Below, piece after piece: positions 1 through 64,000 of a stretch of DNA of 64,000 nucleotides (its first letter is position 1; the number at the start of each line of letters is the position of its first letter). The stretch comes from Botryllus schlosseri (taxonomy: Eukaryota), in assembly GCA_051294905.1 (NCBI GenBank), contig CM119371.1, forward strand, positions 186,001 through 250,000. The letters are read 5' to 3'. Under the pieces are notes generated by a model. It was given only the letters and a program-made list of their open reading frames with translations. It did not search any database and was not told the DNA's origin. The translations under genes and the position numbers were made by a program.

Positions 1-2890
1 CAAATAACTGATTCATTTGGATTGTTGAATTGATCATTTTGGACAGAATGTGAAGAAATTTTAGTCAAGAATTCTTTTTGTGTTAGTGGCTGTTTTTAAA
101 GAGTGCTGAAGTAGTCATCGTTGATCTTGATAATCAAGTAGCAGTGACGATTGAAGTCAGTTCTCTAGTCATATAATTTTAAAAAATATAATAATAAAAC
201 TTGAAAACTTGAGTGGAAATAGTTCAGAATCGAATCCATTTTAGTAAGTATGGGCGAAAAAAATGTAGGAGTCATTCGTTAGTCGCTACCTCTGCCATTT
301 TCGCAGTACGAATGTCTTAGCTATTAATCATCATTTTCATTTTATTTCTGCAGGGTGTTGAGAAAAAAGGCCGCATGCTGGTTATTTAACTGGCTCATCA
401 GAAGATGAAACCTGATGATAAGGACTGTTTTCACTTTCTTTCTAAAGACATTCGTTCGTTTGTTCGTTTTATTTTTTACAACGGCATTATTGCCAATTCG
501 TTTGAAATTAAATTATCACAAATGTGATTAATATGTAGTAAATAATGTGGTGTGTGTACGCAGCCGTGATCAGGTTAAGCCCATAGTGGTAGAAAACAGG
601 TTATTATATCAGGATCTTCTTCTTCTAACGTAGGATCTACATTCTACTCACCATGTTTAAAGGCTGTAGCATCTGCATAATATTTACATTATTGAAGGAC
701 ATGGAAAAGACGTTGAATTGAGTCGACACAAAATCCCCCTTTCTACGACCTGCCGAGATCTAATATCTACTATATCGGCTCGGCTTTTCTACATCTTTGG
801 TCTGTACTGTGTTTGCTGGGAGCTTAGTCAGATCACCTCGTCTAAAGATACAATGGATGAACCTCTTGAACCGGACAATAAAATGAGCTCAAGGGTAGAA
901 CCTGCTTAGAATACAACAATTCTCAAAAACAAGTCAACAACGTTAAATCCGAATCTTGTTGGTGTAATTCTGTCTACAGAAATATTGCATACCGGTGCGC
1001 TAGTTTCAAGAAAAACAAATTGTCTACTTTTGCCTACGATACATAACTGTCGCAACTTTAAAATTCCAATACATATTTAATGATATCTCATTTGCTTAGC
1101 ATTCAGTGTTACCATTTATAGCTTTCATGTGACACGGTTAATGAAAATTTGAAAGTTGACAAAAATAGGAAGGATACTCCTGTGATTTCCATGAGCAATG
1201 ACTTCAAACATGAGTTACATGCTCGTTCCGGAACACAAATAACACTAATAACTTGAAAGATATGTCTATGATATATGTTTATTCACGGGTCTCCATCGAG
1301 TTCCGCGTCTCAATTAGTTTTTTTGGATGTGGCAGTTACGTCTTACATACCACTACTCGAAGTGCTATACTGTGACGCGTGCTATTCTCTCCTTATAGAG
1401 AGTGTCGCAGAGTCCAAAAGGTTGAGAACTATACTGATATAAAAGTCCGGTTGTTAAAATTATTCGCACCAGTCATTGTCCTCAATTAGGCTACTCGACT
1501 GCGAATTCTTAGAAATTACTGCTATTGGCATATTTTCGATTTAGGGCCTGCGATGTTACTTCCCAATCTAATGCTGGCTTGGCGTTTGAACTTTATTTCT
1601 CTGTCGCTCTCTCCTGACCAACCTCACTACTCCGCAAAAACATTTCTGTTGCTACGTGGCTGTTACTGAAAAAAGCTATACCGACCCGGTCGAAGACTAG
1701 TCTCTGTAAGTGGTAAGTGGAACAGCGTTTCTATCGAATATTTTTCCAAGGAAACAGGGGAAACGGGAGTTTTTACTGTTGTTGTTACCGTCACGGTAGC
1801 TCGAGTTATTGCATTATGACGTAACGCTCTTCACAAAGAGTTTAACGTTAGGTCACGAGAGAGTGATGCGGCGACCATTCATTGCGTATAAAAAATAAAT
1901 ATAGTGATTGTGGGAAGGAGTGACGACTGAATTCAAATGCCCGATTGATATTCATCCGCGATAGATTTTGGTGTTGAGATGAGAATGATTAGAATTAGGA
2001 TTTGGGAAAACAGGATTTGAGAAATTTTGCTGGATTAGGATTCTGATTGGATTTACCGATTTTCGGAAGAATATGTCCTGGGGCGAATGGCGACAAAGTT
2101 TTTCGTCCTATCTAAGTTACTTCGTGGATTTTGAGCGTTCTATTTATTTTTTACAGAATTATCGGCATGGGACATAGGCTTTCTAAGTGGAATGATAAGT
2201 TTGAATCGGTTTAGGATTAGGAGTAGGATTGTAGTATACAGAATTTCTGGATCGGAAAGGATTGGATGAGGACATAGAAGTTTTGAATCCGCTCATCTCT
2301 GGTTTATTGGCGCCATTTTGCAGTATCTATCTCGTAAAGATGGTTATTTACGGTATTATTGTCGGTTAAACTTTCAATATTTGATATCATACCATCACCA
2401 TATGAATCGCGAAATATCTATTTAAATCAGGGACGAAACATGGATGCGGCGAGTTGGCATAATCCACAGCTACAACACCTATATGTTGTCTGTTCGAGTC
2501 CGACCGAGGTCGACTCCAGAATTCTCTTACCTAGGTGTTGGAGGTTTTTCTATTGTGGAAACCAGAGGTTTCCAGAATGCTCTGTATTTGCCATTTAGAA
2601 ATTGCGTTGGGCATGGTATGGCTGGAGATCGCGTGTTGACTTAATTGAGTGAGGCAGTTTGGCTGAGTTCGTGGCTGAAGATGGATGCGAGTGACTATGT
2701 CTCTATGTTTGGTTGCGTGAAGTATAAGTAGTTGGGAGCAGTAGCGTGAAGTAGAGGTTGTATAAGGCAGCTAGGGCGAGAAGTAGTAGGTAGTTGGTCT
2801 TGTATTTGCAGGCTTGAGTTGGACGTACCGATCGGAATCTCTGCTGGGGCACGGCCTGGTCACTCACGGTGCTACGCGAGCACCTACAGC

Positions 2891-3612
2891 AAGGGTCGGC
2901 AACCTACGGCCCGCGGGCCGGATCCGGCCTGCCAAGCGAAATCGTCCGGCCTCTGACACAATAATTAGTTTTCACAAGACTACGGCCCGCCGTTTCACAA
3001 TGCTTTTCAATCGGCAGTGTCGCACTCCTTGGAAAAAATGAGGTATGCCTATTGCTACGATATAAGTTTCCGACATCGTATTAGTCTATTGTGACGGAGG
3101 GGGTTAAGTAGGAGATGAGGATTGTCTGTATAGTGTCTAATAGATCAGTGCTTATCAATCTGGTATATCTCGCAACCAAAAATTTACCATACTTTTTAGC
3201 GAGTTTACCGATGGGGTGTGACAATAAAAGTGTCCTTCCTCTGCTTCAAAAACGCTTGGAACATCTCAGACGCAATGACAAAATCTCAAACTTACACTGT
3301 TAAATTACCGATAACTGGCCTCCGTAGATTAGTTATCCATAATTTAATTCCCAAAAGGCATTGTGCGCCAAGACAACAAACCTGAAGTGTTTTGGCCACA
3401 ATGATGAAAACTGTAAATATGATTTTGTCTCACAAACTGAATCACCAACATTGTTACGCCAAATATTACTAGAAGCATAGACTCAATATGGTGATGTAAT
3501 GTATATCTGCCCTGTTCGCGCATTAAGTCGAGCAGCTATACTAGCACGAGTCTATGAACTGAGAAATGAAATAGCAACTTTCCTCGAAAATACAAATATC
3601 GCCGACTCATAA
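2891..3612 (+). pseudogene. Decayed hAT (SPIN/Buster, ZBED5/GTF2IRD2-like) element: left end plus transposase relic
   Basis: The left end CAAGGGTCGGCAACCTACGGCCCGCGGGCCGG near 2891 has the form of a hAT/Charlie terminus. 3355-3612 translates, with frameshifts, to ALCAKTTNL..MMKTVNMILSHKLNH..QYGDVMYICPVRALSRAAILARVYELRNEIATFLEN. This matches the Buster/SPIN motif 'YGDLLYHTEVRWLSRG.VL.R..ELR.EI'. Confidence 0.75.
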
Positions 3613-4564
3613 TCTTATGATGATGATCGCCTGTTTGCACCACAACATAAAAGCTTTAAAGTTCAAAGGTCTCTTTGCTTTTTGATAAGCTTTTTCTGAG
3701 TTCCTGTCACCCATTCGTTCACCATCTTTCTTCTCTTGCTTGCTTCCATACGTCCTATTCAGTGGTGCCGATTTTCGAGCCTCATCGGCTTTACTTAGTC
3801 ATCTGGGCTTGATTACATGACGCTGCTCATGTACTTAGATAAGCATTGGGGAGTCCAGATAAGCCTCCGACCCACTTGCGTCAAGTGGGATTCGAACTCA
3901 ATTCCAACGCTTCCCAATCTTTCAGGTAATTTTGCAGTTACCAACCTCTACGTCATAAACTTTTTTTCTACTCATGGCTGAAGTGAATATTTCCCTATTC
4001 TCTGCCATCACCACCATACATTGCTGATGTTGGATGGTCGTTGTCTAAATCATTTTGACTTCTTCTGACCAGATTCGGATTAATTTTGAAGAACTCGCAA
4101 ATCGTAAAAGTAGCTTAACCAAATCCATCTGAAATCAAATTTCACACGGTTCGGTAATATTACAATATTACTAATCTCCGATGTTAACTGATCACTGACT
4201 CCTTGTCGATAAGTATACACTTGAAGCATAATAATGCTGTAGCCATACGATGAATAGTTAGTAGGTCCAGATGAAGGTACTAAACCTTGGAATTACTTGT
4301 TTGACAAAGGCTATCTTAAACTGCTCTACTCCATCATGTTAATTGAATACTATACATTGTCATCTATCTGCACGAAAAAAATCAATCCTGTAACACGAAC
4401 ACATAATGTGACAGCAAAGACCAGCGCAGTAGCAGAAATTGCGACATACAAATGCATTACTGTCGCAGAGAAGATGATACCAGAAACGCGCTTGGCCCCA
4501 GACCGTGGTTGCTATGCTGAAAAGTCACGTGACTTTCGAGCCCAATTGCTACTATATGTGCCAT

Positions 4565-6437
4565 CATAGTGTCCTATAAGGTGTCGACACAAGCAAATCG
4601 CACGGTTCAATGAAATTGTATCACGTTGCAGTTGCCATTTGGCTACAGGCAATTTAACGGTGATTTTTGTCCGACTTGCCGAGCATTAAATTTGATGAAT
4701 CGGGTATCAATCGAAAGCTGACGCTGTACTGCTTGCGAAAATATAAATTTTGTTCCACTCATGGCCCTGGAACCCCCACAATCTGCCCCAAATTATTCAT
4801 TGTCTAGTAGATTGGCAGTGTGACGCAACAATGATGTCTGGCGAAACGAGATACTATCTCAAGAGCAAGGATGCGGCCGACCGGCGAGAGTGGGATCAGC
4901 TGACGCCGCGGCAATAGCAATGTGCAACCGCACCACAGAGAAACGCTGCGCTGTTGATACTTTTTCTATGCGCTTCGCTAAAAGCGAGCACACACCAGCC
5001 TTTCCTTCACTTGTAAGGGTAGAACTGGGTCCACAGAATGTATTTGGTCCCTACCAATTTTCGCGCAATCCTTCAGCTGTTAGAGATATTTCTAGTAAGA
5101 AAAATATACTTTCAAGTAATAAGATTCACTCAAGACAGCAAATTTAGATAATGTAAAAATATCATATTGTAGTAATACAACTACAGTGTTGAGTTTTCAC
5201 TCTAGTCCCCATAAGCACCACGTCGGTGACCTTGCCAAATTCCGAGAAGGCGAAAAAGTGCAAACTCTGTTGGGCCGAATGGACAATGGACACTCAGTTA
5301 TTCACAGATGCAAAAAATACTGCAAATCCGTTTTACGTAAGTTACATTAGGAATATATATACAGGCTACAGAATGAATACAATTCAAATATCTGTGATAC
5401 CACTGTATTACTTTTGACGTAAAAGGTCCCCGGCATTCAAAAAAACTGTTTGGTGATTGAAAAATGCTAAACCAAATTCCAACGTCAACGTTTATAGTGA
5501 TATCAGATATATTCCAGTGAAAAACAAAGGTATGAATTTGGTGGTAACATTATGGAATCATCTGGCAGGTATGGTCCGCAAGCTTTCTAGTAACGGATTG
5601 AATCCGGACAGCGATACCAGTTTAATTCGACACTCCTGCTGTTAAACTTTATTCAACAATCAACATTTTACCTGCTGCATTTGCGGACCAAGTCCTACCC
5701 ATACGGATCAAATAAAAGCTTGTAATGTATGCTCAGCTCATGCTCAATGCTCCTTGCTCACACTTAACCATAAAAGCGACTATAGAAAGTATCGACACCC
5801 GCCATCAACAGCGCGACGTGTCTCTGGAGCCCTACGCAACAAGCGGGCTAAGGCAATCGATATCATAATAATCTGACATATCCAATGTAGACTACTTAGA
5901 TGTAGCCTACATATCTTTATCAGCTGAAGGATATTGCGCGAAAATTGGTAGGGCCCTAATACATTCCGTGGACCCAGTTCTACCATTACAAGTCAAGGAA
6001 AGGCTGGTGTGTGCTCGCTTGTACCGAAACTCATAGAAAAAGTATCAACAGAGCAGCGTTTCTCTGTGGCGCGTTTGCACATCGCTATTGCCGCGACGTC
6101 AGCTGATCCAACTCTCGCCGCTCGGCCGCATCCTTGCTCTTGAGCTAGTCTCTCGTTTCGCCAGACAGCATTGTTGCGTCACACTGCCAATCTACTCGAC
6201 AATCAATAATTGGGGGCTGATTGTGGGGGTTCCAGGGCCGCGAGCGGAATAAAATTTATATTTTCGTAATCAGTGCAGAGTCAGCTTTCGATTGATACCC
6301 GATTCATCAAATTTAATGCTCGGCAAGCCGGTCAAAAATCACCGTCAAATTGCCTGTAGCCAAATGGAAACTGTGACGTGATACAATTTCATTGAACCGT
6401 GCGATTTGCTTGTGTCGACACCATATAGGACACTATG
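4565..6437. mobile_element. Foldback-type non-autonomous DNA element with ~520-bp inverted arms
   Basis: 4565-~5090 (CATAGTGTCCTATAAGGTGTCGACACAAGC...) is the near-identical reverse complement of ~5911-6437 (...GCTTGTGTCGACACCATATAGGACACTATG). Both flanks read AT; no longer TSD is visible. Confidence 0.85.
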
Positions 6438-6831
6438 ATTTCACGCACCCAACGATTTGCATTCTAGTCAGGGCCGTAACCAAAATTACCAATAGGTTGG
6501 GGAGAAAGCTTGAAGAGGACACAAAGTTATTTCCTAAATCAACACACATAATTAATAGAGTGTTCTCGAGAGATTGATTGTCGCTGAATATCTTGATTTT
6601 GAAATGCATACTTCTCGGCCTCAAGAGAAAATATTCATAATTTTTAGAAATAGGCATTTCGGTGCCGGCCATTACCGTGCCACGACACATCCAAGATATA
6701 TGCAGTTTCGGTCAACATGTGACTTCACGAAGTGTGGTATAGAAAATCCATTGGCTGAAGCTTTGTGTATGTATCCATTGTCCATACCCGCGCTGGATGG
6801 GCGTGACGAATCTTGTCTTGCTACTAATCAG

Positions 6832-9800
6832 TAAGGGCGATTTTTTGACATGTCAAAAAAGTCAAAATTAGGTCAAAATTGTAGCGTTTGGTCAAAAAAT
6901 GTCAAAATTGTTGACAAAAACAAAAAAAAATTGCCACCTGCATTTCGTTTGTGTCGTAGATTTTGCACTGTCTATGAACTTACCATTTTACATTTTACAG
7001 CTTGTAGCCCACTTCATAGGCCTACCGTTGTAGACGGCCCGTTGTCTGCTCATTGTGAATTATGAACATTCAAATTAAACGTGGTTGACGTGCTGTTATG
7101 CTTAACGTACCGCAATATCCTAAGTGAAGCAAGACTCCATAGGCATTGCATGGTTTTTATATCAAGAAGCGTATTGTGAAAAGTTGTGATGTCCACCATT
7201 GTCAGAATGAAGCAATACGGTGTGCTACCAGCAGTGTACGCACAACATCGGTGTTGTCAGCCAACAGCTGCTACAGTTAAACATTCTCTCTCCATTCTTG
7301 GCAAGCTACTTAGTAAGGACAGACACTTTCTACTAGGGATGGTGTGAACCTCTGAAAGGTTCAGGTTCGTGTGAACGCGAACCTTTTTGAAAGGTTCTGT
7401 GTGAACACGAACGTGAACCTCATGACGTCACGTGACGTCATATTGCTATTTCGTACCTTATCTGTCAATGAAGTGATAGCCTATATTAACGAACACGATA
7501 CCTATAGCGACGACTCGGGCCGCATCATGTCACAATGCAGAACTACATGTTGGCGTTTTAAACGTCACTAAATGTATCAACTGAGGCAATCAAAGGATAT
7601 AACACTTCTATAAAATCAATATCTTCCGTCGCTTTGCCAACAATTTCGACGAGGGCTTACCAGGGAATATAAGCTTACGCCTTAACGGTCTAGGCTAGAC
7701 AGGACAATTAATGTATTCGGTGTCTGAGTATCGCTACATTGATATTGAGCAGAGTGTAAAACTGGTTTCTATATTTGCTACCGATATTACCCCATTAACA
7801 AGTTTTACAGCAGTAGCCAACACCTCAATCACAAGGATTTGGTTTTCGTGATGTAGTAAAGATATGAGGTCCAGATTGCCCCGTACTCCTGCTAGCTTTT
7901 TTGCATCAGAAAACGATATCAATCTCATTAATTGGTTAAGCATCATTCGCTGACTACGTATTTCGCTCGTGATGTTGTGTTATTGCAGGTCAAACTCACA
8001 GCAGAGAGACTCTAAATATTCACAAACGGAAAGCTGAATATTTCGAGCAAAAATTTGTTACAAAGCAAGTAAAACTTTTGAGATTGTCAAGGTGCATGCT
8101 CGTTTATAGTGTTGATTTTTAATGCTGCCAGCGCCATGGATAGAGTGGCCCGCAGTTGAAATGCAATTAATATGAACCAAAGATGTTATAATCAAAGCCG
8201 TAACAGCACTTCGTCAGCCCCCCCAAACATTGGTCTTGGGCCCCCCATAGGGGTATAGACCGAACGTGATAAAACGACCCCCCCCCCATCACGTTGTTCG
8301 CGTTTTTCACGAAATTATCCGTAGTGTATTGTGAGCCAGCGCGAAGCGCGAAAATTTTCTATAATTTATGATAAAATCGGTTTAACGAAATATATTGTTC
8401 ACGCCATTTTAAGATTTGAGCAATAGGGAGTGTTGTGAACCTTACCTAATTCCCTGAAGTGAAAACCCGAAAGACCTTCGTGAGTCGTCTATTTGTCGTG
8501 TGAATTATAGATAAGAGAAATAAATCGTACGATCTTTGGTGCATGTAATCTCTCGTGGCTATGATATATATACGAATGTAACACAGCGTATATACACGTT
8601 AATTCATCATTATTAGCTGATTCGGAAGTCTATTGCATTGCCGTACGTGATTCAATAAAGTTACAAGTCGTGGAGACAGAAACAAAATATATTCGTCAGT
8701 GTGATCCATCGAATACATGTGCAATAGACAGGTCGTGGTACGTCAGACAACAAGGCCGTACGGCTTGGTTACGCCGGTCCGTCAAAAGAAGAAACACGCA
8801 GCGAATTGTAAACGCAACCTTCTGGAGTCAGATAAAACACAATTATACAACTACAAACATTCGCTCTGCGTTATAATTGGTCAATCAGATCGGCGACTGC
8901 ATATGTAATATGCTATCAATTTATGGTCCTCTCTACTCACGTAATTAGATTTACCGGTAGAGGTGAGTGAAGTGTCTTGAAAACGGGAGGGCTCGTAAAT
9001 AATGATTAAACATCTTCGGGCGGGTGGAACCGTTGATATGACTTCGTTACATGATGTTATTTCGTGACTTCCAGTCTGCCATATCAAAAAATATAGAACC
9101 GCCCCAACGTAGGCTTCTAAACTAAGAGAAGCACACGATTTCAAATTGATATTTCTTCACTGGCATAAAATTTTTTCCAGCGGGATGGTATTTGTCTTGT
9201 GAGGTTCAGATTGCAATGACAGGAACATTCGGCGCCAGTCATTTAGGCGCCTATTGACAATTAAACCTATATGTATTTTGTATATATAGCGAAGTCTTTG
9301 ATCTGCATAAGGGCATAGACCTTTTCGGCCAAGCTTTTCTCGCTGCCAATCGTTCTGGCACACTTCTTGGAGTCGCATGTTATATGGCCTAAAACTTGAA
9401 TGTATGTCTTGGTGGGTCGTGGCGCGGTAATGGCCCAATACCCAATAATAAAGATAAATGGCTACTTGCATTCGAGCGCAGCGCGAAAAATTTTTGAAAA
9501 AATTGCATAAATTTTCAAAATATACTCTATGATTTATGCTAATTCGCGAAATAATTTTGGGCCCCCATCGAACTCGCCCCCTCCCCCCCCCAATTGGGGG
9601 GTTTGGGGTGCGGCAGTTACGGTGCTGGTTATAATGAAGTGAAAATTGTAATATATGAAAAAGGTTCACAGTGCAGAACCTACCAAGGTTCTGTTGTGAA
9701 CGCGAACCTCCAAATTTCCGAGGTTCACACACAGAACGCGAACGTGAACCTCACGTTCACACCATCCCTACTTTCTACCCGAGAATGTAGGAAAGTATCT

Positions 9801-10102
9801 TCGTTGTACTCCAACAAATTCTAATTATTTCTACCATATTACGTAATGTAACCAATGGAATTCTTTATAGGGCCAGATTTCATTCAAATAAAAAAAATTA
9901 ATGTAAAAAATTTGTCACATATTGAGTCAAAAAGTTTTTTGAGGGCAAACTACTTCGTAAGGACAGACAGTTCGAACCAGAAATGATGATAAGTAGTACA
10001 ATTCTAAACACCTAATTAGCATACGTTACGTCAAAATTTGGTTTATAAAGGTAAACAAATGTCAAAATTTATATTTTTAGGTAAAAAAAATCGTCCCACT
10101 TA
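6832..10102 (+). mobile_element. Old non-autonomous TIR element carrying a hAT dimerisation-domain relic, interrupted by younger insertions
   Basis: Imperfect termini TAAGGGCGATTTTTT / AAAAAAATCGTCCCACTTA. Removing the 7334-9770 insert rejoins LPAVYAQHRCCQPTAATVKHSLSILGKLLSKDRHFL|PENVGKYL, which resembles a hAT C-terminus (QPTS..VERSFS.L). The flanks 6650-6830 and 10110-10240 occur contiguously, without the insert, at ~36480-36740. Confidence 0.6.
7334..9770. mobile_element. hAT-type non-autonomous element
   Basis: 16-bp TIR TAGGGATGGTGTGAAC at both ends, perfect 8-bp TSD CTTTCTAC (7326-7333, 9771-9778), and subterminal GTGAAC/GCGAAC repeats. Confidence 0.92.
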
Positions 10103-12194
10103 GAAGCTTCCCACTATGTAAATGACACATGAGCCGTCCACAGAGGAAAATGATGCGCCCCGTGAAAAAATGACAATTTGTGCGTGCTTCTCAAAAATTA
10201 TTTCTTTTACTTTTCCTGTAGGTTACTACGTTTGGATGGCGTGATTAAGAAGCAATCGTAATCGCAATCGATTACATTCATGACGTAATCACGCCATGTC
10301 TGACAGGCTGCACTACAAAGTTCCTGGTAAAACACTCACGTTGGTCTGTTGGAATTGCTTCAATTCCAGAATTCATGGTGTAGTTGTTGGTGAACTTGTT
10401 CACAGTAATCTGATCTCCCGCCACGACGTTAACCGCGCTGCTTATGATCCGTTGATTGACGTTTTCGCCTACTGCCAAACTTGCTGATTCTGAGACGCGC
10501 GAGAATATTGTAATAGTTCCGATGCATACTCATTTGTAAGCATTTGCAAATCAAATTGCGATCATGGAAATTTCCCAGAATGTCTTACTAGTATTAGATT
10601 ATGCAGCGCGCTAATAATATTATATTTCAATGACTTTAACATGATTTTATATGGATAATACTGAGGAAATCAATAGGAACTCAAATATTCAAGTATATTC
10701 ACTTACTGCTTTCCCCGGCTAATAATGATGAAGGCAAAACTGGGTCACCATAATTTTGGTCTTCACCCCCTTCCGCCATGACAACAATCACGTAATGTTA
10801 AATAGTTGCTGTATTAGACAATAATAAAAATGCAAGGAGTGTCATTTAACAGCCTAAAATATTTGAGAAATGTATTTGAATAGCGCATCGAGAATAAAGG
10901 ATTCAATTCGAGTACTCTGATTCAGGAGCTGTGAACATCCAAAATTTGGAACATACAATAACCACGTGAACAAATAGGATTGGTGTAACAAAATACACCA
11001 ATTATGCTCGAGGCGCTCAGCTTCATTTCTGGCCGTTTCAAGACGTGATACAGTTGATAAAAGAAATTTATCCCACAAACATAAATTCACAGTTTATCAT
11101 CACCCACGAAAGCTCAGCCGCCTAGCGTGCCCAATACTCCATCACATGACGTCTAACGAGACAACCCAACGGAACACAGTTTAGACTCACTTTTTCAGCT
11201 TCACATCACAAAAAAATGCAAAACTTCAAATTCAAAGTATGAATCGTTAGAAAAAGCTATCGAGACAAAATACGCGTGGTGACCAGTAGCACGGAACAAA
11301 GATTTTCATGAGGAGGGTGGCGGCCACCCCATACAATACGATTAAACGCCCGCCGTCTGCGATTGCAAATCATCAGCGCTGTCAAGTAGCGAGTCCGTGA
11401 TAGCGTGTATATGCCAACTATTTACCATTCACCTATACGCGTGCGAATAATTGAATACGCAATTCCGTCGGCGACGACGAACTAGTTCTTAAAACACCCC
11501 AATAAATGTAATCCATGGTTAGTAATCAGACAATCGAAGCAACCTCGTTTACGTCAATTTCGACACGCTTGCGCTGAGAAACGCCATCTTCTCTCTCGAC
11601 CAGACGAGCGAATTCACGTTGTATTTGCGCCCATTTTATTTACAAAATAATTCTTGAGTTAGTTCCACGATAGTCTCTTTAATTAGAGGCTTGGAGCGCG
11701 AGACGGACAGTGTGCTTGTGTAGGCCTGCGAATTGAAAGTCAATGCAGCTCAAACGTCGTTATAATGAGCAAACAATTGTCTCGATGTCAGACTCGGAAC
11801 CCCATTATGCTGCACGCAAGTTGAGGAATTACTGATTAGATGCGCGCTTTCTCGTTTGCTATCATATGTTGAATTACGTTGTCAAATATATTGATGCAAC
11901 ACGATATTCTCGGTGGCGTGAATTCTGAATTTATTCGATTAGTTTGAACGGGAACCATTTATGTTCCAAGAAACCTAATTGCTGGACGGACTCCATCAAG
12001 CGCAACAATATCGCGGATCGAATTTCAATCCTATTATGATATGTATTTCTACTGATAAGGTCACGACATGCTCCCATATTGCTCTTGCTGCAATAACACG
12101 TGGATAATTAAAATGACACCATTTTATGATCAAATTCGACTGGCTGATCGGGGCCTACGTGATATTAAACAGCGCGCTGTCGGCAATAAAACCC

Positions 12195-13351
12195 CAGGTA
12201 CGTAGCCAGGGAGTTTCTCATTTATCACTAGAAATCCCGTCCTTTTGTAATGCCAATTTCCTAAACCGTATTATCGATGCTGCGTACTGCAAATTATCCA
12301 GAATCATTGGTATGTGAAATGGGTCATCGACATCTCATGTACGCTATCGTCGGTGGTTTGATTTAGCGCGTCCACATGCAGGCCTGCTACCGTCCGCAAA
12401 AATACTTGAGTCAAACAGTGACAATCTTTGAGTGTAATATTGTTTGTGTTTATGTATCTTCATCTTGATTAAAACTTATGCCCGGGTCTGAACAAATTTT
12501 GCTCGTTGCCATCGCCGAATCTGGTTATTCAGGTATGACTAGCGCACCCTGTATTTTAATCATTGCAGATTTGCGGCATGTCTTCAATTTCGTTATCAGC
12601 GCAACCATGCCGGCCGATTGTACACTGTACGTGTACAGTCCGATAAAATTGATTCTACTATGTATTTGGCACAGCGTACTGATGCCGATTTCAGCAAACT
12701 AACGATCCTTATTAGATGTACAAATTCGACTTCATCGTTAGAAACGTAGCTTTCATCGCGCGCTCTGAGAAACATAATCTCCTATCGCGATTTGGCGACC
12801 AAATATACGTTCACCATTTACAAATCAATGTGCATTATTTGCATCGATGAGGGCTGCAAGCCGCGTTCAAAATATTTTGTGAACTATTTTTGTGATAAAT
12901 ATTCTTGGAGCGCAAAGTTGAACAGTGTTTTATTGTGTGTGCCTGCTAGTTGGGATTTATTCCAGTGCCCATAATATTAATCCAATAACGAGCTACTCAA
13001 TCCCAAGTAAAAAGCCATTGTGTTCGCGGTAAGTAATAATTACTGATTGGCCGCGCGCATTTGTAATCATAATTCTTGTCTCTCTTTCGTGTTCCAGAAT
13101 TGTCGCGCCACATTACTGCTCAGTGTTCAGTCCAGCGACGAATGCCGAGCAGGCGGCAATCAATCACCTAATTTCGCAATAACCTCAGCGGAAGATCGGG
13201 TCGCGTTTCATTTTACGATACGCGTGCACCGTGCAGTCCAGGTATAGACGAATCGCTAATTGGTCGTGGCAGCATCAGAATGGTCATTTCAGAAGGACGT
13301 GGTTTTGCGTTTCAAAGGAGGGTGTTTCGACACCCCCTGGCTACGCACCTG
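12195..13351. mobile_element. Probable MITE with CAGGT(A/G)CGTAGCCAGGG termini
   Basis: The termini CAGGTACGTAGCCAGGG and CCCTGGCTACGCACCTG are inverted copies. No TSD is recognisable, so the two ends could belong to different copies. Confidence 0.45.
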
Positions 13352-14167
13352 CCGCCACCTGCAAAAATAAAAGTTGGCGCCTATGCAACCATGGGTGAAT
13401 TAGCGGTGAAAGTTTTCGGCCGCACATCAACATCACGGGCTCACTGCCGAATTGCCCGGGTTATTATTATTCATTGTTTAGTTGTCACCGTCCCAAATGT
13501 TACCATATTTGATTTGGCAAAGATTCTCATCCACTACGTCGCTGTACTCACAGCGTATTCACAATAAAAAGACCCGTTCAAGGTCCAATCCAAGGAAGAG
13601 GTTGAAAAAGCGAGGCAGATCGGACACTGACATTAGGCTGATTGGTCTGCCAGAATGAGAGACTTTAACTGACCGTTTCGACACCCTGGTAACTGTTTAT
13701 CACATTGTAGGCTACCTATTAGTTTGATTTGAGCGGATAAAATAATAGAACCACCGATTATGTCACACTCAGAATTTGGATTCCCTAATTTTTTGTCATA
13801 CGTCGACTTGTCTACTACCAGGGGAAACCTGAGCAGTCCGTCACCGGTTGCGGACCAGTTCTGGCGTAGTGAATGCGACTCAGTTTACACGAGTCATAAA
13901 TTTGTTATATGTCACATACAAGTACCGAGAGCTAGTTTTTCAGAAAATTTCCGACAAACAAAGCTATGTGGTAGCATGAGATTTATATGGCATCTAGGCT
14001 TAAAAAGGCCACTTCAATATAATAAAGTATGGTTCCGCCTTATAGTTCAAGATTGATGTACAATTATGGCCAGGAAAGCTACGAGTAGAGGAGTCCCATA
14101 AAAAAAACTACGAATCTTTACTATTCTCTGTTATTTTGCACAAATGAAATTTTAGTACATGCTATAC

Positions 14168-15223
14168 CAGCGGTCGGGAACCTTTTTTGGACGAAGAGCC
14201 ACATTGACCCAATATTTTCAAATCTGGCTCCCAAAGAGCCATAAATGTCAATTCACTGTTACGACACAATTGAAAATTTGTGACGTATTGGTAGCACTAT
14301 TACATGGGATTCATAGTGTGCCGCATATTTTCTCCGCTCATATGCGGGGAGCCAAACATGGTCACTACAGCAGTACATACATTGAAACCTTCCATGATTA
14401 TTGGTATTTTCTATCGACGTTTATGAATAACTAGATTTTGAACTTTTTGGCTCCGAAAATCAAGCAATTTTCAAATTTATTGTGCGAAAATAGAGCGGGG
14501 AAGGCGAGTTAAGGCACATGTGAGGCACAGACAGGCCAAGCCTCGTCTGTGATAGCGCAACTCTTCGTAAATAGCTTATAATTTTGATCACTGATATTAA
14601 TCGAATGCAATTGTCACACTGATTCCGAATCTCTAAATATTGATCGACTTCTCCAGTATTCGACTAACAAAACGTTGCGCTACACACCTACAGGCGGTAT
14701 ACTAGAAAGCTATAACCTACCAATCAAGAACATGGATAGCTATATGTTGTTGTTTTGAATTTGAATTTCTAATTGAGAATGTCACTTTCAAGGCAGTTCA
14801 TTTCTCGGCGTGGATCAGGAAAAAAAGTGTATTTGATAACTGCATTGTCATACAAGCGTCGCCATGCCTGCTATTTTCCATGATCAATCAAGGTATCGTG
14901 CAATCCAAAATTACGAGGCGCGCGATGTCGTGTAGATCGAATTCGCGAGTGATGTTATAGTTACAGGCGCGTCAGCAACTTAAAAAATTGAGGATTTTGA
15001 TAAGGGGACACAAGTCCCTAACCCTGGATTCCCCGCTGTATTGACCTCTCTAAGACATGTTTAGGCTACTACGAGAATAAATATTCGGGCCGTTATGAAA
15101 ATTTACTATCATGTTGCTGCAATATTGATAAATTTATCACAAAATTAAAAATTTATTAAAGAGCCATATCTCATAACCAAAAGAGCCATATATGACTCGC
15201 GAGCCATAGCTTCACGACCACTG
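14168..15223. mobile_element. hAT (Charlie-like) MITE
   Basis: Termini CAGCGGTCGGGAAC / GCTTCACGACCACTG, perfect 8-bp TSD TGCTATAC (14160-14167, 15224-15231), and GAGCCA subterminal repeats. Confidence 0.9.
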
Positions 15224-15680
15224 TGCTATACATTACCTTTACATAACTTTAGTTTAACAAACTTTCCTATACCTTCGTCGCTATATTAATATACGCGCAT
15301 CCCAAGTTATCCAACCTAGCAGAAACTCGAACAACGGACAAGTGCCAGCGTAACACTGTATATATTTATACACATGATGATATCTAGATTATCGCAATAG
15401 CAAAAAAACTTACATCGCTAAGCCCGATTTCCTGTGCGACTATCGATTCGACATGTCTGCATTTCGTTATATAACGTGGATGATCTTGCAATTGCTTCCC
15501 TACTCACAGTAGGACTGTTCGTTTCGCGAACTGGGCAATTTCATTGTATTGCTTTGCATTTACTCAAACATACGAAGCGCCCTGCTAGCGCAGCATTGTT
15601 CCAAAAATAAATCCTACTGAACAGATTCAATGACGAATCTTCCTATTTCACATATAGGCTGTACAACGGGATGAGATAAG

Positions 15681-16134
15681 TAGGCTTACCATATTTTGGA
15701 AATCAAAAAAGAGGACACTTCTTCAGAAATGTTCAACTTGCAAAACCGGAGTAAAATTCTCAAAAACCGGTTAATTTTTCCCACTTTGTGATCGGTTGAC
15801 TAAAAAAAAAAAAAAAAAGGTCTTCACTTCTGCTCAGAGCTCAAAATAACGTTTTTTACTCCACATTGCCAGGTGGATGACTAAAAAAAAAAAAGAAGGT
15901 CAGCTTTTCGCTCAGAGCTAAAATCCCCGTTTTTAACTCCGAAACACCCGCCGGAGCTTCACTTCTGTGCTAATATGCGGCATATCACTCGCGATTTGCT
16001 CTAAATCTGCCTAAATTTTCAAAAAAGAGGACAAAATCTCAAAAAAGAGGACAAAAGGGCGTCCTCCGAGGACACTTTCAAAAAAGCCAAAAAAGAGGAC
16101 AAATCCTCTTAAAAGAGGACGTATGGTAAGCCTA
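15681..16134. mobile_element. MITE with TAGGCTTACCATA TIRs and a 7-bp TSD
   Basis: TIR TAGGCTTACCATA / TATGGTAAGCCTA, flanking direct repeat AGATAAG (15674-15680, 16135-16141), and multiple AAAAGAGGAC subterminal repeats. Confidence 0.88.
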
Positions 16135-16486
16135 AGATAAGCCACTCACAATGTATTATATTTGGATAGTAAAGGCAGAATTGTTATGGTGAATGGTATA
16201 TAACTATAAATAAAAATGTGTCTGTAGGGCCTACAATGAAGGCTGCTTTCCATACTGAGATAGGATTAATCAGAATGAAATTATAAATGAATGAAATGTT
16301 GACATCGTGGTGTGAAAGATTAAAACAATATTAGGCCTACACTGTAAAAAATATCCTTGGTAAATCCCGAGCTTAGGCTCGGATATGACTCGATTCAACC
16401 CGTTTCCTAGTTTTTTCCCCAAAACGTCGACTCGTTTTCAGTGCATTCCGAGTCACGCGAGATGTCAACCGCATGCGAGGTTGGAA

Positions 16487-16641
16487 ATTACCGAGGATAC
16501 CATTACCGAAGCTGGAACCTTACCGAGAATGGTCATTACCGAGAATAGACACAACCGAGAATGGACATTACCGAGAATACCATTACCGAGAATGGACCCT
16601 ACCGAGAATATACATTACCGAGAATGGTCATTACCGAGAAT
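16487..16641 (+). repeat. Subterminal tandem array of ~10 copies of a 14-16-bp (CA)TTACCGAGAAT unit
   Basis: Directly visible. The core TTACCGAG(GATA) also occurs within the right TIR. Confidence 0.9.
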
Positions 16642-17071
16642 TTAATTGCTCAGCGCGTTGATAAGCGCGCGTATTCAAATGTTCGACGCGTGCGTATTTC
16701 ATTGTTCACGACAGATCAGGGATCGCTAATTAACAGCACTTTCGGACTCGTCGACAAGCTTATCATACGTCTATAATCGCCAATACGGGGATGTTGTATA
16801 ATCGTTGTTTACGCATCGCATGTACTTAACCCTAATGAGTCAATGCTACGTTACTAAATTCGGAAAAAATCGAAACCAGCACCCCCTTTTATTTCAACCC
16901 CCCCTTGTTTTTCGGCTGGCTACGCGCCTGGCTATTACTCACACTGGCTTACAGAAAAGCATTACACATATATAAGACAACCAATGAATCTTGTGATTTT
17001 ATTACTTCTCCAACCTATCATATCAGGCAATTATCAACCGTCGAATTTTTCGTCATTTGTCACTGATCAAA

Positions 17072-17896
17072 TCAAGCCTGTTGTCCGCTGCTGGCTTCGT
17101 CAAGGTCAGCTCCCCCTACAATCTGCCAGAGGGCGTCGGTTTCTGGGATGACAGCTTCCGATTTCGACTTCTGAAGTTCGAATTGCTGTGACCATGTGAT
17201 CTGATGGGATCTTTTAAATTCTGTTGCTTGTACTTCGCTCACTGGGACGCAATGTCGATAATACAGGAGCTTCCACATTTGCCGGATCGTTGGTTTGAAG
17301 GAACTAACACCCAAAATTTCTGACATGGCGTCGCCGTCTAGTTGAAGATTCGTCCCGCAGACTCGGATATTTCGAACATCCATATATGTGGCAATTAACA
17401 CTATGATCACAATATCTTTGAGAATTCGTTTGCGTAGGCCACACGTGGAGTGCAATAAGTGGTATAGCTCATCCGAGATCAAAAATCTCTGTTCATTTGG
17501 TCGGCGAAGGATTTTTTTATAGCTGTCTTCATCTGCCATGATAATACTGGGTATGTCCTCCAAGATGCCGTATTGTTTCTTGAAAATTTTATAAATCGTT
17601 TCCGTTCGTCTAGTCTGCTTTTTCACGTCATCAGCAACTGTCTTCAAATACTTCATTACTTCTTGATTACTGCGTAATATCCTTTCTTGAGATTCCCAAA
17701 TAACGTGGAAATCATTGCGAAGCTGCAATATTTCTGTGCAAAAATCCACCGTTTCAGGCATGTTATGTTCACAAGACGTACTGTACACGCATGTGAGTAT
17801 ATAGTCTTTGTCAAAACAGCACTCCAGCATGCACTGAAAGTGATTACATGTGAGTATGGTCTTTGTCAAAACATTTTTGTCAGTGGAAAATTCCAT
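17072..17896 (-). CDS. Transposon-borne hypothetical protein (274 aa from ATG 17896, or 229 aa from ATG 17761); predicted coiled coil plus possible BEN-like domain
   Basis: A 900-nt stop-free frame inside the TIRs, head-to-head with the transposase. It has a heptad-like segment LRNDFHVIWESQERILRSNQEVMKYLKTVADDVKKQTRRTETIYKIF. The segment ILKDIVIIVLI..MDVRNIRVCG...LDGDAMSEIL loosely fits the BEN pattern, judged by eye only. Confidence 0.6.
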   Translation of the reverse strand: MEFSTDKNVLTKTILTCNHFQCMLECCFDKDYILTCVYSTSCEHNMPETVDFCTEILQLRNDFHVIWESQERILRSNQEVMKYLKTVADDVKKQTRRTETIYKIFKKQYGILEDIPSIIMADEDSYKKILRRPNEQRFLISDELYHLLHSTCGLRKRILKDIVIIVLIATYMDVRNIRVCGTNLQLDGDAMSEILGVSSFKPTIRQMWKLLYYRHCVPVSEVQATEFKRSHQITWSQQFELQKSKSEAVIPETDALWQIVGGADLDEASSGQQA

Positions 17897-18069
17897 TGTA
17901 AAATCGGGAGTTGAGATTACATCATCAAAGTTTCCCCAACTATTTGCTAGAGAGAGGTCTTTTGAGGTCAATTATTTGCCGCGCGAGTGGATGCGCGTGC
18001 GTACCACGCATTTCGCCAGAACACAGCAGAGTTAACGAACGCGGTGAAGTTTCACGCCGACAGACGGCC

Positions 18070-20409
18070 ATGAATTGGGTTTGTCCGGCATCAGGTTGTA
18101 TTTCTAATCAGTTTTCATCGCGAAAAGCCTTGCTGAAACATGTGCGCAGAATTCATCGTTTCTGCAACACTTTCAACTGCAAGATGGAGCCGTGCAATGG
18201 TAAAATTCCACCGTTTTCGACTTATCATAGCTTCAGGATGCATCTTAACCGCGAGCATGTGAAACGAACAGTGTTAAACTCAGATTTTGAAGCAGATCTG
18301 CGCGTTTCCACCCTAGAACAGTCGGATCAGTCACAGCAAGAGACTGGGAAAGTTAATGACAGTTTACCAAACATTCATGATGTATTTTTGCGGTTTGCTT
18401 TGCAATGTCGCGAAAAACATCTGTTGCCAATTTCGGTATCCCGTGACATCTTATTCGGCGTAGTTGAGCTTTTAGAAGCATTTAAAAATGCTTGTGCTAC
18501 CAACAATGTTGATAATTTGCCAGATCTGAGGCAAATGATGGATCAAACACAGAGTGACTATCAATTTAAGAAATGTTTAACAAGCATAGGTCTTGTTGAG
18601 CCCGTTAAAGTGCTTTGTGAAGGGGATGAGGACCAATCATATCAATATATTCCCATATTAAGTACTCTGAAAAGATACTTGGAACACAAGGATGTAATTG
18701 AAAGTGTAGATGCGAATATGTCTTGTTCTTCTGCTCATGGGTTTCTGTGCAACTTCTGCGATGGGGATTTGTTTAAAAATAATCACTTTTTTAAAGGTGA
18801 TCAGAGTTTGCTGCGCATCCATTTATATTTAGATGATGTCGAAATTTGTAACCCATTGGGGAGTTCGAGAAGTATACACAAGCTTACTTGCTTTTATTTT
18901 ACGCTTGGAAATGTGGAAGTGAAGTTTTTGTCGAACTTGAGGAATATTCATCCGGTCTTGATTGTAAAAACTTGCACAGTGAAAAAAATGGGATATCATG
19001 CGATAGTCAAGCCGTTAATTCAAGATTTAAAATCCCTGGAAACATCTGGAATGGATGTAACTCTTTGGAATGGCATGACAAGGCATTTCAAAGGTAGCAT
19101 AGCAACAGTCACGGGTGATAATTTAGCAAGTCATGACATATCTGGGTTTCGTCGTTCATTCAGTAGCGGTCGTATTTGTAGATTCTGTATGTGCCATTAT
19201 TCAGATTTAACTGTGAAATTTTCTGAAACAATGTTTGAATTGAGGTGTCCATCCAACCATGAGCTGCATGTCCGTGATGTAGCAAGGCACTCATCACTCG
19301 AGAGAGCATATGGAGTGAGAATGAGTAATCCATTTTCTGATCTTTTAGCGTTTGATGTGATTCATTGTAATGTTTTCGACGTTATGCATGATATCATGGA
19401 GGGCTGTCTCGTTTTAATCCTGGAACTTGTCATAAACAAGTTGATCATTCAAGATTGTGACATGACAAAGTCAGATTTTATTGAACTTGTGCAACAATTC
19501 CCCTATGGCAAGTATGAAAGCCGTAATAAGCCTCGCTACAAAGGTAAAGTTTCGACATTGACTGCAACGCAGAGCTGGTGTTTCTTCAATCATCTGAGTT
19601 TCATGGTCGGTACAAAAATCGATGAACAAAATGATGTATGGGAATTGTATTTGCTGTTATCAGATATATGTGACATTGTATTTGCTAAACGTGTTACGGT
19701 TCAGATGATTCATTCACTAGATGTGCTGGTTGTTGATTTTTATAGCGCGGTGTTGAAGCTGGCACCAGAAATAATTAAGCCGAAATTCCACTACTTATTA
19801 CACTATGCGACCGCAACGAAAATCTGCGGCCCGATCTCTCATTTGTCCTCTCTTAGATTCGAATCTTACCATCAGATCGTAAAAAAAATTTGTAGAATTT
19901 CTGGAAACTTCAAAAACATAACTCATACTGTAGCCACTCGACTTCAGTACAGAAAATGTTGGGAAATGTCTTCACTCAATTGTTTGCATGATGATCCAAT
20001 GAATATCGAGCTCGTAAACATATCATGGAAAGATATACCAAGCCACTATGTTGCATTTCTTGGAATACAAGATATGGAAGGACAAGTATGTTCTTCGAAA
20101 TTCTATGACAATGGATATGAAACATATGGTAGGCAGGGGATTTATGTTGTAAATGAGGATGATGATGGACCAATATTTTGTCGTGTACAATATATTCTTT
20201 ATTTCAATGAACAGTGGCACATGTGTGGTGAATTGCTGAAGTCGAGATTTGTACGACATTTACACTGCTATGCTGTGGAGGAAACTGGTACTGTTTACGT
20301 ATTTCAGCCCGGGGAATTATTTTACCAAAGGCCCCATGATGCATACTTCATTGGCAAATCACAGTACATTAGGCTGCATCAACAAATATGTTTCAAGTTT
20401 GAACCCTAA
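18070..20409 (+). CDS. CACTA/EnSpm (CMC) DDE transposase, 779 aa, with two N-terminal C2H2 zinc fingers
   Basis: The first ATG is at 18070; the ORF track starts at an upstream TTG. Zinc fingers: CPASGC..HVRRIH and CKMEPC..HLNREH. Catalytic-region motifs: LYLDDVEICNPLG, TGDNLASH, CRFC (Cx2C), DVMHDIMEG, KPKFHYLLHY (Hx3H) and LRFESYH. There are no stops or frameshifts. Confidence 0.93.
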   Translation: MNWVCPASGCISNQFSSRKALLKHVRRIHRFCNTFNCKMEPCNGKIPPFSTYHSFRMHLNREHVKRTVLNSDFEADLRVSTLEQSDQSQQETGKVNDSLPNIHDVFLRFALQCREKHLLPISVSRDILFGVVELLEAFKNACATNNVDNLPDLRQMMDQTQSDYQFKKCLTSIGLVEPVKVLCEGDEDQSYQYIPILSTLKRYLEHKDVIESVDANMSCSSAHGFLCNFCDGDLFKNNHFFKGDQSLLRIHLYLDDVEICNPLGSSRSIHKLTCFYFTLGNVEVKFLSNLRNIHPVLIVKTCTVKKMGYHAIVKPLIQDLKSLETSGMDVTLWNGMTRHFKGSIATVTGDNLASHDISGFRRSFSSGRICRFCMCHYSDLTVKFSETMFELRCPSNHELHVRDVARHSSLERAYGVRMSNPFSDLLAFDVIHCNVFDVMHDIMEGCLVLILELVINKLIIQDCDMTKSDFIELVQQFPYGKYESRNKPRYKGKVSTLTATQSWCFFNHLSFMVGTKIDEQNDVWELYLLLSDICDIVFAKRVTVQMIHSLDVLVVDFYSAVLKLAPEIIKPKFHYLLHYATATKICGPISHLSSLRFESYHQIVKKICRISGNFKNITHTVATRLQYRKCWEMSSLNCLHDDPMNIELVNISWKDIPSHYVAFLGIQDMEGQVCSSKFYDNGYETYGRQGIYVVNEDDDGPIFCRVQYILYFNEQWHMCGELLKSRFVRHLHCYAVEETGTVYVFQPGELFYQRPHDAYFIGKSQYIRLHQQICFKFEP

Positions 20410-20553
20410 AGATAATTGAGCTTATACAGTGCAGTATGTTGATCGAAAAATATTGCTTTCACAACTTTTTTGCAATTTTCATTATTTTGATTATGACCAT
20501 TGTATTTTACAGATACACAAAACACTAGCGCTGTGATTGTTGTACAGTTGAAT

Positions 20554-23500
20554 ATGAAACTGCTGGTTAGTTATGGTGACAGTAAAAGAGTGATCAGAGT
20601 TGATCACCAATCTGAGGTTCCTGATGTTGTGAGAAATGTATTTCATGATGAAATTGGTGACAATCAATTCAAAATGGAATATTACGACAAGACATTTGAT
20701 TCGTACGTCGATCTTCATGACATGTCGGAAATTGTAGATGGACTAATGTTGCGGCTGATTTTGAGCACCAGTGGCAGTAAGTGAAATGTAGGATCAGTAG
20801 GCTCATTCATGAGAGAGATGAATACCGTAAAACGGGGTAACATTGGACAATTTTCAACAATTCCGCTTTGTATCTTGGAAATGCTAGGGTGTAGGGGAGG
20901 CAAGTTTTGTGTTTTTTTGGAGTCATGGAGCAAAGATTAGAATTAACTAATCCAAAACCTTCATGATCATAAATAAGTACCTTATTTTTGTAAATTATCT
21001 GTGTCCAAAGTTTTGAATCTATGAATCACATGCTATCTATGTTTGGCTGTAAGAAGTTTATTGGCCATCAATTTTGGCGAAATTGACCCCCTCCATTAAT
21101 TTATCGATGTTGGGTCAAGTTTATCTGGTAGTGAAATGAATCCACCTTTTATAAAGACTACTTGCAGTACTGCTGCCTCATGAAAAAGAATTGGACATCC
21201 AGCGGCAACCCTTTTTCATCAATAACCATTTAAATCTTTTACTGCTTAGTGTCCAAAGTTACCCTTAAGTCCAAAGTTACCCCGGTTTACGGTATTTACC
21301 TATACTCATATTTTTCTTGCAATAAATTAGATTAGAATTAGAATACTGTCATTTCGCAATAATTTTTTGAAATTACGCAACTATAATTATCTACCGTAGT
21401 TCTCCAAGTCTGATCAGATGTGCCTTGGCGAAATAGATTCACCCCTCATCGAGTCTATTTTTATTGGTGCAGAGGGAACCTATCCGAAAACCAACAACTC
21501 TGTTGTTGAACAAAGTGACTTGGATATACTCGGCTCCGATTGCACCAGCACGATGGCTTCAGGAGGGCAATCTAACGAAGACGTAATGCATAGTGAAACG
21601 TCAAGCATTGACAATGTTGGATACTGCTGTGATTCTTCATTTCCTAACCTGCCTGTTGAAGATTTTGAACCTGAAGGTATTGACTTACGGTGAATTATTA
21701 ATATTTTCCTCATTCCTTATCCTTCTCTTCAGATGAAAGTATATCAAACAGTACCTTGTCGAGCTCCAAGGCATCTACCAGTTCAGCAGATTGTGACGAA
21801 AACAACAAACCATTGCCATGGCCCAACGAATATAGGATTTCTTTACCAAAAGCCATAGAAAAGGAAGTGAAGCAGTATGAAAAGACAAAAGTACTTCCAC
21901 AAAAATTGAGACTGAAAATTGTTCATCACCTGTTTTGGGACCTGCTGCAATACACTAGGTGACCTACAATATAAATAATAAACCTTTCTTGTATATGACG
22001 ATAATTGCAGTGGCCTAAAACAGTCATTATTCCTAGTCTATATCCCACAAGACAACAATACGATGCGCCAGTAGCTGCTTTGATAACGAAATATCCTTGG
22101 ATGCAAGATCGTTTGAAATTCGATGGATGTGAAAATTTCGTGAGCTGCTTGTGTTTGAACATTCCAAACATTTCTTCAAATATCTTACGTTGCAGCATTC
22201 TTGGAAAAAACAGCTCATAACCCAGTTCCAGGAGTACCGTAGGGGCCGTAAAGATCCTCTCGTTACGGAAAAAAAGCAAAAACACGGAAAACACCGTCAG
22301 GGTAAACGGAAACATACCGACGACCTTGTTGTGGAAACATCGAGTGAAAGGTGCACCAAACCTCGAATGTCATCATGCATTGTAAGAATTTTCAAATCCT
22401 TCATTGTTCATTAACGTTGGTTACCTGTATAACGGGTGAGAGGGGGAATATTGAGGATATTGATATTGAGCACAAGAGAATAGCATATTTTGAAACGGTC
22501 CTGTCAATACCTATATCTATACCTATATCTATAGGTACAGCCCGTTCATCTGGAAAGTTGGGGCAATCTTAGCAGTCTACTCAAAACTTGCCTACAATCC
22601 TAATAGAAAACTCCAGACTCCAAGCCAAGCAAGAGTATTTTATAAATATAATTTTTTTTTAATAAATCGATTCCTCAATATTTTTGTGGGGGCCGAAACA
22701 CGGGTAGCTGGGGGCCGCGGTTGGGAATCACTGGTCTATAACGAACAGCGTCACGCGAATTTTTCAACGCATGGGTTCCCAAACTTTTTATATTCTCAAT
22801 CTCAAACTTTTATTGGAAAATACCCCGCGACCCGCCTCCGCAGAATATTGAAGAAATTGGTCTGTACCTTCGCCCAAACCTACTCTCGGCCTATGCGAGA
22901 GTCTATCGACTATATTTGCGCAGTAATAGCAATTACGCAATTATAAACTCGTCAAAACTTGACGATGAAAAATGCCTCTGACCATCTCTGATTAGAAAAT
23001 ATATTTTTTCTTGTAGATTCCAACCGTATACCCGCCGGAAGATGAGCGTAGCATCGAAGCGCACCAAAAGGAAATTATGACTGAGTGGAAAAGAAGCCGA
23101 AATGCTGATAAAGACACAATCATGGATAGGATGAAAAGGACCTTTAAAGATCGTCGACATGAAGTTATCAAAGGGACATCAACAACGAGTCTGTTGCGTG
23201 CGTACCCAGTTTTGGCAGATGCTCATTGGGTAGGTATAAAGCAGGGGTCTCCAACACGCGGCCCGCGGGCCGCATGCGGCCCGCGAGGTCCTATTTTGCG
23301 GCCCGCGACCTGATTTGAAAAAAATTCAGAAAAACGCTTAGTAAATCATGTTGAAACGCTAAAATTGATTTCAGTTGAAACAGAATGTTGTTGTTTTTCA
23401 AAGTGAGCCATTCTATGTGCCCACTATCACTATTACTCACTAGTTGATACGGCTTCGGCATGGTAATATCATTCCATGGATGCAGAATTTGCTGGTACGA

Positions 23501-25868
23501 ATGGGCATATTGCCTTGACGTGCAATGGCCCACCACTGCCAAGACCGAGACGCCTGCAAAACGACTTCGGGCGCTCCAAAAGACCATGCTTTACGAGGAG
23601 ATAGTTGTCTAGCAAGTAGGCCTACCGTGTATAGCTATTAGCTAACCCCAATATTGATTCTTCAATCCATGGGTGGCCAATCTGCAGCAGTAGAAGGAAA
23701 ATTATGCGGCTGTCGACACTTGTATAATAACAACCCTAAGTTTTCACAGATACCCCCTGCATCAGCTGTATCTGGGAATCTGATCACATTGGCCGAGAAA
23801 GGATAAATATTTTATAGTAATATGTGAAACTATACTAATATTTATTGACGAAATTCACTCGTGAACATGAAAAATTTTTCGCGCTTCGCGCGACTACAGA
23901 TTGGTTCTCTGTGGCTCTTTACAACATAACTACTAACGATTTGGTGCGCATAGTAAGCCGATATGTGCATATAGATTAGTTCGGAGTGTACCGGCAATGG
24001 ACATGGACATGATAACGTGGGTATTTGGCCCCAGCTAGTTTATCACGACTAACCACCGGTATGCGGCCGCAGGCTACATGAGTACGCGAGATGCGGCCGT
24101 GAATTACAAAAATGTTGGCCACCCCTGTTTTCAGTCAAATTGAAGACCATCCATGGCATATGCTATGAAGTCAATATTTTCAACTGTTCAGATTTTGGAA
24201 GAAATGAAAATGATTTGTCAGAAACAAGATTGTTCCGACGATACTTACTCTGTCGACCTGACGTCAAAGATTTTGGAGAAGAGTTATAGCTCAGCATCAC
24301 GATACATAGTAGCGGCGGATAGTCCTTTGGAAATCACGAACTTATATAGTAAGCATATAATTACAATACTCGAAACAATCGTTTTTCATTACAATTTATA
24401 CTGGATTCCTATTCGAGTACTCGAATTATTGTGCCCTACGCATGTGTCAACGTACCCCCTTTACTTGATAAACCGCAAAAGTTCGAACTTACGCTGACTA
24501 CGTTATTTGTTATTTCGGGAATCATTTTCTGTCCTTTAAGTGCTTAATCTGAGTTGGCACTTCGTTTTCAGGTACTCAAAAACTGGACTGGATGGTGTAC
24601 ATCCCAACGATCTTCAAAGAGAAGTATGACAACTTCCTGATTGTGGACAAGGTGTGTTGATCATCGGTATCTCTCAAAATGCAGCTAAACATTTCCACCC
24701 ATTCATTACATAATTTTGGACATTTAAAATGGCCTCTGTCAGTATTGTTTTCACAGTTCGTACTTAATTTAATTTGAGACGATATGATATGACCACATGA
24801 TGTATCTTGTAGAATATTGATATGTGCTCGTGTTGATCTACGCCAGGGGCGGGCAACTTCTCCAGTCAGCGGGCCGGATGTAGGAAAATTAAGTACTTGG
24901 CGGGCCGGATAGCTGAATCAATACATTATTAGCCCATTTATCCTCATATACAAAGAATAAATCGCATGTAATGAATGTATTGTAACGACACCTATGTCAT
25001 TTCAAAGCCATTTCTCGCCGATGTTGAGGAAGACAATGTGGATTTGAGAACATCATTGTCATACAGGCGCCACCATATCTGCTTCTGTCTGATCGATCAA
25101 CACATGTTGCAATCCTTAATTAAGATTTCAAGGCGTTCGATAACCCCGGTACCACAAATTTACCAAGATATCAATCCATTTTGGTTGAGTACATCGTAAA
25201 TGCCGATAATGAAAGTCTTCTCGCGTCTACGAACTTACGCGTAAGCTCTCCTGTGGCACGCATTCCCGGTAATGGTTTTCTCGATATTGACCCGACACCG
25301 GCGGGCGGGCCACATTATCAACTAAGACGGGAAACTGTCCGCGGGCCGGACAAAATCGCCTCGCGGGCCAGATCCGCGGCCCGCCCCTGATCTACGCCTA
25401 TTGTTTTCCAACTTATTTTCACTGAACAACCCCGCATCAAGCTTGATATTTCCCAATGGGTTATAATTAATTAATTAAATATAATTTACATAATGTTCCA
25501 GCTTCTGCCTACCCGCCCACATTATAAATCACTGATCCATAAACCTCACACTCTTTTAAACTATTCCATGGATACTGGATAGTAACATTTATATTTCGTA
25601 GGAGCCGAAGAATGTCTATCCGACCATCGCATTCAATTCTGAGACGGAAAAGTGGACGATTCATTTCGATGGAGAAGTTGTGAAAGGTTTATTTGGTTTT
25701 CACCATGCTCTAGCATGCCTGATGGCTATTTATTGGGTTTTCAATGTGAAGTTTGCTCCTTCATCATCAAACTCCTTGAACTTTGTCGCAACTTTTCTCG
25801 CCAAGCTTCCAAACGTCAAACCAACTAATGCTGTTCGCAACAAGATAAACATGACACTCAACGATTAA
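20554..25868 (+). CDS. EnSpm accessory (ORF2) protein, 9 exons, 552 aa; SAMD3-like C-terminal region and possible PB1/ubiquitin-like N-terminus
   Basis: GT-AG exons: 20554-20776, 21473-21676, 21733-21958, 22037-22139, 22196-22381, 23017-23229, 24192-24348, 24572-24651, 25602-25868. They total 1659 nt with compatible phases and no internal stop. Motifs LYPTRQQYDAPVAALITKYPWM, SWKKQLITQFQEYRR, MKRTFKDRR, LLRAYPVL and ALACLMAIYWVFNVKF resemble the second ORF of animal EnSpm elements, often annotated SAMD3-like. Confidence 0.85.
20825..21292. mobile_element. Tc1/mariner-pogo type MITE in intron 1 of ORF2
   Basis: TA|CCGTAAAACGGGGTAACATTGGAC ... GTCCAAAGTTACCCCGGTTTACGG|TA, with a TA TSD. Confidence 0.88.
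23242..24127. mobile_element. Composite hAT (Charlie-like) MITE(s) in intron 6 of ORF2
   Basis: Left end CAGGGGTCTCCAAC...GCGGCCCGCGGGCCGC, an internal second left end at ~23669, and right end GTTGGCCACCCCTG. No clean TSD. The interior is related, inverted, to ~28390-28600. Confidence 0.7.
24844..25389. mobile_element. hAT MITE in intron 8 of ORF2
   Basis: CAGGGGCGGGC / GCCCGCCCCTG termini and perfect 8-bp TSD ATCTACGC (24836-24843, 25390-25397). Confidence 0.92.
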
Positions 25869-26339
25869 TTGTCATATTATGATTTGTGGCGGTCCTGTTT
25901 TTGCCCTCTTTGATGACTGCCAGCAGTAATATCTTGTGTTGTGACGCTTAGCATTGGTTTTTTAATTAATCGATGCTAGTCCTTGTCGATATCAATTCGC
26001 AATATATTTGTAATGGTCGTGGGCGTGGCCCAGAGTTTGGTCTTTTGATTATATTTTTGGAATGCTTAACGTATTGGCAACCAACTGGCCTAAACCTTAT
26101 AAGCACCAATGTTCAATTGTTGGCACCATCACAGCGTGCTCATTACATAATAAAATTTTCAACTTGAACAACAAACATATATTGTTTGTTTACCTGAAAT
26201 AATTACGCATCATTATTAATTTGTGACACTGCAGGTTTCCAATATTGCTGATTGTATACTTTTATGAAACAATGCTTTATTTGCTGCTAATATACACTGC
26301 TTTTTAATCTGCAGACTGACTACTGATTTTGTGTGTTTA

Positions 26340-26455
26340 AGGTGAAAGGTCAATGACAATTATTTGTCAGGCTCGGTTTCTTGCAATCCTAGTCAGTCAG
26401 CACAGCTGGGATTTGGCTGAGGTGAAAGGTCAATGAAAATATAGGTGAAAGGTCG
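26340..26455 (+). repeat. Three subterminal AGGTGAAAGGTC(A/G)ATGA repeats (DR1-like)
   Basis: Copies at 26340, 26420 and 26443, near the right TIR. Confidence 0.85.
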
Positions 26456-26799
26456 ATGAAAATTATCAATAAGGGTCGGTTTTTTCCAATCCGAGTAATG
26501 GAAAACTCGGGATTTACCTACTTTAATGAGGTCGGAAAGTAGTTTCCCGGGTCACAAGTCGGATAATTTTGAACCTAACCTAATGTCGGGATTTACCGAG
26601 GATATTTTTTACAGTGTAATTCGAATTACTGATTGTAAGGACGAGAGTATTCGTTGCCGACTATATTTTTGTTGAAGGTTTTGGCCAACCATAGCAACGA
26701 TCATTTATGGCCACAGTTATATAGCATTTATCCTGCGTTTTAGTACCGAATTTTGGCCGCATCCACAGGCCAAAACTTCATGTCTATATGTGTCCAGGC

Positions 26800-27340
26800 G
26801 CACTGATTAAATTGTCAGGTTACCCTCGAACACGCTGCACACCAAATTTGGTTCAATTCTAACATGTATTAGCCGCCGCAGAACCAATTAAAATTTTTAA
26901 TTTATATCGAAAAAAATAATAATTCTGTGAGCCCCATGAAGTTGTTGAGTTGTCTTCGAAAACGAAGCAAAACAAATTTGACTCAATTCCAACCCGTAGA
27001 AGCGGAGTTATTGCAGTTGAAATTTCTGGATTTGCAAAAATGGCATTGACGGTGAATATAATCCCACAATTATAAATCAAAAACTACAAAAACTCCGCTT
27101 CGACGCGTTGGAGTTGAGTCAAATTTGTTTTGCGTCGTTTTTGAAGAAGACTCATCAATTTCATGGGGCTGACAAAACATTTCGAATTTTTTTCATAATA
27201 AATCAAAAATCTAAATTGGCTCTGCGGCGGCTTACACTTGTTAGAATTGAACCAAATTTAGTGTGCAGCGTGTTTAAGGGTGACCTGACAATTTAGTGAA
27301 CGGCCGAAATCCGGAAAAAAGGTTAATTTTGAACAACTCT
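26800..27340. mobile_element. Palindromic MITE, truncated; related copies at ~41537-41761 and ~59210-59594
   Basis: AAATTGTCAGGTTACCCTCGAACACGCTGCACACCAAATTTGGTTCAATTCTAACA (~26808) is inverted at ~27238-27294. The related copies end in ...AACAACCCTA. Confidence 0.75.
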
Positions 27341-28724
27341 GTTCCAATGTCCATTAGGGTTGACTGAACTATAAGTTTAACTGAATTTCACATCGGACCC
27401 TTTTTAACATTGACCTGCAAAGCTCTCATTTGAATATTTGCTACTGCCATCAAGTGCGACTCATCTGGTACTTACAGGGGACTTGGTGCCCGCGAGCTCT
27501 GCGTTACTGACTCCTTCCTCAGACAATAGCTTTTGTAGTAAAACAAAACTGATCGTTTCGCAAACTGGCTTGTATTACTCTGCATTTACTGCGATATATA
27601 CGACGCGCCTTAATGACGTGACTTGCTTAGTCTATAAGGAAAATGCCTCTACTGCATCGATGACGATACTTCTTAGGTCGCATACATCTACAAACTGGCG
27701 AGATAATAGCTCACCTACACATCCATAAGATAATATCCCACCTGCACATCTATAGGATACAATGTAAATTTACATAAATTGTCCACGAGTAATATAAACG
27801 CATACACTGTATACGTTCGATTTGAATAATACAAAGCATTTTTTTAATTGAGTACTGACAGAATTACAATGCTATAGATCAGTGGTGGACAAACTACGAC
27901 CCGTGAGCACATTTTCTGCGTCCCTCGAGAATGTAACAAGTATCGATAAAATCCGTAGTAAAATATGGTCACTGCTGCAACTTGATTAAATATTATCTTG
28001 ATATTTTTCATAATGGTATTGATACGTTACAGTCTAAAGTAGCGGTCGCCAACTCAACTTCGTAGAGACCGCGGGCCGCAAGAATGCAATAAAGAGACAA
28101 AAAGGCCGCACACTATAGCAGTCACATTTTCAAAACTTGACGTCAATACAACGCTGTGCTCTCTAACATGCACGACGAGCATATTTCCAATAAAAGAGGT
28201 GATTTATTAAAGAAATGCAAACGCAACAAGAAATCACCAATATCTTTATATATTCAACTGTGAGCTGCGCACGATACCTGACAACACATTTCAGCGACCA
28301 AGGAATCAATAACGGGTCCAGCGAGACACGGTACCAGCTGAAAGACTACCTCATTGGTCTTCTGAGAAAGCCCTAATCCGTTTTTTAAGCGTCTTGGTCT
28401 TGGCAGTGGACCATTGTACGTCAAGGTAATATACCCATTTATATCATCTCATTCCCCCTCAATGAAGTGCTGTTTACTTCGCCAGCGAGTTACAGCGAGT
28501 GAGAAACATTGATACTGGGCACAGTGGAATAGATTATATTGCGATAACAACAACAAAAACAACAATACTTTGAAACCAGAAATCAATTTCGCCATTTCCA
28601 AATGCTTTTCTTAATGTTCTTTTCAAATCTGAAATCAAATCGCAGCTCGCAAGATACGACCTGGCTGGACATGTGCGGCGCGGCCCCCCGCGGGCCAAGT
28701 ATTGGTGACCCATATAGTCTAGGC

Positions 28725-29454
28725 CAGGGGTGTCAAACTCAAATTGCGCCGCGGGCCGGATTCAAGCTTTCAAATCGCTCGCGGGCCGGACCAGTAGACT
28801 GATTCCAAAATGTTAATTTGTGCTCTTGCTTTTCACTTGAATGCCTTAAAAGGCATGTGTAGATAATACGCGGATCATAATAGGGATTTTAAAGTAGAAA
28901 GTCGCGACACCTCTATGCGCGAACAATGGAATTCGCAAAAATACGATGATTGTCTGGTCGAACACAGTTAAGAAACGCTAAAACAGTCGCGTTAACGGCG
29001 ATATAAGTTGTCATATCAGGAGGTCTGTTTGGGCGAAAGTGACAGAGCAGTGCGATCATACATATTTCAATTATATATTTGTACAACTAATATATTTTCC
29101 ATGTAAACCGCGTATAACGGTGCCGCATAGGCGTTTTTTTGTGAATAACTACTTTTTGATCCATTTTCTATAAAACTTAGAACTTGGTTTGCACTTTTTG
29201 CTTTCTTGACATTGGGTTTCAATTTCCACGACTTGTTACTAGTGGTAACTAGAGTGAAACCACAGCGCCGTAGTCGGGTGATTATGATAGGGTTTATGAA
29301 CATAGAAGTATTTCCTGCAAAAAATCTCAACAATTGTTACAAATGTGCTGGAAACTATATGGATTTTTCAATCTACTCAAAATTGCTTCGCGGGCCGGGT
29401 AAAATCGTCTGGCGGGCCGGATGCGGCCCGCGGGCCGTATGCTTGACACCCCTG
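28725..29454. mobile_element. hAT (Charlie-like) MITE
   Basis: CAGGGGTGTCAA / TTGACACCCCTG termini and perfect 8-bp TSD GTCTAGGC (28717-28724, 29455-29462). Confidence 0.92.
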
Positions 29455-29461
29455 GTCTAGG

Positions 29462-31437
29462 CAGTGCTTTTCAACCTGTGTGACGGTTCGCACTGGTGCG
29501 AATGACGAAGGTGGTGCGAATAGTGCGAATGAAAATCCGGGTCAAGTGCGAATGACGTAGGTGGTGCGAATGGTGCGAATGAAAATCCGGATCAAGTGCG
29601 AATGAAAATCGTGAATAAATGTTAACTTTTCTGACGAGGAACAATTCAAATAAACTTAATAGGAAATTTAGAATCAGTGTAACTTTTGGAGCTGTGATGC
29701 AATTGTAAAAAATTAACACGACGCACCACGAATCGTAGCTCTTACAAGCCGTAGTGAATTAATATTCCCATACTATAATTATTACGTCACAAAAAGTCTG
29801 GTTTGGAAGCTGGTTTAGTGGCAGTATAGAGATCTCTACAATCTCTATAGTGGCAGACATACAGTATATCAGCCCGTCTGATCCTGCGACAGGCTCGAAA
29901 AATGATGTCAAATTGACTTTCTGCTTTCTTTCGCTAAACAATCATCATATTTTCGTAATAACTGTTCTATGATAGTAGTTAATACCATCATTACAGCGAC
30001 TCACATTCGCAATTTTACTGTAACGTTCATTTTTTACCCCTTCGTGGTTATTAAAGTAGTGACCGCAAAGGGTATAATTTTGGGTTGACGCGGTGCCAGA
30101 GCTATCTGTTAATATGTATGTAATAGTTATTGAATTTATTGCAAAAAATCCTGCGATTGTTTTTACATATCCAAGGTCACTGTGTTGGGTACTGTAGCTA
30201 ATAAGCGAGACGCGCAGCAAATATGGCATATGGCATGGAATTCATGATCAGATTTATTCGACTGTTTTTTTTCTGGAAATCATGGTCGAAGACCGTTGGG
30301 ATGAACTAGTGTAGAGTTGTGCAACGAGCGAGTTCAGGCCTTTGAGACTCAATCATTTCGAGGTCAACCTCTTCTGCGTCGGGCACATGAAGACGTAAAG
30401 TTTTGGCGAATAAACCGCTGATAAAATGCGGTGCCAAAAACATGAGCGGCGACAAAACCTCGGTCTAAAAATGACCGATGCTGGATGGCCGAACCTTTCG
30501 AGATGGATTGGATATGCTTCGTTGTCGGCACGGAAGATGAGTCGCGTTCTTGCAATCTGAGTAGGCAATATAGTACAACTGTGATACGCAGAGGAATTTA
30601 ATTCGCCCTAATTTTAAATCGCGTACGTCAGACATGTGTTGTAGAGCTGTGTTGGTTAGAATTATGATGTGCATGCCCGTAACATCGTAGCGTACAACTG
30701 TAATATTAAATATAAATTCCTCTTCATGGGTGAGCCTCGGGTCGCGGGATGCCACAAAAACTCAGATTTTGGTGGTAGTCTAAAAGCTGGTTCACCGTTA
30801 TTAAAGTGTTATGAATCCTCAAGTTAGATTGAGGTTAATAGTAGAACACGCAGTACCATGAGTTATTTGCTTTTCTCATAAACTTGCGAGACAGAAGTCG
30901 GAGCAACGTATCATCAGGTATCGAGCTCTAATGTGCCAACTCTCCTTGATCGTTTTGCACCTTATGTTCCAAAGACATAAGACAAAAGCCTCAATACAAA
31001 CATGTGGGTTTTTCATCCTTTCGACAAACTGGAGCTTCGCGCGAACTTTGTGTCAGCTCTCAAAAACGATTTCTGCCAGCAAGAATTTTTCACTCGCGAA
31101 AAATAGGCTGTATTTTGAATAGGAGTGCAGAATAGATTTTAAGACCTGACCATCCAAGCACTAGTAGAAGTTCTTGTACAAATTTCGAACAACATTGTTT
31201 GGTCGAGAAGGGTTGTATTGAAATAATTGGAAGTAAAACGAGCGAAAAAGGTTGCCTTTTTAATGAGACATTTAATAGCTTAAGCTATATACTTATATCA
31301 TTTGTTGCACATCCGAACAAAATGTTGAGTAGGCCTATATTCATCTTTTTGTATAACAATTTTCGATTAGTATGTGCGAATGAAATTTATTTCACAAAAA
31401 AAGTGCGAATGGAGCTCAAAAAGGTTGAAACGCACTG
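29462..31437. mobile_element. hAT-type non-autonomous element with GTGCGAAT subterminal repeats
   Basis: CAGTGCTTTTCAACCT / AGGTTGAAACGCACTG termini with GTCTAGG on both flanks, and a 50-bp tandem duplication at ~29496-29610. An inverted partial copy lies at ~53186-53475. Confidence 0.8.
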
Positions 31438-33287
31438 GTCTAGGGGTATCACAGTGTCTTTTTATTTTATTGCTGAGGTCCTGGCCCACGCATTATGGTT
31501 GACACATCTCAGAAAGTATAATCGGAAATAATGAATCATTTCGGATCACACATTGGCAACTGCAACTTTCCTCTCAGTGCTCTTTAATCTGTGCTTGGAA
31601 AAGCGATTCATGCACATGTCAAGTAGATTTGTCCTCTAAGCTTAATGCCCATCTGTAAAATTCATTCTTGACTTTAGTTACGATTCATTCCTAATGTGTT
31701 GTTCAAAGTAACCTAAAAAATGCACAGTCAAAGCCGAATGGTTTTTCTTTAGATTTATTATAGACTGCAGAGCAGTGCGGCAACTGTCGCAGCCCGAATC
31801 CGCGAAGACGGTAAAGCATTGGGCATTTTTGAGAGATTTAAACAACTTGGAAATTTCCCTCGCAGTTCAGGCGATTTATTGTCGCCAAATTCTTTCATTA
31901 TCTACCACCCCAGAGAAAAATACGCTTACATTATGCAGAAGAATCCGCCAGTATTCGCAATCATGAGAAAACGACGATCCTAATATCGCTGTTGAATACC
32001 TCAGTTTAAGGGCGTGCGACCTGCGGGTGCATGATCCTTAGGATAGAGTATTTTTGTGCCAGCTAGAAAAATCAAATGTGACTGCTACATGTTCATCGAA
32101 AGGTTCAATATATATATATGTCAATTGTAAGGAGGTCGGCGTTAAACAATCCTACACCTGCAGTCTGTGGCGTAGGAGCATATGCTGCGGCTTTCGTTAA
32201 AAATGCCGCCCTAAGACTGCAGCAAATTTTGAAATTGACGATCAAATGAGTTTGCACAGTAGAATATTTAATCTCAGACGGCCATTCTGTTTACGTGAGT
32301 CCTCAAGTTTTAATAGTTACGAAGTGAAACTGCTTCGTGATTTCTCTATTTTCAAAAAATAGAAATTAAATTATTACACATTTTGCAAATTTGGAGGTTT
32401 CACGGACCCCCTGAAATTGCTTCGCGGATGCCGGTTGAGAACCACTGTTCCATAATGCTTGAGACAGACGCCTCACCGTCTCAGCGTTGAGGCCAAACAT
32501 AAAAGACAAAAATGGAGAACAACTGTAATCGGCGAATAAAAGATCAGTAGACACTTCAAAATTGAGCTTTTTGGGCTTTCGCCGAAGCAAAAACAGCGAT
32601 AATTTCTTTAAAATCATATTTTTGAACGTAGCCTCTTTCTATAGAAAGAATCGATAAGGTGAAAGCCGATCATCATTCATGGTAGAACGTAAATATGACT
32701 TTATCATTTTGAGCTTTGAGAAACTCCTCTTGCTTGTAACAGCTTGCAATTGAAACACCAATTGTAATATATAGTTTCAGACTCACCATGCATATATACG
32801 GTTTCGAATCAAGTACGTGTGGTTTTGCTAACCACTGTAGAACATCAAACGCTGTTGCATAACGATCAAACGGGGTTTCACTGCTTCGTACCAGCCTCTT
32901 AAATCCGACTATCCTTATTTTCGACAATATGTTGCTCGTGACGCAGAGCCAGAACCACCAACTGGCTATCACAGCACTGCTTGCAGTACAAGCCCCAGAG
33001 TACAAATGTGACAACAAAGGTAAATGATGCATATCATAAAGAAATAGCAATTTGGATACATAAATTATGTGCTTCTCACGTCAGAATTCTTACGATAAGC
33101 TTGAGTCGTTTGGCGATCCAAATAATATCTGACTATAACGACAACCCCGCGCGACTAAACGAACGAAACATAAAAAGTAGTTATTAACAATGGGCCCGAA
33201 ATTTTGCAATTATAAATTACTTATTGTTTTAAATTTACTGCACATAGTATGCCGATTATACCGTCGTATAAATCGGAGGCTGTGGGG

Positions 33288-36200
33288 TAGGGTGGAGTGA
33301 AAAATGAAAATTTTCGAATTTCAAAAAAGGGTCTTGATATGTGGTGCCAAATGGTAAACAAATAAATTCTATCATAATTTTGGGTTCGTACACCCTCTAG
33401 TGGTCGTGCAATTTCACCGAATGAGCAAAAAACAGCTAATTTCGCCATATCTTGATCATCACTTACACTAGAAAGTCAGTTTTGGGCTTAAAAGATGCAG
33501 AAGCAACATGTTTCTATCTCACTTCCATAGAACTTACTCTTAAAAATGAACAGAAAAAAAGTTACAACCAAATTTCTGATTTTATAGGTAAAATTAATCA
33601 CTGAAGCAGTGGGTAGGAGGTCAAAAGCGTGTAGTGATTGATCTTATGACCGAGCAACATACCCTATCAATTAAAACTACTTTTCAAAACTTGCTCAAAC
33701 AAATGAAAACCCCTCCAAGCATAGATAGGGCTCGGGCATCGAATAGAGACTGCTAAAACTGTATTTAAAACAGCGTCCATTGGTAGTGCAGCGTCACGAT
33801 ATCGGTAAGTTTAAAACAAGGGTCCTCGTGAGATTTCTTACCAAAATGCTGTCGTAGGTTTAGTATCATATTCGTCCAAAGCTCCTGAATGAAGCCCAAA
33901 AATTGAAAATACACATTCAAATTACAAACATCAATTCTATACAGGAAACAGAAAATGTTTGTGGCAGTATCACATGAGTATCAGTGTGCACTGTGCCCGA
34001 ACATTACAGTCATGTTTAGTATTGAAAGATTTTATATGCTTTCAAGACTTCAGTTTTGTCTGATGAGGCCATCTCTACGTTTAAATCCTGAAACATTGGT
34101 AGAGGCTTCAGTAACCACGTTTTAATGTCTTTCCACTGCCTGGTTGTGACAAGGATGACTGAGCCTTAATGGTGATGATCTTAGGTTTTCCACCTCGACA
34201 TCTGACAATGTCTTGATTGCAGACATCTGTTCAATATCTTTGTGGTTTAGGTTAACAATTTGGTGGAAAGATTAAGCCTTGATATCGATAACTGGAATTT
34301 GGAAGAAACTGATGCTCAATTTCGCTTATTTTAGGTTTGGTGTCATTTATATATCGTCCTTCAAATTCATAATTGGAATTTGGTATGGTGCAGTTGTTCT
34401 CTGCATAGCTGTAATCTTGTTAACTGAAAATCTTCGGACGTTTCCCTCCTCGTCACCAAAGCATTCTCTGCAAAACATTTCCTGGATGCTCAAAATGAGC
34501 ATTCCTTCGTAGCAAAGATAGTGCAAGGTAGTGAATTCGGGTATCAGTCAGCTTTGTGACACGGGAAACTATGTTGTGGAAATTTTAGCACCATCAACAA
34601 TGGAATTGTGCATTTTTATTTCAAACCATGACGGAAAATAGACCTCCATGCAGAATTGAGCAAGACAGTTCAGATTTCTAGATGGACGACTCTGTCCCAC
34701 ATAGTAGGCTACTTTGAAATTTGATATGCGAGAGTCAACCATATTGAATGAACGATGGGCCCAGCTTCTAAATATTGCAGATCTGGTTCCTACTGACGAC
34801 TTTGAAGGATGATATATAAATGAAACCAAACTCTAAAGCAGCAACATTGACACCAGTATAAGATTCTTCCAAATTCCAGTTATCTACATCAAGGCTCAAT
34901 CTTTCCACCAAATTGTCAACTTAAACCTCAAAAATACTGAACAACCGCCTGCATCGCAATCAAGACCTTGTCTGATCACGAGCTGGTAAATCTATGATCA
35001 TCACCATTAAGGCTCAGTTATCCTTGCCACAACCAGACAGTGGATAGACATGTGACAGTGGTGACATAAGCATCAGCTCAATGTTTCAGGATTTAAACGT
35101 AGATATGGCCTCATCAGACAAAAACGGAAGTCTTGAAAGCAGATGAAATCTTTCAATACTAAACATGATTAAAATGCTCGTGCACACTGATACTCCTGTG
35201 ATACTGCCACAAAAATTTTCTGTTTCCAGTATAGAATTGACGTTTGTGTTTTGAATGTGTATTTTCAATTTTCGTGCTTTCATTCAGGAGCTTTGTGACA
35301 AATATGATACAAACCCCACGACAGCATTTTGGTAAATCTCATGAGGGCCCTTGTTATAAACTTGCCGATATTGTGACATTGCATTACCAATGGACGCTGC
35401 TGTTTTAAATACAGCATTAGCAGTCTCTATTCGATGCCCGAGCCCTATTTATGCTTGGAGGGGGTTTCATTTGTTTGAGCAAGTTTTGAAAAGTAGTTTT
35501 AATTGATAGGGTATGTTGCTCAGTCATAATATCAATCACTACACGCTTTTGACATCCCACCCACTGCTTCAGTGCATAATTTTACCTATAAAATCAGAAA
35601 TTTGCATGTAACTTTTTTTCTGTGCATTTTTAAGAGTATAAGTTCTATGGAAGTGAGATAGAAACATGTTGCTTCTGCATCTTTTAAGGCCAAAACTGAC
35701 TTTCTAGTGTTAGTGATGATCAAGATATGGCGAAATTGGCTATTTTCGGCTCGTTCGGTGAAATTGCACGACCACTAGAGGGCAGACATGGGGTGATTAC
35801 TTCATGAATGTAATCGATTGCGATTACGATTACTTCTGAATCGCGCGATTACGATTACGATTACGATTACAGCAATATCAGGAAGTAGTCGATTACGATT
35901 ACGATTACATTGGAAAAGTAATCACGATTACTCACGATTACATTTATTTTGCTTCTTTGAACTAATCTTAGAATATATTGGTAGACAATATAATGATTGT
36001 GATGAAAAGGTATAATGAGATAACATCTTTCTTTGTAGATAATACGTCATTTGTTTGTTACGTCATAATATACCGAATGCCCATCTTTATAGGGGACGAT
36101 TTACCACACCCACCGATTTCCTTTCTTGCCAGGTCCGTAACTGCCGCACCCCAAACCCCTTAATAGGGTGGGGAGCAGGGTTGTAATGACTCGAGTCGCG

Positions 36201-38009
36201 ATTTTGCTTACTCGACTCGAGTCATATTTTCAAATGCGTAAAATGACTCAACTCGAGTCAATTTTTGCATTGACTCGACTTGTACTCGAGTCATTGTGCG
36301 AGTCATCTATATCACTCCAGCAGAGTTGAGAAAGTAAATCAACATAAATTATACAGGGTATTTCGAGAGATTTAATTAACTTGAAAATGTTCTTCGTGCT
36401 TTGCAATTTATTGTCTCTAAACAACTTGATTTTGAAACGCGTACGTCTCTCCGTCAAGAATAAAAGTATGCGTAAGTTATAGGAATGGGCATTTCGGCGC
36501 CACACCAAAATACATATGCAATTTCGACCAACATGCGACTCCACTAAGTGTGCTACCAAAGTAAGACCTAGGTCCGTGTCCATTGTCAATAGCCGCGCTG
36601 GATGGACGCAACGAATAGTCCTGAAGTTTCAATCTGAGCCCCACTATACAAATGCCATCGGGTGCACCCACAGAGGAATGAAGACATGACAATTTGTGTG
36701 CGCGTCTCACGAAAGTTTAGTCTGCTACGTTTGGGTGACTACACTATATTTTGATTAGGCCTATATAACAGATGGCAGGTCACAACTCAACAACATACCA
36801 TCAAGCAATTATAACAACATATCACATGTTATAATTACGAATTACGCGCTCCCTGCTCTTCCGGTAAATCTGACCATCGGGGGTTGACAGGATTAAACAT
36901 TATTAGTAATATAATGTAAATATCAATATTCTGACGAAATTCAGTCATCAACCTGAAAATTGAACACCATATGAGGCCCAAGACTAACGTTTGAAGTTGG
37001 GGGACGAATTGCTGTTTTGGTCCGGGTTCTAGCTACAACCCAAGCCAACATGGTGTATTAGCGGGCGATTATGGGGACAGTTCCAAATGTTGAGTAAAGA
37101 TTTGCGTAATTACGATTGGAGCCCGTTTCAAGCAGAGTCATAAGAAAAACAGATAATGTGAAACATAAAATTTTGTCTTCCACTTAAATACAGATACTGC
37201 AAGCTGCCGTTACGAGAAACGGCGAACTACGGCTCCATTATGATATATTTCAGCAGCTTCATTCGGGCAATCGTAATGTTTCTTTCATTTGACGACTACA
37301 AAATTTCAAATCTTTGTCCGGTGTACGTACGTACATAGGCCTACCGCTCGCCAAGCAACAACGGTCAAGCTGCGTTCAACGAAGCATAACCAGACATCAA
37401 TACATAAGTTACTATTTGAAACTAGGCAGAGTGGTGATTATTATCCTGCTGCAAGCTAGTGGCGTCTGGAGTGTATTGATAATCTGATATACAGCATGAC
37501 AGGTGTTATTACAATTGCGCTACAATGAACATCGAAAGTCTGTTTCATATGTGTGGCTGCGTGGATACTTCTTACGCAATGACGAGCAAAGTTAATACTT
37601 GTGATGTAATAATGAGCAGTGGAGTTTAAAAATCAGACATTTGTGCTATCAATAAACCGGGTATAATATCTCCTTGTTCACGAATGTTCACCTGTTCAGT
37701 TTATGTCATAGTCCTTGTGCAAATAAAAAGTAATCGTTCATACACAAAGAAATCGATTAGATATGTGAAATAGTCGATTACGATTACGATTACTTCGGAA
37801 TTTTTTCGAATGTAATCGATTGCGATTACGATTACTTGAAAATGGTAAAATCGTCGTAATCGATTACGATTACTAATCGCGATTACCCCATGTCTGCTAG
37901 AGGGTGTACGAACCCAAAATTATGATAGAATTTATTTGTTTACTATTTGGCACCACATATCAAGACACTTTTTTGAAATCAAAAAATTTTCATTATTCAC
38001 TCCACCCTA
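33288..38009. mobile_element. Foldback element with ~1-kb inverted arms derived from the 3' end of a hATm-type transposon
   Basis: TIR TAGGGTGGAGTGAA and 8-bp TSD CTGTGGGG (33280-33287, 38010-38017). Left arm 33288-~34310 is inverted in the right arm ~34861-35782 plus 37905-38009. Arms and spacer encode PSRNLNCLAQFCMEVYFPSWFEIK, RNAHFEHPGN, PCHNQ(A/T)V(E/D)RH and GFKRR.GLIRQK. The element is absent from duplicate copy B. Confidence 0.92.
35783..37896. mobile_element. hAT-type non-autonomous element with (GATTAC)n subterminal repeats, nested in the foldback right arm
   Basis: CAGACATGGGGT / ACCCCATGTCTG termini and perfect 8-bp TSD CTAGAGGG (35775-35782, 37897-37904). The left arm shows the empty site at ~33390-33400. 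Confidence 0.93.
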
Positions 38010-40518
38010 CTGTGGGGGTTAACCCCTCGGATGCTGGGTTGGTCACCATTTGGAGGCTTCATGACGAAGTGCTGTTTAGTTGCTGTTGAAAAGTATTTAT
38101 ATTTCAGCGTCATCGGTAACTCCATGTGCCTGAATGGTCATAAAATGTATTTGATTCTGCAATTTTAATATTATATTTACAGCCATCATTTATCAAATTA
38201 TGCTCTGCTGAATGGAGCAAATAATTTTTTGAATGTTGGAGACAACAATAAGTTATGCTGATGTTATCTTTACAAAAGTACAGAAGGAAGGCTCCTTTAA
38301 CATAGTAACAAGTTTGCTGAATCGTATTTAAACGTAATATGGTTTTGATGCTGTCTTGTCACCATCGTGCGTCATGAAGTTAAATCAACAGAGGTATAAG
38401 CAAATCTACGAACATATTAATTTTAAGAATCGGCATTACTGAATTTTACCCAGAATCGTGGCAAATTCCATAGGTTTGGAACGCAGCTGCTCCGTTTGTT
38501 GAAAGAATTGACGAATAAAGCAGTTAAATCCGTATCAAAATCGCAGCAAAATTCACACCCACTCTATTTGTGTAATTCCCTAATATCCCGATCGATTAGT
38601 CAATTCCAAGACCTAACATAAATCCACCTAACTTGTTGCAATGCTGCGCTCAGTGTCGTCATACGTCGATCTCATCCCAGCAGGCAGTTTTGTCAACAGT
38701 CGCGCCGCTTTTTAGCTAGAAGGTAACTCTTTCATCAAGGTAGCCCAAACAGAGTTACCCGGCCCGCAATGTGCCAGCCTTTGTCGATTCGGCGCAGACG
38801 TTGTAGCTTGTAGGTACCAGACGTCGAGGACCGACAACCGCCAGCATTAGCTTTAATAAACATCTCATTGTCTGACATATCAATTGACCGCAACATGTTA
38901 CGTTACATATTGTCGTACCTTGTGCTCGGAGTGCATCAAACCTAGATCCCGCATGATACACTTTGCATGCATGCGCTACTTACTCAAGTGGCTACGTTTT
39001 CCAACTACTTTCACTTCTACTTATCACTTTTCCAGGCAACACCAAATAGGCTACTTATCTCACTTTTGCATTTCGGAAAGCAGAGTAGTTTTAAAATAAG
39101 TTCGCATCACTTCTAATGGTGAAATAGTTTAATATGAGCGCGAAATAGACACTACGATAACTGGATATCATCCGACGATTGAACTTGTACTTGTAATGAT
39201 ATTTCGCATATACCACATGAACACGACTGCACACTTGCACAGTCATCCAACTATTGGTTTTGAATAGACTCCATGGCCGCGCTATAGGCGTACTCAATAA
39301 TCCTGCAATTATCGCTGTCGCAGACAACTGTATTCAGACAACTGTAGAAGTAATTCAGTATCTCTTAATCCATAGTAAAGTAATAGACGACTGCGTGGTT
39401 GACAAAAAACAAACGTTTCAGCAATGCTTATGGCCATTACGCGTTGACTATAGCTACGGAAGGATGCCTACTCGTTGCGGATGCCGATGTGCCCACGCCA
39501 GGGCTTAATAAGCTAGTGGTCGCGACGCGACCCCGATGGGCTCTTCGCCTCTTCTCTAGGGTCGTGGAGATATGGTTTAAATGCAAATGACCATTAAAAG
39601 AATGCCATTAAGATCATGCTATCGGCGGCTCATTTTTGAAAATTTTAGACAATTTTATAAAAAAAGAAAAATAGCGGTCTCTGATGAATGTTAACTGACT
39701 ACAAGAACACATTTGTAAAGCCGCCCAAGGCTTTTTTCAGGCACGTCCTATATATATTTATCTTGTTCTGTCAGAGATAATTGTGCACCAAGGCCGCCGT
39801 GATTTCCATTCTAATACCGGTTAACTTACCTGCTAGGTTACAAATATGCACCGCGTCAATCAGCAAACTGTGTTTATTCATATACATATGGAGACTGGGA
39901 GCAGTGCAGGTATATAATACAACTAAACTACGGACAGATTGTAATCACGTGATTGCGCAGTCAGTTAGATCAGCAACCAGACGAGGTTAGCAATATATGG
40001 TAGCTTCGTAAACGGATATGGCAGGGTTCTCACAAAATTTTGGTGCCTAGACTTGACTCGAGAAATTCTACTCGATTTGTGTATAACTCGACTAATTCTT
40101 AAAAATCAAGATTAGGACGGACACGTCAGGCATTTCCTTCTAACTTAAAAGAATAGTAAACTACCAATAATTGCCCGAGTTTAAATATCAACCAGAGTGT
40201 AACAACGTGAATAGAACAGGATTGAGCTTGAAAATGAACAATGAACACAATGACAATGACTCACAGTCGAGTCTCAACACTGTAACGCGGACTTAAACTT
40301 TTGAAACCTGACTACGACTTTACTTGGTGCTGAATTCAAAATGACTCGATTTGGCTAGAGTCAAAACTAATAAAGTAGAATTGACTTTTGACTTGGTTAC
40401 AACCCTGGGATATGGTATTGTTTTATAACTTACGACTCTAGTGCAAAATGCATTACAAGCGGCTTTGACCGAAAGCTACTACTACGCTGATTTCGAAAAT
40501 ATAAATTATAATCTGGTG

Positions 40519-40707
40519 AGGACGGTTGCACGACATACGAGCATGCGACACAATGAAAAGCAACAGATCAGCATGCGACACATTAGCATGTGGTTTCACA
40601 ACCCAAACCTAACCATAATCCAATCCTCAATATAAACCATACCTGGCGCTATCCTCGAATATTACCCACATGCTGAAGTGTCGCATGCTTATATGCCCAC
40701 GGACCGG
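40519..40707. mobile_element. Short hairpin-forming non-autonomous element (Helentron/DINE-like); duplicate at ~47402-47590
   Basis: AGCATGCGACAC direct repeats, an inverted GTGTCGCATGCT and a central AACCTAACC. The superfamily call is tentative. Confidence 0.45.
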
Positions 40708-41299
40708 TCTGGACACTATAACTCACCCAAAATTACCCTTATATTTGTAAAAATTGACATGGTTTAGCAGCAACAAAATGACCATACAAATGACCTATTG
40801 CGGCGTTCCAATTAATCGCAACAATGCCAGATTCCCAGTATTGTATCCTAGTCACAAACCAATCTTACTTTTTTTTAGATTTGACTCGAGTCAAGTCGAG
40901 TCACTTTCCATTTATCAGAGAGTCAAGTCCTAGTCCAAATCGTTTTGCAAAGGGTCACGTCCGAGTTCAAGTGATTGTGTCTACTGTTCAGTTTTAAGTT
41001 CAAGTCCGGTTCAATCCAATTTTTTAAAACTCTGCTTGGGTATATTCGATTGTTCCGTATTCGTAATATGCTGATTTTCACCATTCTGAACAATTTCGGC
41101 TACTGATAGACGAAATGGCAATAATGCGGAACATTACTATTTTTCGAAGTTGCAATGAAATTCCTTTCATTGCCGTCCGAGTCTAGAATCATACGACTTG
41201 TTACGAGTCATGCGCAACGATCCGAGTGCAAGTCAAATCACTATACAAATTGACTCGAGTCGAGACGGTGAAACTGGGGTCATTACAACCTTCCCGATT

Positions 41300-41519
41300 T
41301 CAGGATCTATATGCTGTCCAACCGTGCAGCCACTGCACATGTATCAGTAGGTTGGTTGCGTATAGCGTCGGCAGAAAGGAAAAACTTCCAAACTGGTGAC
41401 ATTTCGAACCATTTTCCCCAGGTACGTTTTTCAAGTCCAACTTACTAAAAAGGCGCGATCGTATTTTGGAACAAAATCGTCAATCTCTTTGTTTCTGCCA
41501 GTAGCGCTTTTCTTTGAAT
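41300..41519 (-). pseudogene. RBM28: Third, truncated copy of the RBM28 terminal-exon tail
   Basis: Near-identical to 48166-48385 (NKEID..V.KYDRAF region) and cut at the duplication junction. Confidence 0.65.
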
Positions 41520-44500
41520 TTTTTTTGTTTGTTTGAATTTGTTTTTCGTCGTTTTTGAAGACGACTCATCAATTTCATGGGGCTGACAGAAAATTTCGAT
41601 TTTTTTTTTCATAATAAATTAAAAATTTAAATTGACTCTGCGGCGGCTTATACTTGTTAGAATTGAACCAAATTTGGTGTGCAGCGTGTTTAAGGGCAAC
41701 CTGACAATTTAATCAGTGAATGGCCGGAATCCAGAAAAAAGGTTAATTTTTAACAACCCTAGTGCGAATTTAGCGTCCATTTTCATGAGGTGTCTTCAAG
41801 AATGACTTTTTTCTCAAATTGTACTGACTGCCTAATAAAATTTTTAGGTCACCTAATTAAAGTTTGCACACCAAATCTGGTACAATTCCAACCAGTAGCC
41901 GCATTGCTACAGGAGAAAATTTTTTTTTTATTTGTTATCTAAAAATAAATACAAAAAATTTCAAAATTTTCTGTTGACACCATGAGATTGTTAGCTTGTC
42001 TATTGTAACGATGCCACCCCATTTTTCTCAATTCAAACCAGTGGAAACGGAGTTGATGCAGTCGAAAAATTTGGAAATGAATAAAATATGGCCACCTGGT
42101 CACCGTAAAGGACTGCCAGTTACTCCTACCGTTTACTCGTGCTTTATGGAATTTCTTCACTGTGACATTGAGAGCACCGGGTAGAATTCACGCTGCTTAC
42201 CAAGAATATGTTACTTTTACCAGGACTCAAGCCAGCGTCTTAGAGTTCTGTTGCATTGCCGCACTATGTGTCGAGGCTTGGTAACATCAACCAGATTCCC
42301 TTTCGGAAGTCGCGGGGGCGAAGACGAGCCCAACCCCCGATCGAAAACTCTATTCCAATGTCCCTTAGGGTTGACTGAACTAAGTTTAACTGCAGTTCAC
42401 ATCGGACCCTTTTCCACCTCGTCCTGCAAAGATCTCATTTGAATATTTGCTATACTGCCATCAAGTGCGACTCATCTGGTACTTACAGGCGACTTGGTGC
42501 CCGCGAGCTCTGCGTTGCTGACTCCTTCCTCAGACAATAGCTTTTGTAGTAAAACAAAACTGATCGTTTCGCAAACTGGCTTGTATTACTCTGCATTTAC
42601 TGCGATATATACGACGCGCTTTAATGACGTGACTTGCTTAGTTCAAAAGGAAAATGCCTCTACTGCATCGATGACGATACATCTTTGGTCACTTATACAT
42701 CTGCAACCTGGCAAGATAATAGCTCACCTACACATCCATAAGATAATATTCCACCTGCACACATATAAGATACAATGTAAATCTATATAAATTGTTTATG
42801 AGTAATATAAACGCATACACTGTAATCCGTTCGATTTGAATAATACAAGACATTTGTTTAATTGAGTACTGACAGAATTACAATGCTAGATCAGTGGTGG
42901 ACAAACTACGGCCCGTGAGCACATTTTCTGCGTCCCTCCAGAATGTAATAATTATCGATAAAATCCGTAGTAAAATATGGTCACTGCTGCAACTTGATTA
43001 AATTTTATCTTGATATTTTTCATAATGGTATTGGTACGTTACTGTCTAAAGTAGAGGTCACTAACTCGCGGACCGCAAGAATGCAATAAAGAGACAAAAA
43101 GGCCGCACACTATAGCAGCCACATTTAAAAAACTTGACGTCAATACAACGCTGTGCTCTCTAACATGCGCGACGAGCATATTTCCAATAAAAGAGGTGAT
43201 TTATTAAAGAAATGCAAACGCAACAAGAAATCACCAATATCTTTATATATTCAACTGTGAGCTGCGCACGATACCTGACAACACATTTCAGCGACCAAGG
43301 AATCAATAGTGGGTCCAGCGAGACACGGTACCAGCTGAAAGACTACCTCATTGGTTTTTTGAGAAAGCCCTAATCCGTTTTTCAAGCGTCTTGGTCTTGG
43401 CAGTGGACCATTGTACGTCAAGGTAATATACCCATTTATATCATCTCATTCCCCCTCAATGAAGTGCTGTTTACTTCGCCGAAGCCGTTACAGCGAGTGA
43501 GAAACATTGATATTGGGTACAGTGGAATATATTATATTGCAATAAAAACAGCAATACTTTGAAACCAGAAATCAATTTCGCCATTTCTAAATGCTTTTCT
43601 TCCGATTCCAGTCTGAATCGTGATTAGCGATATCTCCGTGCTTTGTGCACTGTGCACAGTGTGCAACCTCATTTTACCGCCCCTTGCGGACTCCCGTCCG
43701 TGACGCAGAGCCAGAACCGCCAAATGGCTACTCCACCACTGCTTGCAGTACGAGCCCCAGAGTACAAACGTGACAACAAAGGAAAATGATGCATATCATG
43801 AAGAAATAGCAATTTGGATACATATGTGCTTCTCACGTAAGAGCTCTTACGATAAGTTTGAGTTCTTTAGCTATCCAAATAATCTCAGACTATAACGACA
43901 AGCCGGAAAAGAGGTCACGAAACATAAACAAAAAAGTAGTTATGGGCGCGAAATTTTGCAATTATAAAATTACTTGCTCTAAATTTACTGCGCATAGTAT
44001 GCCGATTATACCGTCGTATAAATCTGACGCATTGGGGCTTCATGACAAAGTGCTGTTTAGTTGGTGTTGAAAAGTATTTATATTTCAGCGTTGTCGGTAA
44101 CTCAATGTGCATGACTGGTCATATAGTGTATTAGATTCTGCAATTTTAAACAAACACAAAGTCTAATATTCTATTTACAGCCATCATTTATCAAATTATG
44201 CTCTGCTGAATAGAGCAAATAATTTTTTGAATGTTGGATACAACAATAAGTTGTGCTAATGTTATCTTTACAAAAGAACAGAAGGAAGGCTACTTTAACA
44301 CAGTAACACGTTTGCTGAATCGTATTTAAACGTAATATGGTTTGATGCTGTCTTGTCACCATCGTGTGTCATGATTAAGTTCAATCAACAGAAGTATAAG
44401 CAAATCTACGAACATATTGAAATTACCATCCGGTTTTAAGAATCGGCATAACCGAATTTTATCCAGAATCGTGACAAATTCCATAGGTTTGGAACGCAGC

Positions 44501-44822
44501 TGCTCCGTTTGTTGAAAGAATTGATGAATAAAGCAGTTAAATCCGTAACAAAATGGCAGCAAAATTCACACCCACTCTATATGTGTAATTCCCTAATATC
44601 CCGATCGGTTAGTCAATTCCAAGACCTAACATAAATTCACCTAACTTGTTGCAATGCTACGCTCAGTGTCGTCATACGTCGATCTCATCCCAGCAGGCAG
44701 TTTTGTCAACAGTCGCGCCGCTTTTTAGCTAGAGGGTAACTCTTTCATCAAGGTGGCCCAAACAGAGTTACCTGGCCCGCGATGTGCCAGCCTTTGCCGA
44801 AGACGTTGTAGCGTGTAGGTAC

Positions 44823-45817
44823 CAGTGTTGGGATGACTCGAGTCATGACTTGACTCGAGTCAGACTCGAGTCAACTTTTTCGTATGACTTGACTTGACTC
44901 GAGTCACTTTGCAAAAATGACTTGACTTGACTTGACTCGGTGCTTCAAAAATGTGGATTGACTCGTGACTCGGAGCAAAATTTACGAGTCAATTTCAAGT
45001 CATTAAATAAACGGTGTCGATTAAATCACCCTATCTTATGTATTTTCGCCATGTCGGTGTCACTTCACTTGTGAGAGCAACCAGTCATTCACTGATTGCA
45101 TGTTTCACTGATCCTTCATTGTTACATCACAAATAAATTGACCGCAAACAAAACGATCACAGCTTACGTTGTCGTAGTAGCAATAGATTAATCAAATAGA
45201 AACGTATCGTTGTTTATTAGACGGCTCATTGCTTACATTGCGCAGTGCTCACCTTTACCTACACTCTTGTATGATTTAAATCAAACGAATATATATAGTT
45301 TATGCGTTTCTATTCTCACGGATGTGTAGATGGGTACCATGATATTGTATTGTACCATATCAATTTGTTCAACTTCTCGAGGCTTTGTATTCGATCCGTT
45401 ATATTGGCTGATAATAACAGACTGTAGTATGTAGCTTTACAGGTACTCACGTATTCTATTAGCAGTTCTTCGTTTGCGTGAGCGATACAACACCTTTTTA
45501 CATATATATTTAACTTTATATTCGTTATTTGATTAAAGATAAAGGGCCAATTATTCTGTCCTTCACCCTGTTAGCAAAATGTAATGACTTTGCATCATTA
45601 CTCATGCTGGGAAAATTCAATCTGACTTGAATTCTGACTTGACTCGTGACTTGACTTGACTTGACTCGACTTGACTCGAGTCACCTCCAAAAAACAAGTG
45701 ACTTGACTTGACTCGAGTCACCTTTGAAAATCGATTGACTTGACTTGACTCGAGTCAAAATGTGCAATGACTCGAGATGACTCGTGACTCGAAGGTAGTG
45801 ACTTGATCCCAACACTG
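44823..45817. mobile_element. hAT MITE with GACTTGACTCGAGTC subterminal repeats
   Basis: CAGTGTTGGGAT / ATCCCAACACTG termini and 8-bp TSD GTAGGTAC (44815-44822, 45818-45825). The empty site, with a single GTAGGTAC, is at 38810-38817. Confidence 0.95.
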
Positions 45818-48259
45818 GTAGGTACCAGACGTCGAGGACCGACAACCGCCACCATTGGTTTCAATAAACATCTCATTGTCAGACATATCAATTGACCGCA
45901 ACATGTTACGTTACATATTGTCGCACCTGGTGCTAGGAGTGCATCAAACCTGAATCCCGCATGATACACTTTGCATGCATGCGCTACTTACTCAAGTGGC
46001 TACGTTTTTCAACTACTTTTACTTCTACTTATCACTTTTCCAGGCAACACCAAAGAGGCTACTTATCTCCCTTTAGGATTTCGGAAAGTTAGTTGTTTTA
46101 AAATAAGTTCGCATCATTTCTAATGGTGAAATAGTTAAATATGAGCGCGAAATAGACACTGATGCGATAACTGAATATCATCCGACGATTGCACCTATAC
46201 TTGTAACGATATTTCGCATATACCACATGAACACGACTGCACACTTTCACAGGCATCCAACTATTGGTTTTGAATAGACCCCATGGCCGTGCTATAGGCG
46301 TAATCAATAATCCTTCAACTATCGCTGTCGCAGACAACTGTAGCAGTAAGTGGTATCTCTAAATGGCCGGTAGTGCAATGTGTTAGCATTATAATACACA
46401 CAAACATGCTCGGCGCGGCAGGATAAGTTGCATATCGTTATTTCTACTTCCCCTTCCCGTACCATATAATCACGCCTCGACTGTTCAACTGGCGCATCCA
46501 TATTGTATTGCAAAATGTTCTCCAGTAGCCGGCCCGTCAGTTTATTCACTATACCTGCGAACCCAATTATCACTAACTACAAGAACACATTTGTAAAGCC
46601 ACTCAAGGCTTTTTACAGGCGCATACTATCTATAGGCCTATTTATCTTGCTCTGTCAGAGATAATTGTGTACCAAGGCCGCCGTGATTTCGATTCTAATA
46701 CCGGTTAACTTACCTGCTAGGTTACAAAAATGCACCCAGTCAACCAGCAAACTGTGTTTATTAATACATATGGAGACAGGGAGCAGTGTAGGTATATAAT
46801 ACAACTAACTGCGGACAGATTGTAATCACGTTATTGCACAGTCAGTTAGATAAGAAACCAGTTGAGGCTAGCAATATATGGTAGCATCGTAAACGGATAT
46901 GGCAGGGTTCTCTCAAGATTTTGGTGCCTAGACTTGACTCGAGAGATTCTACTCGATTTGTGTATAACTCGACTAATTCTTAAAACTCGAGACTAGGACG
47001 GACACGTCCGCCATTTCCTTTTAACTGAAAAGAATAGCAAACTACCACCTAATGCCCGGGTTTAAATATCATCCAGAGTTGTAACAACGTGAATAGAACA
47101 GGATTGAGCTTGAAAATGAACAATGAACACAATGAATTTGACTCAGAATCGAGTCTTGATGCGGTGACAAGGACTTAAACCTTTGAAACCTGACTATAAC
47201 TAGACTTGGTGGTGAATTCAAAATGACTCGATTTGACTAGAGTCAAAACTATTAATGTAGAATTGACTTTTGACTTGGTTACAACTATGGGATATGGTAA
47301 TGTTTTATAACTTACGACTCTAGTGCAAAATGTATTACAAGCGGCTTTGACTGAAAGCTACTACTACGCTAATTTCGAAAAGATAAATTATAATCTGGTG
47401 AGGACGGTTGCACGACATACGAGCATGCGACACACTGAAAAGCAACAGATCAGCATGCGACACATTAGCATGTGGTTTCACAACCCAAACCTAACCATAA
47501 TCCAATCGTTAATATAAACCATACCTGGCGCTATCCTCAAATATCACCCACATGCTGAAGTGTCGCATGCTTATATATCCACGGGCCGGTCTGGACACTG
47601 TAACTCACCCAAAATTACCCTTACATGGTTTATTACCAACAAAATGACCATAAAAATGACCTATTGCGGCGTTCCAATTAATCGCAACAATGCCAGATTA
47701 CCAGTATTGTATCCAAGTCACAAACCAATCAATACTTTTTTTAGTTTTGACTCGAGTCAAGTCGAGTCACTTTCCATTTATCATAGAGTCAAGTCCTAGT
47801 CCAAATCGTTTTGCAAAGGGTCACGTCTGAGTTCAAATGATTGTGTCTACTGTTCAGTTTTAAGTTCAAGTCAGGTTCAATCCAATTTTTTACAACTCTG
47901 CTTGGATTTAATCGATTGCTCCGTATTCGTAATATGCTGATTTTCATCATTCTTAACAATTTCTGCTAATGATAGACGAAATGGCAATAATGCGGAACAT
48001 TACTATTTTTCGAAGTTGCAATGAAATTCCATTCATTACCGTCCGAGTCTAGAGTCGTGCGACTTGGTACGAGTGATGTGCAATGATTCGAGTATAAGTT
48101 AAGTCACTATACAAATTGACTCGAGTCGAGACGGTGAAACTGGGGTCATTACAACCTTCCCCATTTCAGGATCCATATGCTGTCCAACCGTGCAGCCACT
48201 GCACATGTATCAGTAGGTTGGTTGCGTATAGCGTCGGCAGAAAGGAAAAACTTCCAAAC

Positions 48260-51200
48260 TGGTGACATTTCGAACCATTTTCCCCAGGTAGGTTTCTCAA
48301 GTCCAACTTACTAAAAAAGGCGCGATCGTATTTAGAAACAACTTCGTCAATCTCTTTGTTTCTGGCAGTAGCGGTTTTCTTTGAAGTTTTGGGCCTCTCC
48401 CTGAAGTGTGTATGTGTATATCCTTGCCTTGCCATACTTCAGCATGACTTTCCGTTGCCAATATTCGGTACTGCCCTTGTCTATCGAACGGATTTTTGGT
48501 CTCATGTGATTCCGTAACGTAAGTTTATTACGGATGGCTGTCATACCGACGCCTTGAAACGGAAGTGTAGTAGGATTTGAGGAATCTGCACAGAGAGTCG
48601 TTTTCGCGTCCGGTATTCCAGAGTTGTGCATCGTTTTCAGTCTTTTCTCGCGAACGACCGAATCTTCCGATGACTTTCTCTGAAACGTCTTCTGTTTGGA
48701 CTCAATTTACGATCGTCATCTTTCGACGAGTTGATTTCCTTTTTAGCTTCTGCTTTGGGAGCAATACCGCTTTACGCCGTTCGTTGATTTCGATCGCCTT
48801 CCTAAAAGGAGGAAATCGGTTGATTTGAGCGAGAAAAATAGTATTTGTATCACGTAACGGTAACTTGATATATTTCAAAAAGTAGTAGGCTACTTATTAG
48901 TAAGGCTGGGTACAATGATTCAATTTCTCGTATCTGATTCAAGTATTAATTCTAATGATTAGAGTCGAGTTGTGATATTATGCGATTCTTACAACTAGGG
49001 CGGCAGGGCAAAATCGGGCTTCGAGTCGAGTACCAGTCGTTATGACAAAATAACAGTGTGCATTATGTCAAAGTTCATATACAGAACTTTTATGCTACTG
49101 CCAATAATATTCCATGTACTCAGATATTTTTTCGACCATACCGATTTCAGTGCGCTTTGTGACAATGCTGTGGGTTGAGCATGACTTCTGAAACATGGTA
49201 ATATCAATAACATTGGTAGCTTCCTGCTACACGATTCGTATGCTGCGATACGTCAAGTCGAGGTTGCAAGGCTTCCACAGTGGAAAATACCATCGCCATT
49301 ATAATTCTCATTGATAAATAATCTTTCATTGGCAATGAGCGTATAATATCAGTAGGCTACTCCAAAAATTCCAGTACTCTACTCGAATCACTGTGCCCAG
49401 CCCTACTCACCACTAAGTGTAAATTTCTAAACAAAAATTGTAATTTCGATTTTCCACTGTGGAAGCCTAGGAACTCCATTGGACATATAACAGCATACGA
49501 AACCTTTCGTACAAAACTATATTAGCGGAAATGATATATCAGTAAAGTCGTGATCAATTCACAGCATTTGCAATGAAATAGGAATGGTTAACAAAATACC
49601 ATATTATTTTTAATTTGACGTAGAACCAGCATCATATTCCTTGTGGTCGCATGGAATGTACATATTTGCACTTTTCAAATTTTGTATACTGTTATGACAT
49701 CATGATTAGTGGTACTCGACTCGATGCCTGATAATAATCAATTCATGATCGAGTCACTCAGGTACTTGATTTTGACAACCTTACTCATGAGTAGTACAAG
49801 GACATTGTCAGTGGTCATCAACTCTCACAAAACATCATTATTCAATAATGAGTGGCACCATCTCAAAATCTATTCGGGTGGCCAACAAGTTACAAATCCC
49901 ATTGGGAGTGTATTTTTTCACATACTTTTTCAGGCCCCGCCGAGTATTATATTATTTACTGGTATGCAGACTTGTGTAAGCTACCAATCTGGATAGTTGA
50001 AGGTCAACTAAAAACTGGGTTTTTGATTAGTTGAAGTTGTGGATTTTGAAAAGTGAGTAGTTTTAGTTACAGTAGCGCATTAAAAAAGTAGTTGCCAATA
50101 ACTGGAAAACTCACGGCTTCGTTTTGCGTGAATCGTGATACCGTCTTTGTGTTGTGTGATGTTCTTGCAGCCATTTCTACCTCAGAGTCATCAATAAATA
50201 GACTGCCGTAGGGGTGTTAGGGGTTGAAAGCCTTCCCATTTTAACTAGAAACCCTTACTTTTAGAAGTGACGATTCCGTATCCAATATTTCCTATCTCGT
50301 TAGTGATTCAGTAATTTGTATTATCAGTGCTGTCAATTATCGACAGTGCATAGTGGTATGCGATCTGGTTAGTTAGTTGCAGAGCTTTAATGGTCGTGGT
50401 TACAGTTACGCATCTCGAACACCCAGCAGTTTGTAAGAGTCTGTTGGTATATATTATTTTAGGAAGTGGGTAGAGCTTTATCCTCATTGGCCGAATGGTT
50501 ATGATCAAGTGTTGTAAAGGAAAAATGATATCATAAAATGAAACAGAAAACGAGAAAAGGCAATGTCAAAGTCGCAAAATGTCTGCTTTGCTTGCAGTTT
50601 TACCTGTTTTCCAATGAAATTCGACTATGGGCCTCTTGATCGGTACGAAGATGCCAGGATTGTCATCAACACTTTTCGAAGCTTTCAAAGCGTGCTCGTG
50701 TTTGGTGATGTTAATGAATGCGTATCAGAGCGGTCTTCCGACTCCATCTTTGTTGCAAGTATTCTCGAGAATCCATGTTAACTGCACCATGTCGATCTTT
50801 GAATTGGGACAGGAGAAGCTCCTGAAAACATAATGGAATCAATTTATCGAAGTACTCATCAGAGTAAACGAGTTAGTCACACAAAACGGCTGCCAGCGCT
50901 TCTCTACTTTATCAGCTTGTGCAACGGTAAAATTTCCAAAAATCAAGGTCAACACAGAATGTAATGACGACAACAGCAGGCAATTTGAAACCAAGAATCT
51001 TAACATTAATCGAATGAGAAATTTGCTACTGTCCGTTCGATATCACACCTGTTATATCAGGTCTCATTGAAGCCTCTGAGAGACGGGATAAAACCAACCA
51101 CTATTGACCATTTGGTGTATTTTGGAAGAAACGCGACCATATGTTTGCCAGATATATAATACTGTCAAACATCGCTAATTTGGTATTTTAGAATGTCCTC

Positions 51201-54200
51201 AAATTTTGGAAAGTATTTATGACTCATGACTGGTCTTTAACGAGTTGTAGGCTACCTTCAAACATGGTACAGCGCTTGAAGCATTGTTCGCTGAAGACTT
51301 CCAGGTTAGCATAAGGTATCGCCAGGTTAGAAAAGGTTAAGAACCACTGCTCTAGTCATTTAGTATACTACCTTGATGATAGCACTTCATAGAACACACA
51401 CATATTTCAGCAGAGAAGTTGTGTCCAGTGATAATCAGTTTAACGAATGACTTGTGTCATAGCTATGAATGGAAATTGTTAACATGACGGATCGAATATT
51501 CTCAACCGATGCTACTTGTTCGAGGTTCTTACGCGAGGACAGTGGTTCTTAACCTTTACTAACCCGGTGAACCGTTACATTAATCTGAAAGCCTTTGGAG
51601 AACCCCATATTTTCGGCAAGTCGCTAATAAGCTACCAGGTAACACATCTAATACACTACCGTACTATAGAATACTGGTCAACTGAATCAACTTTGCATTA
51701 CCATCACTGATGAAGAAAAAAAAACATATAACATGATCACACAACATATATTACAGTAAATGATTGAGACTTCTGCTGTGTGAGTCTGGTTCAGAATGAC
51801 TTGAACAACTAAATAATTCTGGTTGTTTGATTGCACTAATTATAGGAAAATGTCGGTAATATAATTCTAACATAATTAGTGAAATTTGTCTTTGCTCCAA
51901 TTCTAATCCGATTTTTTAATTCTAATGTATTTTCTGGTTCATTCAGAATTGCTACAGGATAACTGTACCGTGCAAGACGAGTCGAGCATAGTGTGCAGAC
52001 ATTTGTCAGCGTCATGCTGATGAGAATAAGGTCTGATTTGATATGAACTTTATTCCATGTCCAAGCTTTTGCAAATTGAGTAATTCTAATTACAATCTAA
52101 TTTGGTAAAACTGTGTAGCTATGTAACTTGAAGTCTGGTCTAATTTGAAAAAAAAAACGGCCCAGTTATAATTCGAATTCTAGTCTAATTGGGAGAAAAA
52201 AATGTGCAGCTATAACTCTAATTCTAATTTAATTTCGAAAATCTGAAAATCATGTAGTTGTCCAAGTCTGGCTCACAAAACCCCCGGGGTAATCGTATGA
52301 GCCCCGGTTAGTAGGCACCGCTCCAAGGTAAAATACAAAGCATGCTAACAGTTGTGATTCTGACATACCTTCAACTTTTTACCATTCACACTTCTAGGAA
52401 GATTGTCAAAATATAGTCAAGTTGCAGAGAGACATTGGGATTTTTTTTGTTTGGCCCGTTTTGCATTGTCGATCTTTTCATGTTTCTTCCATTCGATTGC
52501 GTTGAGACCGTCCGCGGCTCGCGTTCCTACATAAAAAACAAACCACAGCCGGTCAATGTAGTCATCATTGCAATTTACTACAAGTGTTAATCAGATGTGG
52601 ATACTTTCGAAGTAGATTCTCGATTAGAGCAAAATGATTCCCACAATACACAGGAAGAATCTTGGAAACCATTTTTAACTACAACAACACAGGGGACTGT
52701 AACTCAGTAAAATAAGTGTTGTAACTTATCTCAAAACTACTCTGTAGTTTTCAAAATCAAAATGCAATAGTAAGAACCGTAGTTTGGTGGTGAAGTAGAA
52801 ATGGAAGTAGTCATAACATAACCAATTTAATTAGTTACCGGTACACTAAGCAAAGCATACTAAAAAGTTTTAGGAATCAAAATGGAGTCAAATGCCTTCC
52901 AAACGGAAGCAGTAATCTGCACAGCAAACAAAAACTTCATGTTGAGTGAAAGTGAGCTTTCAAAGTTGGTATATAATAGTTGCAAAAATTAGGTAAAATA
53001 CGGTAGTTGAGAATCAGTGGGTGATATGAACTCAAACGGGAACTGTACCACTCGGATACTATGATGATTAATTATGATAAAAATGTCCGAGAATGGATCT
53101 TTGATAAAAATGTATTACATGATACCATGCCGTAGACTGCAGGTCAGTCAGATATAATACAATTTTATACGTCGATACGCTAGTGCAGTGCTTTTCAACC
53201 TTTTTGAACACCATCAGCACTTTTTCTGCAAGATAAATTTCATGGCAACAAACCAATCGAAAATTGTTATACAAAAAGAAAATGTAGATGCTTAACAAGA
53301 TTTTGTTTTTATGTGCAAGAAGTAGGCGACTGGTTCAAGCTATTAAATGTCTCATTAAAAAGACCACTCAATTCCGTAGTTTTGATTTCAACTATAGTGC
53401 ACTAAACCCTTTTCGCCGAAATAAGTGTTCAGTTTTGTACAAGAACTTCTAGTGCTTGGATATCCAGGTGTTTATAAGAATCTTCCCACACTACTATCCA
53501 GAATACAGCTTCTCTCATATGACTTGGAAAGTAAGCTCCGAAACTAACATGAAGAATAAGCACATATGAGCTGGATACCTTGTGATACGCTGATAAACGG
53601 TGACCTTGGATATATAGAAACAATCTGCAAGAAATTCCACAAATTTTACCTGCATATTATCAGACCCCTTAGGTGGCGTGGCGACTCAAAATTATACCAT
53701 TTGCAACCCATACTTTGAGGAGCCGTGACGAAGACTGAATTTGCTTTACAGAAACTTGCAAGTGTGAGTCTGTGATGATGGTATGTATTACTATCTTCGT
53801 GCCTCGTGCTAATCGAACCATTTTTACGAAAATATGATGATTTTCAGGAGAAATAAAGCAGACAGTCATTTGTAAGTCATTAATGCCGCGTGTCGCAAGC
53901 TCAGACTCAGCTGATGTACTGTAACCTATACATGCCACTACACCCGGTTTTGTACCAGACTTTTTAGTAGGTAATAAATACAGCGCACAAATCGTAATTT
54001 ACTACGGCTGGCGTGAGACAAAGTTATTGTAAAAGATACGAATAGGTCAAACACGTTTTTACATTCACGTTTCAACGACCAAGGTTATGGAGCCACTGCA
54101 CTCAAATTTCCTATCGGGTTTATTTGAATTATTCCACGCCAGAACAAGTACGGTGACAATTATTCACTGTTTTCATCCGCATTCATCTGCACCACGTCTC

Positions 54201-56781
54201 TCATCCGCAATGCAAATTTTTCCACCCGCACAAATGCGTACCATCTCACAGGTTGAAAGGCACTGCGCTAGTTCATTTAATGGAGGACATCAAACTTTTG
54301 AATCGATTTATAAATTCGTAATGTATTTATCTGCGTCTTGTCATGACAGAGTTCATGCCCTACTTTGTTCTTGGCATACATCACAATTCAGAATAATGTA
54401 ATTGCTGGACCAAACTTTTTCAAAGTAACCTACCTTTCAACTACTTGAAGAATATTTATATGTGATTGTGTGACCGAAGAAGACTTAGAAACCAAATTCG
54501 TTACATATTTACTCTACCTTTTGGAGAGATCTGTGAGTATAATGAAGTCTGGAGTCGACCCCACACCAAAGTTGTTGCTTTTTGAAAATAAATCCAAGAA
54601 TCTGAATCAAGTTAGTGCTTTTTAATAGAGCCACATACAACGAGTGTGATATCAAAAAAGCACTAGCAACTGTCTAATTAAAATGAGCCTCTGATATTTG
54701 CTTTCAAGTTGCACACTTGCCTTGAATACGTTTTAGGTTAATTTTGATTTTTGATGACTGGTCTAGAGTAGGGCAGAACCACAATACTGAAAAGCTTGTG
54801 TTGGATATTGGCCTCATGTACCCGGTCGAACGAGACATTACCTACCGCGATACGAATTCCTCTTGTTCTAAATTTCATGATTTCGGTTCTTCTGTTGACT
54901 GGGAATCCTTTTCATATCAGTACTGCTCACTGCTTGATACGCTTGAATCTCTTTCGCGTTCAGGATCTTGCCTGAAATGGCAGCCATAGATTTATTGACA
55001 GACATACTTACGAACTACCATTCTAGTTAGTTGGTGATCATTATTCAGTTAGCTCTGGTTGCAGATTTTGAAAAGCGAGTAGTTCTAGTTCTTGCTCATG
55101 TTGCGGATTTCATAAGGTTAGTAGTGAGTGATAGCTGGGTTCTAATGACTCGACTCGAGTCACGATTTTTGGTGAACCGACTGGACTCGAGTATTTTCAA
55201 CAAATGAATAAAATGACTCAAATCGACTCGAGTTATTTTGTGCATTGACTCAACTTGTACCTGAGTCATTACACATGACTCGAACCAAGTCATGTGACTC
55301 GAAACTAGGACGGCCAACACAGACATTTCATTGTAACTTCAAAAAATAGTTATGTAATCACATTATTGGTATTTCGGCTATCGGTCCTGATACTTGTAAA
55401 ATAGGGTCAGGAACTGTTAGAATTGAGGAAAATTATGATATTATGAATGCGGGCAATTCTATATCACTAGAGCATGGTTGAAAAAGTGGGTTGAATCGGA
55501 TTGAGATCAAAACTTAACAGTGAACACAATGACATGGACTCGGACTTGACTCGATGTTGAATTGTAAATGACTCAACTTAACTCGAGTCAAAACTATAAA
55601 AGTGAAATTGACTTGTGACTCGGTCACAACCTGAGTTCTAGTTGCACAATTATAAAATGAACAACTAGAAAACACGCGTCTTCTTATGAAGTAAATCATG
55701 ATAGCGGTGTTCTGTCGTGATAGGTTATTGCGGTCATCACTACTGACATGGGCATAGCCTGGGTTTGAGGGTCGAAACCCCTGCCATTTGACGCTCGAAA
55801 CCAGTTCCTATTAAAATGCAGTTTCTATCTCATTTGCAATGCAAAGTTTGTATTATAATCAGAGTTAGATGTGTTTTATTGAGATAGTATGGGATTTCCA
55901 AAGGCCGTTAGGTCTACGTGTACTTGTAGTTGCGAGTTTTGCAATAGCCGCAATAGTGAATTAAAACTAAACACGGACACATCTACTTACATTTTCGTCT
56001 CAATTCAGCACGTCGACACAGTTTGTCGCTCCTTCCGAGGTCTTGAATTGGACGAGAGCGCATCTCTTGGTCATTTTTCTCCGATTCAACTCCCGAAATA
56101 ACCGTCTCTTGTCGATTCGGTCCATATTTCCCAAAATTCGCGGTATTTTGGGGTATTTTTAACTAAAAAGAAGGAAAAATTGCCAAAAAGGTGGAACTTC
56201 GGGCGAAGGGAGAACAGTTCTTGAAAAAGGAGGACAAATCCTCCTAAATCTGGACGCATAGTTAGAATTTTATGCTTTCTGATTGAGAAACCTTGCTGAC
56301 TACTTTGCCCACCTCTGCATATCGTCCACTTTTCCACTTCTTGTGACGTCAGGGTCAAAATTTGAGTACGTCACACATATATTCATCACCATGTTAGTTA
56401 TGAAAGCAGGCAACAATCTTCACCACCCAAGAAACGCGGACGGCAGATTTGTACGAATTGCCAATCTAGTTATTTGACAGTGAACGAAGTACTGGCTTTA
56501 TTGAGTAGTTCTAGTTGTAGCTGCAAGTTTTGTAAACTGAGCAGTCCTAGTTCATGTTTCAAGTTTTGAATATCCAGTGGTTCGCACATGACTGGTGGAC
56601 TACTGACTAGCAATACAATGAGACTCGTAACAAAATAAGCTCTACCTTGGCATAGAAAATCCGAGAAAGCCTTGGCCAAACCGTCTTCCAAAACATCGAG
56701 ACAGATTTAGAACAAATACAGTCCGTACTTTGCGTCCATCGTGAGACGTCTTGGAAGCGTATTTCTTCTTGGACTCGACAA
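48260..56781 (-). pseudogene. RBM28: Unprocessed (intron-containing) RBM28/NOP4 pseudogene, 3' half (RRM3-RRM4-C-terminus), copy 1
   Basis: GT-AG-bounded relic exons in RBM28 order: 56781-56646 (KVRTVFVLNLS..DVLEDGLAKAFSDF), ~56085-55991 (KRCALVQFKTSEGATNC), 54971-54842 (GKILNAKEIQAYQAVS..*NKRNSY), 53624-53579 (weak), 50821-50604 ([35 protein letters not shown]) and 48801-~48260 (KAIEINERRK..LRNHMRPKIRSIDKG..DEVVSKY). From memory, human RBM28 has GYAFAEFQEHEHALKAL..NNNPEIFGPLKRPIVEFS and PSHRGPKIRLRDKG. There are multiple stops and frameshifts. Confidence 0.85.
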
Positions 56782-57565
56782 CTGAAAGCAAGCAAGCACT
56801 AAAACCAAGCACATATGCGCTTGTAATTGCGTTTACTTATCTCTTATGGGTGCATCTATTTAGCCAATGTCGCCAACTCTTTTACTTCTGTAGCAATAAT
56901 GCCGGCAACTATACCGACGTGAGAGACACGGCGCATATTTTCGTTTGTATATTCATATTATGTTGAATTGCACAAAATCAGGGCAGTTTCATTCTACCTG
57001 TAAGAATTGGTATAAGGATATATATAGAGAGAGCAGCCAACCAGATGGAGATAGAAGCCGTCATTGATGTAAATCGAGTAAAATAATGTAACAGTTCCTG
57101 TTAGAGTCAAGACAGTTGATGACAATAATGCAACGCAAGTAAAATAATAAAATATTTTCTGACCGAGTCGAGATGGTTATCAAAATTTGGGCTTCTCAAG
57201 TATAGTTGCCGACATTGACTACATAGCTACACCCGCCTCTTAACGGGTATTCCAACGAGCCTGCTACGTATTATTTTGGTGGTCTGAATTGGTATTTGGT
57301 TTTCCGTCTAATTTCTTGAGTGAGCGAATCTTTTGACGATATTCTTTAGAAACGATGTCGGTTGAGATTCGATTTTGTATCGAAATCATCTGAGAAGTCA
57401 ATTTACCTTTTGTAGCGTCCTTCAGTAGCATCTGTATTAAGGTAATTAAATATACTTGAAAATGGCACCAATTATTGGACACATTTATTGGCTCATTGTC
57501 AATTCAGTAATTTGCGACACGCAATTTTGATTGGTTCGTTGCAGATCTTTAAAGGCTATAGTTCT

Positions 57566-58370
57566 CTACAGGGTTGGTGAGATGACATGCAATATAAGGT
57601 CAAAAACATGCAAAATAAGGTCAGCCACATGCAAAATAAGGTCAGTCGCATGCAAAATAAGGTCAGTCGCATGCAAAATAAGGTCAGTCGCGACATGCAG
57701 AATAAGGTCAGCCACATGCAAAATAAGGTCAGTTGCATGCAAAATAAGGTCAGTCGCATGCGAAATACGGTCAGTCGCCACATGCAGATTGCGGACTATA
57801 AGGTCAGTGGCACAAGAAAAAAGTCGGATTCGAAGTAAATATTTGGATTTATACACGGACTATTCTAGATGCGACTAATCACCCCGTAATCGAAATAATC
57901 GTCTGATTATGTTTTGTTTTAAACATCTTCACCTTTAGTATATAGATGAGGAATCTCAATCATGAAATTACTATATAGGAAAGATATTTTAAATTTATTT
58001 TTCATAAGAGAAAGACTTGGATTTCTAATTAAAATATGGATTTGGATTTACGCGCCGACTGATAATAATATTCTACATGCGACTGACTTCGTAATCAAGA
58101 TAATCATGGTTATCTTTTGATTGAAACATCTTAAGACTTAGGATATAGATAAGGAATTTCACTGTTGAAAGTAGGCTACTATACAGGAAAGATATTTTGA
58201 ATTTCGTTTTCATAAGAAAAAGAGTTGGATTTGGAGTTGAAATATAGATTTGGATTTATGCGCGGACTGACCTTATTTTGCATGTGACTGACCTTATTTT
58301 GCATGTCGCGACTGACCTTATTTTGCATGTTTTTGACCTTATTTTGCATGTCATCGCACCAACCCTCCTC
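57566..58370. mobile_element. TIR element with tandem 21-bp subterminal arrays
   Basis: AGGGTTGGTG(A/C)GATGACATGCAA inverted ends and 8-bp TSD ATAGTTCT (57558-57565, 58371-58378); the outermost 4 nt of the two ends differ. About 10 copies of CATGCAAAATAAGGTCAGTCG lie at left and 4 inverted copies at right, with an internal ~200-bp direct duplication. Confidence 0.85.
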
Positions 58371-58588
58371 ATAGTTCTAGCCTACTTCTAGTTTGGCATT
58401 TGAAAAATCCAGTAGTTTCAACAAGTTGGTTCATTTATACTATTTTAAAAAATGGTTATAGTTTCTTCCTTATTGGCTGGATGTTGATCAAGTGTTCAAG
58501 GAGGAATGGCGGCAGAAAATGAAACAGATACTGGTGAGAGTTTATGTAAAATATAAGATCAAAATATCAGCATAACTTGAAGTTTTAC

Positions 58589-61500
58589 CTGTTTTCCTAT
58601 GACGATTCAACTATGCGGGCCTTAATCGGTTCGAAAAGGTCAAGATTGTTATAGAAACAGCTCAAAGCTTAAAAAAAAAGCGTGTTCGACTGTTTGTGCT
58701 TGAAGTTGATGAATGCGAATAAGAGATATTTTCGAATTCTAACATGTCCGATGAAATTCTTCAGATCTCGTATCACTCGAGATCGAGTGAAAACTACACT
58801 GCATCGACCTTTGTATTGGAACAGGAGAAATACCTGAAACATGACGGCATCTGTAAATCGAAGCACTCAAGAGTAAACATGTTAGCCAATAGCAAAGAAA
58901 AGCTAGACTGTCAAATCCACTATTTCTGACAGTTTTGTTCTGCTCCCTTTTGCGAAAGCGGAAGCAAAGCTTTATCCAAGTTAACCGGAAATTCAATTGC
59001 TCTCTTCATGGTTGTGCCTACAACGCATTCAAAATACATTACTGTTGCGGAATACATTAATTGCTCCTCCTCTACAAAGCAGTAATTAGCACAGATCACG
59101 CAAAACGCACATTAGGTATAACTTCAGGTAAGCTGTATTGCTCACGTAGAGCAAATTTAAATTTCAGAATTTATTATAAAAAACTAAAAATAAGATTTCA
59201 AATTTTACTGCTATCCCCATAAAATTGTTAAGTTGCCTGAAAGAACGACGCATAATAATTTTTGCTCAATTCCAACGGGTTGAAAGCAAATATGCCATTG
59301 ACGGTTGGAAAACCCAGAATTATTATTGAAAAACTCGAATAACTTTGGTTCTACGTCTTGGAATTGCATCAAACTTGTTTTGCATCGTTTCCTTAGACAA
59401 CTCAACAATTTCATGAGTTTTTTTTTGAAAAAAAAAAATATATATTTATAATAAATTAATAAATTTCAATTAGCTCTGTGTCGGCCTCTGCTGGTAGGAA
59501 TTGAGACAAATTTGGTGTACAGTGTTGTTAGGCAACCTAACAATTTAGTCAGCGAATCCGGGATCCGGAAACAAAGTTATTTTTGAACAACCCTAATGGA
59601 TATTATGATGATTTATTCACATACAAATGTATCGGAACGTTACTTTGATAAAATTGTTATTCAAAAGTATATTATACCGTACCATGTCTATGACATAGAC
59701 CACACTACAGGTTTTCCAAATACACTACGATTTTAAATCTCAATTCAGAAATGCGACAAGTTGAACGACAGTTAATTAGTTATTGAATTGATTTAGAAAT
59801 TTGGAACGTATTTTCGGAATCATGTCATGACATAGTTTATGACCTACTTTGGACTTGGCATGCATCACGATTCACAATACTGCAATTGATGTACCATACT
59901 GTTTAAAAGTAGCCTACCCTACAACTGTATCAAGGATATTTACATGTAAAACCTAAAGCTGTGACCAAGTTGCAAGGTTCCGAGTCACAAGTCCAATAAA
60001 CTGTTGGGCTATAACTTCGACTCAAGTTGAGTCAAATCATTTTCAATTCACCACCGAATCAAGACCGACTGCACGTGAGGGAGCAATGCGCCGAGTCTTA
60101 GGGTGGAGCCCAATTCTTCTCCTCAACTAAGTAATACTCAAATGCGTATCTCCACTCAACTAAGTATCGATCGATACTCAGGGTTGAGTACGCGCCAATT
60201 CTCTCTACTCAGTTGAGTATCGATTTCCAGACGGCATTTTCCGAAAGTGCGTTGCCAGATTTTTTTAACCTTGACCCAGACACGCCTGGACGATTTTGTC
60301 ATGACAACGAGACGCTTTCCTCGTTATTTCGTCACAAATCCTGCTACGTAGACGTCGATCTCACTGATTTACCTTATCCAGACCCTTTCAATATGGCCCA
60401 ATAGAAATAATAGTAATTCTTCAAGATACCCAGAACATTCCTTTGCCCCACAGAAGTATATTTGCAAGATGCTACAAACCCATTCGAAATTTATAAAGAT
60501 AAGTTTCACAGCAGGAGACAACGTAAGTGCATGCCTCAAGATCAAAAGAATGCATCGATATCGTGTAAATATATAGAAAATGGACATTTCTTCAGGGTTT
60601 CTTTCCAATTGAAGCTCATCTATGCACGATTCACTTAGCTCCTCTATGATTAAACTTTGCCATATCCGCAGCATTCCTTGTTTCCAAAAGCTTTTTGCTG
60701 CTCTGTTCAGAGAGTCTCGTCTGAATATTGAAAGGTCTGGAGGTATAGTGACTCCATCCCAACACTGATATCACCGAGAAGTCTGTCAGCTCAAGTTCAA
60801 GATACTGCATTTACTTAATTGTGGAAGGAGCATTCGTAAAGTACCGGCAGCGTGAAATTCAATAGCTAGCAGCGGCACAAAACTTGTCGGTTTTGCTTGA
60901 CGATCGACCTTTGTCGTCATTTCTGTACCTATAAATTTCAAAAGCCAGTTGACATGACTTTTGTACGATAAAATTATACGGTATGAAACAAAATCCACCC
61001 AAGCGCCATCTCACTCATTCATTCAACGGAACTTGACGCTAGTGCCTTTATTTTGAGAGAGTAGAAGTTACCATTCCTTCCGGTATACCGAGATGCCGTA
61101 CGATACAGTGCATCCTCAAGATTACCGGACCACGACTGACCTATCGATCTCGCTTCCCATGACATGCCGCCCTATTTCTTGTCGCTTCTTTTCTATACTA
61201 TCTTCTTTACTTTCATTCAGTGTGCATGCCTCCTCTTTACATCGCCTAGGCCAAGGTGGGTGTCTGATTCCATAGACTACTCCTAGTCGCTTCGACATCT
61301 TCCTGTCTTTTCATTGTATCGCATTTTTTGTGGTATATTGAACTGATAAAATTGCTAATAAACCAATGATGATGATGATGATAATAAGTCGAAAGGGTAC
61401 ATAAGAGAATAACAAATAAACATAAAATCCACCCAAGCGCCACTGATTTCATTTGCTCAGCTGAAACTCACATCATGAAATAGAGCCGATTTACCTATAC

Positions 61501-62915
61501 GACAATACCGGTACTCCGGTATTTTGCGGGTGTTTCTTGCAGTTGGCTCTTGGCTGCTGGCTGGTGAAAATTGACACTTAAGTCTGGTGGTGCGTTGACT
61601 TAGATTTGAGTGCCGATTCGAACGCATTTGAGTGTGAGTATACTTTTTGGCGTGAGTTGAGTTACGAAATCGTTGCTGAGTAGAGAATCGCTACTCAGCA
61701 GAGAAATTGGGCTCCGCCCCTAGTCATTGTGTTAAAACACGAGTCCGAGTGATCGTGTTTATTATGCAGTAAGAGTTAAATCAGGTTGAACTCTTGGGTG
61801 ATATATTGGGTCGACTCATGCGCAAAGACTCTAGTACAAGTCGCGTCAAAACAGAAATTGTTTCGAGTCGAGATTTGGAGACATCTGAGAGTATGAACAA
61901 GTCCAAGTCCATAAATCGAAGAATAAAGTGATTTTAACGGGACTTAATGCCGTACGGTGACTTCAATAGAATCAAAATGACACTAGCAACTTTCTGATTA
62001 TACTGAACTTTCAGATATCCATTTTTAAGTTGCACACAACTGCCTTGAATACATGATGGTATGATTTCTATTTTTGATGACTGGTCTAGAGTTACGTCAG
62101 CACCACGACACTGACAAGATTGAACTGAATGTTGGCTCTCAAGTATCTGGTCGTACTATACCTTCCTTGCCGAGGTTCAAATTCCTTTTGTCATTCATTT
62201 CATTCTTTTGCTTCTGTTGACCGATCATTCCGTTCGGGAAGCCCTGAAATGGCAGTCAACCGCATGGTCAAAGCCAGACTCGTACAAATTCCCAGTCTAG
62301 TTAGGGTATTTAGTAGTGCTAAATAAGGATTTCGAAAAGTGAGTAGTTCTAGCTCTGGTTGCAGATTTTATAAAGTGAGCAGTTCTAGTTGTGCATCTTA
62401 AATATAATTCAGTAGTAAAACAACCAGAAAGCAGGTGTTATTGTTCGATGTTTCGTTGTTATGTGTTATTGCATCCCTCGCTAGGTCAGAGTCATAGCTT
62501 CTGACAGTGGCGTAGCCAGGGGTTGGTTTTGTGGGTACAACCTCTCATTTCAAGCTCGAAACACTTGCCTTTAGAAATGCCGGTTCTATCTCCAATATTT
62601 CTCAGCTCATTTGCAATTCAGTAGTTTTATTTCTTTATTATTATTAGCTGTTTTAATTAGGATTGTTAAGGTCGTTGTTTATAGATTAGTTGAAGATGCG
62701 AGTTTTGCAACGTCAATACAAATTTTGCAAATCCAATAGTTTGTACTTAGTCCAGTTGCAGCACCGCAATAGTGGATCAAAATTGATCATGGACGTAAGT
62801 ACATACGTTTTCCACACCATTCAGCGCGTTGATACAAATTGTCCCATCTCAAGAGGTCTTGAATTGGATGGAAGCACATCTGTTGGACATTTCCGATGGC
62901 GGAGTTGATGGAGAT
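58589..62915 (-). pseudogene. RBM28: RBM28/NOP4 pseudogene copy 2 (RRM3-RRM4 exons); may extend further 5'
   Basis: Exon relics 62915-62807 (SNRCASIQFKTS*DG), 62243-62162 (QQKQKNEMNDKRNLNLGKEG; cf. the RNLYLAREG motif) and 58833-58589 (SRVIRDLK..FAFINFKH..NNLDLFEPIKARIVESS*EN). They are paralogous to the copy 1 exons, with the same splice sites and different lesions. Confidence 0.8.
60098..61722 (-). mobile_element. Probable PIF/Harbinger-derived non-autonomous element
   Basis: Inverted ends TAGGGTGGAGCCCAATT / AATTGGGCTCCGCCCCTA with TACTCA subterminal repeats. Minus-strand relics LLAIEFHAAGT, LLGD and RYRCILLILRHALTLSP..VCSIL resemble the Harbinger motifs ALRFYATG, LLGDSGY and RFRCL..C..LHN. 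Confidence 0.5.
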
Positions 62916-64000
62916 CTGAATACAAGATGACAAAAACGTGACAACGCGTTCAAACACACCAATACATCTAGTAGTTGTACATGTACATGTACATTAGGGT
63001 TGTCCAAAATTTGGAAAATCTCAAGAATGATGGGTATCAATGTCTCATTCTATAGATTATTGATAAAAAACAACAATGAGCCTGGAATAAGCTCACAGGA
63101 ACGTCGTTAAGATTTGTCGCAAAGCGTTCGAAAGTAGCTATACGACGAGTGGGCGTGCTAGCGATTATAGAACGGAATCAAGACTAGTAATCACGAAATC
63201 ACGGCTCTCGATTGGCTAATCAGCTATGCTTCAATGATCACGACGGCAGTGGCTTGCTGATCAGTTGTTAAAGGAGTCTACTAACGGCGGTGATTCTGTA
63301 AGCGCATTGTAGGTTGGTTGGCAGATAATGATTTAAGATTGATGCAGGACATGTTCAGTGACTAGACACATGATGATGAACAAACAGCGGCTACTTCCCA
63401 CAAACTTAAAGCATGACTGGCTTACTTACTGTGAAGGAAACCGCCGTAGCCTACATGTCTGTTTTAACCGATGGATAGCACATAACCTGCGGATAAATAT
63501 TGCAAAGGCGCTTATGCAAGTGGTGATCGAATTTCTTGTTTCAGAAGGGATGCATCATCATTGAATACAAATATAAAACTTAACAATGACACTATACTTT
63601 GTCTGATCTTATTAGGTTCCAGTCGTGGTATATTTGAAGTCTTGAATGCCCTAAGGATTGGCTGAATCAGCCGTATATGCTGGGGACTGTCAAAGTCGTC
63701 AATGATGCCGCACAAAGAGTTAAAAGGTATTAGCACAGACTATGCTATTATGCCCATTAAAAAGACAGTTTGATTGTATAGCTTAACTTAGCCTTAGAGA
63801 ATTGCAGGCATGACAGAGGTGAAACGGCGAATGATTGTGCTCTTTGAGAACTAGATATAAATCCAAGAAATACCTAGTTATGGTTACAAATACGTCAGAC
63901 TGGGCGTAAGTAAAGTATATTAGTCATCGCAAACTGGTACAGCACACCATACGTGAGATGGATGCCACACAAAATCTTATCTGCTCAGAAGATGTTATAT

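What the first reader, a model, noticed from the sequence alone, without database searches (positions are those of the whole stretch)
16340..26616. Intact three-gene CACTA/EnSpm transposon, a candidate active element with an extra gene
Seen in sequence: near-perfect 31-bp TIRs, a TA TSD, an unbroken 779-aa transposase with the CMC Cx2C and Hx3H motifs and acidic catalytic candidates, a 9-exon second gene that splices in frame, and a third long ORF on the opposite strand. Established: plant CACTA elements use TnpD plus TnpA, and animal EnSpm elements usually show a transposase plus one accessory ORF. Inference: this is a young, possibly mobile family with a three-component organisation. It is the only intact coding unit in a window otherwise full of decayed sequence.
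Basis: partly seen in the sequence, partly recalled or inferred. Interest (0 to 1): 0.82.

Follow-up and report, generated by a model that had tools for sequence, protein, structure and literature searches.

The report
Intact two-gene EnSpm-like transposon, orphan ORF
This is a structurally intact copy of a common animal cut-and-paste DNA transposon carrying its usual transposase and helper gene, and the supposed third gene is an orphan reading frame that relatives lack, so the find is largely ordinary.

Summary
The ends at 16340 and 26616 are 31-nt inverted repeats starting CACTG, identical at 30 of 31 positions and flanked by TA. The 779-aa transposase is unbroken and keeps the D-D-E, Cx2C and Hx3H residues of the CMC (CACTA/Mirage/Chapaev) group. 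A 9-exon, 552-aa second gene reads in frame. RNA reads or contigs show 7 of its 8 introns, and the DNA run shows none of those joints. A 274-aa ORF lies on the opposite strand.

The transposase has 9152 database relatives. The second gene is its regular partner: 31 of 32 distantly related loci with at least 2 kb of downstream sequence carry it, on the same strand and in the same exon order. Its first exon folds as a ubiquitin/PB1-like domain.

The third ORF looks coding. However, it has one near-copy (87% identity) and no other relative, is absent from all 80 related loci, got no reads in the RNA run, and lies in a low-copy segment of the family.

Verdict: a new member of a known kind. A three-gene design is not supported, and current mobility is plausible but not shown.

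The parts
16338..16339 (.). left flanking TA (candidate 2-bp target-site duplication)
   Evidence: not verifiable from one copy
16340..16370 (+). left terminal inverted repeat, begins CACTG
   Evidence: 30 of 31 positions match the right end
16482..16641 (+). 5' subterminal array, about 10 copies of a 16-nt unit carrying TACCGAGAAT; the same motif lies inside both TIRs
   Evidence: 17 motif matches in the window against 5.4 expected, 9 of them in this array
17072..17896 (-). ORF3, 274 aa, orphan ORF divergent from the transposase gene
   Evidence: no RNA reads in X23 and low DNA depth
18070..20409 (+). transposase gene, single exon, 779 aa: N-terminal tandem C2H2 fingers plus DDE core with Cx2C and Hx3H
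20554..20776 (+). ORF2 exon 1 (start ATG 20554); ubiquitin/PB1-like beta-grasp domain
20816..21301 (.). nested MITE-like repeat in ORF2 intron 1 (33-nt inverted arms)
   Evidence: I2; summed DNA depth about 23,000-29,000 in X1
21473..21676 (+). ORF2 exon 2
   Evidence: an X13 contig piece begins exactly at 21473
21733..21958 (+). ORF2 exon 3
   Evidence: (joint 21676>21733)
22037..22139 (+). ORF2 exon 4
22196..22381 (+). ORF2 exon 5 (basic, Lys/Arg-rich)
23017..23229 (+). ORF2 exon 6 (most conserved exon of the family)
   Evidence: (joints 22381>23017, 23229>24192)
24192..24348 (+). ORF2 exon 7
24572..24651 (+). ORF2 exon 8
25602..25868 (+). ORF2 exon 9 with stop codon
   Evidence: (joint 24651>25602, 32 reads in X23)
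26340..26463 (+). 3' subterminal repeats (3 copies of AGGTGAAAGGTCAATGAAAAT-like unit)
   Evidence: (D6)
26586..26616 (-). right terminal inverted repeat, ends CAGTG
   Evidence: a spliced X10 contig ends at 26614
26617..26618 (.). right flanking TA

Best explanation
The segment 16340-26616 is one structurally intact autonomous copy of an animal CMC/EnSpm-type cut-and-paste DNA transposon. It has the two-gene layout that is normal for its clade.

Transposase: it carries two N-terminal C2H2 zinc fingers and a DDE catalytic core with the Cx2C and Hx3H motifs. By inference it recognises the CACTG inverted repeats, cuts the element out and inserts it with a 2-bp duplication.

ORF2: this 9-exon gene lies downstream on the same strand and encodes a 552-aa accessory protein. 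Its parts are an N-terminal ubiquitin/PB1-like interaction domain, an acidic Ser-rich linker, a basic stretch and a conserved C-terminal region. By inference it plays a TnpA-like part, oligomerising and helping to assemble or regulate the transposition complex on the repeated TACCGAGAAT sites near the ends.

ORF3: this is a lineage-specific addition to this copy and at least one close sister copy. It is most likely a passenger (captured or newly arisen coding sequence) and not a required third component.

Shown: the anatomy, conservation of the catalytic residues, splicing and expression of ORF2, conservation of the transposase-ORF2 pair, and absence of ORF3 from relatives. Inferred: DNA-binding specificities, the role of ORF2, and present-day mobility.
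For: Ends:
- TIRs match at 30 of 31 positions and begin CACTG; the terminal 17-mer occurs only at the two ends.
- Subterminal motif arrays are present.

Transposase:
- 9152 relatives at E<=0.001, the best at 58% identity and full length.
- D255, D350, C370/C373, H574/H578 and E598 are invariant in 30 of 30 sequences. [quoted passage not shown]
- Pfam Transposase_21 matches 10 of 30 family members, Plavaka 3 of 30 and DUF4218 3 of 30.
- Profile positions 5-61 match tandem C2H2 fingers of GLI, BCL11A and CTCF (E 8e-9 to 1e-5).

ORF2 gene model and expression:
- The 9-exon model is in frame with GT..AG introns.
- In the RNA-seq run X23, splice joints for 6 of 8 model introns were seen with 3-32 reads each. 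A 7th intron (24348>24572) appeared in X10 and X13 contigs. None of these joints appeared in the DNA run X1.

ORF2 conservation:
- tblastn of ORF2 against the 80 related loci gave 26 hits at E<=1, 25 of them downstream on the same strand. Twenty shuffled queries gave 0-1 hits each.
- Exon profiles hit 123 downstream same-strand ORFs and 1 elsewhere among 2846 ORFs. They were found in 31 of 32 loci with at least 2 kb of downstream flank and in 14 of 14 with at least 5 kb. The order was collinear in 28 of 28 loci with two or more exon types.
- The exon 1 model has pLDDT 94.3; its best fold matches are the PKD ubiquitin-like dimerisation domain and NBR1, p62 and Par6 PB1 domains.

Family activity in the past: DNA contigs joining 18181>21583 and 18188>22320 with filler letters look like internally deleted derivatives.

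Known parallels: zebrafish CMC-EnSpm elements with a CACTCAAAAAAATGA TIR and a 2-bp TSD are reported as active (PMC13189230, passages). Animal CACTA-related SmTRC1 has 2-bp repeats in 7 of 14 copies (PMC1636069, passages).
Against: - The window's own transposase does not reach any Pfam threshold. Its only match is Plavaka at 17.3 bits against a cut-off of 26.3, so its sub-lineage within CMC is unresolved.
- The TA 'TSD' rests on one copy and is palindromic.
- ORF2 has no Pfam match on any of its 9 exons nor on 86 related exons. Its role is therefore inferred only from position, conservation and one domain fold.
- The exon 1 to exon 2 joint was not among the joints shown. Instead an exon 1 to exon 6 skip was seen (4 reads in X23, 1 contig in X10), and in this copy that skip would shift the frame.
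- Of 25 listed coding differences between this copy and the reads or contigs, 17 are non-synonymous and 8 synonymous. Copies therefore drift roughly neutrally, and reads cannot be assigned to this copy.
- Against 'passenger': ORF3 is the second longest open frame in 64 kb. Its codon usage fits the element's genes best in its own frame. A sister copy keeps 241 codons open at 87% identity with an in-frame indel.
Confidence: 0.75

Rival explanations
1. ORF3 is a true third gene of the element. It would be transcribed divergently from a promoter shared with the transposase (174 bp lie between the two ATGs) and would act in transposition, regulation or escape from silencing. That would make this a three-component CMC element.
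For: - The open frame is 299 codons stop to stop, in a window with only 3 ORFs of 180 aa or more.
- GC by codon position (0.469/0.335/0.465) resembles the transposase and ORF2. The codon log-likelihood is highest in its own frame (0.041, against -0.04 to -0.31 for the other five frames).
- A second copy keeps the frame open (P0155: 208 of 239 residues identical, with a 1-residue in-frame gap).
Against: - No relative beyond that one near-copy (lengths 150-480 aa only).
- 0 tblastn hits at E<=1 in 80 related loci, and 0 phmmer hits at E<=10 among their 2846 ORFs.
- Of 34 loci with at least 1.5 kb of upstream sequence, only 5 have any minus-strand ORF of 120 aa or more upstream, and none is similar.
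- 0 reads over 16968-17719 in RNA run X23 and 0 depth in X10.
- DNA depth is 20-34 over ORF3, against 55-292 over the transposase.
- No Pfam, PDB or viral-contig match.
- The 13% protein divergence of P0155 is what roughly neutral drift of a 4-5% diverged DNA copy would give (inference from a contig with 7 differences in 155 nt).
Confidence: 0.15
2. The copy is an immobile fossil. Its frames are intact only because it is recent or by chance, and the family no longer transposes in this genome.
For: - Nested high-copy repeats sit in introns 1, 5, 6 and 8.
- Only contigs at unique-copy depth (about 19-24) match this copy exactly.
- RNA cover of the transposase in X23 is very low (0-2 per bin).
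- No empty site or polymorphism was seen.
Against: - All three frames, all 8 splice sites, the catalytic residues and the TIRs are intact.
- ORF2 is spliced and expressed, and transposase-matching contigs 1.5-2.4% diverged are present in X10.
- Related zebrafish elements are reported active (PMC13189230).
Confidence: 0.35
3. The locus is a domesticated transposase and partner gene pair fixed at this site, not a mobile element.
For: Both genes are intact and ORF2 is expressed.
Against: - TIRs and subterminal arrays are preserved.
- The family is multicopy, with deleted derivatives as DNA.
- Differences among copies are mostly non-synonymous.
- A spliced contig from a diverged copy ends 2 nt from the element's end, as expected of a repeat boundary.
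Confidence: 0.03

Closest known systems
Animal CMC-EnSpm elements, e.g. the zebrafish EnSpm-N49/N49B family and its autonomous partner (PMC13189230, passages read)
   Same: Termini begin CACT followed by an A-run (CACTCAAAAAAATGA there, CACTGTAAAAAATATCC here). Both have a 2-bp flanking duplication. Both are large autonomous elements with an intact transposase, multiple copies and deleted non-autonomous derivatives.
   Different: I had no sequence of the zebrafish or Repbase elements to compare, so kinship closer than 'same kind' is untested. The passages I read do not describe an accessory gene or an upstream antisense ORF.
Plant En/Spm (CACTA) with TnpD and TnpA (background as summarised in PMC1636069)
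   Same: CACT termini, subterminal repeated motifs, a DDE transposase distantly related to Transposase_21 (10 of 30 family members), and a second element-encoded protein.
   Different: Here the two proteins come from two separate genes and not from alternative splicing of one transcription unit, as far as the joints shown tell. ORF2 has no Pfam match at all, including to the plant TnpA family. The flanking repeat is 2 bp, not the 3 bp I recall for plants. The transposase carries N-terminal C2H2 fingers.
SmTRC1 and other animal 'TRC' CACTA-related elements (PMC1636069, passages read)
   Same: Animal host, 2-bp direct repeats at the ends, alternative splicing, truncated copies.
   Different: SmTRC1 is about 4.7 kb with 54-bp TIRs beginning CCC and a clear Transposase_21 domain. 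This element is 10.3 kb, begins CACTG, and its own protein does not reach the Transposase_21 or Plavaka thresholds.
Chapaev and Mirage lineages of CMC (PMC4079192 and PMC12730594, passages read)
   Same: CAC..GTG termini and a DDE core with the CMC motifs.
   Different: Chapaev is described with 3-4 bp TSDs (TWA for Chapaev3), whereas here only a 2-bp repeat fits (CTA on the left, TAA on the right). No reference sequences were available to place the transposase on a tree.

Membership tests
CMC / CMCT clade of DDE transposons (EnSpm-CACTA, Mirage, Chapaev, Transib, Plavaka) | [quoted passage not shown] | tested here: met
   D255, D350, C370-x2-C373, H574-x3-H578 and E598 are invariant in 30 of 30 aligned sequences. 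The motif definition comes from passages read.
CMC / CMCT clade | Termini 5'-CA..TG-3' (CAC..GTG) | tested here: met
   The element begins CACTG and ends CAGTG.
CMC / CMCT clade | 2-5 bp target-site duplication | tested here: inconclusive
   TA stands on both sides. Only one copy was seen, TA is palindromic, and there is no empty site in the window.
EnSpm/CACTA proper (Pfam Transposase_21, TnpD-like) | Transposase matches Transposase_21 (tnp2) above threshold | tested here: inconclusive
   The window protein has no Transposase_21 match, only Plavaka at 17.3 bits below the 26.3 cut-off. Among 30 family members, 10 match Transposase_21 at E<=0.01 (best 1e-6), 3 match Plavaka and 3 match DUF4218.
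EnSpm/CACTA proper | Subterminal repeated motifs near both ends | tested here: met
   About 10 copies of a 16-nt unit at 16482-16641 and 3 copies of a 21-23-nt unit at 26340-26463.
Plant En/Spm two-protein system (TnpA + TnpD) | Accessory protein homologous to TnpA, produced with TnpD from one alternatively spliced transcription unit | tested here: not met
   No Pfam match of any ORF2 exon at E<=10. No joint linking the region upstream of the transposase to ORF2 exons was among the 15 joints shown; 169 more were not shown. The resemblance is in layout and presumed role only.
The transposase-plus-ORF2 clade defined here by 80 metagenome loci | ORF2-like multi-exon gene downstream of the transposase on the same strand, exons in the same order | tested here: met
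   Found in 31 of 32 loci with at least 2 kb of downstream flank, collinear in 28 of 28. The window shows the same order.
   0 of 80 loci have an ORF3 relative. The ORF3 segment has 20-34 DNA depth against 55-292 for the transposase.

The most novel reading that the evidence does not exclude
ORF3 is a recently acquired, functional third gene of one subfamily of this transposon. It would be expressed divergently from the transposase promoter in tissues or stages not sampled here, and would modulate transposition or host silencing. That would be a snapshot of a CMC element gaining a new component. A second, wider reading is that the conserved ORF2 family is the unrecognised animal counterpart of TnpA. 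Its head is a PB1-like domain here and a different N-terminal exon in other subclades. It may also be the source of domesticated host genes. That last point rests only on my recollection and was not tested.
Probability: 0.15. Interest if true: 0.55.

Novelty: new member of a known kind. Interest (0 to 1): 0.3.

Why it matters
Intact autonomous CMC/EnSpm elements in animals are candidate sources of new transposon tools and of ongoing mutagenesis. This copy gives a clean, RNA-supported gene model for both element genes.

The more useful by-product concerns the 9-exon partner gene. It is a constant companion of this transposase clade, has no Pfam family, and carries a confidently predicted ubiquitin/PB1-like head. 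That makes the old question of what the second protein of CACTA-type elements does in animals testable with a defined pair of proteins and a defined repeated DNA motif.

Tried and rejected
- No whole genome is held for this window, so copy number, TSDs and empty sites could not be surveyed.
- Earlier-findings look-ups by place and by sequence returned nothing.
- Word-based protein searches with ORF2 exon 9 and exon 6 ('longer') found nothing. For exon 9 the 'longer' length window was probably a poor choice, since the assembled transcript fragments encode shorter ORFs.
- Atlas on ORF3 gave only a sub-threshold lead: SWIB-containing giant-virus clusters, score 0.84, a level that shuffled proteins reach a third of the time. 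I do not rely on it. Atlas on exon 6 gave no usable hit.
- The AlphaFold model of ORF3 (2-row alignment) had mean pLDDT 33.8, so no fold search was run on it.
- My impression that ORF3 resembles a BEN domain, and that the alternative N-terminal exon of ORF2 relatives is a SAM domain, is recollection only. Pfam gave no support.
- ORF3 against PDB sequences gave a best E of 0.69. ORF3 against viral contigs gave 7 pattern matches, none confirmed.
- A search for TIR pairs in the longer related loci gave 13 pairs indistinguishable from chance.
- The first MAFFT alignment joining exon 1 and exon 3 relatives (A3) was misaligned and was not used.
- The look-up of sequencing runs listed no holder on record as RNA, so expression was judged only from what was laid.
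- A joint 16134>26832 in one X10 contig lies about 205 and 216 bp outside the element ends, within high-copy flanking repeats. I rejected it as an empty site.
- Literature: four searches found no paper describing this ORF2 family, a third ORF in animal EnSpm elements, or a SAMD3-transposon link. Repbase and Dfam could not be consulted, so prior annotation there remains possible.

Full report
**1. What is at the coordinates**

The element runs from 16340 to 26616 (10,277 bp).

- Its ends are inverted repeats. The repeat finder gives arms 16338-16382 and 26574-26618, 45 nt and 89% complementary.
- Counted from the CACTG ends, 30 of the first 31 positions match.
- The terminal 17-mer occurs exactly twice in the window, once at each end, against 0.01 expected by chance.
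- The flanks read GGCCTA on the left and TAATTC on the right, so TA stands on both sides; a 3-bp repeat does not fit.
- Whether TA is a target-site duplication cannot be settled from one copy. TA is palindromic, the window holds no paralogous empty site, and no genome is held.
- Just inside the left end lies an array of about 10 units of 16 nt (16482-16641) carrying TACCGAGAAT. The same motif, as TACCGAGGAT, is part of each terminal repeat. It has 17 matches in the window against 5.4 expected, and 9 of them lie in the array.
- The right end has three copies of a different 21-23-nt unit at 26340-26463.

**2. The transposase**

- ORF 18070-20409 (+) encodes 779 aa without interruption.
- A full scan of 1.84 billion representative proteins found 9152 relatives at E<=0.001, 5009 at 1e-10 and 1695 at 1e-30. 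The best has 58% identity and aligns over residues 15-775.
- Of ten top clusters looked up, two carry a name, both 'C2H2-type domain-containing protein' of Ciona intestinalis.
- In an alignment with 29 relatives, D255, D350, C370, C373, H574, H578 and E598 are invariant.
- The window protein itself reaches no Pfam threshold; its only match is Plavaka at 17.3 bits against a cut-off of 26.3.
- Among the 30 aligned proteins, 10 match Transposase_21, 3 match Plavaka and 3 match DUF4218 at E<=0.01.
- A profile of the alignment matches tandem C2H2 fingers of GLI, BCL11A and CTCF over positions 5-61 (E 8e-9 to 1e-5). It matches no solved catalytic core.

I therefore place the protein in the CMC group, nearest the EnSpm/CACTA branch. 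Its sub-lineage is not resolved.

**3. The second gene**

I built the model from open frames and splice signals before looking at RNA. The exons are:

| Exon | Coordinates |
|---|---|
| 1 | 20554-20776 |
| 2 | 21473-21676 |
| 3 | 21733-21958 |
| 4 | 22037-22139 |
| 5 | 22196-22381 |
| 6 | 23017-23229 |
| 7 | 24192-24348 |
| 8 | 24572-24651 |
| 9 | 25602-25868 |

- The model gives 1659 nt and 552 aa, has no internal stop, and all introns are GT..AG.
- I then laid one true RNA-seq run (X23, raw reads, about 6% of the run read), two contig sets guessed to be RNA (X10, X13) and one DNA contig set (X1) on 15840-27116.
- X23 shows joints for introns 2 (3 reads), 3 (6), 4 (10), 5 (6), 6 (19) and 8 (32).
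- Introns 2, 5, 6 and 8 fall exactly at the model's sites.
- Introns 3 and 4 fall at the same sites, but the reads come from a copy with one to two base differences at the junction.
- Intron 7 is seen in X10 and X13 contigs from a diverged copy. A rarer alternative donor at 24308 has 2 reads in X23.
- None of these joints occurs in the DNA run, so they are splicing and not deletions.
- The exon 1 to exon 2 joint is not among the 15 joints displayed (169 more were not shown). An X13 contig piece does begin exactly at 21473 and continues for 132 further letters that did not lie there.
- An exon 1 to exon 6 skip is present (4 reads in X23, one X10 contig). In this copy it would shift the frame and stop after 8 codons.
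- Reads cannot be assigned to this particular copy. Of 2106 reads laid from X23, 354 were at least 99% alike.

**4. ORF2 is the regular partner of this transposase**

A scan of metagenome contigs with the transposase alignment returned 80 loci whose transposases are 27-38% identical to the window's.

- tblastn of the spliced ORF2, computed in a script, against all six frames of these loci gave 26 hits at E<=1. Of these, 25 lay downstream of the transposase on the same strand.
- Twenty shuffled queries gave 0 or 1 hit each; 3 of the 20 gave one.
- I built exon-wise profiles by iteration on the downstream same-strand ORFs and then ran them over all 2846 stop-to-stop ORFs of 55 aa or more in the loci. 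They hit 123 downstream same-strand ORFs and one upstream ORF, and nothing on the other strand.
- Because the profiles were trained on the downstream set, their members match by construction. The informative results are the empty other categories and the untrained first-round and tblastn hits.
- An ORF2-like exon is present in 42 of 50 loci with at least 1 kb of downstream flank, 31 of 32 with at least 2 kb, 23 of 24 with at least 3 kb, and 14 of 14 with at least 5 kb.
- In 28 of 28 loci with two or more exon types, the order is the same as in the window.
- No exon of the window's ORF2 (E<=10) and none of 86 related exons (E<=0.01; four sporadic sub-threshold matches to unrelated families) matches a Pfam family.
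- Exon 1, folded with 18 relatives, gives a confident model (pLDDT 94.3) with a beta-grasp fold. Its best matches are the ubiquitin-like dimerisation domain of protein kinase D (E 6.6e-4, TM 0.70) and the PB1 domains of NBR1, p62 and Par6.
- In part of the related loci this exon is replaced by a different conserved exon.

**5. The third ORF**

ORF3 (17072-17896, minus strand, 274 aa) starts 174 bp from the transposase ATG and points away from it.

For its being real coding sequence:
- It is the second longest open frame in the whole window.
- Its GC by codon position (0.469/0.335/0.465) resembles the two element genes.
- A codon-usage log-likelihood trained on those genes is highest in its own frame.

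Against its being a component of the element:
- The only relative found is one 241-aa protein on a 1200-bp contig, 208 of 239 residues identical. That search covered lengths of 150-480 aa only.
- There is no tblastn hit at E<=1 in the 80 loci and no phmmer hit at E<=10 among their ORFs.
- Of 34 loci with at least 1.5 kb of upstream sequence, 7 have any ATG-to-stop ORF of 120 aa or more within 3.5 kb upstream. Five of those are on the minus strand, and none is similar to ORF3 (best blastp E 2.6).
- There is no Pfam, PDB-sequence or viral-contig match.
- The structure model is unusable (pLDDT 33.8).
- In the RNA run X23 the bins 16968-17719 have zero depth, and X10 has zero there too. X13 has one 250-nt contig, but X13 also holds intronic repeat contigs and may contain DNA.
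- In the DNA run the summed depth over 16968-17719 is 20-34. That is the level of single contigs identical to the window (19-24). It compares with 55-292 over the transposase.
- Two variants of 17326-17480 are present, one identical and one with 7 differences in 155 nt.

I conclude that the ORF3 segment belongs to this copy and at least one close sister copy, and not to the family at large. Whether it was captured from a host gene, arose within the element or was lost elsewhere cannot be told here. Since distant relatives lack it, gain is the simpler reading.

**6. Activity**

For a family that has moved:
- Multiple copies exist.
- DNA contigs join 18181 to 21583 and 18188 to 22320 with filler letters, as abortive gap repair leaves behind.
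- A spliced contig from a diverged copy ends 2 nt from the inferred right end, as expected of a repeat boundary.
- Near-identical stretches occur in runs of nine studies, including marine metagenomes and a second species label.

For this copy being competent:
- All frames, splice sites, catalytic residues and ends are intact.

Against, or open:
- Introns 1, 5, 6 and 8 carry nested high-copy repeats.
- Transposase RNA cover is very low.
- Listed coding differences among copies are 17 non-synonymous to 8 synonymous (only the best-supported differences were listed).
- No polymorphism or footprint was available.

Related zebrafish CMC-EnSpm elements, with a similar CACT-plus-A-run terminus and a 2-bp TSD, are reported to be transposing now (PMC13189230, passages read).

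**7. Mechanism proposed**

Shown: the anatomy above. The rest is inferred.

- The transposase binds the terminal repeats through its zinc fingers and carries out DDE cut-and-paste with a 2-bp staggered target cut.
- The ORF2 protein oligomerises through its PB1-like head. It acts on the repeated subterminal sites to assemble or regulate the complex, as TnpA does for En/Spm (role of TnpA as summarised in PMC1636069).
- Which of the two proteins reads the TACCGAGAAT motif is open.

**8. Comparison and verdict**

- The element is a new member of a known kind, the animal CMC/EnSpm-type transposons.
- It is not a member of the plant TnpA/TnpD system in the strict sense: there are two separate genes and no TnpA homology.
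- The three-gene design is not supported.
- I found no paper on the ORF2 family in four searches. Repbase and Dfam, where such elements are usually deposited, could not be consulted.
- Interest is modest. The solid gene model and the conserved, unannotated partner gene are the useful results.

Noticed in passing
window 20816-21301: A MITE-like insertion with 33-nt inverted arms (88% complementary) sits in ORF2 intron 1. Summed DNA depth there is about 23,000-29,000 in run X1, so it belongs to a very abundant family.
   Followed up: partly
window 23237-23586 and 24994-25125: Stretches inside ORF2 introns 6 and 8 match other places of the window at 67-80% identity (2885-2932, 28355-28711, 29388-29454, 43352-43600, 14779-14916). 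They have DNA depths of 17,000-147,000, so they are nested dispersed repeats.
   Followed up: partly
window 16000-16134: The left flank holds a short repeat (CAAAAAAGAGGAC units, 20-nt period) with the highest depth of the whole stretch (464,056 in X1). Many RNA reads end there.
   Followed up: no
window 26800-27016: The right flank is repeated at 27084-27295 (inverted, 84%), 41536-41718 (87%) and 59338-59552 (72%). The element therefore sits among other dispersed repeats.
   Followed up: no
window 20776 to 23017: An exon 1 to exon 6 splice (4 reads in X23, one X10 contig) skips exons 2-5. In this copy it would give a frame shift and a short PB1-like-only product.
   Followed up: partly
L056:8678-8998, L042:5821-6051, L028:5064-5345, L020:5745-6002, L054:8300-8584, L029:3823-4149: In one subclade of related elements the first ORF2 exon is not the PB1-like domain but a different conserved exon (consensus NEIDGxTLxGLTExMISELLPVMKYRVKF). 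It reminds me of the second half of a SAM domain, and of vertebrate SAMD3-like proteins. That is recollection only: Pfam gave no match and a literature search on SAMD3 with transposon found nothing relevant.
   Followed up: partly
L008:5484-6146 and L016:7475-8158: In two related loci the exon 1-like and exon 3-like parts lie in one open frame of 221-228 aa. The intron-exon structure of ORF2 therefore varies within the clade.
   Followed up: no
runs X6-X8, X11, X14: Marine metagenome runs hold 0.29-0.43 of the element's sampled words, and runs labelled with a second organism hold 0.24-0.26.
   Followed up: no
window 9157-9750 (-): This is the only other stop-to-stop ORF of 180 aa or more in the window (197 aa). 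I did not examine it.
   Followed up: no
L050:5349-5561: This is the single ORF2-like hit that lies upstream of its transposase. It may be the tail of a neighbouring element copy.
   Followed up: no

Follow-up and report, generated by a model that had tools for sequence, protein, structure and literature searches.

The DNA analysed here, which we call the window, is a stretch of 64,000 nt from Botryllus schlosseri (GCA_051294905.1 CM119371.1:186001-250000; host genome 495 Mb). It contains a complete DNA transposon that carries a transposase gene, a downstream spliced gene and, between the left TIR with its adjacent array and the transposase, a third gene (ORF3) on the opposite strand. As the preliminary description had held, ORF3 is borne by the transposon (16340-26616) and is divergent from the transposase, the two standing head to head. 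The features, in window coordinates, are as follows:

16338..16339, no strand: TSD, left copy (TA); right copy at 26617-26618
16340..26616, plus strand: whole DNA transposon of CMC/CMCT type (EnSpm-Mirage-Chapaev clade), 10,277 bp, ends set by copy-to-copy comparison
16340..16382, plus strand: left TIR, CACTGTAAAAAATATCC..., member of an inverted-repeat pair, 89% complementary to 26574-26618
16482..16641, plus strand: subterminal array of about 10 units of 16 nt containing TTACCGAGAAT, from repeat detection
17072..17896, minus strand: ORF3 coding sequence with stop codon, 274 aa from Met1 (P0001), possibly 229 aa from Met46 at 17759-17761
17210..17494, minus strand: MDM2-type SWIB-like domain, aa 135-229, aligning to host MDM2 aa 4-99
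17561..17761, minus strand: heptad or long-helix segment, aa 46-112, putative coiled coil, from a heptad statistic and a low-confidence AlphaFold helix
17859..17926, no strand: piece of 66-68 bp with the first 12 ORF3 codons and upstream flank, 96-97% identical in at least seven non-autonomous derivatives
17897..18069, no strand: head-to-head spacer, 173 bp, mildly CpG-enriched, presumed bidirectional promoter
18070..20409, plus strand: transposase gene, 779 aa (P0002), from ORF translation
20554..25868, plus strand: downstream multi-exon second gene of the element, from splice joints in RNA reads and contigs
23503..23831, no strand: 329-bp insertion in the window copy only, from copy comparison
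26574..26616, minus strand: right TIR, inverted-repeat partner of the left TIR

The boundaries of the element were delineated by alignment with a second copy (C3) at an unrelated genomic site, which extends from 16340 to 26616/7 at 99.95-100% identity between unrelated flanks. The C3 copy lacks the 329-bp insertion and differs from the window copy by 3 bases, and to judge from this near-identity the carrier is a young transposon that has been recently active. Both ends of the element show CACTGTAAAAAATATCC... (CACTG, 5'-CA..TG-3') in 45-nt arms that are 89% complementary, and the TSDs are 2 bp long, TA/TA around the window copy and TT/TT around the C3 copy. These features agree with the CMC/CMCT clade, for which ends of the form 5'-CA..TG-3' and TSDs of 2-5 bp are described in PMC12730594. 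The earlier assignment to EnSpm stands at the level of the clade, given the CACTG ends and 2-bp TSD, but does not extend to EnSpm proper, since the latter has a TSD of 3 bp. A consensus of reads with loose ends at 18049 had no match among the fetched loci.

CMC transposases are DDE enzymes that bear C(2)C and H(3-4)H motifs. The transposase of this element contains a CRFC string and gave weak, sub-threshold Pfam matches to Plavaka (E 0.004; 16.9 bits against a cut-off of 26.3) and DUF4218 (E 0.14); 58 relatives of it were scored in the host genome. RNA reads and contigs define seven GT..AG joints in the downstream gene (20776/21473, 21674/21731, 21954/22033, 22139/22196, 22381/23017, 23228/24191 and 24649/25600), across which the spliced reading frame is open throughout, and this gene is a further candidate for binding the element ends. 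Maize En/Spm (CACTA), the source of TnpA and TnpD, has CACTG-type ends, subterminal repeat arrays and one alternatively spliced transcription unit. The present element shares with it the ends and the array, and an alternative joint seen in RNA (19091/21471) similarly ties the N-terminal part of the transposase to exons of the downstream gene. It differs from En/Spm in its 2-bp rather than 3-bp TSD and in the extra divergent third gene, which classical En/Spm, to our knowledge, does not have.

The minus-strand frame of ORF3 is free of stops over 17072..17971, or 299 codons, with its first ATG at 17896. When the 64-kb window was simulated 100 times under a first-order Markov model, the longest stop-free frame had a mean length of 162 codons and reached 237 at most (0/100 attained 299), which upholds the original view that a frame of about 900 nt is unlikely by chance. 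The distance of 173 bp between this ATG and that of the transposase at 18070 was confirmed (17897-18069), and the quoted spacer string GCCGCGCGAGTGGATGCGCGTGCG was located at 17978-18001. The description of the spacer as CpG-rich needs tempering: the enrichment is real, with 15 CpG, an observed/expected ratio of 1.41 and a GC content of 0.50 (0.98 and 0.40 for the whole element), but it is mild, in a host genome that is not CpG-depleted. We presume from the arrangement of the two genes that the spacer is a bidirectional promoter. The first 36-45 codons of ORF3 are poorly conserved, with indels in a 92% identical copy, and are missing from an 87% identical homologue. Given this, the true start may be Met46, in which case the spacer would measure about 308 bp.

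The protein strings quoted previously, namely FLISDELYHLLH, ILKDIVIIVLI, NIRVCG and LDGDAMSEIL, were all found in ORF3, and the proposed layout, in which the heptad segment precedes a second domain, was likewise borne out. In aa 46-112, 68% of the 'a' and 'd' positions are hydrophobic as against 25% elsewhere, a value reached in 22/2000 shuffles, and AlphaFold places a long helix, at low confidence, at residues 46-107 or 40-109.

Sequence comparisons of the region following the helix pointed to MDM2 of the host itself. The domain aligned with host MDM2 (P0006) in pairwise BLASTP with an E-value of 6e-9, and a second such comparison for the family gave 1e-11. Comparison of the ORF3 family profile with host MDM2 using hhalign recovered a match of 92 columns (95.9%, E 5.6e-9). 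Smith-Waterman scores of 98, 122 and 114 compare with a mean of 27 (sd 4.8) for shuffled sequences, none of which (0/2000) scored as high. In a six-frame search of the 495-Mb genome, the SWIB domain of host MDM2 was the sole match beyond the ORF3 family itself, both with P0001 (E 3.9e-4) and with a divergent family member, P0007 (E 4.2e-6). P0006 is a true MDM2 orthologue, with SWIB, RanBP zinc ribbon and RING domains recognised by Pfam as well as an acidic region, and it matches human MDM2 (8bgu_F) across three domains with an E-value of 4.6e-38. ESM-Atlas feature searches, which give leads only, placed SWIB clusters at the top for both proteins, with 0.82 for P0001 and, for P0007, 0.87 and 181 shared features. 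On the strength of the alignments, aa 135-229 of ORF3 is homologous to the N-terminal SWIB/p53-binding domain of host MDM2.

The homology is a distant one. Pfam assigned ORF3 and its relatives to no family. Its SWIB model (PF02201) did not match P0001 at E<=1, nor the homologue P0003 and P0007 at E<=10, and a six-frame PF02201 scan of the genome recovered MDM2 and a BAF60-like gene only; the ORF3 domain is evidently too divergent for this model. When PDB sequences were queried by phmmer and profile methods using P0001, P0007 and the family profile, vertebrate MDM2 was not recovered at E<=10. The coiled-coil and EF-hand proteins that these searches returned, with E-values of 0.011-5, were set aside as noise. 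AlphaFold models of ORF3 had a mean pLDDT of 37.2 from the single sequence and 36.9 from a 6-row family alignment, and a Foldseek search of the low-pLDDT model against PDB returned nothing at E<=0.001. Structure prediction, which the preliminary description had looked to for a folded domain, accordingly yields no confident fold, and since the models are unusable and the Foldseek search empty a SWIB fold, in which two repeated helix pairs and short strands make up a cleft, is not confirmed for ORF3.

At the positions that we take to line the p53 cleft of human MDM2, transferred through chained alignments, P0001 has hydrophobic or small residues in 10/15 cases, presumably retained as I165, I168, A169, M172, L184, L195, F200, I204, M207 and W208. 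By the same presumed correspondence M62 is changed to D173, Y67 to R178 and V93 to P202, and a gap stands opposite Q72/H73. The helices predicted in the low-confidence model (138-149, 154-172, 188-195 and 204-212) occur in what we take to be the order of the four MDM2 helices. Relative to the N-terminal domain of MDM2/MDM4 (PF02201; PDB 1YCR, 8BGU), ORF3 shows significant full-domain similarity to the host protein and keeps most of the presumed hydrophobic cleft positions. It differs in being only about 24% identical to host MDM2, below the Pfam SWIB threshold and unlinked to vertebrate MDM2 by sequence search. It also departs from the MDM2/MDM4 architecture: no zinc finger (such as that of the RanBP2 type) or RING was matched by Pfam and there is no acidic region, while a coiled coil stands in front of the domain and the whole is encoded by a transposon.

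The ORF3 family comprises five loci in the genome: three intact copies of type A (100, 100 and 92% amino acid identity), one intact copy of type B (P0007; 30% identity, E 5e-23) and one type-B pseudogene. The refuting conditions named in the preliminary description give a mixed picture; as to the first, disruption of the frame in other copies, it is intact in 3/3 of type A and 1/2 of type B. Association with a transposon was established for 4/5 loci, the pseudogene being the fifth. A TTTTTTACAGTG end is situated 1.4 kb from P0007, which stands head to head with part of a transposase (aa 666-774, 44.5% identity). Types A and B have open frames of 211-274 codons, a common helix-plus-domain layout and 51 invariant columns, whereas their flanking DNA can no longer be aligned. 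Open frames and a shared layout at 30% identity, amid unalignable surroundings, call for long purifying selection. Outside this genome, an exhaustive phmmer search of 1.84 billion protein representatives yielded one real relative, the intact and 87% identical P0003; matches to P0004 and P0005 proved to be repeat-protein noise. Word-index searches with P0001 and profile A1 returned P0003 only, a search with host MDM2 aa 1-110 gave no match, and 0/99 pattern matches from a metagenome scan were confirmed.

The gene is not a constant part of the transposon. A sister element (C7) encodes an intact transposase that is 94% identical but has no ORF3, and at least seven deletion derivatives also lack it, although the spacer is partly kept in such derivatives (17926-18084, 77% identity). 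None of the other transposase matches among the 58 scored was accompanied by an ORF3 relative in the genome-wide search. Because ORF3 is missing from C7 and from these derivatives, the gene is accessory and dispensable for the lineage.

RNA evidence for ORF3 is thin and comes from two runs. In X1 and X4, ORF3 contigs cover 17102-17295 exactly at a depth of 15, 17039-17274 with 1 mismatch and 17323-17601 with 10 mismatches. Both runs carry spliced GT..AG forms, so cDNA is present in each; the ORF3 contigs themselves are unstranded, give no start and could reflect DNA carry-over. No ORF3 contig was found in run X2, and no read fell on 16683-17711 among the raw RNA reads of run X23 (about 6% of the run).

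Given these observations, we tentatively propose, as an interpretation that falls somewhat short of probable, that the accessory gene ORF3 encodes an oligomeric peptide-binding module of MDM2 type, possibly acting as a decoy for the p53 family, a function that we infer. The preliminary suggestion of an accessory or counter-defence factor remains plausible in this general form.

It is also conceivable, although we consider it rather doubtful, that the SWIB-like domain has nothing to do with p53 and is an adaptor whose helix-bearing partner is a different protein, such as a transcription factor, a chromatin remodeller or one of the element's own products (the transposase or the second protein), in which role it would assist in assembling or regulating the transposition complex or the chromatin of the element. 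SWIB domains outside MDM2 occur in chromatin and transcription proteins, the other SWIB gene of this genome is BAF60-like, several of the presumed p53-cleft positions are altered, and the divergent layout with the transposase has been maintained in two lineages. The neighbours found in the ESM-Atlas, which are leads only, are SWIB clusters of a general kind, for the most part of giant-virus origin. However, the similarity within the genome is specific to MDM2: alignment of ORF3 with the BAF60-like SWIB exons was not significant against shuffles, and the general Pfam SWIB model was unmatched. Moreover, since the sister element retains an intact transposase without ORF3, the gene is not part of the core transposition machinery.

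The pattern of substitution bears on whether ORF3 has any function. Between the type-A copies ORF3 shows 9 synonymous and 22 non-synonymous changes (omega 0.62), and 4 against 17 within aa 46-274 (omega 1.12), whereas the transposase in the same comparison shows 17 against 14 (omega 0.21). A dN/dS near 1 among these copies (0.6-1.1) runs counter to what had been expected of a maintained gene, and would suit the view of ORF3 as a passenger without function for the element, a chimeric fragment captured from a host MDM2-like gene, whose frame is open only because its copies are young. The pseudogene at 1/5 family loci, the absence of the gene from the closest sister element and the derivatives, the weak RNA support, the lone relative among the public protein representatives and the unstable 36-45 N-terminal codons point in the same direction. 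Yet types A and B have kept open frames, layout and invariant columns at 30% identity after their surroundings ceased to be alignable, and an intact homologue is found in a separate data set, so that we judge this view improbable. The excess of replacements in aa 46-274 over the transposase (Fisher p 0.012) and their clustering, with 5/9 window-lineage replacements in aa 163-181 (post hoc binomial 3e-4), also fit diversifying selection.

The preliminary description had instead seen a BEN-like domain, and in the protein a DNA-binding regulator or anti-silencing factor that, like VANC, would act on the TTACCGAGAAT array. No Pfam BEN match was obtained with P0001 at E<=1 or with P0003 and P0007 at E<=10, the domain being of the MDM2-type SWIB class instead, and no link between the ORF3 protein and recognition of the array was found. 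Scanning the genome in six frames with PF10523 returned 0 matches at E<=10, a negative that carries little weight by itself, since every control genome was equally empty. SWIB/MDM2 domains are peptide-binding modules and not sequence-specific DNA binders. Thus, even though the array lies 430 bp from the 3' end of ORF3, transposon-encoded sequence-specific anti-silencing proteins exist (VANC, PMC5735166) and some bacterial SWIB proteins are reported as DNA-associated (PMC6426960), we regard this reading as highly improbable, given that no search gave a BEN signal, that the homology is to a peptide-binding domain, that the downstream spliced gene is another end-binding candidate and that the C7 lineage and the derivatives, devoid of ORF3, retain the array and have multiplied.

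Returning to the proposed MDM2-type peptide-binding module, a possible target is present in the host genome, which has p53-family genes. The SWIB domain of MDM2 binds the F19xxxW23xxL26 motif of the p53 transactivation domain, as set out in PMC10303687, and two tandem intronless p53-family genes of the host begin with I15xxxF19xxV22 and I15xxxI19xxI22, which have the same spacing. A regular-expression search of the DNA preceding the multi-exon p53 genes for a canonical FxxΦWxxΦ exon gave 4 matches in 60 kb, about the chance level and none convincing. In a possible mechanism, ORF3 would be transcribed divergently from the transposase and its product would oligomerise via the helix at aa 46-112. 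An MDM2-like hydrophobic cleft would receive an amphipathic helix from a host protein, with the transactivation-domain motif of a p53-family protein as the prime candidate. ORF3 would mask this motif in the manner of MDMX or of an isolated MDM2 N-terminal domain; as it has no RING, it could only mask its target and not ubiquitinate it. Such masking might blunt a p53 response, or p53-mediated repression, while the element is expressed and DNA is cut; a role of p53 in restraining mobile elements is reported in PMC4701979. In its full form, in which the transposon captured and remodelled the p53-binding domain of host MDM2, joined it to a coiled coil and uses this RING-less decoy to mask p53-family transactivation domains and suppress the DNA-damage or transposon-restraining response that its own activity sets off, we think the scenario unlikely.

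Accessory genes of transposons that act on host control include VANC, TET/JBP and ULP-type proteases. VANC of the Arabidopsis VANDAL elements (Mutator-like), as portrayed in PMC5735166 and PMC10398659, resembles ORF3 in being an extra, fast-evolving protein beside the transposase with a presumed role directed at the host and not at catalysis. VANC, however, binds DNA motifs within the element that encodes it and brings about a loss of methylation, whereas ORF3 shows no DNA-binding domain and belongs to an unrelated protein family, another transposon superfamily and another kingdom. Closer in carrier are the TET/JBP genes of fungal EnSpm, Plavaka and other CMCT transposons, which, as described in PMC12730594, are host-derived accessory genes near the transposase within the same broad clade, patchy among lineages and proposed to counter host control; they differ in the protein encoded, in concerning DNA methylation rather than a putative p53/MDM2 axis, and in belonging to fungi rather than an animal. 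A full-text literature search found no report of a transposon encoding an MDM2-type domain.

Small proteins that neutralise p53 or carry a SWIB domain are also encoded by other mobile or parasitic genomes, as with viral p53 antagonists and with stand-alone SWIB proteins in giant viruses. None of these is known to be transposon-encoded, and a sequence relationship to ORF3 is not established, the Atlas scores of 0.82-0.87 being leads only.

If the decoy reading were true, ORF3 would be the first transposon-encoded antagonist of the p53 pathway, and an arms race would have left its trace in the fast, clustered replacements of the cleft helix (aa 163-181). A mobile element mimicking the negative regulator of p53 would mean that the conflict between p53 and transposons runs both ways, and would provide, in nature, a minimal MDM2-like binder devoid of a RING, the evolution of which could be read against the p53 motifs of its host. 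The system lends itself to testing, as it combines a young element, host MDM2 and several p53-family genes, and sister elements with and without ORF3 in one genome. Even without p53 as the target, ORF3 is a clear case in which an animal CMC-type transposon has captured a host domain.

The minus-strand third gene of the window transposon, ORF3, very probably encodes a transposon-carried MDM2-type SWIB protein. The features of the window to which we refer are the following:

16340-26616: transposon carrying ORF3, 10,277 bp, with ends fixed by copy comparison
17072-17971, minus strand: ORF3 frame, stop-free over 299 codons
16998-17003, minus strand: AATAAA, about 70 nt beyond the ORF3 stop
20554-25868: multi-exon gene 3' of the transposase, with seven GT..AG introns, traced by RNA reads or cDNA contigs

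The preliminary description regarded so long a frame as unlikely by chance, and in 100 simulations of the window under a first-order Markov model 299 codons were never reached, the longest simulated stop-free frame having a mean of 162 and a maximum of 237 codons. Another stop-free minus-strand frame of 197 codons, at 9160-9750 outside the element, lies within this simulated range (maximum 237). Read from the first ATG of its frame at 17896, the ORF3 protein (P0001) has 274 aa, and 173 bp separate this start codon from that of the 779-aa transposase (P0002) at 18070. Codons 1 to 36-45 are unstable and missing from the outside homologue P0003, and by sequence comparison translation may in fact begin at Met46. 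The amphipathic heptad segment proposed earlier holds modestly: the 'a' and 'd' positions of P0001 aa 46-112 are 68% hydrophobic as against 25% elsewhere, a value matched by 22 of 2000 shuffles. The CG-rich string noted in the preliminary description was found in the spacer between ORF3 and the transposase, and enrichment in CpG is present there (observed/expected 1.41, against 0.98 in the element and 1.02 in the window), but it is mild in a genome without CpG depletion; it is plausible that this spacer forms a putative bidirectional promoter.

A BEN-like domain had been suggested for the region following the heptads, and we obtained no BEN signal in any search of the ORF3 family or the genome. 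Instead, the only match outside the family genome-wide, both for P0001 and for its intact type-B relative P0007, was a single locus on contig 13 (E 3.9e-4 and 4.2e-6, respectively):

G000:C13:1747962-1751306 (L016), ORF at 1522-2928: host MDM2 gene encoding P0006, 469 aa, a single uninterrupted ORF in one exon

Pfam recognizes SWIB, a RanBP-type zinc ribbon and a C-terminal RING in P0006, and it matches full-length human MDM2 (8bgu_F) across three domains with E 4.6e-38, which together identify it as the host MDM2 orthologue; a SWIB scan of the genome found no other MDM2-like gene. The aligned segments are aa 135-229 of ORF3 and aa 4-99 of P0006, with BLASTP E-values of 6e-9 for P0001 and 1e-11 for type B, and an hhalign comparison of the ORF3 family profile with P0006 gave 95.9% at E 5.6e-9. 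Smith-Waterman scores of the family against P0006 ranged from 98 to 122, against a shuffle mean of 27 (sd 4.8), and 0 of 2000 shuffles reached these values. Similarity to the BAF60-like protein, the product of the other SWIB gene of the genome, was not significant. SWIB clusters also came top in ESM-Atlas feature searches with P0001 (0.82) and P0007 (0.87, 181 shared features), which serve as leads only. The Pfam SWIB model did not match the ORF3 proteins, PDB sequence searches from ORF3 did not reach vertebrate MDM2, and Foldseek returned no match with a low-confidence model of P0001 (two AlphaFold models, pLDDT 37.2 and 36.9). Thus, we infer the SWIB fold of this domain from sequence relationships. 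At 15 positions that we take to line the human p53 cleft, P0001 has hydrophobic or small residues in 10, as judged through chained alignments; among these presumed cleft positions M62 is replaced by D173, Y67 by R178 and V93 by P202, and Q72/H73 fall in a gap. Acidic region, zinc finger and RING are all missing from the ORF3 protein. It is not an MDM2 orthologue, and is predicted to consist of a single MDM2-type domain preceded by a coiled coil.

Searched in six frames, the 495-Mb genome yielded five ORF3 loci, which fall into two lineages. The frame is uninterrupted in all three type-A copies, which show 100, 100 and 92% amino acid identity. In type B, P0007, a protein of 211 aa, is intact and 30% identical to P0001 (E 5e-23), and in a second relative a 10-bp duplication and a TAA break the frame. 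The P0007 gene is oriented head to head to what remains of a transposase (aa 666-774, 44.5% identity) and has a TTTTTTACAGTG terminus 1.4 kb away, which places it within a related element shortened by deletion. Outside this genome, an exhaustive search of 1.84 billion representatives, together with word-index searches, yielded a single real relative, P0003 (241 aa, 87% identical), from a 1200-bp contig. The two lineages have open frames, a common layout and 51 invariant columns, and their flanking DNA is no longer alignable; at the level of these alignments, long-term constraint on ORF3 is evident. In the short term the pattern is of another kind. Between the window copy and another that is 98% identical to it, the differences in ORF3 number 9 synonymous and 22 non-synonymous (omega 0.62), or 4 and 17 over aa 46-274 (omega 1.12), as against 17 and 14 in the adjoining transposase (omega 0.21; Fisher test of ORF3 against transposase, p 0.07 over the full ORF and 0.012 over aa 46-274). 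With P0003 as the third sequence, nine replacements fall to the window lineage alone, and five of these lie in aa 163-181, the counterpart of MDM2 helix alpha-2 and the next loop (binomial 3e-4, for a range chosen post hoc). ORF3 thus gains replacements rapidly, and these omega values and this replacement pattern suggest that its short-term evolution is unconstrained or diversifying.

The carrier, a young mobile element, has 45-nt inverted ends starting CACTGTAAAAAATATCC, and about ten TTACCGAGAAT units are arrayed subterminally. A copy on contig C3 aligns over its whole length, starting exactly at 16340 and ending with its last base, within unrelated flanks, lacks a 329-bp insertion present in the window copy at 23503-23831, and differs at only three positions, two of which (17366 and 17606) are synonymous third-position changes within ORF3. 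A third copy, at 2.68 Mb on C1, is the one with 98% identity; its left end and array are gone, and it is most divergent from the window element in the bin 17500-17999 (33 differences in 500 bp). From the flanks, the target duplication is 2 bp, TA in the window copy and TT in the C3 copy. EnSpm proper, to which the element had been likened, makes 3-bp duplications, and the assignment therefore stands for a wider grouping only. The ends and the 2-bp duplication fit the EnSpm-Mirage-Chapaev (CMC/CMCT) clade as it is described in PMC12730594 (5'-CA..TG-3' ends and 2-5 bp duplications), and so place the element there. Pfam matches of the transposase were all below threshold (Plavaka, E 0.004; DUF4218, E 0.14). 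Short repeats around a palindromic GCGGGCCGCATGCGGCCCGCG occur both inside and outside the element, at 23237-23332, 25340-25376 and 29364-29459, and are probably a MITE-like family. The segment 16683-17025, between the array and the ORF3 stop, was covered very deeply by contigs of the cDNA-containing runs, which carried fixed mismatches to it; 124 bp of the segment match DNA close to the type-B locus (79% identity), and it is probably a separate repeated sequence.

ORF3 is not a fixed component of such elements. Among the relatives of the transposase in the genome (58 scored matches, taken from 340 candidates), a sister element on C7 (L052, G000:C7:3982700-3985000) has an intact transposase 94% identical to P0002. 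Its left arm contains no ORF3 (tblastn best E 0.2) and is a different 720-bp sequence that matches a family of non-autonomous derivatives at 85-87% identity. This family has at least seven members (L004-L010), about 99% alike, which lack ORF3 and most of the transposase. They retain the TIR, the array, the spacer, the transposase 3' end and a 66-bp piece around the ORF3 start (window 17859-17926), and were clearly mobilised recently in trans. Genome-wide searches detected no ORF3 relative in any other transposase lineage. Its absence from the C7 element, the derivatives and these lineages indicates that ORF3 is an accessory gene of patchy distribution.

With regard to expression, sequencing runs X1, X2 and X4, of unrecorded run type, contain cDNA, because they yielded contigs of the downstream gene joined at GT..AG boundaries without introns. 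X1 gave an exact contig on ORF3 (17102-17295, depth 15) and X4 gave two at depth 4 (17039-17274 with 1 mismatch, 17323-17601 with 10), the strand not being readable in either run; X2 had no contig on ORF3. About 6% of the raw RNA run X23 was read, and contained 0 reads on 16683-17711. An alternative joint, 19091/21471, connects the N-terminal part of the transposase (codon ~340) to the second exon of the downstream gene, and in thus deriving two products from one transcription unit the element resembles En/Spm. No Pfam family was found in the scanned exon frames of this gene.

The host genome possesses p53-family genes, including multi-exon members on C12 and C10 and the following pair:

G000:C6:18.598 and 18.606 Mb: L033 and L034, p53-like genes in tandem and without introns, encoding 376 and 377 aa at 77% identity

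The N-terminus of the tandem proteins is acidic and bears a hydrophobic triad, I15xxxF19xxV22 or I15xxxI19xxI22, with the spacing of F19xxxW23xxL26, the motif bound by the MDM2 SWIB domain, which is described as plastic across animals (PMC10303687). A full-text search of the literature found no report of a transposon-encoded MDM2 or SWIB protein; the closest parallels in concept are VANC from VANDAL elements (as presented in PMC5735166) and the TET/JBP genes that fungal CMCT transposons carry (as presented in PMC12730594). The ORF3 protein would oligomerise and dock some host protein by an amphipathic helix of the latter, for which the p53-family transactivation motif is the best candidate; the further reading of ORF3 as a 'p53-family decoy' is tentative and on balance unlikely. 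Masking of this motif by ORF3 would mimic MDMX or the isolated MDM2 N-terminal domain. Such masking could dampen p53 responses to transposase-made breaks, or the restraint of mobile elements that is reported for p53 (in the account of PMC4701979).
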